This document shows positions 1-64,000 of a stretch of DNA of 64,000 nt, piece by piece. The DNA is taken from the NCBI GenBank assembly GCA_002269645.1, contig NIVC01000236.1:62001-126000 (forward strand), written 5' to 3'. The notes beneath the pieces are model-generated. The model was not told the origin of the DNA. It did not search any database and saw only the letters and a list, made by a program, of their open reading frames with translations. Numbering within the stretch: the first letter of the stretch is position 1; the number at the start of each line of letters is the position of its first letter. A program made the translations under genes and the position numbers. The DNA comes from Macrostomum lignano (Eukaryota).

Positions 1-10
1 TTGTTATAAT

Positions 11-614
11 AGGTCACTGATCACTTTGGCAATAGGTCACTTTGGCAACAGTCACTTCGGTAACAATTCACTTTGGCAACAGTCATTTTGGCAACAGATT
101 TCGATCACTTCTGCAATAATTAATAATAGCTAACAGCTAAATAGCTAATTTTTAATACATGTATTTTTTGCCAATGAAACTTAATGATTAAAGAAGCAAT
201 ACAAATTTATATTTATGTATATTTAGGTATTTAGCTAGGTATATTTATTCTCAATTTAATAAATAGAAGGCTTGATTCAGTCACTTCTGGAGGCTTGTGT
301 ACTTCTGTAATGCTAAGACTGCTTTGTGTGCTACATGTAATATCTTTGCTTTTAATGCTTTTAATGCATGTTTATTTTTCTTTCTTTATTTCTGCAATGG
401 AGTGACACAGTGTATATGCCCATACATGCCAATATGCCAAATAAATTTATAACATTATAATATCACATTAAAGTGGATAAATCACACTGAATCATAAAGT
501 TTCATTGGCAAAAAATATGTCAAAGTGATTGCCAAAGTTGTTGCCAAAATGATCCAAATGTGTTGCCAAAATGACTGTTGCCAAAGTGACTTGTCTCCGA
601 AGTGATTGTAATTC
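11..614. mobile_element. MITE-like element with subterminal inverted repeats built of CACTTTGGCAA units
   Basis: Left end (about 30-100, cactttggcaacagtcattttggcaaca) is the reverse complement of about 545-590 (tgttgccaaaatgactgttgccaaagtg). TTATAAT occurs at 4-10 and 615-621 (possible TSD). AT-rich non-coding interior. Confidence 0.55.
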
Positions 615-2416
615 TTATAATATATCTAACACTGGAAAGCTGCAACAGGATAGTCTATGGCCAAAACATTAACAAGTAAACAAGTCTTTACAGAAAAAAA
701 TAAAAAGTATTATGCTTTATTAAAGCTATATAAAGTATTAAAGCTATATAAAAGCTTTATATGCTATATTAGTAGGAAATCCAATATAAGATATTCCCAA
801 ATGTTTTTATTGGGTTTAGTTGATGCCATAATTCTTCTAAGTATATTTCAAATAAGGCTTATAAAGTCCTATTCATGTGGCACGCAGCATATAGACTTGC
901 TAAATTTAGGACTTTACTTTTTGTTATTTGTTATTTGTCAACTTGTTAAAAATCATTTATGTTTCAACTAGACCATAGACCTTTTCCAAGTCAAAAAATG
1001 TTCAAACAATTTGGCCATAGACTATGCAGCTTTCTAGTGTCAGATATATTATAACAAGTTTTGAAACAAAATTAGTGCTTAATCAAGCTAATTCTCTTAA
1101 AAGTATTTATTTGTACTTAAAATAGTTTGTAGATTACTTTTTTATTGAGTCAAAATAATTTAACAAATGAAACTTGACAATTGCTGACAAAATAAGAAGC
1201 ATAAATAGCATAGGTAATAAAAGTAAAGCTTATAGGTTACAAGAAATTTTATAGAAATGAGGATATATATAAACCTTTGGCAAGTCTAAATAATATTAAA
1301 CTGACATATAATCTACATAACAAACTAAGCAAATAGTATGATTTGGCATCATGACTTGAGTTTAGTCAAAACTGTCATATTCACAATATACTCTAATTTT
1401 AAATAGTCATGTGATGATGATGACTTGTCCAATCCAAGTCCAAGTGCTTAGAATTAGTCCAAGGCTTTGCATCTTTTAAGCAGATAATATAAATGCAAAA
1501 TTAAAGTTGAATATCATTTTATTGACAAACAAAAACATGTTTTCGCTATGAGCCAAGATCTTTGTGCAGCTAATAAAATATAATATAACTATTTAGTGAA
1601 TGTAGCAGTGTCCAAATGCTAAGACGATGACAATTTAGATAATTTAATTGTTTATCTAGTAGTTTAAAGCATATGACAACCTTAAATATGACAACTTCAG
1701 CTAAAGCCTATGACTTATCCACCCTTTATCTCTTAGTCAGCCACCCCACTCCACTTGTTATCCAGTGTGCAGCCACCCCACTTCTGCTATATACATTATA
1801 AAATTTATTTAATGTTGGTGAAACTGATTGGTCAAAGTTGTATATATAAGCTTAGTTTATAAATAAGGCCATTGTGAAAACATGTGATATGTCTAATATA
1901 GTAATAGTGACTTAAAACCAAAAGGCATCTATTTATAGTAACTTTTTAGTATAAAAACTAAGACAGCTTATACCTTGAGAGTAAATGTCACCTTAAAGTT
2001 AAACATTAAAAATACTTTAAATATAAGTATAAAAGCAATTGAAGAACTATAATTTAATTTTATAATTTATGGTAGTCAACTTTAATAATAGCAAATTTGA
2101 ATAAAAAGTAGGTCTTGCAACTGCATAACTTTGTAGTTGTATTAAAAATAATTATCTTGCTTTTATTGCCAATATTAAAATAATAACAAACTATGTCATC
2201 TTTTTCAAATTTGCAAAAAAAGATGACATAAGAAAAGATGGCTTTCTTCTTAAGTAGTTATCATAGTAAGTAGTTATTAGTAGTTATATGGGAGCTAGGC
2301 TGATGCAATTAAACTGTATTTCCATTGCAGAACCATATTCTACAATGCCTGTATTCTATGGCTGTACCAACCCGTACATGACTACTAACATCAGGTAGCA
2401 GGCAGGCAGCGCCAGC

Positions 2417-5400
2417 ATGGAGAAAGTCACCTATAGAGTAGTGGAGGAGTGCATTAGCCGCCTGAATGAGATCTATCATCAGCATCCGCATGAGCCGGAG
2501 GTTGCTCTGTTCTGCCCAGATGCGGCCAGCCTGCGTCACCGATTGAAGTCCACGCTATTGAAGATTATCTTTCTGACGCCGGCTGATTTCGGCGCCAAAG
2601 GCGAAGACATTCTATGGCGCAAAGGCTTCTACGAGGTGTTGGCTTGCATTAAAAAGTACCGCCAGTCCAACAGGCTCTCGGGGCAGGTTGAGGCCCTGTA
2701 CCGGGCGCATCTGATCAGCGGGCTGGGCTTCTACAATCAGCTGCTCTCCCGGGTGCTGCTGGAGTATCCGGTGGCAGCTGGCGACGCTGCCGGCCTCGCC
2801 GAGGTGGCCGCTGTTGGTTGCGCCGATTTTGCGCCGGCGCCGAAGCTTCTACTTAGCGCCGACCCGACTACCGATGCTGGCGCCAACGCTGCCACCGCGG
2901 ACTGGGCGCGCGGCGCCGTGCACAGGTGCCTGATGCACATCGGGGATCTGTACAGATATCTGCGCGAGTTTCAAGGCGAAGTGGCGCTGGCGCTTGTTCA
3001 GCGCTATTACGGCGCTGCTGCCAGATTTGAGCCCATGATTGGCCTGCCGTACAATCAGCTGGGCACATTGGATGTTGGCAACTACTACAACCTCACTGCC
3101 GTGTATTATTATCTCAGGTGCGCTGCTGCTTGTTAAAACTTTACTTCTAGGGAGGACGAACACAGCTGAAATTTGGATGATTCCACAACTAATATGCACA
3201 CCGATAATCGCATTCGAAATCCTTTCTACTTATTTTGTTCCTGCAGATGCCTGGCCTGCGAGCAGCCGTTCGAAGGCTCCAGACGCAACCTGGCCAAAAT
3301 TTTAAACAAAAATCAGCGCCGATTCGAATCCCTGCCACCGTTGGACTCCGCGGCGGCAGCTGCCGGTTCTGCCGAAGCCGGCCGGCCGCACAAGCCCGTG
3401 AAGCAGTTCGCTGTGCGGTTTGTTTATCTGATTGGCCGCCTGCTGCAGCCTCACCAGCTGATGCAGCATCAGCGGCGTCAAAACTACCGTCAGCTTGACG
3501 CCGAGCTGAACGCGCTGTGCCAGTCAGTCCTTGCCGGCCTCTCAGTCTGCCTGTCCGACTGCGGCGATGGCGACGAAGCCGCATGCCTGGCCGTGCGCGC
3601 CTCCGAGGTCGACCCGATGCGGCCGCACCGCCTGGCCGACTCTGCTGTGCTGCAGGCCGCGCTGGCCGCCGTCCTCTGCCTGGACTCGCTGGCGGCCGCC
3701 AACTCCCGGCATGCGCACGCCTGCACCGCCTTCTGCCTAGGCCTGTTTGCCTGCGTGCTGCGCTGCGCCCTGTCCAGGTGCCGGCACGCGCTGCAGACCG
3801 TGGCGACTGCGACACCCACGGCTGAGCTTGACGCTGGGGAGCCGACCGCTGATGGCAGCGATGTTGACGGAGACGATGCAGCTGCAGAAGAGGTCGAAGG
3901 CGGCGGGGAGGACGAAGACGAAGACTATGCTGCCGGCGATTTTCACGGCTTCTCCGCTCCGAGGCTGCGTCGACGACGTCGAAGGAGGCGACGACGGCGC
4001 GGCTCTGGCAGTGGCGACGATGCTTCTTCGTCATCGGGCGAGTCCAGCGACTGTCAGTTGGCGTTCGGTTACGACGAGGATGACGAGGAGATTGAAGGCG
4101 AGGATGGAGAAGCTGGAAGGGAAGGGGAGGACAGCAACGCCGAAGATGAGGCCGCAATGGCTGCGGCCGAGCCAACGTCGACCAGCGTCGGCGGCGGCCT
4201 GCCGTCGTTTTGCTTCAGCTACGGCATTCCATCAGCGTTGATGTTTCACGACGAAGAGAACGACGATAAGTCGGAGGCTGCAGAGTTGGGTCAGGATGGC
4301 CCGCCTGCTGATGCAGAAAATTCCAACGCAAACGTCTCGACTGTTTGTGAGGCGGATGCGCAAAAGGACGATTCCACTGCGGCCGCTGCCGAGGCCGTTG
4401 AATCGGCAATTAGTCGGGTTCGCCTGCTGCAGACAGTCAAACTGCTGCTAGACTGGATGCTGTGCCAGCCTCATCTCCTCAGCCGAGCAGTGCAGGTGAG
4501 CTTTGAGCTTGGCTTTTTGCCAAAACGCAGACAAAGGGTGTTGCCAAAGGGTTTCCAAAAAATCGTCATACTACTTCCAGCATTGCATATCAGCAGTCAA
4601 AGTTACTCCGGCCTTTCACCCAAACTTCCACAGTCTTCCTGCCTGCCGCTGTGGGACAGCCTGTCAGCTCTGCTCAACCTGCTGCCCGCTCCGCCTGGTG
4701 AGGACAGCGGCGTCATCTGCCCGGAGCCGGAGCGCTCGGCGGCCCTGCCGGAGGACGCGCACGCCCGCGGCCTCCGCCTGTTCCGGCCGGTACAACGCCA
4801 CCTGGACTTCGCCGCCGCCGGCCAGGCTGCCCGTCTGGATGAGTCGCGCCTGCGCCTGGCCGCCATCCGCCGGTTCGGCTTCCTGGCTGTGCAGAATGAC
4901 CAGCTGGCGTTCGAGTTCGACTCGGCTGCTGGCCACTTTCTGGGGCCAACGGCTGTCGCACAGGCCAGCAGGGATGCCCAGATGCGGAATCTGGCCCAGC
5001 TGCGCCTCATCAATCAGGTGCAGCAGTTGGAGTCCGCCGTGTCTCAGGCGACGCCAGCCATCACTGTGAGCTCCTCAAATGCCAATTTTCAATCAACTGC
5101 AAGTTCGTCAGTCGGCTCGCTTACATTACTAACAGTAGCCAACCCAACATTTTCGCTCCACAGTCGTCGCACGCCATTCCGTCGCGTCGGTGCCTCACAG
5201 ACGGCCTCGACCGGCTGAAAGCCCTGGTCAGCAGTCGGCGCTGCATCCTGGTGCTGCCGCGCAGCTCTATCGACTATCTGGACAGGCTGAAGCAGACCAG
5301 CCAGGCTGCCAGGCGCGCCAGCCGTTTCCTAGAAACCGAGCTCCAGTCGGGCCGCGGCCTTATCAACACGCACGATTATCCATCCTTGACTGCCTGCGCC

Positions 5401-5535
5401 AAGCAGCTGGCCCCGGCCACCACCGTATTCCTGATTTGCCGCGGCGAGTCTCCGCCCCAGCTTGAGCTGCCGTTTCCAGTGCGAGAGCTGCACGAATTCG
5501 TGCGGCAGGCTTTGGCGCCGGGCCAAGCCGGTTGA
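2417..5535 (+). CDS. SMG5: SMG5 nonsense-mediated decay factor (EST1/14-3-3-like domain + C-terminal PIN-like domain); exons 2417-3117, 3247-4495, 4634-5065, 5164-5535
   Basis: Motifs match the SMG5 family: DFGAKGEDILWRKGFYE, HRCLMHIGDLYRY, GLPYNQLGTL, YYYLRC, LWDSLSALLNLLP, LPEDAHARG, RDAQMRNLAQLRL, and PIN-like VLPRSSIDYLDRLK...ASRFLE. GT-AG sites with consistent phases join all four exons. Confidence 0.93.
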
Positions 5536-5689
5536 GCACTCGAGACCTGTTGCTATAGGGATGGGCGGCAGTTCAAATCATTATTTTCTTATTAAGGAGA
5601 AATGGTGCTTTCGATCTTGCGTTCGGGCTTTAATTGTAGTTTTTAATTTTATAGTCCGTTATCCAAAATTCGCGTTTACGATCCACTAT

Positions 5690-6325
5690 CCCAAATCCTC
5701 AGGTGTGATCCTCCACCCTCCCAGATCCTCAGGTGTGATCCGCCACTCTCCCAAATCCTCAGGTGTGATCCGCCACTCTCTCAGTTCCTCAGGTGTGATC
5801 CGCCACTCTCTCAGTTCCTCAGGTGTGATCCGCCACCCTCCCAGATCCTCAGGTGTTAACTGCCAGCCTCCCAGACCTCAGGTGTGATCCGCCACCCTCC
5901 CAGATCCTCAGGTGTGATCCGCCACCCTCCCAGATCCTCAGGTGTGATCCGCCACCCTCCCAGATCCTCAGGTGTGATCCGCCACCCTCCCAGATCCTCA
6001 GGTGTGATCCGCCACCCTCCCAGATCCTCAGGTATGATCCGCCACCCTCCCAGATCCTCAGGTGTGATCCGCCACCCTCCCAGATCCTCAGGTGTGATCC
6101 GCCACCCTCCCAGATCCTCAGGTGTGATCCGCCACCCTCCCAGATCCTCAGGTGTGATCCGCCACCCTCCCAGATCCTCAGGTATGATCCGCCACCCTCC
6201 CAGATCCTCAGGTGTGATCCGCCACCCTCCCAGATCCTCAGGTGTGATCCGCCACCCTCCCAGATCCTCAGGTGTGATCCGCCACCCTCCCAGATCCTCA
6301 GGTGTTAACTGCCAGCCTCTCAAAT
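5690..6325. repeat. 30-bp minisatellite (gtgtgatccgccaccctcccagatcctcag)
   Basis: About 20 tandem copies visible; explains the ORFs at 5853-6345. Confidence 0.95.
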
Positions 6326-6670
6326 CCTTCAAAACCAGTTTCTAGCTTAAGAGCAGCAGTTTTGCACCTAAATTATCCATAATAATGTTTTACTCCAGTT
6401 ACGCCAGTCTTTAAATAATTAGTCTATCGTGCTGGATAGTCTATCGGACTACCAATTCAAACAATAATACTTTTTGGTTGTCACTGACTAGTTATAAACA
6501 CTATTTTCTGCTTTTTAGCAGTAGTAATTTTGGTTGCCTTGCCGCGCGCATATCTGTGTGCTTTTCGTGTACTTTTAATAAACAGTGATTAAGAAATCGC
6601 TATGCGTGTCACGTGACTTTTGATTTTGCCGAGGCGCAGTTCTGGTTATTTTTATTTTATTTGTCTACAG

Positions 6671-9630
6671 GTGTCTGCCATTGAAGTATATCACTCGGGG
6701 TCTTTTATTAAAGTTTCTGTCACTTCAGTGTCTACCGTTGAAGTGTCTGTCTCTCGAGTGTCTGTCACTCTGGTATCTTCGATTGAAGGTTCTGTCACTC
6801 GGGTGTCTGCTATTTAGGTTTCTGTCACTCGGGTGTCTGTCATTCCGGTGTCTACCATTGAGGTGTCTGTCACTCCGGTGTCTGCTATTGAAGTGTCTCT
6901 CGAGTGTCTGCTATTGAAGTGTCTCTCGAGTGTCTGCTATTGAAGTGTCTCTCGAGTGTCTGCTATTGAAGTGTCTCTCGAGTGTCTGCTACTGAAGTGT
7001 CTCTCGAGTGTCTGCTATTGAAGTGTATGTCTCTCGGGTCTGCTATTGAAGTGTATGTCTCTCGGGTGTCTGCTATTGAAGTGTATGTCTCTCGAGTGTC
7101 TGCTACTGAAGTGTCTCTCGAGTGTCTGCTATTGAAGTGTCTCTCGAGTGTCTGCTACTGAAGTGTCTCTCGAGTGTCTGCTATTGAAGTGTCTCTCGAG
7201 TGTCTGCTATTGAAGTGTATGTCTCTCGAGTGTCTGCTATTGAAGTGTATGTCTCTCGAGTGTCTGCTATTGAAGTGTATGTCTCTCGAGTGTCTGCTAT
7301 TGAAGTGTATGTCTCTCGAGTGTCTGCTATTGAAGTGTATGTCTCTCGGGTGTCTGCTATTGAAGTGTCTCTCGGGTGTCTGCTATTGAAGTGTATGTCT
7401 CTCGGGTGTCTGCTATTGAAGTGTCTCTCGGGTGTCTGCTATTGAAGTGTATGTCTCTCGAGTGTCTGCTATTGAAGTGTATGTCTCTCGAGTGTCTGCT
7501 ATTGAAGTGTATGTCTCTCGAGTGTCTGCTATTGAAGTGTATGTCTCTCGAGTGTCTGCTATTGAAGTGTATGTCTCTCGAGTGTCTGCTATTGAAGTGT
7601 ATGTCTCTCGAGTGTCTGCTATTGAAGTGTCTCTCGAGTGTCTGCTATTGAAGTGTATGTCTCTCGGGTGTCTGCTATTGAAGTGTATGTCTCTCGAGTG
7701 TCTGCTATTGAAGTGTCTCTCGAGTGTCTTCTATTGAAGTGTATGTCTCTCGGGTGTCTGCTATTGAAGTGTATGTCTCTCGGGTGTCTGCTATTGAAGT
7801 GTATGTCTCTCGAGTGTCTGCTATTGAAGTGTATGTCTCTCGAGTGTCTGCTATTGAAGTGTCTCTCGAGTGTCTGCTATTGAAGTGTCTCTCGAGTGTC
7901 TGCTATTGAAGTGTCATTCGGGTGTCCTCTATTGAAGTGTATGTCTCTCGAGTGTCTGCTATTGAAGTGTATGTTTCTCGAGTGTCTGCTATTGAAGTGT
8001 ATGTCTCTCGAGTGTCTGCTATTGAAGTGTATGTCTCTCGGGTGTCTGCTATTGAAGTGTATGTCTCTCGAGTGTCTGCTATTGAAGTGTATGTCTCTCG
8101 AGTGTCTGCTATTGAAGTGTATGTCTCTCGAGTGTCTGCTATTGAAGTGTATGTCTCTCGAGTGTCTGCTATTGAAGTGTATGTCTCTCGAGTGTCTGCT
8201 ATTGAAGTGTATGTCTCTCGGGTGTCTCCTATTGAAGTGTATGTCTCTTGGGTGTCTACCATTGAAGTTCTGTCACTCGGGTGTCTGCTATTTAGGTTTC
8301 TGTCACTCGGGTGTCTTCGTTGAAGTGTCTGTCTCTTGGGTGTCTACCATTGAAGTGTATGTCTCTCGGGTGTCTGCTATTGAAGTGTCTCTCGAGTGTC
8401 TGCTATTGAAGTGTATGTCTCTTGGGTGTCTGCTATTGAAGTGTATGTCTCTCGGGTGTCTGCTATTGAAGTGTATGTCTCTCGGGTGTCTGCTATTGAA
8501 GTGTATGTCTCTCGGGTGTCTGCTATTGAAGTGTATGTCTCTCGGGTTTCTGCTATTGAAGTGTCTCTCGAGTGTCTGCTATTGAAGTGTCTCTCGGGTG
8601 TCTGCTATTGAAGTGTCTCTCGAGTGTCTGCTATTGAAGTGTATGTCTCTCGAGTGTCTGCTATTGAAGTGTATGTCTCTCGAGTGTCTGCTATTGAAGT
8701 GTATGTCTTTCGAGTGTCTGCTATTGAAGTGTGTGTCTCTCGAGTGTCTGCTATTGAAGTGTATGTCTCTCGAGTGTTTGCTATTGAAGTGTGTGTCTCT
8801 CGAGTGTCTGCTATTGAAGTGTATGTCTCTCGAGTGTCTGCTATTGAAGTGTATGTCTCTCGAGTGTCTGCTATTGAAGTGTATGTCTCTCGGGTGTCTG
8901 CTATTGAAGTGTCTCTCGGGTGTCTGCTATTGAAGTGTCTCTCGAGTGTCTGCTACTGAAGTGTCTCTCGAGTGTCTGCTATTGAAGTGTATGTCTCTCG
9001 GGTGTCTGCTATTGAAGTGTATGTCTCTCGGGTGTCTGCTATTGAAGTGTCTCTCGAGTGTCTGCTATTGAAGTGTCTCTCGGGTGTCTGCTATTGAAGT
9101 GTATGTCTCTCGAGTGTCTGCTATTGAAGTGTATGTCTCTCGGGTGTCTGCTATTGAAGTGTATGTCTCTCGGGTGTCTGCTATTGAAGTGTCTCTCGAG
9201 TGTCTGCTATTGAAGTGTCTCTCGGGTGTCTGCTATTGAAGTGTCTCTCGAGTGTCTGCTATTGAAGTGTATGTCTCTCGGGTGTCTGCTATTGAAGTGT
9301 ATGTCTCTCGAGTGTCTGCTATTGAAGTGTATGTCTCTCGAGTGTCTGCTATTGAAGTGTATGTCTCTCGGGTGTCTGCTATTGAAGTGTCTGTCTCTCG
9401 AGTGTCTGCTATTGAAGTGTATGTCTCTTGGGTGTCTCCTATTTAGGTTTCTGTCACTCGGGTGTCTGCTATTTAGGTTTCTGTCACTCGGGTGTCTGCT
9501 ATTTAGGTTTCTGTCACTCGGGTGTCTGCTATTTAGGTTTCTGTCACTCGGGTGTCTGCTATTTAGGTTTCTGTCACTCGGGTGTCTGCTATTTAGGTTT
9601 CTGTCACTCGGGTGTCTTCGTTGAAGTGTC
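6671..9630. repeat. ~3-kb minisatellite of mixed 30-bp and 26-bp units (gtgtctgctattgaagtgt[atgt]ctctcga) with a tttaggtttctgtcactcgg variant
   Basis: Direct inspection; generates the MSAIEV/CLLLK ORFs. Confidence 0.97.
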
Positions 9631-9698
9631 TGTCGCCGAACCGCTCACATCCCCCGCCGCTGCCCACCACTCCTGCGCAAGCAGCCGCCACCGCAAGA

Positions 9699-10022
9699 AT
9701 GCATCTGTCAGCCATCCGATCCGCCGCCAGCAAGTTTCTGCCGCTGTTCGACCGCGTCCTCGTTCAGCGATTCGAGCCGCAGCTCAAAACCAAAGGCGGC
9801 GTCCTGCTGCCCGAGAAGTCCAAAGGCAAAGTGCTGGAGGCCACCGTCATTGCCACGGGGCCCGGCCGGCTGTGCGAGACCTCGGGCCAGCCGCTGCCAG
9901 TCAGCGTGAAGGTCGGCGACAAGGTGCTGCTGCCGGAGTTCGGCGGCATCAAGGTGACGCTGGAGGACACGGACTACTTCCTGTTCCGCGATGCCGACAT
10001 CCTGGGCAAATTCAGCGCCTGA
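9699..10022 (+). CDS. HSPE1: Mitochondrial 10-kDa chaperonin (HSP10/Cpn10), intronless, 107 aa
   Basis: KFLPLFDRVLVQR, mobile loop KTKGGVLLPEKSKG, VKVGDKVLLPEFGG and FLFRDADILGK are canonical Cpn10 motifs. ATG at 9699; the upstream TTG-start extension is repeat-derived. Confidence 0.95.
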   Translation: MHLSAIRSAASKFLPLFDRVLVQRFEPQLKTKGGVLLPEKSKGKVLEATVIATGPGRLCETSGQPLPVSVKVGDKVLLPEFGGIKVTLEDTDYFLFRDADILGKFSA

Positions 10023-10824
10023 ACCTGCGGCCCAGGGCTGTCATGGCTGACCTGATTCTACCACCTCTATGCAGTACTGTCAGTAGTAGTTAGTCTCAAT
10101 AACAACTAGCAGCTTATAATAGCGGACTGGCTAATGCAACCCTTAATCTGCAGTGAATGATAGTCTCAAATTAGCTTATATAGTGCGATGTTTAACTGCG
10201 TCCATCTTGTTGTTTAATCACTGAATTAGCAGTCTGTTTGCTATTTTTTTCTACTAAATTCCCCAACAATACAGCATCATGGACTGTGGCGATCCGACAC
10301 ACCCGGTATTTTTGCATCTGAAGCGGGGCCGGAAGATCTGAAAGTTTCTTTTGCATTTTTCGATAGAAAACCATGGCTTGCGGTCTTGGCTTTTGTTCTT
10401 TTTGGGATCTTGAATGGATATGGCACAGGTTGCTGTAATTCGGGAGTTTAACGGAGGTAAAATACTCTGACCATATACTCGTAATGTGCCCAGCTATATA
10501 TTGCATTTGTTCAGATTGAATGCAAATCCAATGGACTGTTGTCAGGTTGCTGCTGACAGCGTTTCATGAGACGCTGCTCACTTCTCCCTCTCCACCTCTT
10601 CAGTGCTGGACTCGCTGCCAGTCCAGAGAAGTTTTTAAGAGCCCTTGGCATCACCTTAGAGACTGATAGAAATGCGTAGGACATTTAAAGAAACAAGAGT
10701 TCAGTAGCAGTCTAATTTGACTGATCTAACTAAAACTATTGCATGCCAAGATCTGAAGCTGACTGCTTGCTTTTGAAAGAAACCGCTTCTTTGTCGCATT
10801 GAGCTGAGCTGCGCCAAAATCCAG

Positions 10825-14991
<4,167 letters not shown>

Positions 14992-15364
14992 GGCTGACCT
15001 TGTAGTGACCTTTCGTCTGACTTCGATTTCGATAATTCACATTTCAATAAAATCTAAACAATTCTGACCTATTTTATTCTGTGCGAGCGAATTATGCTAC
15101 TTACAGTAGTGGCAATGGGTGCCAGGCAATTTCCTAGCTGAGTTAAATCGTTCACCTGCGCTTCTATTTTTATACTAAATTGAGCGCCCGTTGCGCAATT
15201 CGTTCCATACGCAGCCATTCTCATATTGCTGACAGAAATACATTGGCTGACCTGATTTGACCTGTTTGTTATTCATTTTTTGATTATTTTGCACTCGCTT
15301 AAACTTGAGCAGTTTTCTTAGCGGCTTCAAGCTTATTTTAGATTCTCGTGCAACACATCCATTG

Positions 15365-16145
15365 CGTGAGATTCCGGTGGGAGATGATCCATTTGGGTGA
15401 GATTCCCGTGAGATAGATTATCCATCTGGGTGAGATTCCGGTGGGAGATTATTCATTTGGGTGAGATTCCCGTGAGATAGATTATCCATCTGGGTGAGAT
15501 TCCGGTGGGAGATTATTCATTTGGGTGAGATTCCCGTGAGATATATTATCCATCTGGGTGAGATTCCGGTGGGAGATTATTCATTTGGGTGAGATTCCGG
15601 TGAGAGATTATCCATTCGGCTGAGATTCCGTTGAGAAATTATCCATTCCGTTGAGAGATTCCGGTGGGAAATTATCCATTGTGTGAGATTCCGGTGGGAG
15701 ATTATCCATTTGGGTGAGATTCCGGTGGGAGATTATCCATTTGGGTGATATTCCGGTGGGAGATTATCCATATGAGTGATATTCCGGTGGGAGATTATCC
15801 ATGGGGTGAGATTCCGGTGAGAGACTATCAATTGCGTGAGATTCCTGTGAAAGATTATCCATTGCGTGAGATTCTGGTGAGACGGATTATCCATTGGGTG
15901 AGATTATTGTGAGAGATAATCCATTGGCTGAGATTCCGGTGAGACAGATTATAAATTGCGTGAGATTCGGTGAGATAGATTATCCATCGGGTGAGATTCC
16001 GGTGAGACATTATCCATTGCTTGAGATTCCGGTGAGAGATTATCCATTTGAGTGAGATTCCGGGGGGGGGATTATCCATTTGGGTGAGATTCCCGTGAGA
16101 TAGATTATCCATTTGGTGAGATTCCGGTGAGAGATTATCCATGGG
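15365..16145. repeat. Degenerate ~30-bp minisatellite (gagattccggtgggagattatccatttgggt)
   Basis: Tandem copies with variable indels. Confidence 0.9.
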
Positions 16146-16779
16146 GTCAGGCGCAGGAAACGAACAATCCAGCCTGTTTCACGAATTTCAACCTTTCGAG
16201 GTTGCATAGAATCAGAAACCGGGATGCTCCCACAAGATCGGCAATCTAAATTGGGGAAACCAGCGCCCAGTTCCGGCCTTAGAAATTGTTCAAAATGTTG
16301 CTTTTCTTCCGCGATTCGGACAAGGGAATTCAATAACTCCGCCGCCCGCTGCGAAGTGGGAAAACTTCGGTGCCTCCCCAGCCGCCCGAATTCCCATGGC
16401 TGCAGTCTGCGGGCTCCCAGTGCCGCCAGCCCCATGGGAAGCCGCGTGGGGGGAGGCTGGGGCTGCTTGGGCCGGGGAGTTTCCCACGGAGCTGCCTCAA
16501 CAAGTTAAGCCGGGGCCAAAGCTAAACTTACACACTTTCTCTTGTGCCCGCCCGCCCGCCGCGGGTTCTTGCCCTTGGCGTCAAACGGGCACGTGGGAAC
16601 GGACGGTCCAGGGACTTCCTCAGCCGCGCCTGTCTGCGGACTATTGTTATCGAATTGGCTTTCGGCTCAGGAACTAAATTAATTGAATTTTATTGATAAA
16701 ATTGGGCACATTCCATGAACACCGGAACAGTGCTGAATCTCGCGTCATTCTCCGATTCCATGTTGTCTTTTTTCCATAT

Positions 16780-17390
16780 CGCGCCATTCTACTCCATTTC
16801 ATGCCATTCTACTCCAATCTCATACCATTCTACTCCAGTCTCATGCCATTCTACTCCAATCTCATACCATTCTACTCCAATCTCATGCCATTCTGCTCAA
16901 ATCTCATACCATTCTACTCCAATCTCATGCCATTCTGCTCCAATCTCATAGCATTCTACTCCAATCTCATGCTATTCTGCTCCAATCTCATAGCATTCTA
17001 CTTCAATCTAATGCCATTCTACACCGATCTCATGCCATTCTACTCAATCTCATGCCATTCTACTCCAATCTCATACCATTCTACTCCAATCTCATACCAT
17101 TTTACTCCAATCTCATGCTATTTTTCTCTAATCTCATGCCATTATACTCCAATCTCATGCCATTCTACTCCAATCTCATACCATTCTACTCCAGTCTCAT
17201 GCCATTCTACTCCAGTCTCATACCATTCTACTCAATCTCATGCCATTCTACTCCAATCTCATACCATTCTACTCCAATCTCATACCATTCTACTCCAATC
17301 TCATGCTATTTTTCTCTAATCTCATGCCATTCTACTCAATCTCATACCATTCTATTCCAATCTCATGCCATTCTACTCCAATCTCATCCT
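16780..17390. repeat. 21-bp minisatellite (ccattctactccaatctcatg)
   Basis: Tandem copies visible. Confidence 0.93.
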
Positions 17391-18269
17391 CCAATCCAAC
17401 AGTGGCAACAGTTAGCGCGGCAAGCCATAACCAAAGCACGTAGCAATGTGCCAAGGTGCCAAGAATGCGAGCTCGGCAAGCGCTTCCCTCCCCCCTGTGA
17501 GTGTCCAATTTGTGGTGGCATCGCTTTCCCACCGGCTGGCCTGGGCTGGCTAAATGGAACAGCGAATGCCAAATGCATGCGAAATCAGACACTGCTGGTG
17601 CCTGCTGGGGCGCGAATTATTGTTAATGTTAGCGAAAGTGGGTCGGAGCAGAGCGGGCCGGTTAACAGATATTTGGGGCGGCTGGGGCGGCTGCCGAACA
17701 AAGAACTTCACGAAAAACTCGCGTGCCGCCCCTGCTGCACCGTGCGGAGCCGCCGTGGGAACGGAGCGGCTCTCCCTACTGCCGTCGCTGGCTTGTGAAC
17801 CTGCCCTGGGCCCCGTTCCCTGCCTCCGCTGCAGCTCAATTTCATAACACTAATTTTGATGCGTTCGCAGCCACAACCAGCCGGCTGCACAGCCGAGAGA
17901 AACTTGTTCACAAACAAATGAGGCCCACCCAGAGTGGCTCTTGGATGCGAATACGAGCGTAACTCTCCTCTCTCTCTTGACTTTGTTTATCATGCATGCA
18001 GGCTTTGGGGTGGATGTGCTGGCCAGTTTTTCGAAGTTCTTTATAGTTGCAATGACAGGAAAATGCCAAATTTAACCAAGGGGGAAATGAGGACAAAAGC
18101 AGCAGAATTTCACGCCAGCTTGCGTGAAATCCCTTAGAGTAGAAGAAGACCTCACGAATCTAAGGCAGTGGCCGGCAAACTCCGGCCCGCCAAGCCTCTC
18201 TGTCCGCCTTTTTGAAAATTCACTGTAGCAATCCGGCCCGATCAAGGTTTCTCCCCTTGTACTCTCGTC

Positions 18270-19200
18270 TCTCCCCTTCTTCTCCTCTCTCCCCCCTACT
18301 CTCCCCTATCCCCTTCTCTCCTCTCCCCTTCTCTCCTCTCCCATTCTCTCCTCTCCCCTTCTCTCCTCTCCCCTTCTCTCCCCTATCCCCTTCTTCTCTC
18401 CTCTCCCCTTCTCTCCTCTCCCATTCTCTCCTCTCCCATTCTCTCCTCTCCCCTTCCCTCCCCTATCCCCTTCTCTCCCCTATCCCCTTCTTCTCTCCTC
18501 TCCCCTTCTCTCCTCTCCCATTCTCTCCTCTCCCCTTCTCTCCTCTCCCCTTATTCTCTCCTCTCCCATTCTCTCCTCTCCCCTTCTCTCCTCTCCCCTT
18601 CTCTCCTCTCCCCTTCTCTCCTCTCCCCTTCTCTCCTCTCCCCTTCTCTCCTCTCCCCTCCTTCTCTCCTCTCCCCTTCTCTCCTCTCCCCTTCTCTCCT
18701 CTCCCCTTCTCTCCTCTCCCCTTCTCTCCTCTCCCCTTCTCTCCTCTCCCTTCTCTCCTCTCCCCTTCTCTCATCTCCCATTCTCTCCTCTCCCCTTCTC
18801 TCCTCTCCCCTTCTCTCCTCTCCCCTTCTCTCCTCTCCCCTTATTCTCTCCTCTCCCTTTCTCTCCTCTCCCCTCCTTCTCTCCTCTCTCCTTCTCTCCT
18901 CTCCCCTTCTCTCCTCTCCCCTTCTCTCCTCTCCCCTTCTCTCCTCTCCCCTTCTCTCCTCTCCCCTTCTCTCCTCTCCCCTTCTTCTCTCCTCTCCCCT
19001 TCTCTCCTCTCCCCTTCTCTCCTCTCCCCTTCTCTCCTCTCCCCTTCTCTCCTCTCCCCTTCTCTCCTAGCTCCCCGTCCCCTTATTCTCTCTTCTCTCC
19101 TCTCTCCTACTATCTGCTCTCATCTCTTCTCACTTCCCATATATCTTCTCTCATCTCTTATCTCCTTATTTCCTCTTCTCTCTCCTTTCCTCTCACATCT
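18270..19200. repeat. CT-rich ~15-bp repeat (ttctctcctctcccc)
   Basis: Polypyrimidine tandem array. Confidence 0.95.
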
Positions 19201-20019
19201 GAGCCTTAAGGCAGAAAATTTTCCCTATCCTCGTTATAAAGCATTCATTCCTGTGTTAACCTGTGTGACCCTGACTAGCCGCAATTTTTTTAGAATCGAA
19301 AAATCTTTATCTCAGACATTTTTAAGTCTTTGTTCACTCTTTGTCCGATAGTTGAAAAAAAATAATAAAGACCCTGTATAGAGTCTGCCCGCCCGCCTGC
19401 CCTCCAGCTTCCCTGATTTGCAGGAACAGCTGCACCTGCGGAGAGACCTGGCTTGGCACTCTTGTATAAACTGCTTATAAACCAGGAGATAACTTAGATA
19501 ATACCTTCCAACACAGGGGACCCGAATCCAGGCCCCAACCAACTCGCTGACTCACCCAGAAGAATTCGCTCTGCCTGCTGTGGTCAAAGCGAACCCTCTG
19601 CCCGAGAAGCAATTATCATATTCACTTTACTACCTAGCCGGGTCTGGAGCAGTCGGGAAGCTCCGCTTTGGGTATCATTCATTTTGGCCTCCAGTGCGCT
19701 CATTCAAGCATGTAAACATTAGTTTTGGATGCACCTTTATTTCTGTGCTACTCGTAGTTAAAATTCGGTTAAGAAATAGTGCAGGTGCAATCTTTAAAAG
19801 GTAAATTAAGGACAAGCATACAAACCTTAGAGATTTAGTATATTTAGAAATTAGAAAATTAGGAACAACGTGACTTGCACAATTTTGATTAATTTTCGTT
19901 TCGATGGAAACTGCTTTTTACATCTCTGCAGGAACTGCCAGAAAAATGGCCGACTAATCTTATTTTTTTCCTTATCGGCTCTACCTACTCTCTCCTGATG
20001 CCTTCTGGGTTCCAACACC

Positions 20020-20340
20020 CCCTGTTCGCTTCCAGCACCCCCTGTTCCCTTCTAGCACCCCCTGTTCCCCTTTCAGCACCCCCTGTTCCCCTTTCAGCAC
20101 CCCCTGTTCGCTTCCAGCACCCCCTGTTCCCTTCCAGCACCCCCTGTTCCCTTTCAGCACCCCCTGTTCCCTTCCAGCACCCCCTGTTCCCCTTTCAGCA
20201 CCCCCTGTTCGCTTCCAGCACCTCCTGTTCCCCTTTCAGCACCCCCTGTTCCCCTTTCAGCACCCCTGTTCGCTTCCAGCACCCCCTGTTCCCTTCCAGC
20301 ACCCCCTGTTCGCTTCCAGCACCCCTGTGTCCTTCCAGCA
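20020..20340. repeat. 20-21-bp minisatellite (cagcaccccctgttcccttt)
   Basis: Tandem copies visible. Confidence 0.9.
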
Positions 20341-21549
20341 ACTTCCACCAGGATTAGATCATTAAAGATAGAGTTGAGACTTAAACTTGATTAATTAGTT
20401 AGACTTGTGTCTGGTGAATTTCGTGAGCTGGGCACACAATGAATGATAAAGCTACACTAAGCTTGTTGCTACTCTTAGAGTTCGTGAGAAAGTCTCACGA
20501 AGTAAGCAAATTCTCACGCTGGTGTCTCCCCCATACCCGGCAGAGGTGATCTAGCACAGTGCAGGATGCCCGCCTCAGCTGAGCTGAGTAAAATAGCCCG
20601 TACTCCTGCCGTGGGAAAATTTGTCCATGTATGGCCACTTGACGCCGAGTTGGGGGCCAGTTTTATGCATTTTTTCCAGTCAGATGTCTTGGTTTATTTC
20701 CTCCTTGGCCAGCTTAAAATACAAAATGGTGTTGATATCTTATTTTTGATAAGAGGTGACCCCCTGGGTGCAAGCCTGAAAATTATAATTTTTCGGTCTT
20801 TAATTCATTTGTTATTCTATGTAACATACGCTCGTATTTCGTGAAAATTAGTTATTTCGTTAAAGTGGGTTTCCATTCTAGACACCCTGAGGTCCCGGGC
20901 GTGGCGCTCTGAAAGGACCCATTTGTGAGTAGAAGTCTCTCCCCCTCTATCCTCTCCTCTCCCCTCTACCCTTTCCTCTCCCCTTCTCTCCCATCTCTTC
21001 TCTCCTCTCTTCTTCTTTTCTCTCATCTAGACCCCAGCCTTGAGCTAGATCCTTTATCTGGCTCCTGATGTGAAAGTTTGCCACCCCTGCTTTAGTCAAA
21101 GATCGCGCCGTCCACAGGGGTAGCTTAACTGCATTCGCGTGTTACAATTTTTTTTACAATGTTATTTTTTATTTATTTACAAAAGCTGGGTTGACCGATT
21201 AAAATCAAACAGACTTGAGAAGTTTTTTTCGATTAATTTGAACGCATTAGGATTAATGTGCTGCAATTGCCATGAAGAGCATAAACAGTTATAGAAATCA
21301 GGCCAAGAAGCATGCAGATCAACAATCAACATTTTGAAGAAATTGTCCATTTTTACATCTTTAGCATCTTCAGCATTCAAGCAGAAAGCAGATAAACATG
21401 GTGTGTGCATTGCTGATTGAATAAATGGTTGGCAATGGCAGATTGACAGGTAAATAATAGTACATACAGGTATGAATCCAAGCCAATCTAATTGGTACAG
21501 TTGGAAACACTTAGTCTGGGTTCAAAATTGGAGGATTGCAGTTGTTCGT

Positions 21550-21870
21550 CCGGAGATAAGGGTTGCCCGTCCGGACCTGAGGGTTGCCTGTCCGGATCTG
21601 AGGGTTGCCTGTCCGGATCTGAGGGTTGCCCGTCCGGACCTGAGGGTTGCCTGTCCGGATCTGAGGGTTGCCTGTCCGGATCTGAGGGTTGCCCGTCCGG
21701 ACCTGAGGGTTGCCTGTCCGGATCTGAGGGTTGCCCGTCTGGATCTGAGGGTTGCCCGTCCGGATCTGAGGGTTGCCTGTCCGGATCTGAGGGTTGCCCG
21801 TCTGGATCTGAGGGTTGCCCGTCCGGATCTGAGGGTTGCCTGTCCGGATCTGAGGGTTGCCTGTCCGGAT
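21550..21870. repeat. 21-bp minisatellite (ccggatctgagggttgcctgt)
   Basis: About 15 copies, downstream of the ankyrin ORF. Confidence 0.93.
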
Positions 21871-21959
21871 CTGTCTATCTATTACTAATAAATTCTTGAA
21901 AGATGCATCAGCTCCCCAGTAACAATATTCAGCAGAGCCCGCACAAAAAAGTCTTTTGC

Positions 21960-22373
21960 TCAGCCGCATCGCCTCTCCAGCTTCCTACCCATTTCATCGC
22001 CGGCGCCTTCGCTACTCAGCCTGGCGAGCAGCGGCGGCAGCAGGTGCGACTGCTGGTACCAGCAGGCGATGTTCAGCGCGTCCCAGCCGAATCTGTCGCA
22101 GGCGCGCACGCTGGCGCCGTGCCGCAGCAGCAGCAGGAGAAGGTCCAGCCGGCCCGCCTGGCAGGCCAGCAGCAGCGCGGTTGCGCCGCTGTCCGCCTCA
22201 GCCTCGGTGTCCAGCAGCTGCCTGGGGAAATCCCGTCGGCGAAGCAGCCGACGAGCCGCCGACGCGTCGCCGCAACGGACGGCCTTCAGCAGCTGCTGAG
22301 CTGGCCACCTTGAGGAGGATGAGGATTCATCTGTCTCCATCGACTCTGCTGCAGAATCCGGCGAAGAAGTCAT
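21960..22373 (-). CDS. Small ankyrin-repeat protein (137 aa as a single exon; further exons not excluded)
   Basis: Ankyrin consensus: LLKAVRCGDASAARRLL, SGATALLLACQAGRLDLLLLLLRHGASVRACDRFGWDALNIAC. In-frame stop upstream of the ATG; AATAAA on the - strand near 21170. Confidence 0.7.
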   Translation of the reverse strand: MTSSPDSAAESMETDESSSSSRWPAQQLLKAVRCGDASAARRLLRRRDFPRQLLDTEAEADSGATALLLACQAGRLDLLLLLLRHGASVRACDRFGWDALNIACWYQQSHLLPPLLARLSSEGAGDEMGRKLERRCG

Positions 22374-23629
22374 CGGCTCGCCTGGTCTGGCCTCTCTAAT
22401 CTTGGCTCGGCTTCACAATAAAATTGTTAGCTTTGGCTCTTTGGGCAGCAGTTTTATGAGGCAGCAGCTATCCGGGGGAGGGGGGGGAGCAGATAAAGGT
22501 TCCGTCACTGGCTTCAATTTCTGTCCCCCGAGGGCTTACTCCACCTAGGCTCAGATAGCTAGCTAGCTTGGAGCACGCTCTAACTTGGGTAGTCCGCTAG
22601 GGGTTGGAGCATGCTCCCGTGCTCCCAGCAAAGTGTAGCTAGTTAATCGTGGAGCATGCTCCCTGCTGACAGCCAATGGAGTAACTGCGTTTTTCAGCTA
22701 TTTAACTCTCGTTGCATGCAGTAAGCAGCATTCGACAAATAGCACCCGACGACAACCGGCTAGTCGGGCCAAAAGCTTACAAAATCATCGGGCTAACCGG
22801 CAGGAAAGCGCGCTCTCGAGCTCTCGCTTCTCCCGGCTAGACGGGCCCAAAGCGCGCTCCCATACAATCAAATGGGAGTGTATCAATTGAAAGCTTTCAC
22901 GGGTGTTTAATAACAATTTGCAGTAGAAAAATCGACGTTTGTTAATATTAATTCGCTTGCATGTGTAATTTAAAAACAAAATTTACAGGAATGAGGGTTC
23001 CTGTGTTCAACGTTCAACAAAAGCTTCTAAGGCATATTTGTTGTGCTAGGCTACTGTGCATTGCTGTGCTGGCCTATGCACTAGGCCTAGACTAAATAAG
23101 TGAAGGCTCCGTGTACAAGATAAATGAAAGGAGCTTTTCTTAAATTCCTTGTGCATTATTATGTGATTGCTTAAGTAATTTTGTTCTATAGTTTAAAGCC
23201 TGTCACTTGACTTGTCGTTGTCAGTTAATTAATAATACAGGCATTTGAAATGTAAATGTAGGTCTAATATTATGAGAAGTAACTTATAAGCTGCTTTTAT
23301 TCAATTATAAAAAGGCTTCAATTCAATGAAATTCTATTATTTAGCTACAGCCATATGTATGTAGGAAAGCCTTATTGAGCACTAAGCCTAGCTTATTGAC
23401 TTAATGAATAGATTTAGCTAACTTACTAGATACGAGCCTTAAAATTTTAGTTTTATCTATGTATATACTTTATGTATACCATGGGCATTAGGCCTAGAGT
23501 AAATAACAAACTATAAAACTAAGCCTACAATATATTTTATATAAAATACCTGATCCTTGACTTATTTTCCTTTCTTTAGTTTCTCTCTCCCCTAACCTTG
23601 GATTTCCTCCCTCTACCCTAGCTTCTCTC

Positions 23630-24720
23630 CCCCCGGACCCTGGCTTCCCTCCCTCCTAACCCCTGGCTTCAATCCTAACCCCTAGCTTCCCTTCTTTGAC
23701 CCCTGACTTCCTTCCCCTAATCTTGGGTTCTCCCCCTGACCCCTGGCTTCCCTTCTTTCTAACCCCTGGCTGCACGCTTAACCCCTGGCTTCCCTCCTCT
23801 GACCCTGGCTTCTCTCCCCTTGACCCCTGGCTTCCCTCCCTTGACTCTGGCTTCCCTCCCCTGACTCTGGCTTCCCTCCCCTGACCTTGGCTTCTCCTTC
23901 CTGGCCCCTGGCTTCCCTCTCCCGTGACCCCTGGCTTCCCTCCTTCCTAACCCCTGGCTTTACTCCTAACCCCTGGCTTCCCTCCTCTGACCCTGGCTTC
24001 TCTCCCGACCCCTGGCTTCCCTCCCCTGACCCTGGCTTCCCTCCCCTGACCCTGGCTTCTCTCCCCTGACCCTGGCTTCCCTCCCGACCCCTGGCTTCCC
24101 TCCCCTGACCCTGGCTTCCCTCCCCTGACCCTGGCTTTTCCCTCCTGACCCCTGGCTTCCCTCCCCTGACCCTGGCTTCTCTCCCGACCCCTGGCTTCCC
24201 TCCCCTGACCCTGGCTTCCCTCCTTCCTAACCCCTGGCTTTACTCCTAACCGCTGGCTTCCCTCCCCTGACCCTGGCTTCCCTCCCCTGACCCTGGCTTC
24301 CCTCCCCTGACCCTGGCTTCCCTCCCCTGACCCTGGCTTCCCTCCCCTGACCCTGGCTTCCCTCCCCTGACCCTGGCTTCCCTCCCCTGACCCTGGCTTC
24401 CCTCCCCTGACCCTGGCTTCCCTCCCCTGACCCTGGCTTCCCTCCCCCGACCCCTGGCTTCCCTCCTTCCTAACCCCTGGCTTTACTCCTAACCGCTGGC
24501 TTCTCCCCCGACTTCTGGCTTCCCTCCCCTGACCCTGGCGTGGCTTCTCCCTCTTGACCACTGGCTTCCCTCCCCTGACCCTGGCTTCCCTCCCCTGACC
24601 CTGGCTTCCCTCCCCCGACCCCTGGCTTCCCTCCCCGACCCCTGGCTTCCCTCCCCTGACCCTGACTTCTCTCCCCCTGGCCCTGGCCTTTCTCCTTACT
24701 AACCCCTGGCTTCCCTCCTT
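23630..24720. repeat. 20-21-bp minisatellite (ccctggcttccctcccctga), left arm
   Basis: Tandem copies; inverted counterpart at 34690-35880. Confidence 0.93.
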
Positions 24721-25240
24721 CCTAACCCCTCCCAGGCTAACCCTCCTACTCTACCCCTCCCAGCTACGCTCTCTAGGCTACCCCTCCCAGGCTACCCCTG
24801 CCATTGTACCCCTCCTAGGCATCCCTCCCAGACAGCCCCTCAGGCTCCCCTCCTACTTTACCCCTCAGGCTCCCCTCTTACTTTACCCCTCCCAGGCAGC
24901 CCTTCCAGGCTACTCCTCCCAGGCTACCCCTTCCATGGCAACCACTTCCAGGCTATCTCCCACTGTACCCCTGTGTACTGTCTCTATTTATGTTCGAAAC
25001 TGAGAAGATTGTTTCGTTTCGGTATTATTTAAAAAGATAATGCATCATTTTTTACTTCAGACGCTTCACTCTCATCATTTCAGGTGCGTACATGCGAGTC
25101 AGCTAACGCTGACGCCGCACTTTGTATTCGGCTTTCCAACGGGGAACTGTGCGTTTATGAAAGCCATTTGGGATTTGGGATGCCAGAAAAGATATTCTAT
25201 TTTGCAAGGATCCGATAAAAGCTGCCGCTTCGGCTGCACT

Positions 25241-25438
25241 GCAGTGACCGCCGGCTCAAGCGGAGACGATCGCAGGACTGTTTGCTGCCTGCCGCTTGCT
25301 GCAGTGACCGCCGGCTCAAGCGGAGACGATCGCAGGACTGTTTGCTGCCTGCCGCTTGCTGCAGTGACCACCGGCTCAAGCGGAGACGATCGCAGGACTG
25401 TTTGCTGCCTGCCGCTTGCTGCAGTGACCGCCGGCTCG
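25241..25438. repeat. 60-bp tandem repeat, about 3.3 copies, left arm
   Basis: Unit gcagtgaccgccggctcaagcggagacgatcgcaggactgtttgctgcctgccgcttgct starts at 25241, 25301, 25361 and 25421 (partial). Confidence 0.95.
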
Positions 25439-25995
25439 CTGCTTCGCGTGCTGTCATCTACGAGTGTTGCGAGTGCTAAGGGCGAACGAAGGACTAATTA
25501 AGGAGCATATTATCCGATTTCCTTCAGAGGAGATCTTTGGCATTTATTTATCTTCGCGTGGAATTAGCAGTGAGTAAAAAAATATGTGTATTTTATGCTG
25601 CCGCTTATACACTCTACAATATCATCAGCAGAATACGAAAAATGAGGTCGTTTAAAACAAAATAGTACGTAGATTTTCTGCACGTTACGCGTATTTAGCT
25701 TCTTCCTAGTGAAATCAGTGAATTGTTTTGGTCGCGTACATAACCTATTCAGCTTCTCCGCTCATAGTCACTCCAGCATCAAGTGCTAACAATGCAAATT
25801 AGCTATGAACTGTATTGGAATACTTTGCATCATGCATTTGCATTTTAAATAAAAGGACTTTTTCTCTCGTTCATTGGCAGGTGTCGAGATGAGACTAAGC
25901 AATGTGCATTATGCTGCTGCCGATGCACAGGACGCAGAGTGCAATCAGGATCCTCGTGAGGTGAAAGAAGACGACAGTGACGACTACGGCATGTA

Positions 25996-26095
25996 GGTCG
26001 GGAGGTTCCGCCTCCCGGAGCGCGCTCGCGCGCTTCCCATGGCTGCCGCCTTCACGCGGCGGGACCGTCCGGGTTCGCCCGGCCAAGTGCAGCCA
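25996..26095 (+). ncRNA. Candidate HDV-like (CPEB3-type) self-cleaving ribozyme at the LINE 5' end
   Basis: P2 TGGCTGC (26040-46) / GCAGCCA (26089-95); P3 GCC/GGC around L3 TTCACGC; P1 3' strand GGGACC then GT; P4 CCGGG-TTCG-CCCGG; J4/2 CCAA. P1 5' GGTC starts at the first base after the TSD. Confidence 0.7.
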
Positions 26096-29000
26096 CCACC
26101 CCGGACCCGTGCGAGGGTCTTCGAGCGCCCCGGGTTTTTCCACGCTGAGCCAGGCCTCCCAGCTCACCTGGCTCAGCTGCTTCTCAGAGCTGGAGACGTC
26201 GAGTCCAACCCTGGGCCGGCCTTCCCGTGCGGAGGCTGTGCCGAGGAGGTAGCCAGGGGCTACTCCACCTGCTGCTCCGACTGCGGCCTGTGGTGGCACC
26301 GCCGTTGTTCCCGCCTCACTATTGCGGCTATCAACCGGCTCCACCGGGACAAGGCACCGTGGCACTGTCCCACCTGCGCCCACCAGCCTGCCGCTTCAGC
26401 GCCGCAGCCCGCTGCGACTCCGGCCCCTCCGCGGCTGCAGGCCCCACTGGCACCCACCAGACGCCAACGGCTACGACTCCACCTCCCCCGAACCCCGCAC
26501 CGGCACCCCCGCCCTCCCTGATGGCGCAACCAGCGCGGGCGGGGGCGCCGAACAACAGCGGGGCGGCTTTCCGCATCGTCCAGCTCAACGCGGCAGGGCT
26601 CCGCTCCCGCAAGCTGGAACTGCTCCACTTCCTGGAGAAGCAGGGCGCCGACGTCGCCTGCATCCAGGAGACGAACCTGTCCGGCAACACAGCGGCCCCA
26701 CGCCTCAAAGGGTGGCAGATCGCTGGCCGGAAGGACCGCAACATCGGCCGCGACGGGGAGGCAGCCAGAACCCACCACGGGGGCGTCTGCTTCCTTGTCA
26801 AGGAGGGCATTCAATTCGCCGACCTTCCACTAGGCGAGCTCGTCACCCACGCCACGTCCGCCGAAGCCTCGGGCCTCCGTATCCACGACCCCCGGCTACC
26901 ACGTCCCCTGGATGTGATCAACATCTACCTCCCGCCGGTCCGCGCCGCAGACGGCCGCACGGACGCCTTCGAGCCCGACTGGATCCCCGTTTCACGGGAC
27001 TCGTTGGTGCTGGGCGACTTCAACGCCCACCACGGGATGTGGGACGCCTCGGCGGACGACGACGAGCTGGGCAGGGCCCTCGAAGACTGGGCGACGACCT
27101 ACGACCTGGTCGCTCTGAACGACGGCTCCCCAACTAGGATCAGCCCCCGCGGCCTGCCGAGCTCCCCTGACGTCTCCTTCGCCCACGCCTCCTGGCAAGA
27201 CCGGATCGAGTGGCGAACCGGGGAGCACATCGGCTCAGACCACCTGCCGATCATCATCGACATCGCAGCCTCCGGCCCGGCCCGCTCCAGCTCCAAGCGC
27301 CTGACGCGGTACGCCTACCACAAGGCGGACTGGGACCTGTTCCAGCGGACCCTCGACCAGGCCCTGGCCAGCTGGCCGGAGCGCCCCCCACGCACGGTGC
27401 CCGTCGCCGCCAACCGGTTCGCGTCCGCCGTCACCAGCGCCGCCAAGGCGGCCATCCCGAGAGGCTGCCGGCGCGCCCCGATCGCCTGGTGGTGCCCGGA
27501 AGCCGAGGCGGCCTGCACCGCCCGCCGCGCGGCGCTCGAAGCGCTTCGCGCGAGCCCGGACGACCCGGCGCTCTCGGCCGCGTACCAGGCTGCTGCCGCC
27601 GCGGCTGCTCACGCCATCTGCCGCGCCAAGGAGTCGCTGTGGCGTGATTTCATCACTGACCCGGGTCACGACCTGTGTTCCGCCGACCTCTGGCGGATCA
27701 TCCGGGCCCTCGACGGACGGTCCCAGGGCACCCCCTCGTCGGCTGCCATCCAGGGCTCCACGGGGGCACCGGCCGTCTCCGACAAACAGAAGGCCGCGCT
27801 TTTCTGCCGGGAGTACGCCGCCGTCAGCAGGCTCCCCAAGAACAAGGCGGAAGACCGGCCGGTCATCCAAGAAGCCCGTCACACGCTCCGCGCCCCCTGC
27901 AGCTGCCAAGGCCTCCGCAGCGGCCCCTGCTCCGACTTCCAGCCCGACGCCCTCCGCCGCGCCTTGGTGCGCCTGCCGGACCGCTCGGCCCCGGGACCGG
28001 ACGGGGTCGCGAACATCATGCTGAAGCATCTGTCCGACCTGGGGCTCCGCTGCCTCCTGGACCTCCTGAACCTCTCGTGGAGGACGGGGGAGGTGCCCGC
28101 CCCGTGGCGCCTTGCGGAGATCCGCCCGATCCCCAAATCGGACAAGCCAGCCGGCCTGACATCCAGCTTCCGCCCTATCAGCCTCCTCAGCTGCCTGGGC
28201 AAGCTCGCGGAGAAGATGGTGAACGAGCGGCTGTCCTACATCCTCGAGGCAAATGACGCTCTCCACCCGTCGCAAGCCGGTTTCCGTCAGGGCCGCTCCA
28301 CGGAGGAGCACATCGCCGCGGCGGCCCAGTACATTTTCGACGGTTTCCAGGCCAAGAAGCCGGCAGCCCGCACCGCTCTGCTCCTTGCAGACTTCTCCAG
28401 AGCCTACGACCGCGTCTGGAGAGCCGCCCTCATCGTCAAGCTCGGTCGGAAGGGGATCCCCACGTGCCTCATCCGCTGGCTCAAGGGATTTCTCTCCGAC
28501 AGGAGGGCCTTCGTGCGGTGGGTCAGTGCGGCCTGCAAGCCAACCGTGTTCTCCGAGGGGCTGCCGCAGGGGTCGGTCCTCGCCCCGATCCTGTGGGTGA
28601 TCTACATGGACGACCTCCTGGACGGCGCCCCCACGAACTGCCTCACGCTGGCGTACGCCGACGACAGCACCTTCGGCGCGCAAGGGACCACCCCTCGGGA
28701 GTGTGAGCGGGCCCTGCAACCGGCGGCCGACTGGCTCGTGCGCTGGTCCCAAACCTGGAAGGTGGACCTGAGCCGCACCAAGTCGGTCGTCGCTTTCTTC
28801 TCGCTCGACCCCCGGGAGGTCAACGGAAAGGTCCAGCCGCGCATCCTCCTCGGCGACTCGCCAGCTCCGTTCGAGCTGCATCCGAGGCTCCTGGGAGTGC
28901 ACCTCGACTCCCAGCTGACCTTCCGCCACCACGCCGAGCTCCGGCGCCGCGCCCTCCAGCAGCGCACCGGCGTCCTACGCTGCCTCGCGGGCCGCGACTG

Positions 29001-30418
29001 GGGCCAGGACGGCCAGCGCCTCGTCCAGCTCTACCGCACCTACGCGGAGGCGGCCGCGCTCCACGGCGCCTCCACGTGGCTCACCTTCGCGTCCGACTCC
29101 TGCCGGGACGAAGTCGAGATTGCGCACCGATCGGCCGCCCGCGTCATCACTGGCTGCTGCCGCTCGACCGCCATTGGCCCCCTCATGGCTGAGGCCGACC
29201 TCGTGCCCCTGGCGACCAGAGCGGAGGCGGCAGGCGCAGCCCTGTTCGAGCGAGCCCTCCGTCACCGACAACCGACTCCGCTCCGCGCTGCAGCGGGCAA
29301 GACCTCTACGCCCCGCTTGCGCGCTCACGGGGAGCCTGGGGCCTTCCGTAGGAACTGGCGCGACTCGGCGCAGCACCTGAGCGCCGCCGCCGGCCTGGCC
29401 ACCCTCCCCCGGGAGCAGGAAAACCTCCCTCCGCCGCCATGGTCCGACACCAGCCGGGTCACCATCCGCTGCGACCTCCTGACCGCGACCTCCGAGAGGA
29501 GGCGCCCCACGTCAGAAAGCTGGCCGCGCTGGAGACGCTGGCGAGCCTCCCGCCCGCCGACCTGGAGCTCTGGACAGACGGTTCAGCCTCCGGGGCACCC
29601 TCAACGGCGGAGCGGGGGCGGTCATCTTCAGCAAGACCGCGCCGCCAGTCCACCTGTCGCAGGCTGCGGGCCGTCACTCTTCCTCCTTCCGTGCCGAGGA
29701 GTCGGCTCTCCGGCTGGGGCTTCAGCACGTCGCCTCCAGGCCGGACCTTGCCTCCCTGAGCGGCCTCCGCTGCCTGACGGACTCGCAGTCCCTGCTCCGA
29801 GCCCTCGAGAAGGGACCGTCCAAGTCCTCCTCGCCAGCGTGCCGGGAGATCTGGACGCTGCTGACCCACGTCGCCGCCCGCTTCCCAATCTGGCTGCAAT
29901 GGGTCCCCAGCCACTGCGACCTCCGGCGGAACGATGCTGCGGACGTCACCGCCAAGACCGCGGCCGGCCTCCCCCAGAACGAGACGCCGATCGACTTCGG
30001 GTCAGCGCGGGCCGCCCTCCGCCGGGTCCTCGCCGAGCGCACCCGCGAAGCCAACGCGGCCGACCCGCACTGCGCCACCCACCGTCTGGCAACCGCCATC
30101 GCCGCCCCGCGGCCACGCCTTAACCGGGCCGACGCGGTGACCCTCGCCCAGCTGCGCACGGGCCACTCACCGCTCCTGCGCTGGTATCGGCACCGGATCG
30201 GCCTGGACACCGCCGCCACCTGCCCCCGCTGCGGGGCCGCCGACGAAGACGTGGCCCACGTCCTCCTGCACTGCCGGGCCCTTGACGACCTTCGGGCCCG
30301 CACCCTAGGGCGAAACCCGTCCCTGGCCGTCCTCTCGACGGACGGCCTCCGCGCGCTCGATTTCCTCCGCACGGTAGGGGCGCAGACACGCCCCCCGGAT
30401 CCAACCGGCCGGGAGTAA
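26039..30418 (+). CDS. LINE polyprotein (about 1460 aa if continuous), split in this sequence by three -1 frame changes (between about 26400-26520, about 29490 and about 29590)
   Basis: One frame carries 2A/PHD (26039-26521), the next APE-RT, the next the ...LELWTDGSA segment, and the original frame resumes for the rest of RNase H and CCHC to TAA 30416-30418. Confidence 0.8.
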
Positions 30419-31239
30419 CAACAACAACAACTACGGCATGTATGACTATTCAGCCACATTGCACAGAAATTAGCTGTTAGCCGTATAAATATGTTTAGTC
30501 ACACTTCTCTGTGCCCGTGGCGTATACAACATTTAATCCATGACCTCTGCAATATTGCACTACCATCAAATGCTGACGCTCTCTCTCCCACTCTGTAATG
30601 CTGTGATCAGTTTTGTCCTCCCTGTCGAGTTTTGCTAACCAAACTTTGAGAGAACTAAGCAGCGCGTTTTTCGACAAGCGTTGGCTGTTTATATTTTTTC
30701 ATTGTCTTTTGTCAATGTACAGTTTTACGAGTGTATACTTGACTGTATATTATGAAGATGTGCCTCTAAAATAAAACAGACTTAATTGCTTTTACCTATG
30801 CTTTTTACGATAATTCACTCTGTCCTGTCCTGAAACATTCCTGTTTTATCGAATTCTCTTTTGATGATGACACAAATATGGTCACATGACGGTCACAAAG
30901 AATAGTGGGAGGTAGAGCCATAGGGCGAGATGTATAAAGTATATGAATTTACATTACAGTAGTCTCAATGGTTTGCCTGCCCCTCTTGGCCTCCCTTTCT
31001 CCTTCTCGCCCTCTGTCGCTGCAGCACCTGTTGGTTAAAAATGAGAGGAAAGCTCGGCGAGAAAAGCCTCTGTGTAAAAGTCTCGTGCTCCCATAGCGTG
31101 ACATCCTGTCACTTTTTAAATAGCCATGACTTTCCTGGTACATGGACACTTACATATGTAAGTTGTTTCCATCCGATTAAGACAAATGATCTATAATTAG
31201 TATAGGTGGATATTAGTAGAAATAAATTCAGTCAGTCTT

Positions 31240-31930
31240 ATTTTGGCATAACTCCAGTGTAGTGGAATAACGGAAACTCCAGCATTGGAGCCTTGCAATA
31301 TGCAGACTCCAATACTTTATAGATTGACGGTCGATTTTAGCGTGCAGTCTGGTGCGACACTGCTCAGCGGCTTGCGTAGTTTTGATTAGTTGCAAGTTGC
31401 AGGACAGCCGGTTTACTTGCAGAATCTTTACTGGCAGCAGGTTGATAAGGTGTAAATTTGACAAGTGCACCTAGGCTGGGGGGATACAAATCTTTGGCAT
31501 TTTGCAGAGTGGCTTTCGCGCCTATGCGCCCAACATTTTCTGATAGATTTCGGCCCCTGAGTCGATTGGCGCCGGTCCCAGAGCGCCAGAAGGTCATCCA
31601 ATAGAGTTATTTGCACTTTTCCGGTGCCAAAATCGAAACTCCAGTACTGGCTGATATAACTCCAGCATTGGAGCTGATAAAAATCCAGCATTGGAGCGTA
31701 AGAAAACTCCAGCATTGGAACATAAGAAAACTCTAGCATTGAAACGAGTACTGGAGCTGATATAACTTCAGCATTGGAGCCTTGCAGACTCCAATACTTA
31801 GATTGATGGTCGATTTTAGCGTGCAGTTTAGTGCGACAATGCGACAATCTTATGCTCCAATGCTGGATTTATATCAGCCAGTATTGGAGTTTCGATTTTG
31901 GAGTTGGAGTTTCGATTGGAGTTTCCACTA
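31240..31930. repeat. Degenerate repeats of aaactccagcattggagc with an internal duplication (about 31270-31370 vs 31765-31840)
   Basis: Direct inspection. Confidence 0.7.
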
Positions 31931-33719
31931 CTGGAGTTACGCCAAAATTTACTTCTTTCCGAGCCATACTTGTACCCCAAAATGATGGATTTGGCGCATA
32001 GAATTTTACTGGATAATAGGTAGAGTAATTTTGCACCAGCTATATACTTTACCACTTGTCAAAATATTGAGCAGTTGCTGAGATATCGATGCTTCAATTT
32101 CGGTGAATTTCCAGTGCTCTTTAAATCAGCGTAAAATACGTTTTTTAGTCCAGTCCACGGGGCCGCTGGACTAGTCTACATGTAGCTCAATCCACTCCAC
32201 GGCTGCGTGTGGATCCACTTGCGATCAGTAAAAGTGGCAAAAGTAGAGATAAATTTAAATGTTCAGCTTGCAAAGGTATTATTAACTACCTAATAGCAGC
32301 TTAGCTTGATGTCAAAAATTTATTTTTCACTCCGACAGTCAAGCAGTCCTTCTGGCCGTCTGCTGCAGCACCACCAACTCCAGATCTGTCCTGGACTGCA
32401 ACGCCCGGCTCCACGGGCTTGCGCTGGGCAACCGGTGGAGCTCTAATGGATCCCGGTCCACGATGTCATGGTTTCCATTCCGGCAAGGCTGGCTCCGCCA
32501 GCGGGCTTCTGGACCGGGCCCAGGGGCCCCCACCCCTGCGCCTCGGTGATCAACTACCGAGTCAAGCACTGGGCTGACTCTGAGCATCTCCGCAGGTGGC
32601 AGGATCAACACTCGAAATTGCAGGAAATCTCGTGCTGCTGTCCCCCTGCGTAGAGCCTTCCTTAGGCTCAACCTCAGGGATCTTAAGAGCATTTACATGT
32701 ACATGGGCCCTCTCCGGGCATGCATGGCTGCTTCTCTCGCCACCGCTTCCTTCAGGGCCAGGTACTTGAGGAGCGGTGCGCGGTGCCCCAAGCTCTTCTG
32801 CCGCTCAACAGGCAGTAAAAACGCAGAACAATTTATCTGCCACTACCCGGTCTTCACCACTCACTCACCCCGGGCCAAACCCTCCAACGCTAATTGCAGG
32901 CCCGAGAGCATATTGATGCTCACCCGGTACCTCAGCTGAGTTTTACCCACCGCCGGTGAGGAGGACCGTGCTGCAAGCGAGACCGACGACGGCCCCCCTG
33001 AGCGACATCACTTCGATGGAAGTCATTCATGGTCGCCACGCCAGAGGCTAGCGGAATGGGCGGTCTCCTCCGCCTCCTGATCGCTGCATCCGCCGGATAA
33101 TGCCCTCTGCATCTAAGTCAAGCTTACTTGAGGTAGCAAATTAGCCAGACTATGTAGATAGTTTGCCATTAGCTAAGGATGTTTAACATTTTGAGCAGAA
33201 TGAAAGACTTTTCAGGTCGCCGCGATCCGAAATTCAAACTCTGCGACTTGCAGTCTGGTCAATTCTTTTGAGCAAGCGAAATTTCTCAAATAAGTGTAAC
33301 ACAAAATAGAAAAATACTTGGACAATTTCGGTCACTTCTGCGCGAAAATGCGTGGCGCAACAGCCAAATTACCGGGTAACATCGATTGAGCAAAATGCAT
33401 TTTTTTTGTTATTCGGACAAAAAAAATATTAAAGCTCTCAATAAACGCAAAGGTAATGTGCTGCTTGGATAGAATAACTTTATGCAGCTACGCAAAACCA
33501 ACTGAAGTAATGCGCGCAACATAAAGCTACCCGCAGAAACTTCAGCTACACAGCAACTACAAACAGCTGGTACAGAACTGCGCATCACCAGGATGTGAGT
33601 CACACAAACACGCATCACTTCAGAAAATCGTTCAGGTCATAACTATGGTTTATTAAATAACCCTCACTTTTCCACTGTTCGTTAAGGTCGTCGCGGAACC
33701 GGATGATAGCACGCGGAGC

Positions 33720-34175
33720 AGCGATCGTCCTCCGCTTAAGCCGGCGGTCACTGCAGCAAGCGGCAGGCAGCAAACAGTCCTGCGATCGTCTCCGCTTGAG
33801 CCGGCGGTCACTGCAGCAAGCGGCAGGCAGCAAACAGTCCTGCGATCGTCCTCCGCTTGAGCCGGCGGTCACTGCAGCAAGCGGCAGGCAGCAAACAGTC
33901 CTGCGATCGTCTCCGCTTGAGCCGGCGGTCACTGCAGCAAGCGGCAGGCAGCAAACAGTCCTGCGATCGTCTCCGCTTGAGCCGGCGGTCACTGCAGCAA
34001 GCGGCAGGCAGCAAACAGTCCTGCGATCGTCTCCGCTTGAGCCGGTGGTCACTGCAGCAAGCGGCAGGCAGCAAACAGTCCTGCGATCGTCTCCGCTTGA
34101 GCCGGCGGTCACTGCAGCAAGCGGCAGGCAGCAAACAGTCCTGCGATCGTCTCCGCTTGAGCCGGCGGTCACTGC
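33720..34175. repeat. 60-bp tandem repeat, about 7-8 copies, right arm (reverse complement of the 25241 array)
   Basis: Direct inspection. Confidence 0.95.
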
Positions 34176-34689
34176 AGTGCAGCCGAAGCGGCAGCTTTTA
34201 TCGGATCCTTGCAAAATAGAATATCTTTTCTGGCATCCCAAATCCCAAATGGCTTTCATAAACGCACAGTTCCCCGTTGGAAAGCCGAATACAAAGTGCG
34301 GCGTCAGCGTTAGCTGACTCGCATGTACGCACCTGAAATGATGAGAGTGAAGCGTCTGAAGTAAAAAATGATGCATTATCTTTTTAAATAATACCGAAAC
34401 GAAACAATCTTCTCAGTTTCGAACATAAATAGAGACAGTACACAGGGGTACAGTGGGAGATAGCCTGGAAGTGGTTGCCATGGAAGGGGTAGCCTGGGAG
34501 GAGTAGCCTGGAAGGGCTGCCTGGGAGGGGTAAAGTAAGAGGGGAGCCTGAGGGGTAAAGTAGGAGGGGAGCCTGAAGGGCTGTCTGGGAGGGATGCCTA
34601 GGAGGGGTACAATGGCAGGGGTAGCCTGGGAGGGGTAGCCTAGAGAGCGTAGCTGGGAGGGGTAGAGTAGGAGGGTTAGCCTGGGAGGG

Positions 34690-35880
34690 GTTAGGAAGGA
34701 GGGAAGCCAGGGGTTAGTAAGGAGAAAGGCCAGGGCCAGGGGGAGAGAAGCCAGGGTCAGGGGAGGGAAGCCAGGGGTCGGGGGAGGGAAGCCAGGGTCA
34801 GGGGAGGGAAGCCAGGGTCAGGGGAGGTAAGCCAGCGGTTAGGAGTAAAGCCAGGGGTTAGGAAGGAGGGACGCCAGGGGTCAAGGGAGAGGGAAGCCAG
34901 GGGTCAGGAGGGAGTAGCCAGGGGTCAGGAGGGAGAAGCCAGGGTTAGGGGAGGGAAGCCAGGTGTCAAGGGGGAGGGAAGCCAGGGGTCGGGAGAGAAG
35001 CCAGGGTCAGGGGAGGGAAGCCAGGGTCAGGGGAGGGAAGCCAGGGGTCAGGGGAGGGAAGCCAGGGTCAGGGGAGGGAAGCCAGGGTCAGGGGAGGGAA
35101 GCCAGGGGTCAAGAGGGAGAAGCCAGGGGTCAGGAGAGAGAAGCCAGGGGTCAGGGGAGGGAAGCCAGGGGTCGGGGGAGGGAAGCCAGGGTCAGGGGAG
35201 GGAAGCCAGGGTCAGGGGAGGGAAGCCAGGGTCAGGGGAGGGAAGCCAGGGTCAGGGGAGGTAAGCCAGCGGTTAGGAGTAAAGCCAGGGGTTAGGAAGG
35301 AGGGACGCCAGGGGTCAGGAGGGAGAAGCCAGGGGTCAGGAGGGAGAAGCCAGGGTTAGGGGAGGGAAGCCAGGGGTCAAGAGGGAGAAGCCAGGGTCAG
35401 GGGAGGGAAGCCAGGGGTCAAGGGGGAGGGAAGCCAGGGGTCAAGAAGGAGAAGCCAGGGTCAGGGGAGGGAAGCCAGGGGTCAGGAGGGAGAAGCCAGG
35501 GTCAGGGGAGGGAAGCCAGGGGTCGGGAGAGAAGCCAGGAATCAGGGGGAGAGAAGCCAGAGATCAAGTGGAGAGAAGCCAGAGATCAGGGGGGTGAGAA
35601 GCCAGAGATCAGGGAGGGAGAAGCCAGGGATCAGGGGGAGAGAAGCCAGAGATCAGGGGGAGAGAAGCCAGAGATCAGGGGGGAGAGAAGCCAGAGACCA
35701 GGGGGAGTAAAGCCAGGGATCAGGGAGGAGAGAAGCCAGAGATCAGGGGGAGAGAAGCCAGGGATTAGGAGTTAAGCCAAGGGTCAGGGGAGGGAAACTG
35801 GGGATCAGGAGTGAGAGAAACCAGGGTCAAAGGGAAGGAATTCAAGGGTCAAGGAAGAAGCCAGGGTCAAGGGACGAAAG
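34690..35880. repeat. 20-21-bp G-rich minisatellite (tcaggggagggaagccaggg), right arm
   Basis: Reverse complement of the 23630 array. Confidence 0.93.
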
Positions 35881-37424
35881 CTAGTGCTAGGGGAAAGGAG
35901 AACTAAGGAGGGACAATAAGTCAAGGATCAGATATTTTTAATAAAAATATTGTAGGCTTAATTTTTTATTAGACTAGACTAATTTTTTATTAGTCTAGGT
36001 CTAATGGTAGGCCTAGATACATGTAGTAGATAGATAGAAAAACAAAAAATTTAAGCCTCTGATCTAGTTAGCTAAATCTATTAAGTCAATAAGCTAGGCC
36101 TAGTGCTTATGTTTAATAGGCTTTTACATACATATGGCTGTAGCTAAATAATAGAATTGAATTGAATTGAAGCCTTTTCAATAACTGAATAAAAGCAGCT
36201 TATAAGTTGCCTCTTATAATATTAGACCCACATTTATGTTTCAAAAGGTATTTATATAAATATTAACATGGCTAAAAATCAAATTTAAGAGACAAAGAGC
36301 TTGTCTAAGTTCTATATAGTAGGTCTCAAATCATGCAATAATACCAGGCCCAGGGTCAGGCTTATATTAACTGTATTAATAATTAACTGACAGGCTTTAA
36401 ACTAAAGAACAAAATACTAAAGCAAGCACAAAATAATACACAAGAAGTTTAATAAAAGCTCCTTTCATTTATCATGTACACGGAGCCTTCACTTGTTCAG
36501 TCTAGTGCATTGGCCAGCACAGCAATGCACAGTAGGCCCAGCACAACAAATTATATGCCTTGGAAGCTTTTGTTGAACGTTGAACACAGGAACCCTCATT
36601 CCTGTAAATTTTGTTTTCAAATTACATGCAAGCGAATTAGCATTAACAACATCAATTTTTCTACTGCAAATCGTTAATAAAAAAATGACACCTGTGAAAG
36701 CTTTCAATTAATTGATACACTCCCATTTGATGGGAGTTGTCGGGCTGACGCGTTAGTCAACGTAAAGTTTGAAAAGAAGTAAAAAGTTAATTATGCACGC
36801 GTTCGGTTTTACTTGAAATTCAAAGTACAACTGAAGATTAAGATGTTGTCAATAAAATACAACAGTAGTGCCAACACATCAGTACTCATTACAACATAAC
36901 ACAAGTTTTTTTTTGTGCTATATTTTTTGTTATAAATTTGCTGCAACCCCAATATGCGCAATTCTTATTGGTTCACACTGGGAGCATGCTTCGGGTATAG
37001 CTAGCTACGGAGCACAGGAGCATGCTCCAGCCCCTAGCGGACTAGTCAAGTTAGAGCATGCTTCGTCCTAGCTAGCTAGGCACCCTTAACTGGCTTACTC
37101 ACTGCCTGTCCTTGCGTATCTCCCGCCTGTTCAACACAAAGGCCGCCCCCTTTTCCTGTGCCGCAATTGGTTCGCCAAGGCGTAAAGATTGCCAATCAGG
37201 GCCCGTGAGAAAATTCTTTGGGCCAATTTTGGCAGTTTTCTTCAAAGAGTTCCAGGCCTAGACATCTGGAGTGGACCGTGCGCTTTCTCCACTGAGGTCT
37301 GGGGGCTGAAATCCGACATCTGGCCTGGCATGCAGTTGTAGGAAAATCGAAAATTAAAACAGTCTGTGAATGCAGCCGGAGATTCTGTAAGGGATGCTGA
37401 ATCCTTGGGGCAATGTCGGGGGCC

Positions 37425-37695
37425 AAGAGATGGCGGAGCCGATGGCCAAGAGAGGGCGGAGCCGATGGCCAAGAGAGGGCGGAGCCGATGGCCAAGAGAG
37501 GGCGGAGCCGATGGCCAAGAGAGGGCGGAGCCGATGGCCAAGAGAGGGCGGAGCCGATGGCCAAGAGAGGGCGGAGCCGATGGCCAAGAGAGGGCGGAGC
37601 CGATGGCCAAGAGAGGGCGGAGCCGATGGCCAAGAGAGGGCGGAGCCGATGGCCAAGAGAGGGCGGATCCGAGGGCCAAGAGAGGGCGGATCCGC
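37425..37695. repeat. 23-bp minisatellite (gagagggcggagccgatggccaa)
   Basis: About 11 copies. Confidence 0.95.
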
Positions 37696-38139
37696 CCCCA
37701 ACCGCTTCCAGTCCAAGTGTTCAGTCCCAAGGCCCCCAGCCCCAACCTACAAGACCTGCCCAGCCCAGTTCGGCAATGTCAGTCCAGAATCCGTGCACAT
37801 TGTCTGCGTCGGCACGTTGCACAAGCAGTCACTTTTATTACCAATAAAGGAATGTGGCCCCAATAAAGGAGGTTATATCATATAATAAGCAATATCTGTT
37901 TTCCCATAAACAAGCTAATTCAGATTATTTCTTAAATTTCCCACGATATGAGAGATTTTTGTGTCCAATTTTTTATGACAGACCTAGCTCGGCGTCGGTG
38001 ACAATTCGAAATTGGGTCACCCGCTGCGTGTTGAGAGACTGCGTGCGGGGTCAGCGGAGCGGCATCTGAGCTCGGAAAGCCAGCCTTTGTTTCTTTCTAT
38101 TTGCCATGGAGTGTAAATTCTCGAAATATAGTATAGTGT

Positions 38140-40130
38140 CAGTAGAAAACATTGTCAGTAGAGAGCATTGTCAGTAGAGAACATTGTCAGTAGAGAGCAT
38201 TGTCAGTAGAGAGCATTGTCAGTAGAGAACATTGTCAGTAGAGAGCATTGTCAGTAGAGAACATTGTCAGTAGAGAGCATTGTCAGTAGAGAGCATTGTC
38301 ACTAGAGAGCATTGTCAGTAGAGAACATTGTCAGTAGAGAGCATTGTCAGTAGAGAACCTTGTCAGTAGAGAGCATTGTCAGTAGAGAGCATTGTCAGTA
38401 GAGAACATTGTCAGTAGAGAGCATTGTCAGTAGAGAACATTGTCAGTAGAGAGCATTGTCAGTAGAGAACATTGTCAGTAGAGAACATTGTCAGTAGAGA
38501 GCATGGTCAGTAGAGAACATTGTCAGTAGAGAACATTGTCAGTAGAGAACATTGTCAGTAGAGAGCATGGTCAGTAAATAATATTGACAGTAGAGAAGAT
38601 TGTCAGTAGAGAAGACTGTCAGTAGAGAAGATTGTCAGTAGAGAAGATTGTCAGTAGAGAAGACTGTCAGTAGAGAAGATTGTCAGTAGAGAAGATTGTC
38701 AGTAGAGAAGATTGTCAGTAGAGAAGATTGTCAGTAGAGAAGATTGTCAGTAGAGAACATTGTCAGTAGAGAACATTGTCAGTAGAGAACATTGTCAGTA
38801 GAGAACATTGTCAGTAGAGAACATTGTCAGTAGAGAACATTGTCAGTAGAGAACATTGTCAGTAGAGAACATTGTCAGTAGAGAACATTGTCAGTAGAGA
38901 ACATTGTCAGTAGTGAGCATGGTCAGTAAATAATATTGACAGTAGAGAAGATTGTCAGTAGAGAAGATTGTCAGTAGAGAAGATTGTCAGTAGAGAAGAT
39001 TGTCAGTAGAGAAGACTGTCAGTAGAGAAGATTGTCAGTAGAGAAGACTGTCAGTAGAGAAGATTGTCAGTAGAGAAGATTGTCAGTAGAGAAGATTGTC
39101 AGTAGAGAAGATTGTCAGTAGAGAAGATTGTCAGTAGAGAACATTGTCAGTAGAGAACATTGTCAGTAGAGAACATTGTCAGTAGAGAGCATTGTCAGTA
39201 GAGAACATTGTCAGTAGAGAACATTGTCAGTAGAGAACATTGTCAGTAGAGAACATTGTCAGTAGAGAACATTGTCAGTAGAGAACATTGTCAGTAGTGA
39301 GCATGGTCAGTAAATAATATTGACAGTAGAGAAGATTGTCAGTAGAGAAGATTGTCAGTAGAGAAGATTGTCAGTAGAGAAGATTGTCAGTAGAGAAGAC
39401 TGTCAGTAGAGAAGATTGTCAGTAGAGAAGATTGTCAGTAGAGAAGATTGTCAGTAGAGAAGATTGTCAGTAGAGAAGATTGTCAGTAGAGAACATTGTC
39501 AGTAGAGAACATTGTCAGTAGAGAACATTGTCAGTAGAGAACATTGTCAGTAGAGAACATTGTCAGTAGAGAACATTGTCAGCAGAGAGCATTATCAGTA
39601 GAGAACATTGTCAGTAGAGAGCATTGTCAGTAGAGAGCATTGTCAGTAGAGAACATTGTCAGTAGAGAGCATTGTCAGTAGAGAACATTGTCAGTAGAGA
39701 GCATTGTCAGTAGAGAACATTGTCAGTAGAGAGCATTGTCAGTAGAGAGCATTGTCAGTAGAGAACATTGTCAGTAGAGAGCATTGTCAGTAGAGAACAT
39801 TGTCAGTAGAGAACATTGTCAGTAGAGAACATTGTCAGTAGAGAGCATGGTCAGTAAATAATATTGACAGTAGAGAAGATTGTCAGTAGAGAAGACTGTC
39901 AGTAGAGAAGATTGTCAGTAGAGAAGATTGTCAGTAGAGAAGATTGTCAGTAGAGAAGATTGTCAGTAGAGAAGATTGTCAGTAGAGAACATTGTCAGTA
40001 GAGAACATTGTCAGTAGAGAACATTGTCAGTAGAGAACATTGTCAGTAGAGAACATTGTCAGTAGAGAACATTGTCAGTAGAGAACATTGTCAGTAGAGA
40101 AGATTGTCAGCAGAGAAGATTGTCAGCAGA
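38140..40130. repeat. 16-bp satellite (attgtcagtagagaac and gagc/gaag variants), about 2 kb
   Basis: Direct inspection. Confidence 0.98.
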
Positions 40131-40299
40131 GAATTTCAATTGCTGAAACACATCTGTCAAAAATCTGCCTCTTGTTACTAACAGTAGTTAACTTAGGCAT
40201 TTAGCTTGCAGTTAAATGCAGGTTACTTTGCGCACAGCCGCAAAATCACAGGCGACAGGCGCGCGCCCAGCGTTGAGGCAAGCAGCCATGCGATGCCCC

Positions 40300-52202: not shown

Positions 52203-53174
52203 ATGGCCCGAGCTCTGCCGTCACTGCTACTGCTGCTGCTGGTCGTCGGTGCATCCGGAAAGGCGAGAACTGGCGAGCTGCGGGCTAGCTGGCCAACAGC
52301 CAACTCGGCCGCTGAGCAGTCGCTGAGCAGCCAACGTCTCGTTCACTGCTTGTCCTTGTGCGCCGCCAGAGGCTGGTGCGCCAGCGCCCGGTTCACGGGC
52401 TCCGAGTGCCACCTGCTGTTACCCGACGAGGTTGCGGCTCCGGCTGGTGGCCCGGTTCAGCCGGTGCACAGCAAGCCGGGTTTCCCCGGTGAGTGCGCTG
52501 TGCATGACTGGTGAATTTCAACTGTGTGAATCAACAGCAGCAGACAGATGTTTATACATGATCAAAAATAAATTTAGTCAATAACAGCTGAAAATGCCTG
52601 CTTCTATGATGTGTGGACTTGGGTAAAGACTTTCAATTGCTGATCCCTGTCATAAAATTTATTGGCGATAAATTGACCCGCCAAGTTCATTTATGTTGTT
52701 TATGGTACAGACTGGAAGCTTGCGGACCTGCTGCAGTTGCGGATGGCAAGACTGAAACTCAGCAGATCCGACCCGATTGCAGGCAGGGCGCCGCTGTCCA
52801 TGTCCGTCTGCAGGCAGAGCACCATCTGGGGCGCCTCCAACCTGTGCGGCAAAGCCATGGACGGCGACGTCAGCCAGCTGTACCCGACCTGCTTCAGCAC
52901 CGCCAGCGGCCCCAACCAGTGGTGGGAAGCCGAGGCACCCGACGAGGCCTTCATCACCGAGGTGACGCTGTACAACCGGGCCGAGTGCTGCCAGTCCCGG
53001 TTGAACAACTTCGTCATCGAGGTGGATGGCGCCGCTTGCGTGGACTTCGTCACGGCGAACGCCTTCTCCGTGCGGAACTTCAGCTGCAACAGGCGGGGCC
53101 GCAGGCTGCGGGTGACCAGTCGGCTGAACGATGCTCTGACCATCTGCGAGGTGACGGCCTACGGTTTCGTGTGA
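52203..53174 (+). CDS. Secreted PAN/apple-like + F-type lectin (fucolectin/FTP) domain protein, 249 aa; exons 52203-52488 and 52711-53174
   Basis: Signal peptide MARALPSLLLLLLVVGASG; PAN-like CLSLCAARGWCASARFTGSECHLL; phase-1 intron. FTP features QST, KAMDG, CFST, QWWE, VTLYNRAECCQSRL, LTICEVTAYG. Confidence 0.82.
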
Positions 53175-53712
53175 GCTCGTGTGAACTCTGTCGCTCACAA
53201 AGATGGCCTCGACAGAGAGTTCGGCTTGGACTTTCCAGCTGCACAAAAGTTTGAAATTACAAGTACCAGCTGTCTATCTAGACAGTTAGACTAAATTAAC
53301 TAAACAGCGTATCGAGCAGAAGTTTTGACGCCTGCTTGTCTGCCTGTATTTTGTGTCCATAGTAACAAAACAACTAAAAAATGTGTTGGCGCGACTGTCA
53401 AACCACTCAACAGAAGAGATTTGAGAGAAACTTTTTGGAGTTTTTTCTTTGCAAACTTTTACAAGCACGCAGAAAGTCGACGGCACGAAGTGGAGCAGAG
53501 CTGAGATCCAGAAAATCCGGCAGCCTACCAAGCGGAGTTCCGCCTCATCATTTTTTTAACGTTTTTTCAGACAATTGAAGCCGCAAGTCTGGAGAGAAAC
53601 CTAACGAAAAATAGCCTGCCATCTCTGAGATTGACTGTTGTGGAAACCGGCTCGGCTGAGCAAATTTTTGATGAAAGTGCGTTACTATGCGCAGCTTTTT
53701 CTATTTGGGTTT

Positions 53713-53757
53713 CGTCAGACAGCTCAGACAGACACAAACAGAGACAGACAGACAGAC

Positions 53758-53790
<33 letters not shown>

Positions 53791-53905
53791 TAGACACACA
53801 GACAGACACAGACAGACAGACAGATAGACACACAGACAGACAGACAGACACAGACAGACAGACAGACACAGACAGACAGACGGACAGACAGACGGACACA
53901 CACAG
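53713..53905. repeat. (GACA)n microsatellite
   Basis: Direct inspection. Confidence 0.95.
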
Positions 53906-54774
53906 AGAGAACCGCTTAAGAAGAAAATATAGTATGGCCTTTTGTTTTTGCATCTCCCTACTTAAAGTAGACTATGAGCTTGTCAAGCTGAATTATGCCT
54001 TTGACTTACAAATCGTGTTAAATTCTGTCTACTCAGCTCACAGGATTTGAATAACTTTCTCCATATTTTAGTAAATAAATCAGGGAGAGAGGGCATCAGT
54101 GGACCCGGGTCTGGCAGAGTGGGAGCAGCTCCTGCTAAGCCAGCGAGACCCGGCTGCATGAGCAGCTCGATACGTCAGCTCCTTGGCCCTTGAGCATAAA
54201 TAAATGCATCCTGGATATTAGCAGGATGGCTTTATTTTGATGTACGGCTATGCAGATGCGAACGAGAGGGCAGCTCCGTGGATCTCATACTCAAGTCGGG
54301 AGAGTAAATCTCTTCATCAGTTTGAGCTCATAAAATATAAAATACAGGCACAGCAAGGGGGAGTGGGGATGCAGCTGCTTGCTTCTAAAAAAACCAGTTT
54401 GGCCTCTCAAGCGCTCAGCGCGTTAAGCAGCTCAGAGCAGCAATTATGCATCTTTATCCATTGTTTCCCTTGCCCCTGATGGGGGCCACTGCTCAGCATT
54501 GATGGCAAGGTGTTGTATGGTCTGTGAAGCATCAGTGGCTAAATGAATGCGGCAACAGAATGGAAATCCCAAATAGGAATCTGGGATGGCAGTGCTATTC
54601 CGTAAAATGTCTGCCTCCGTGTGCACTTGTTGCCGTTGTAGAGGAAGAAGCTTTCTTTGTTTATTAACCCTGCCACAATGGGCAGATGTGCAACCGACAG
54701 CTCAGCCGCAGCCATTGCGCGTCGCATCTGAAGGCTGCGTACGGCTGTTCAGTCCAGGGGGGGTCGCCGCACAC

Positions 54775-54930
54775 CTTTAATTACCCAGCTAATGCTGGCA
54801 CCCATTTTACAGCTGGGTGAACTGAAGCAATGCAGAGTTAAGTGTCTTGCTCAAGGACACAAATTGTTCCAAATGCGTCGAGAATCGAACCCCCAACCTT
54901 TCAGTCGTGACTCGTGAGTCAGACGTATAA
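54775..54930 (+). mobile_element. SINE-like fragment (CORE/MIR-like 3' segment)
   Basis: cattttacagctgggtgaactg...aagtgtcttgctcaaggacac...gaatcgaaccc resembles segments widespread in animal SINEs. Recognised from memory; boundaries and family not established. Confidence 0.4.
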
Positions 54931-55603
54931 GAAGTTGTACAAGTATGTGTTTCATGGCCAGAATCATGAAATTTCAGACGAGTTTTTGCCTCGCTTCATG
55001 GCGGTGTGAACTCGCCTTGAGTCTGAATGAGTTTGCAGAGGCGGTGTGGATGCTGCATGTACTGATAGCCGTAGACTTAATGAGCTGGTCACGCTGGCAG
55101 ACACTCCCAGAGGTGCACACACACCTACCTGAACTGCCTCTGCCTTGGTGGCTGGCCCCAATTAGTATGAACCGGCACCGTTCCCGGTAGCCCCCCCCAC
55201 CCTGACGAGGAGCGCTTTGGTTTCTTAGCAAATCCCCATACACTTGCACGATTAAATTAGATGAGAATTCGGAACGTTTGCACTGCTGATAGGTTGAACA
55301 AAGCAAACAAAGTACACATCGACCTTTCTTTCAGAAAAAAAGAAAAACTGTTGTTTCTATTGATTGGTCCACGCAATTAATAGTGAGGAATGACTCAACT
55401 TCATACGATACGCAGATATGTAACCATGGATTCACAACAGCAAGCAAAATTGTAGTTTTTTCAGTGAGTTCAGCCTTAACTATTTTGGTGCAGATTGTTC
55501 AAAGCTTTCTTTGATAGGTGATTTAAAATCTCCAGATTATCCGTCCAGAGTTCTCAGAAACTATGAAGTGTTCCGAATGGCTGCGAGAACTACTTTGGTT
55601 CCC

Positions 55604-58600
55604 TCAGTCAAAAGCGCCAGCCAGCTGCACCTGGCTGCTGATGCTGCCGAAGCAAGACGGCGGAGCTGTTTCGGCTTCCGTTTCCTCCGCGGCGTGCTGG
55701 CTCGGCGGCTCCAACAACGTCAGGCATCGCCTGCTGCCGTTGGCGTCGATCGCGCAGCTGCTACCAACGCCACCGGCGCCGCCATCGCCGCCCCGAGATT
55801 GGCGGCGGCCGTTTCTCGTCATGGGCTCGAGGCGAAGAACCACCCGATTGTAGCGCGGACCGCTGCGCGACTGCGGGTCGCCTCGGTCGCCGTTCGGCCC
55901 CTGCGACCCGCGGCAGCATTGGCTGCGGGAGGAATGGCAGGTGGGGTTGCAGAGCCCGGGGATGGGGTGGGGCTGCAGAGCCCGGGGATGGGGTGGTGCT
56001 GTAGAACCCGGGGATGGGGTGGGGTTGCAGAGCCCGGGGATGGGGTGGGGTTGCAGAACCCGGGGATGGGGTGGTGCTGTAGAACCCGGGGATGGGGTGG
56101 GGTTGCAGAGCCCGGGGATGGGGTGGTGCTGTAGAACCCGGGGATGGGGTGGGGTTGCAGAGCCCGGGGATGGGGTGGGGTTGCAGAACCCGGGATGGGG
56201 TGGTGCTGTAGAACCCGGGATTGGGTGGGGCTGCAGAGCCCGGGGATGGGGTGGGGTTGCAGAACCCGGGGATGGGGTGGGGCTGCAGAACTCGGGGATG
56301 GGGTGGGGTTGCAGAGCCGATGATGGGGTGGGGCTGTAGAACCCGGGGAGGGGGGTGGGGTTGCATAAAAGGTCGGGCAGCAGTATCAGAAACGGTAGGT
56401 CTCACTAATCCGGACACTTACTTGTAGTTGAAAATAAAGAAAATTATTGGATTTGCCGCAGAATTGAGCGTTCCAAGAGTCTGAAGATGGATATTGTTTA
56501 ACAACAGGCTTAACTACAAAGTAAATGAAAATGATTGAAAATGACTTTTTATGAATGGTTTTTAAGTTACCTGTATGAAGGCCCGTACATTGTTTGACCA
56601 TGACGCTGCTTTGTAAACGTCAAGGAAGTTACCGATTGTGTACGGCAGCCAGCACAGAATGAACACTGGGTTGGGCGGAGTTGGGAATGAGTTAATGCTG
56701 TGATTGTGTAGGTCAACAATGTTAAATTTGAATGCCGATATGTATAGTAAACAAGTTTATGAAGCGACAGAGAGACAGACTGAAAATTCTGAGCAAACTG
56801 AGCACCTGCTAGTCTCATAAATTGAAGTCAGCTTATACCTGACCAAGAGGATGGCTCTGTTTGCAATATATGCCTCGCATTCAAAGCTGGGAGTGCTTTG
56901 AGTAGCTTGGCAACTCCAGGCAGTCAGCAGACTGTCTGCGCGATCGAATATCTCTTGAGCCCGCTCCCTTTCCTGCCCCCCCCCCTGCCCATCCCGCTGC
57001 ATGTTTGCGAGCTGTCATCCAGGCAGAGGACAAGAGCGGGCAATATTGGCTGTGAGCATCCCTCAATTCCGCTGTAGCAACAGAGCGCGTGCTGGTCGAG
57101 TGCTCAGCGAGTTTCTGTCCTCGGTGCATCAATCTTGCTGCTCCTGCTGTGCCAGTTGATCTTCGCTCTAGATTGAAGTAACTGATTCTTGCTATCTACA
57201 GAAAAATTATAGCTTATGATCGAGTCACGCATCTTCTCTCAATAATTTGCTATTGCCTCTCATAGAATAAGCAAACACTCCACTTTTGATTGCGAGCCCA
57301 TTGTCCCTGGCTGGCGCGTAGACTCTAGACTCTGCCCCTAACCCTGTTGCCTTCCCATCCCTAGAAAGTCACCACCACAGCTTTTTATTATGTAGATGTA
57401 CAGCCTCTCAGTTGTTCTGGAACTTCATCTACTCAAACCCCGAACCACCCAAATCTGTAAATTTTCTACATTTTGCATACTAAAAAAGACTTATTTGGTT
57501 ATTTGAACTCCGCTCCCATCTCACCTGAAACAATGGTGCACGTGACTTTAACAGTTTTGATCTTGGCTCGAGTCACCGTGCTGGAAGCGGCGTGCTGCTG
57601 CGATTTGTGCTGATGCTGCTGGTGCTGCTGGCGTTGCTGCTGCTGGCTCTGCTGCTTCCGCTTGTTGCGGTGGCTGCTGGACAACGGCAGGTTGGAGCCG
57701 CGGCTCGACCGGCAGATTATTACAATTAAAATGATGTGGCAGATGGCCACAATAATCACGGGAATGACGAAAATCGTGACCATGTTGGCCGTGACGTACA
57801 CCTGGCAGGTTTTTGGAGTGTGCGGCAGGATAAGATTCTCTCAATTTGAGCTGTTGTCTGAGCCCCTTGCATTCTGACTGCAGTCTAAACCGATGCCTGA
57901 GGATCAGCCCCTTGCATGCTGACTGCAGTCTAAACCGATGCCTGAGGATCAGCCCCTTGCATGCTGACTGCAGTCTAAACCGATGCCTGAGGATCAGCCC
58001 CTTGCATTCTGACTGCAGTCTAAACCGATACCTGAGGATCAGCCCCTTGCATGCTGACTGCAGTCTAAACCGATGCCTGAGGATCAGCCCCTTGCATTCT
58101 GACTGCAGTCTAAACCGATACCTGAGGATCAGCCCCTTGCATTCTGACTGCAGTCTAAACCGATGCCTGAGGATCAGCCCCTTGCATTCTGACTGCAGTC
58201 TAAACCGATGCCTGAGGATCAGCCCCTTGCATGCTGACTGCAGTCTAAACCGATGCCTGAAGATCAGCCCCTTGCATTCTGACTGCAGTCTAAACCGATG
58301 CCTGAGGATCAGCCCCTTGCATGCTGACTGCAGTCTAAACCGATGCCTGAGGATCAGCCCCTTGCATGCTGACTGCAGTCTAAACCGATGCCTGAGGATC
58401 AGCCCCTTGCATGCTGACTGCAATCTAAACCGATGCCTTAGGTTGCCTGAGGCCCAGCACATCCAGAGATGAAGCACCTCACCTGCCAGAAGACTTCCCT
58501 CTCCTGCCGAGTGACGTTCTGGCCCAGGCCGTAGATGATCATGCACTGTCGGCCGAAAATGCGGTGCTGCTCAACGTGAGTCCAGAATAGAATCGGCCAG

Positions 58601-61600
58601 CTGTAGAGGCCGCTCAGCAGCCAGGAGCCGGCTATGATGCAGCCGGTTTGAAAGCCTGAAATTTGCAGCCGTTTAGTCATTGCGTCATTATCGTCATTAT
58701 CAATATGATCGTAGATAAACAGGTGTAACAGGTGTAACAGGTGTAAGAGTTTCTATTCTAGACTCCTGACTTAATTATCTTGCCATGCGCTGCTGTTGAG
58801 CCGGTTCGGCCCCTCAGCCACCTTGCCCTGCTTTTTTAGTCTTCCATCAACACACTTTACATGCGTGTACGACCTAGAAGCAGGGTATCTACGCTCGTAC
58901 TTGCTTTATCTCAGCAAGCATTTTAGTTCTACAGAAAGCTGCTGTCAAATTGGTTATAGAATTTCCTCACCTCTCTTGGATGTTGACGCTCTCAGCGGAT
59001 TCGAGATGGCGTCCACTCGGTCGATGCTCAAAGCTACCAGCGCGTGAGCGGCTGCGTAGGCAACCAGGTGCTGACCGGGATGAAGGCGGGAGGGCTTTTA
59101 GGCTTTTAGCACTGTGCACTACTCGCACAATTCCACCATACAAAATGCCACCAGAAAGAATGTCACTAGAGACAATGCCACCTGACACAATGCCACCAGA
59201 CACAATGCCACCAGACACAATGCCACCAGACACAATGCCACCAGACACAATGCCACCAGACACAATGCCACCAGACACAATGCCACCAGACACAATGCCA
59301 CCAGACACAATGCCACCAGACACAATGCCACCAGACACAATGCCACCAGACACAATGCCACCAGACACAATGCCACCAGACACAATGCCACCAGACACAA
59401 TGCCACCAGACACAATGCCACCAGACACAATGCCACCAGACACAATGCCACCAGACACAGTGTCACCCGGCTCTCCCCATACTCAATGGTGCATATCTCG
59501 AGCACTTTGCCGCCTCCCCTGACCCAATAGTTTCTGTAAGTATCAAAGCATACCTGAACAAAGAACTTCGCCTTGCAGAGAAACTCAGGCCCGTAGAACT
59601 GCATGAGAAGCCGCTCCGCAATCTGCGGCAGCACCAGCACCAGGCCAACCAGGAGGTCTGTGGGTTGTTGGGCTGAATCAGTTAAGTTTTTTTTCACTCG
59701 TGGCAAAAGTGCAGGACAGAAAAGAACAAACTTCTTGTGGGTTAGCTTGTGGGTTAGATGCGTTGGAAGGCTGCAGAACTTGCTCCCAACACAATATTCT
59801 CCAACAGAAACTGCCAATTCTGCTTTCAAGCCGCCTAATCAAATATTCCGGATCTGATTTGGAGAGTTGGAGGCGCCGTGAATCGCAAATTGAATTTCGA
59901 CAAGTTGTCGGTGAGCCGAACTGGGAGGGTGGAAGAGCGTTCTGCGCGCGCCCTTATTGGCGAAGGTGCGCCCTGCAGGCCCAGCATCTCAGCTTGTGGG
60001 AGAGCTCGCATCCTTGACACTTCCTGTCGCTTGTTTCAGGCTATTAACTGCCCTGCTGGCCTTCACAAAAGTAGTCATCGATGCGTTAAACAATCCAGCC
60101 ACGAGCGCTCACTAATCCGATGAAGGATTAGCTCCCTAACCCATTATAGCCGCCCGGGCAGCCGCGTATCTTTGGACTTTTTTATTACCTGATATTTTCC
60201 TGCATTAAAACTGTTGGCAATATTCCGCGATTTCATCAACGTGTTCCAGAAATGCCTCATCAGCTGGGCAGGCTGGGCTCCCCTCTCTCCCCTATAGTCC
60301 TCGAGGGCAAAAACACATCATGCATAGGTGAGAGAGATTGAGACTGAAAAACCTTGGAAAATGGGATTATGCTTTGAGATTGGGTTCCTAATCGGGATTA
60401 TCAGTCAGGGGAATGAAAAGCATTACCACCCAAAAGAGAAAATATTTTTCATCCACAAGGATCCTTTGTCGGCATTCGTGGCGCCTCATTCTTTTTTGAG
60501 TTACAAAGAGCCGCGAGAATAGCTTCCGTGATCCGCTCTCTAATTAAGAAATCTGCCTCTGATCTGCATCAAATGCACTTTTACTAAGAACAATGTAAAT
60601 TGTCTTCGTTTGAGTCCATGCCTAGACTGAGCTTATTGATCCATCTCAATCTCAATCTCAATCTCAATCCTAATCTCAATCTCAATCTCAATCTCAATCT
60701 TAATCTCAATCTCAATCTCAATCTCAATCTAAATCTCAATCTCACTCTAATCTCATTCTAAATCTCAATCTCAATCCCAAATTAATCTAAATATCAATCT
60801 CAGTCTCAATCTCAATCTCAATCTCAATCTCAATCTCAATCTCAATCTCAATCTCAGTCTCAATCTCAATCTCAATCTCAATCTCAATCTCAATCTCAAT
60901 CTCAATCTCAATCTCAATCTCAATCTCAATCTCAATCTCAATCTCAATCTCAATCTCATTCTAAATCTCAATCTCAATCTCAATCTTAATCTCAATTTTA
61001 ATCCTAATCTCAATCTAAATCTCAATCTCAATCTAAATCTCAATCTCAATCTCAATTTTAATCCTAATCTCAATCCTAATCTCAATCTAAATCTCAATCT
61101 CAATCTCAATCTCAATCTCAATCTCAATCTCAATTTTAATCCTAATCTCAATCCTAATCTCAATCCTAATCTCAATCTCAATCTCAATCTCAATCTCAAT
61201 CTCAATCTCAATCTCAATTTTAATCATAATCTCAATCCTAATCTCAATCTAAATCTCAATCTCAATCTCAATATCAATCTCAATATCAATCTCAATCTCA
61301 ATCTCAATTTTAATCCTAATCTCAATCCTAATCTCAATCTAAATCTCAATCTCAATCTCAATCTCAATCTCAATCTCAATCTCAATCTCAATATCAATAT
61401 CAATATCAATCTCAATCTCAATCTCAATCTCAATCTCAATCTCAATCTCAATCTCAATCTCAATCCCAAATCAATCTAAATCTCAATCTCAATCTCAATC
61501 TCAATCCCAAATCAATCTAAATCTTCATCTCAATCTCAATCTCAATCTCAATTTTAATCCTAATCTCAATCTCAATCTCAATCTCAATCTCAATCTCAAT

Positions 61601-62311
61601 CTCAATCCTAATTTCAATATCAATATCAATCTCATTCTCAATCTCAGTCTTACCCTCATCCTCATCTTTAGTCACAATATCGCAGTCTCTCACCTGCCAC
61701 GCCTAGGTTGGTGATGAAGCAGGTCATGCGGCACTTCTGTCGCCTGGCCACGCTTGCCAGTAGCGCCGTGTTGCCAATGAGAATGAGCGCCAGGTTCACG
61801 GACAGTGACAGGAAGTAGCCCAGCTGGTTCAGCTGTCAGTTCGGTGGGGGAGTTGGGGGGGGGGCTTCGAGTTCGCAGTGTATGGCATAGATAATATAAA
61901 TAACAAATAAGCATTGAGCATATCAGGCTAGAGATGAAAAAGAAGAAAACCGATCATAAGAAAAAGCTTGACGTCGAGGAGTTTCATGCAGATTCGAGAG
62001 AGGCGGCCCTGTTTCCTGCAGCGGGCAAGGCAATTAACTGCCCGTCCTCCGATCTGTCGCTTCTGTAAGCCCGCCGGCTTGGCCGTCTGAGCCAGCCTCA
62101 GCTTTGATTGGCATCCGGGATGGAGAAAGGGCTCGGGCGAGAAGTGCAAAGCTCCGGCTTTGAATTGTCTTCTGCCGGAAAAAAATCTGTCTGCAGTCCG
62201 CAGATGAACAAAATCTCCGTGTATTTTTAAACGCACTGCCTGTTGCAGACAAACCAGTGGAAGTTTGCTGCTGCAAGGGCTCGACTGGTCAGGCCGGGTG
62301 TTATTCATCAT
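55604..62311 (-). CDS. Rhodopsin-class neuropeptide GPCR of the vasopressin/NPS/CCAP receptor group, most like NPS/CCAP receptors. Exons 61832-61694, 59657-59554, 59070-58971, 58655-58483, 57801-57525, 56665-56571, 56480-56422, 55922-55604; first exon tentatively 62311-62255
   Basis: Eight exons join in frame with GT-AG. TM1 LIGN; TM2 RMTCFITNLGVADL; ECL1 FLCK; TM3 LVALSIDRVDAISNP; TM4 W; TM5 FVIP; ICL3 RAKIKTVKVT; TM6 FILCWLPY; TM7 FIQTLGTLNSAANPIIF; C-tail CC. The candidate first exon (MMNNT..., weak GTTTGT donor) is uncertain. Confidence 0.88.
55940..56345. repeat. 26-bp G-rich minisatellite in the last GPCR intron
   Basis: gggatggggtggggttgcagagcccg tandem copies. Confidence 0.93.
57860..58440. 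repeat. 45-bp minisatellite filling a GPCR intron
   Basis: cagccccttgcatgctgactgcagtctaaaccgatgcctgaggat, about 13 copies. Confidence 0.96.
59145..59462. repeat. 15-bp minisatellite (acaatgccaccagac) in a GPCR intron
   Basis: About 20 copies. Confidence 0.96.
60645..61650. repeat. (ATCTCA)n hexamer array in a GPCR intron
   Basis: About 1 kb with atctaa/atccta variants. Confidence 0.97.
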
Positions 62312-63331
62312 GGTCCATGCCGGCTACATTATTCAGGTTGGCAGGGACTCCGGGTGACTGGACTGGGGAGGAGGCGGGAGCTGAGGGCAGGCGGGACTCA
62401 GGCGGAGCAGTATAGTTAATTTTTCGATTATTTCAACCGGTTTCTCCCAATCTCATAAGCCGGCAGCTCCACCTCGGAGTTCGGATCCCAGCGGTATGGC
62501 ATGAAACAGCTGAGCTTGCGCTGCGCAGCCTGTGGGGGAGACGGAATCTGGGGACTTGCAGGAACTGGGAGAAGGAATTAACCTCCGCAATATTAAGTAA
62601 TGAAAGTTGAACTTGCGAACATACAATGAAAAATAAGCGCTTCTGAGCAGGGATGCTGGGGGAGCAGGAAGGGAGACAGAGAAGGGGAGAAAGAGAGCGG
62701 TGGGGAGGCTGCAGTGGAGATACGCAAGTGCGGTGCCTTTCCTGGTCTGCTGGAATCTGACAGAGAGTTCTAATAAGACCGCGTCGGAACGGGAAAGGAG
62801 GCAGGAAGCTGTGAAAGATGATAGAGCCTACAGGCTACAGTCTACAGGCTGGCAGCCGCATCAGATGGACAGTTTTGAGCAGCTGCTCATTATTTGAGCC
62901 GGTGCGGATAGCGAGTGGCCCGCATCAAGCTGTCTGAATTGGAAATTGCTACTCTTATCCTGGGTCAGGCTAAATTGCTGTGGATGCAGGACAGAGCGAA
63001 ATGAAAGCAAGAGAAGATGAGATGGAGTTTTGGCAGCTTGAGCTGGTCTGGTTTTTCAATAAAAATGCACTCCGCAATATTCACTACCGCATGCAGGATG
63101 GAGGTGAAAAAAGCTGAAAACCAAGCTGAGGAGGCCAAGATGAGCACTTTCGATATTGCTTCTCCACTCAGACTTCAGTCTCATCTCATGCAACTCACCA
63201 CCTGCAGGCTGCTCAGCTGTGATAAGCTGCGAGTAACTGTGCTTAACTGTGATCTTCACAATCACAGTTGCTTGGACCTCACTGGTTCATATCGCTCGCT
63301 CCGTCCCACTCGCTTGCAGCGCAAACAACGA

Positions 63332-63690
63332 CACACTGACACCGTCACTGTCCCACTCTCTTTGACACAACCCACACTGACACCGTCACTGTCCCACTCT
63401 CTTTGACACAACCCACACTGACACCGTCACTGTCCCACTCTCTTTGACACAACCCACACTGACACCGTCACTGTCCCACTCTCTTTGACACAACCCACAC
63501 TGACACCGTCACTGTCCCACTCTCTTTGACACAACCCACACTGACACCGTCACTGTCCCACTCTCTTTGACACAACCCACACTGACACTCAGTCACTGTC
63601 CCACTCTCTTTGAAACAACCCACACTGACACACTGTCACTGTCCCACTCTCTTTGACACAACCCACACTGACACTCAGTCACTGTCCCAT
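63332..63690. repeat. 41-bp minisatellite (cacactgacaccgtcactgtcccactctctttgacacaacc)
   Basis: About 8-9 copies. Confidence 0.94.
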
Positions 63691-64000
63691 TCGCTTGCAG
63701 ATCCGTGGATGCTGCACTAATTTACAACTTACGCTGGGATGCGGGGCGTTGCTGAAGTTGCCATTTGCAGCAGCAGTCGACAGCTCAATTGGAGGGGCAG
63801 TGCTGACCAGCATGGTAGCTCAAGATCTCTTCTGTTGGTCTGTTAGCTCCAGGAAGCGAGTCAGGGGGGTCCTTGCGCCAGGTTGCCTTTTTAGGCTTCG
63901 GAAAATATACTACTGGATAGAAGCTTGCAGTGGTTTGGGTTGAGTTGCCTCCACCCCCTCTACTCGTCCTCCATCCTGATTGGTCTAAAGAGAAGTAAAA

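Follow-up and report, generated by a model that had tools for sequence, protein, structure and literature searches.

What does a 2A ribosome-skipping motif do directly ahead of a PHD finger at the start of a LINE, and where does translation of such an element begin? Both questions are raised by a 64,000-nucleotide stretch of the Macrostomum lignano genome (GCA_002269645.1 NIVC01000236.1:62001-126000; the window), in which an original prediction had placed a 2A motif releasing a 59-residue leader and a PHD finger that might read chromatin marks to guide integration. The answer that we favor, with moderate confidence, is an Ingi-type LINE with a single ORF, in which a 5′ ribozyme frees the RNA and the 2A discards a variable leader to leave a Pro-PHD start. 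It builds on the domain order, the exact 5′ end and the target-site duplication, on the occurrence of 2A and PHD over 23 families, on compensatory pairing in the predicted ribozyme and on the lack of a conserved AUG.

Structure of the element

The element lies on the plus strand between two identical target-site duplications and has the following features, with positions counted from the first nucleotide of the window:

25983..25995, + strand: left target-site duplication, 13 bp, identical to the 13 bases at 30430-30442
25996..30429, + strand: full-length Ingi-type non-LTR retrotransposon of family F1, 4.4 kb, its copies sharing the start base
26039..26041, + strand: in-frame AUG of the 59-aa leader, spanning J1/2 and the two leading bases of the predicted ribozyme's P2
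26159..26218, + strand: 2A-like tract PAHLAQLLLRAGDVESNPG/P, core at 26195-26218, predicted skip between G59 (26213-26215) and P60 (26216-26218)
26228..26377, + strand: C4HC3 PHD finger (C64, C67, C79, C82, H87, C90, W108, C110, C113)
26378..26571, + strand: Pro/Ala/Thr-rich linker, with a C run near 26423 one base short in the window copy
26572..27255, + strand: APE endonuclease domain (PF03372, E 1.2e-10; PF14529, E 6.7e-16)
27952..28900, + strand: reverse transcriptase (RT) domain (PF00078, E 1.9e-31)
29600..29965, + strand: RNase H domain (PF00075, E 1.5e-5, 25.6 bits against a cut-off of 25.8)
30191..30280, + strand: C-terminal CCHC-type zinc knuckle (PF13966, E 1.3e-3; seen in the translation)
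30416..30429, + strand: stop codon directly abutting the (AAC)n tail (sequence and copy comparison)
30430..30442, + strand: right target-site duplication, 13 bp, identical to the left one

A 5′ query of the genome recovers 12 F1 copies at 97-100% identity, all with the same first base. These are 98.3-99.9% identical across their full length and, judged from shared flanks, represent nine separate insertions. With a threshold of at least 97%, the 5′ query gives 13 copies, one of them cut by a contig end, and the 3′ query gives 15, so the 5′ end is retained in most F1 copies. The element starts 199 nt upstream of the 2A aspartate and has no ORF1. As judged from these copies, F1 is a recently mobile, full-length LINE with a single ORF.

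The window copy is interrupted. Its 2A-PHD frame stops at TGA 26519-26521, with APE and RT in another frame, and the RNase H frame differs as well, one base being missing near 29491 and another near 29591. The base absent near 26423 is present in 9 of 11 sister copies and in the family contigs of all four sequencing runs, and the bases near 29491 and 29591 are likewise present in the family contigs (4/4 runs each); the runs are presumed to be RNA and were seen as contigs, where coverage is not equivalent to transcription, RNA ends or locus-specific gaps. Since sister copies and run contigs carry the base near 26423, F1 is a single-ORF family, and what creates the TGA/ATG overlap at 26519-26523 is the missing base. 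The predicted placement of 2A and PHD at the start of the LINE ORF holds in sister copies, which read through; in the window copy the TGA separates both from APE. As assembled, the window copy is unable to make the joined PHD-APE-RT-RNase H protein. Its three one-base gaps may be mutations or assembly errors, and many copies are gapped; with one-base gaps so frequent in the assembly, frame calls are weak for single-copy families. The sole F1 copy of the 12 with an unbroken frame (L039, G000:C556) stays open for 1407 residues between the 2A Asp and the tail, and its 2A core is changed from NPGP to NLGP.

The TGATG overlap could in principle be functional, with the 160-residue 2A-PHD frame forming a separate ORF1 and a stop-restart leading into ORF2, as in SART1. 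Two other copies (L032 and L035) have the same gap near 26423, as such an arrangement would allow. However, it is largely refuted by most sister copies and every run, where the base is present and PHD and APE share one frame, and other families read through; we rejected this explanation as scarcely credible.

Related families and published elements

Searching the genome with a 76-residue 2A-PHD query gives 114 matches. Among the 80 match stretches examined, 68 contain a 2A core by our own pattern, followed by APE and RT in nearly all and by RNase H in most. We defined 24 families and counted 23, leaving out the degenerate F10. Because the families were recruited by the 2A-PHD query, their conservation of 2A and PHD is partly selected. 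In other genomes, a 2A-like core occurs in 49 of the best 150 proteins from a PHD profile, mostly a few residues before the finger. A looser core pattern is matched by eight of 91 APE-RT homologs, which were mostly unnamed proteins and included no named Ingi. On these matches, the 2A-PHD pairing is widespread. One divergent 2A-PHD-APE-RT family, F24 (L128, L131, L135), has no RNase H match and a (CA)n tail, and is possibly Vingi-like.

The F1 element likely belongs to the Ingi clade, on the basis of its architecture and a by-eye comparison of the RT. It has the clade's single long ORF, APE-RT-RNase H order and N-terminal 2A, and 81 of 157 RT residues, counted by eye, are identical to those of Ingi-1_AC (PMC3708506, supplement). 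RNase H distinguishes Ingi from Vingi (PMC13708176, in part). The single ORF, N-terminal 2A and APE-RT-RNase H are shared with Ingi-1_AC from Aplysia and with L1Tc and ingi from trypanosomes, and the clade also has in common with F1 a 5′ HDV-like ribozyme, predicted in F1, with a one-pair P1.1, short deleted partners and duplications of ~12 bp (PMC3708506, PMC3185411 and PMC4035085, each in part).

There are also differences. In L1Tc and Ingi the 2A directly precedes APE (PMC3708506), whereas here a PHD lies between them, and unlike known Ingi-clade LINEs the element has a P1 split by two hairpins and an AUG that is unconserved. The order 2A, PHD, APE at the start of a long ORF is found in Crack-17_BF, CR1-1/17/26_BF and the sea urchin elements STR-24/25/34/35_SP, with none listed for Ingi in the portion of PMC3708506 available. 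Those elements are CR1/Crack-type, whereas F1 has RNase H, an Ingi-like RT and a predicted ribozyme. The available portion of PMC3894237 holds nothing further on the PHD. The 2A-PHD layout is already published in kind, and the Ingi context, the unconserved AUG and the split P1 are variant features.

The 2A motif

The frame from 26039 (translated to 26521) reads M1...LAQLLLRAGDVESNPG/P60, with the tract LAQLLLRAG-DVESNPG/P60. The pattern GD[VI]ExNPGP occurs once in the six frames of the window, against ~1e-5 expected from base composition, and the predicted core at 26195-26218 is real, with a match to GD(V/I)ExNPG/P. NPGP is kept in 11 of 12 F1 copies, the 20 codons of the tract differ between F1 and F2 by nine synonymous and four replacement changes, and 20 of the 23 representatives of the families have a canonical 2A. 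Conservation among copies, which had been named as a test of the motif, therefore speaks in its favor. Active 2As are reported from Rex1, L2, CR1 and Ingi elements, and that of Ingi-1_AC is >97% active in skipping, with the reservation that the motif by itself is insufficient (PMC3708506, in part). In F1 a canonical 2A precedes a true PHD fold, and skipping would yield the Pro-PHD start that had been predicted.

The 2A could instead be mainly an attenuator that stalls ribosomes and lowers RT and endonuclease output, the fixed N terminus being a by-product, as proposed in the available part of PMC3708506. Leu-rich 2As, with at least three Leu at -19 to -10, often coincide with a lower protein yield, and a reduction class takes in 59% of the ORF2p 2As (PMC13405545, in part); the 2A here has four Leu in this interval, three of them at -13 to -11. 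Yet seven to eight of the 23 families have 0-1 Leu (including F13-F17, F21 and F23; F3 and F22 have two) and keep the NPGP core, and the PHD begins 0-10 residues past the skip site in 17 aligned families, which points to selection on the N terminus of the product. We consider attenuation improbable as the main role; it is nevertheless compatible with a 2A that discards a variable leader.

The tract varies in some families. In F16 (L093, L099) and F17 (L098, L107) the 2A has Trp at -15, described as the hallmark of class B 2As and said to be rare in eukaryotes (PMC13405545, in part); both families also carry at least two Cys-rich fingers, and the stretch ahead of APE is longer. F14 and F15 (L116, L118, L119, L121) have 2A-like cores without Gly before the Asp and with no Leu at -19 to -10, and their frames are long, with 1398 residues open downstream in L118, L119 and L121.

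The PHD finger and target sites

The predicted C4HC3 PHD right after the 2A is borne out by its ligands, the Trp before the last ligand pair and the predicted fold. It matches PF00628 at E 1.3e-4 and 22.4 bits (cut-off 24 bits), 14 of 17 related fingers match the same profile at E 0.1, and its own profile matches are Alfin-like and Pygo PHDs. The AlphaFold model (pLDDT 90.7) superposes on the Pygo PHD 2vpg with a TM of 0.83, and the nearest solved folds are H3K4me readers.

Readers of H3K4me3 possess an aromatic cage of two to four residues with an invariant Trp, often together with an acidic Arg2 pocket, and readers of H3K4me0 have an acidic cluster N-terminal to Cys1 (PMC3241642, in part). 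The C4HC3 fold is common to the LINE PHDs and the histone-reading PHDs of Pygo, Alfin-like, TAF3 and BPTF, but these reader features are unconserved in 17 basic LINE PHDs. The window PHD keeps a Trp two before the His; where Alfin-like PHDs have their second cage residue, it carries Ser. Across the 17 aligned families, window included, the Trp is found in five and the second position is aromatic in two, never in combination, and none has an acidic residue after Cys3. The cage and Arg2-pocket positions are those that we take to be equivalent from the Alfin-like profile alignment and from what is known of the fold. P-A-F-P precedes Cys1 in the window, and only one of the 17 families has an acidic run there. 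Thus, a cage with an acidic Arg2 pocket does not extend across the 17 families, and the acidic cluster before Cys1 is absent from the window PHD. The net charge is +2 to +8 in all 17, which alone is indecisive because the Alfin-like reader is near neutral in the profile alignment.

The proposal that the PHD reads chromatin marks is unsupported in that reader residues are not conserved over the 17 families. Histone reading is possible; we infer that the basic PHD binds a nucleic acid or protein partner in the retrotransposon particle, not the methylated H3 tail. LINE PHDs have been proposed to help genome targeting in PMC4120745, the available part of which states that there is no functional study. 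Among the families here, (CAA)n/(CAG)n microsatellites host 16 of 23 (F7-F23; L091-L138 and others) and do not host F1-F6 or F24, and the F1 duplications all begin with AC, as does the tail. On the insertion sites compared, target choice goes by DNA sequence and lineage.

A predicted 5′-terminal HDV-like ribozyme

The first 100 nucleotides of the element fold, by descriptor parse, into a predicted HDV-like ribozyme with these parts:

25996..26095, + strand: predicted HDV-like ribozyme (descriptor parse, P1.1 check and covariation in a related lineage)
25996-25997, + strand: P1a
25998-26034, + strand: two inserted hairpins
26035-26038, + strand: P1b
26040-26046/26089-26095, + strand: P2
26048-26050/26058-26060, + strand: P3, 3 bp
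26051-26057, + strand: L3
26061-26066, + strand: P1′
G26067, + strand: P1.1 (separate P1.1 check)
26069-26082, + strand: P4
C26083, + strand: putative catalytic cytosine (J4/2)

It has the features of HDV-like ribozymes, namely P2, a 3-bp P3, a penultimate G in L3, P1.1, P4 and the J4/2 cytosine. The descriptor comprises P1-P4, L3 and the J4/2 cytosine and was tuned on the same sequences with hand-set P1 lengths; with it, 19 of 26 representatives parse at a score of 8-15 and seven do not, whereas of 130 control windows only three can be parsed, with scores no higher than 6 (0/130 reach 8). The predicted +1 coincides exactly with the duplication-defined 5′ end in five of ten testable cases and falls within 1 nt in three and 4 nt inside in two, both of the latter having a bulged P1. 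P1.1, which lies outside the descriptor, pairs in 19/19 as C-G, U-A or A-U, with P1 length hand-set.

Covariation points the same way. In ten F7-F12 sequences, which are related and from one of which the structure was derived, 95.7% of cells pair against 40-51% in slid controls, both partners have changed in 15 of the 33 pairs, and the covariation score is reached by 0 of 500 shuffles. Pairs were counted on these ten alone, as MAFFT, applied to 16 ribozyme cores, placed four rows and the 3′ halves wrongly. An Rfam scan of 25800-26700 gave four chance-level matches and no ribozyme, and the fold of 25996-26100 is not unusually stable (z -1.33 over 105 nt), a single-strand measure that is uninformative for a pseudoknot.

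L1Tc RNA also starts with an HDV-like ribozyme (PMC3185411, PMC4035085, both in part), and for R2 and L1Tc the ribozyme reportedly supports translation that is independent of a cap (PMC6765202, PMC13725137, both in part). Four short F1 copies (L014-L017; G000:C10, C587, C32, C1113) join the first 137-142 nt to the last 100-115 nt; they keep the ribozyme, the 3′ end and (AAC)n and have their own target duplications, with the 2A and PHD gone. Partners of the NARTc/RIME type are internally deleted in the same way. In F24, the 5′ fold as judged by eye includes an additional hairpin, which separates P3 from P1′.

A predicted P1 helix split by two hairpins

The P1 of F1 is 6 bp in total from +1, not the continuous 6-7-bp P1 of HDV-like ribozymes. 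Two flush hairpins break its 5′ strand in nine of the 19 parsed representatives (F1-F3, F8/F9/F12 and F16/F17), and the split is also visible in the alignment for F7 and F11. The helix is divided into 2+4 bp in F1-F3, 3+4 in F7-F12 and 2+5 in F16-F17, and is continuous in F5, F13, F15, F18 and F23. In an RT tree of copies from this genome alone, the three split groups are separate branches, each next to families with a continuous P1. Within F7-F12, 10 of 13 counted hairpin pairs change on both sides, whereas P1a and P1b are invariant; among the groups P1a and P1b differ yet remain paired. The F1-F3 ribozyme alignment was excluded from the pair counts.

Extra domains are known in J1/2 or P4, with P1 continuous at 6-7 bp, and drz-Agam-2-1 and the R2 ribozymes share with F1 the double-pseudoknot core and extra helices near the 5′ end (PMC4908430, PMC3774820, both in part). 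They differ in that the element studied here has its two hairpins within the 5′ strand of P1, and its J1/2 stays at 1-4 nt. A literature search that stopped short of the main papers on the subject found no interrupted P1; the predicted four-way-junction P1, present in three lineages with compensatory changes, may be new. If a split-P1 ribozyme does cleave, the HDV fold would be widened, and there would be a reason why standard models such as Rfam miss ribozymes of this kind.

The start codon and the leader

The predicted leader, M1 to G59, is indeed 59 residues long, but as a defined product it is unsupported: its AUG falls within the predicted ribozyme, and the two nearest sister families have no in-frame AUG to match it. 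The AUG at 26039, with G at +4, is in frame in 12/12 F1 copies, against 0/5 copies of F2 and 0/2 of F3. In four of the five F2 copies AAC takes its place and all frames ahead of the 2A lack an ATG, and two of these four have an in-frame TGA 39 codons up; the remaining F2 copy and F3 have an ATG there that is out of frame. No ATG in any frame precedes the 2A in F8 (3/3 copies). Over the 23 families, an in-frame AUG lies past the ribozyme with 22 or more codons between it and the 2A Asp in six, inside the ribozyme in eight and solely in the 2A tract in five, with none in four; the ribozyme ends of seven families were placed by eye for this classification.

By hand counts, and with families that are not independent, in-frame ATGs are enriched upstream of the 2A (24/39, p 3e-4), also outside the 2A tract (16/27, p 0.005). 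AUG starts are therefore probable in many families and possible in F1. Conservation extends to the 2A tract and its short distance to the first PHD Cys; the leader and its start are unconserved.

These data bear on an explanation in which translation starts at AUG 26039, the 2A releases a functional 59-residue leader and the PHD directs integration by recognizing histone marks. The constancy of the AUG within F1 and the enrichment of in-frame ATGs are in line with it, as are the resemblance of the PHD to H3K4me readers, the retained Trp two before the His and the published targeting proposal (PMC4120745, in part), though the 12 copies that share the AUG are 98-100% alike. On the other hand, that AUG is within the predicted ribozyme and out of frame or absent in F2 and F3, leaders vary in length and sequence apart from the 2A tract, reader residues are unconserved, the PHDs are basic in 17/17 and target sites track DNA sequence and lineage, most families sitting in CAA/CAG repeats. 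We regard this explanation as unlikely.

Flatworm spliced leaders end in AUG, and leaders devoid of one could acquire both cap and AUG by spliced-leader trans-splicing, the 5′ fold then being a promoter or packaging signal. However, contigs of the four runs, which cannot show absence, have no loose end resembling a spliced leader inside the leader, L1Tc transcripts are translated without trans-splicing (PMC3185411, in part), and the catalytic core positions are kept. This explanation is very improbable.

Proposed mechanism

The reading that we prefer, a ribozyme that frees the RNA and a 2A that sheds the leader, would proceed as follows. By cleaving at the first base of the element, the predicted HDV-like ribozyme would release its RNA. 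Ribosomes may then enter the uncapped RNA cap-independently, by analogy with the R2 and L1Tc ribozymes (PMC6765202, in part). With the AUG buried in the predicted ribozyme, 2A skipping likely provides the enzyme with a single constant N terminus, Pro-PHD, irrespective of where ribosomes initiated, and would shed the variable leader, probably at the cost of some downstream protein (PMC13405545, in part).

More tentatively, the four-way-junction-P1 ribozyme could be active in three lineages that differ in where P1 is split. Together with the 2A it could form one module, in which ribosomes enter the uncapped RNA with no need of a fixed AUG and the 2A redefines where the protein begins. Such a module would explain why LINEs keep a 2A before a leader without conserved function. 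A literature search for the combination of ribozyme, non-AUG start and 2A gave unrelated papers only. The 23 families share ribozyme, 2A and PHD and vary in the AUG, which may lie past the ribozyme, within it or not close to it at all. They form a natural series that makes testable both the purpose of the LINE 2A and the start of translation on ribozyme-cut, uncapped LINE RNA.

Surroundings of the insertion

The target of the insertion (25880-25995 and 30430-30600) is a multi-copy host sequence. The empty-site join is present as loose ends in contigs of 4/4 runs, which means either a polymorphic insertion or a repeated flank. Upstream of the element, 25238-25420 is a tandem 60-bp repeat of about three copies, and at 2417-5218 the window contains an EST1/SMG5-7-like host gene across two adjacent frames (PF10374, PF10373).

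What the first reader, a model, noticed from the sequence alone, without database searches (positions are those of the whole stretch)
25996..26095. HDV/CPEB3-like self-cleaving ribozyme at the exact 5' end of the LINE, with an unusual branched P1
Seen: the core maps element by element onto the HDV-family nested double pseudoknot. P2 TGGCTGC/GCAGCCA (7 bp); P3 GCC/GGC; L3 TTCACGC (CPEB3 has UUCACGU); GT after P1, giving a single C-G P1.1 with a U-U mismatch as in CPEB3; P4 with a UUCG loop; J4/2 CCAA with the candidate catalytic C at 26083. The predicted cut is at the TSD boundary (G25996). The P1 3' strand GGGACC pairs with GGTC (25996-99) plus CC (26037-38), separated by two hairpins (GGGAGG-ttccg-CCTCCC and GGAGCGCG-ctcg-CGCGCTTC), so P1 appears interrupted by a four-way junction. 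The ORF start codon (26039) lies inside the fold. Established: HDV-like ribozymes process the 5' ends of R2, RTE and trypanosome L1Tc/ingi elements. Inference: an active ribozyme with a P1 variant I do not recognise as described.
Basis: partly seen in the sequence, partly recalled or inferred. Interest (0 to 1): 0.85.

Follow-up and report, generated by a model that had tools for sequence, protein, structure and literature searches.

The report
HDV-like ribozyme heading a LINE
The first 100 bases of a jumping gene (a LINE retrotransposon) contain a relative of the hepatitis-delta-type self-cutting RNA, as is already known for other LINEs; the unusual part is that in this copy the helix that sets the cut site seems to have been rebuilt from a new 36-base leader, which has not been shown experimentally.

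Summary
A perfect 13-bp target-site duplication puts the LINE's first base at G25996.

The HDV-like core (26040-26095) is real and homologous to other sequences. A covariance model built only from six independent metagenomic relatives hits the window once, at 26032-26097 (39 bits, E about 2e-7). P2, P3 and P4 show compensatory changes, and six relatives inserted at different sites all begin at G1 of a canonical P1.

The strand homologous to the family's P1 5' strand is GCUUCC at 26032-37, not GGUC at 25996. A contiguous alternative, GGUUCC, lies at 26004-09. The window therefore carries a 36-nt 5' extension that the relatives lack.

The canonical P1 has a C-C mismatch and is locked inside hairpin 2. 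GGUC plus CC pair perfectly with GGGACC across a linker-free four-way junction. This model is about 8 kcal/mol better than either alternative and is the only one that fits the 5' end set by the duplication.

Best reading (about 0.5): the cleavage site shifted 36 nt upstream, as known for R2 ribozymes, with a split P1. Activity is untested, and no second copy of this subfamily could be found.

The parts
25983..25995 (+). Left target-site duplication ACTACGGCATGTA
   Evidence: Exact 13-mer repeated at 30430-30442.
25996..30429 (+). LINE element (about 4.43 kb, about 70% GC): ORF1, ORF2 (APE, RT, RNase H-like region, zinc finger), (AAC)n tail
   Evidence: TSD; composition; Pfam RVT_1, Exo_endo_phos and zf-RVT; 53% identical to P0001.
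25996..26031 (+). 36-nt 5' extension absent from all relatives
   Evidence: The covariance-model hit and the sequence alignment both start at 26032. The relatives start at the homologue of 26032.
25996..25999 (+). GGUC: proposed new P1 5' strand (P1a), pairing with GACC 26063-66; predicted cut 5' of G25996
   Evidence: Four Watson-Crick pairs; pair probability 0.99 in the fold of 25996-26068; coincides with the TSD boundary.
26000..26016 (+). Hairpin 1: GGGAGG-UUCCG-CCUCCC
   Evidence: Pair probability about 1.0 in every context tested; part of the minimum-energy fold.
26004..26009 (+). GGUUCC: alternative contiguous P1 5' strand (model E; cut at 26003/26004)
   Evidence: 6 of 6 pairs with GGGACC, and 9 of 9 when 26004-12 is paired with 26058-66. 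It competes with hairpin 1 and is 8.6 kcal/mol worse.
26017..26036 (+). Hairpin 2: GGAGCGCG-CUCG-CGCGCUUC; its 3' arm holds the ancestral P1 strand
   Evidence: Pair probability 0.6-0.99; overlaps GCUUC at 26032-36, the homologue of the family's P1 5' strand.
26032..26037 (+). GCUUCC: homologue of the family's P1 5' strand (model B; cut at 26031/26032)
   Evidence: Identical to the invariant first six bases of the relatives. Pairs 5 of 6 with GGGACC, with C-C at bp 2.
26037..26038 (+). CC: proposed P1b, pairing with GG 26061-62
   Evidence: Complementarity only. Nearest-neighbour folding gives it low probability.
26039..26041 (+). AUG of ORF1; A26039 is the J1/2 nucleotide
26040..26046 (+). 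P2 5' strand UGGCUGC
   Evidence: Seven Watson-Crick pairs with 26089-95. In the family 5 of 6 P2 pairs show changes on both sides.
26048..26060 (+). P3 (GCC/GGC) enclosing L3 UUCACGC
   Evidence: P3 covaries (A-U in the family, G-U in L002, G-C here). L3 positions U1, U2, C3 and G6 are invariant in all members.
26061..26066 (+). P1 3' strand (P1') GGGACC
   Evidence: The family consensus is GGAAGU. The changes at 26063 and 26065 are the ones that let GGUC pair.
26067..26068 (+). GU: G26067 pairs with C26053 (P1.1), with U-U beside it, as modelled for CPEB3
   Evidence: The C-G pair is kept in 6 of 7 sequences. CPEB3 model: bioRxiv 10.1101/2022.09.22.508989.
26069..26082 (+). P4: CCGGG-UUCG-CCCGG
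   Evidence: The base of P4 is conserved and covaries, and its length ranges from 14 to about 80 nt in the family.
26083..26088 (+). J4/2 CCAAGU; C26083 is the candidate catalytic cytosine
   Evidence: The family has CAAAGC and L002 has CCAAAC. The first C is present in all but L018.
26089..26095 (+). P2 3' strand GCAGCCA
26039..26521 (+). ORF1: 52-aa leader, 2A-type motif GDVESNPGP (26192-26218), PHD finger (about 26228-26377)
   Evidence: The L001 family has the same design with DIHPNPGP plus a PHD finger.
26519..26523 (+). UGAUG: overlapping ORF1 stop and ORF2 start
26521..30418 (+). ORF2 (APE, RT, RNase H-like region, zinc finger) with two frame breaks near 29510 and 29595
   Evidence: Pfam; tblastn against P0001 shows frames 1, 3 and 2.
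30430..30442 (+). Right target-site duplication

Best explanation
Window 25996-26095 is the 5'-terminal processing ribozyme of a LINE with a 2A peptide, PHD finger, APE and RT. It is a member of the HDV-like (nested double-pseudoknot) class with a CPEB3-type L3 and P1.1. In the related elements the ribozyme is canonical: P1 (GCUUCC/GGAAGU, with G1-U at the base) starts at the element's first base and is joined to P2 by a 2-nt J1/2. In the window's lineage a 36-nt leader has been added. Its hairpin 2 locks away the old P1 strand. The P1 3' strand has changed to GGGACC, which mismatches the old strand (C-C at bp 2) and pairs perfectly with the new terminal GGUC and with CC 26037-38. P1 is therefore rebuilt across a linker-free four-way junction (P1a, hairpin 1, hairpin 2, P1b), and the cut moves 36 nt upstream to 25995/25996, the end recorded by the TSD. 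Inferred life cycle: the element is co-transcribed from upstream DNA and self-cleaves to give a 5'-OH RNA that starts at G25996. Translation starts at the AUG in J1/2. The 2A site then releases the leader peptide that the ribozyme sequence encodes. ORF2 is reached through the UGAUG stop-start overlap. Shown here: homology, covariation of the core, and the 5' ends. Inferred: catalysis, use of the split P1, and the translation steps.
For: A covariance model built from six relatives without the window hits only 26032-26097 (39.2 bits, E 1.7e-7). On the alignment of seven sequences 92% of cells are paired and 9 pairs change on both sides. None of 500 shuffles reaches this, and slid controls give 25-54% paired. 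Six insertions with unrelated flanks all begin at G1 of P1. A more distant relative, L002, has a compensatory P1 (GCCUCC/GGAGGU) and its own P2. L3 positions U1, U2, C3 and G6, the GU after P1, and the C-A-A of J4/2 are conserved. For the split P1: the perfect 13-bp TSD puts the 5' end at G25996. GGUC+CC pairs 6 of 6 by Watson-Crick with GGGACC, and the same strand would pair only 4 of 6 with the ancestral GGAAGU. Hairpin 1 has probability about 1.0 and hairpin 2 0.6-0.99. With the P2 strand kept free, the energies are -33.2 (split P1), -24.6 (contiguous P1 at 26004) and -25.3 kcal/mol (canonical P1). The minimum-energy fold of 25996-26068 closes with GGUC/GACC, z = -2.8. The 4+2 pairing plus two abutting hairpins occurs in 9 of 20000 shuffles. 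Precedents: R2 ribozymes shift their cut up to 36 nt upstream through P1' changes, with P1 and P1' separated by 23 to over 700 nt and J1/2 loops of 216-498 nt in silkmoths (PMC3774820). A structured J1/2 domain activates drz-Agam-2-1 (PMC4908430).
Against: There is only one copy of this subfamily, so nothing tests covariation at 25996-99/26063-66 or at 26037-38/26061-62. A P1 of 4+2 bp interrupted by a junction has no described precedent that I found, and its three-dimensional feasibility next to the P2/P3 stack is unknown. The cleavage-site pair would be G-C, not the conserved G-U wobble. P1b has negligible probability in nearest-neighbour folding. GGUC/GACC loses out once flanking or downstream sequence is included in a pseudoknot-free fold. 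A contiguous alternative P1 exists at 26004-09. No Rfam HDV-family model matches. The significance tests of the junction are post hoc.
Confidence: 0.5

Rival explanations
1. Relic or silenced ribozyme. The core descends from the family's ribozyme but no longer cleaves in this lineage, because the canonical P1 carries a C-C mismatch and is trapped in hairpin 2. The 5' end at 25996 was set by something else, for example an internal promoter or start site in the 36-nt leader (as Pr77 works in L1Tc). The GGUC/GACC complementarity would then be chance.
For: The canonical P1 pairs only 5 of 6, with C-C at bp 2. [quoted passage not shown] L1Tc combines a promoter and a ribozyme in the same first 77 nt (PMC3185411). 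Four pairs at a fixed position arise by chance in roughly 2-5% of shuffles. The G-U wobble at the cut site is missing.
Against: Apart from P1, every core feature is intact: 7-bp Watson-Crick P2, P3, P1.1, the UUCG-capped P4, and the C and AA of J4/2. The copy is young, with a perfect TSD and only two frame breaks. The two P1' substitutions that break the old P1 are the ones that make the new one. The linker-free junction is rare in shuffles. No initiator-like motif is evident at 25996 (by eye only).
Confidence: 0.28
2. Canonical ribozyme with a structured J1/2. P1 is the contiguous GGUUCC 26004-09 paired with GGGACC, hairpin 2 acts as a P1.2-type peripheral domain, hairpin 1 melts, and the cut falls at 26003/26004. 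The eight bases GGUCGGGA at the junction would then be leftovers of an uncleaved or aberrantly integrated template.
For: 6 of 6 contiguous pairs, extendable to 9. This is the architecture known for drz-Agam-2-1 and R2 (PMC4908430, PMC3774820). Extra nucleotides at 5' junctions occur in Drosophila R2.
Against: It needs hairpin 1 (probability about 1.0) to melt and is 8.6 kcal/mol worse than the split-P1 model. The TSD puts the end 8 nt upstream. In the relatives 6 of 6 junctions are exact, with no extra bases. The eight 'extra' bases would by chance complete both hairpin 1 (GGGA/UCCC) and GGUC/GACC.
Confidence: 0.14
3. Chance resemblance. GC-rich sequence happens to satisfy an HDV-like descriptor and there is no ribozyme ancestry.
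For: A loose descriptor matches 9% of shuffles of the first 120 nt and gives 7 hits in the window on both strands. No Rfam hit. The whole-region fold has z = -1.3.
Against: The independent covariance-model hit has E 1.7e-7 and is full length. The region aligns at sequence level to a family with compensatory changes and exact 5' ends.
Confidence: 0.03

Closest known systems
L1TcRz / Pr77 of Trypanosoma cruzi L1Tc and the L1Tc/ingi clade (PMC3185411, PMC3383444, PMC4035085)
   Same: An HDV-like ribozyme occupies the first bases of a non-site-specific LINE that encodes an N-terminal 2A peptide followed by APE, RT, RNase H and a zinc finger. The cut defines nucleotide +1 of the element.
   Different: No sequence similarity was tested or seen. 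The host here is an unidentified eukaryote and the relatives come from marine and other metagenomes. A PHD finger follows the 2A site. The window has a 36-nt leader with two hairpins. Promoter activity was not tested, and clade membership was not established.
R2 retrotransposon ribozymes (PMC3774820)
   Same: Processing of the 5' end of a co-transcript. The cut position is set by whichever upstream bases pair with P1', and lineages have shifted it up to 36 nt upstream through P1' changes. The distance between P1 and P1' ranges from 23 to over 700 nt, and J1/2 loops of 216-498 nt are reported in silkmoths.
   Different: R2 recruits flanking 28S rRNA sequence for P1 and keeps a contiguous P1 of about 7 bp. 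Here the new strand belongs to the element itself, the contiguous part is only 4 bp, and 2 further bp lie across a junction.
drz-Agam-2-1 and other large HDV-like ribozymes with a J1/2-P1.2 domain (PMC4908430)
   Same: A stable helical domain inserted between P1 and P2 could pinch the two helices together. Hairpins 1 and 2 occupy that position.
   Different: In drz-Agam-2-1 the insertion lies after a complete P1. Here it falls after bp 4 of P1, and there are two hairpins with no linker nucleotides.
Mammalian CPEB3 ribozyme (bioRxiv 10.1101/2022.09.22.508989; Salehi-Ashtiani 2006 as cited there)
   Same: A weak P1.1 with one G-C pair beside U-U. GU directly joins P1 to P4. The catalytic C is the first base of J4/2.
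   Different: CPEB3 is intronic and single-copy, has a contiguous P1 with a G-U wobble at its base, and is not associated with a retrotransposon. The identity is limited to a short loop, so common descent is not shown.

Membership tests
HDV-like self-cleaving ribozymes | P2, P3 and P4 helices in the order P1-P2-P3-P3'-P1'-P4-P4'-P2' (nested double pseudoknot) | tested here: met
   All helices are present. They are supported by compensatory changes in 7 sequences, plus L002.
HDV-like self-cleaving ribozymes | Contiguous P1 of about 6-7 bp whose first base is the cleavage site | tested here: inconclusive
   There are three candidates: a split 4+2 bp P1 starting at 25996, a contiguous 6 bp P1 at 26004, and the homologous strand at 26032 with 5 of 6 pairs and a C-C mismatch. 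The relatives have a canonical 6-bp P1.
HDV-like self-cleaving ribozymes | P1.1: the base after P1' pairs with a C in L3 | tested here: met
   G26067 pairs with C26053. The C-G pair is kept in 6 of 7 sequences.
HDV-like self-cleaving ribozymes | Catalytic cytosine at the start of J4/2, followed by adenosines | tested here: met
   C26083 in CCAAGU; CAAAGC in 5 of 6 relatives, U in L018, CCAAAC in L002.
HDV-like self-cleaving ribozymes | G-U wobble as the cleavage-site pair | tested here: not met
   In the window the pair is G-C in all three P1 models. It is G-U in L031, L018, L010, L026 and L002, and G-C in L001.
HDV-like self-cleaving ribozymes | L3 with a 5' U and a G near its 3' end (reverse wobble) flanking the P1.1 cytosine | tested here: met
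   L3 follows UUCNNGY in every member.
HDV-like self-cleaving ribozymes | Mg2+-dependent self-scission giving 5'-OH and 2',3'-cyclic phosphate ends | not testable with these tools
   Needs in vitro transcription and cleavage assays.
HDV-like self-cleaving ribozymes | Match to a curated Rfam HDV-family model | tested here: not met
   No hit at gathering score or at E<=10, for the window or for L001. In my understanding these models are narrow and cannot score pseudoknots.
LINE 5'-terminal processing ribozymes (R2 / RTE / L1Tc type) | The ribozyme's first nucleotide is the element's first nucleotide, shown by unrelated upstream flanks | tested here: met
   Six independent insertions of the related family begin at G1. 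In the window the TSD end matches only the split-P1 model.
2A-bearing APE-type LINEs (Ingi, CR1, Crack, L2, Rex1; PMC3708506) | A D(V/I)ExNPGP motif near the N-terminus, upstream of PHD and/or APE | tested here: met
   GDVESNPGP at 26192-26218, then a PHD finger (Pfam E 0.0015, below the curated cutoff), then APE and RT. The RT clade was not determined.

The most novel reading that the evidence does not exclude
An active HDV-like ribozyme whose substrate helix P1 is split by a perfect four-way junction. The lineage would have captured a new terminal P1 strand and locked its ancestral P1 strand into a hairpin, moving the cut 36 nt upstream within the element itself. Because the ORF1 AUG sits in J1/2 and competing pairings exist (26004-12 with 26058-66), the leader could also act as a switch between a cleaving fold and a translating fold.
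Probability: 0.4. Interest if true: 0.65.

Novelty: new variant of a known kind. Interest (0 to 1): 0.5.

Why it matters
HDV-like ribozymes at LINE 5' ends are established. The core finding therefore adds a new family: LINEs with 2A, PHD, APE and RT, found in an unidentified eukaryote and in several metagenomes, with a CPEB3-type L3 and P1.1.

Three points go beyond that:

- **Split P1.** If P1 can be split by a four-way junction and still direct cleavage, descriptor searches that demand a contiguous 6-7 bp P1 are missing ribozymes. The tolerance of the fold's substrate helix would also be wider than assumed.
- **Moving cut site.** The comparison between the window and its relatives shows a cleavage site moving inside a non-site-specific LINE. 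Until now this was documented for R2, which borrows rRNA sequence.
- **Possible role for the 2A site.** The start codon lies inside the ribozyme and a 2A site follows about 50 codons later. The 2A site may discard a leader peptide whose sequence is dictated by RNA structure. That is a testable explanation for why 2A sites sit at the N-termini of such LINEs.

Tried and rejected
- **Rfam.** Scans of the whole window and of small sub-windows, and of L001, gave no HDV-family hit. I treat this as uninformative rather than negative.
- **ORF1 protein search.** No homologues were found.
- **First Python descriptor.** It was far too permissive. The tightened version still gives 7 hits in the window, so a descriptor match alone is weak evidence.
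- **Degenerate DNA pattern for the family core.** Scanned against prokaryotic genome contigs and viral contigs, it returned 15 hits. All are chance matches in GC-rich bacterial coding sequence with no P1' complement.
- **Copies of the window's own subfamily.** The window holds no second copy. The closest ORF2 relative anywhere is 53% identical, so the 36-nt leader could not be tested by covariation.
- **TSD for L001.** None of 8 bp or more was found.
- **P0008/L052 and P0007/L053.** P0008 has a 2A N-terminus, but only 98 and 34 nt of 5' sequence are available and no ribozyme is evident.
- **Host identification.** An ALDH9-like exon gave at best 59-65% identity to very diverse organisms.
- **Extension as a partial duplication of the core.** The local alignment has 16 identical positions over 21 alignment columns. 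That is too short and too GC-rich to count.

Full report
**1. The observation.**
- GGTC 25996-99
- hairpin 1, GGGAGG-ttccg-CCTCCC, 26000-16
- hairpin 2, GGAGCGCG-ctcg-CGCGCTTC, 26017-36
- CC 26037-38 and ATG at 26039
- P2, TGGCTGC 26040-46 with GCAGCCA 26089-95
- P3, GCC 26048-50 with GGC 26058-60, and L3 TTCACGC 26051-57
- P1 3' strand GGGACC 26061-66, followed by GT
- P4, CCGGG-TTCG-CCCGG, 26069-82
- J4/2, CCAAGT, starting with C26083

The 13-mer ACTACGGCATGTA occurs at 25983-95 and again at 30430-42, just after an (AAC)n tail. The insertion is therefore 25996-30429 and its first base is G25996.

**2. The element.** It is about 70% GC in a host region of about 45% GC and is the only copy in the window. 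ORF1 (26039-26521) encodes a 52-residue leader, a canonical 2A motif (GDVESNPGP) and a PHD finger. ORF2 carries APE and RT domains and a C-terminal zinc finger. The ORF1 stop and ORF2 start overlap as UGAUG. Against its closest relative, ORF2 is interrupted by only two frame breaks, near 29510 and 29595. Together with the perfect TSD this points to a young copy.

**3. Database tests of the ribozyme claim.** Rfam gives nothing at gathering score for the whole window. It gives no HDV-family hit at E<=10 for 25900-26200 or 26033-26100. A loose HDV-core descriptor is met by 9% of dinucleotide shuffles of the first 120 nt, and a tightened descriptor still gives seven hits in the window. A descriptor match alone is therefore weak evidence in such GC-rich sequence.

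**4. Relatives.** ORF1 has no detectable homologues. ORF2 has a 53%-identical relative, P0001, in a JGI metagenome, and others at 31-45%.
- The P0001 contig (L001) has the same design, DIHPNPGP followed by a PHD finger. Upstream it has a canonical HDV-like fold.
- A metagenome scan with the APE N-terminus returned 31 loci.
- BLAST of the L001 ribozyme region found the same sequence in L014, L026 (identical to L016), L031, L018 and L010.
- In all six independent insertions, homology begins at exactly the same G (GCTTCCTGTG...) and the upstream flanks are unrelated.
- The element's first base is therefore G1 of P1, as expected if self-cleavage makes the RNA 5' end.

**5. The family fold and its covariation.** The fold is as follows:

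| Element | Sequence |
|---|---|
| P1 | GCUUCC/GGAAGU, G1-U at the base in most members |
| J1/2 | UG |
| P2 | UGCGGC/GCCGCA |
| J2/3 | one C |
| P3 | ACC/GGU |
| L3 | UUCNNGU |
| J1.1/4 | GU |
| P4 | long hairpin |
| J4/2 | CAAAGC |

- P2 has compensatory changes at several positions: UGUGGC/GCCACA, UGCGAC/GUCGCA, and a U-A closing pair in L018 and L010.
- On an alignment of the six relatives plus the window, 92% of cells are paired and nine pairs change on both sides. None of 500 shuffles reaches these values, and sliding the partners gives only 25-54% pairing.
- A more distant relative (L002, 36% protein identity) was picked up weakly by the covariance model. It has P1 GCCUCC/GGAGGU, compensatory relative to GCUUCC/GGAAGU, its own 7-bp P2, L3 UUCAUGU, GU, and J4/2 CCAAAC.

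**6. Independent test on the window.** I built a covariance model from the six relatives only (P2, P3 and the base of P4 as pairs, the rest as sequence). It finds one significant hit in the whole window on both strands: 26032-26097 +, full length, 39.2 bits, E 1.7e-7. The next hit has E 0.9.

**7.
- The homology starts at 26032, not at 25996. Window GCUUCC 26032-37 is the counterpart of the family's invariant P1 5' strand, and bases 25996-26031 are an extension that no relative has.
- With the window's P1' (GGGACC), that canonical strand pairs only 5 of 6, with a C-C mismatch at bp 2. It is also buried in the 3' arm of hairpin 2.
- A second candidate, GGUUCC at 26004-09, pairs 6 of 6 contiguously. 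It extends to 9 of 9 with 26058-66 at the expense of P3 and hairpin 1.

**8. Weighing the three models.**
- *Energy.* With the P2 5' strand kept free, constrained folding gives -33.2 kcal/mol for the split P1, -24.6 for the contiguous P1 at 26004 and -25.3 for the canonical P1. Hairpin 1 has probability about 1.0 in every context and hairpin 2 has 0.6-0.99.
- *Folding of the 5' part.* The minimum-energy fold of 25996-26068 closes with GGUC/GACC around the two hairpins (z = -2.8; 1 of 200 shuffles folds as well).
- *The 5' end.* Only the split-P1 model predicts the end recorded by the TSD. In the relatives all six 5' junctions are exact, so stray extra bases are not typical of this group.
- *Which bases changed.* Compared with the consensus P1' GGAAGU, the window's changes at 26063 (A to G) and 26065 (G to C) let GGUC pair. 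The same strand would pair only 4 of 6 with the ancestral P1'.
- *The junction.* The four helices abut without a single unpaired base. The 4+2 pairing plus two abutting hairpins arises in 9 of 20000 shuffles of 25996-26038 (a post hoc test).
- *Against the split P1.* P1b (CC/GG) gets negligible probability in nearest-neighbour folding. GGUC/GACC is outcompeted when flanks are included in a pseudoknot-free fold. The cleavage-site pair would be G-C rather than G-U. There is no second copy to test covariation.

**9. Comparison with the literature.**
- HDV-like ribozymes process the 5' ends of R2, RTE, baggins and L1Tc elements (PMC6765202).
- L1Tc combines a 5'-terminal HDV-like ribozyme with an N-terminal 2A peptide and APE, RT and RNase H domains (PMC3185411). 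This is the same overall design.
- 2A-PHD-APE LINEs are known in metazoans, but that paper does not mention ribozymes (PMC3708506).
- In R2, the cut site is set by whichever upstream bases pair with P1'. It has shifted up to 36 nt upstream in several lineages through P1' changes. P1 and P1' lie 23 to over 700 nt apart, and silkmoth J1/2 loops reach 216-498 nt. P1 mismatches, including a C-C mismatch, were postulated to explain missing in vitro activity (PMC3774820).
- Large natural ribozymes carry a stable P1.2 helix in J1/2 that accelerates cleavage (PMC4908430).
- The L3 and P1.1 arrangement matches the CPEB3 model: one G-C pair beside U-U, with the catalytic C as the first base of J4/2.
- I found no description of a P1 interrupted by a junction.

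**10. Verdict.** The 5' end of this LINE carries a genuine member of a previously unannotated HDV-like ribozyme family (confidence about 0.9 for homology and fold; catalysis is untested). In this lineage the cleavage-defining helix has been remodelled. The best-supported reading is a 36-nt upstream shift of the cut with a split P1 (about 0.5). The alternatives are a silenced relic (about 0.28) and a contiguous P1 at 26004 with hairpin 2 as a P1.2 domain (about 0.14). Cleavage mapping with the mutants listed under next steps, or a census of 5' ends in the source genome, would decide between them.

Noticed in passing
window 26519-26523; L002 404-409; L005 about 100-155: The ORF1 stop and ORF2 start overlap as UGAUG in the window. 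Relatives L002 and L005 have a stop directly followed by a start (UAG-AUG, UAG-GUG). Just upstream they share a conserved hairpin (GGCGGGaCCG...CGGuCCCGC). This suggests termination-reinitiation for ORF2.
   Followed up: partly
window 26039-26218: The start codon lies in J1/2 of the ribozyme, so the first roughly 19 codons of the leader peptide are encoded by ribozyme helices. A canonical 2A site follows at codons 52-60. In the L001 family the ORF starts about 28 nt downstream of the ribozyme instead.
   Followed up: partly
window 24581-25437 and 33979-34835: An 857-nt, 99% inverted repeat, with flanking inverted 20-mer minisatellite arrays, brackets an 8.5-kb spacer that contains the LINE.
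   Followed up: partly
window, throughout (e.g. 5689-6328, 6832-9634, 11137-12575, 38137-40133, 60643-61650): The density of minisatellite arrays is very high: 37 Tandem Repeats Finder rows at score 200 or more, with periods of 6-188 bp.
   Followed up: no
window 2417-5218 and 13428-13979: Host genes: EST1/SMG-type ORFs and an ALDH9-like (aldehyde dehydrogenase) exon. The best database identity is only 59-65%, to very diverse organisms, so the host could not be identified.
   Followed up: partly
L002 51-150: A LINE relative at 36% protein identity carries the same ribozyme family. Its P1 is compensatory (GCCUCC/GGAGGU), it has its own 7-bp P2, there is an extra hairpin between P4 and J4/2, and 50 nt of unexplained sequence lie upstream on the contig.
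   Followed up: partly
window 26004-26012 and 26058-26066: GGUUCCGCC is 9 of 9 complementary (one G-U) to GGCGGGACC. This pairing excludes both hairpin 1 and P3 and could act as an alternative, non-cleaving conformer.
   Followed up: partly
window 29505-29600: Two frame changes within about 100 nt at the RT/RNase H boundary are the only breaks in ORF2 relative to P0001. They could be real indels or assembly errors.
   Followed up: no
window 28477-28594: A second match to my HDV-like descriptor lies inside the RT coding region (P1 TGGCTC, P2 ACAGGA/TCCTGT, L3 TTCGTGC). It is probably chance, given seven descriptor hits in the window.
   Followed up: no
window 30416-30429; L001 4499-4519: The 3' ends of the window element and L001 are similar up to the stop codon but carry different microsatellite tails: (AAC)n in the window and (GA)n in L001.
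   Followed up: no
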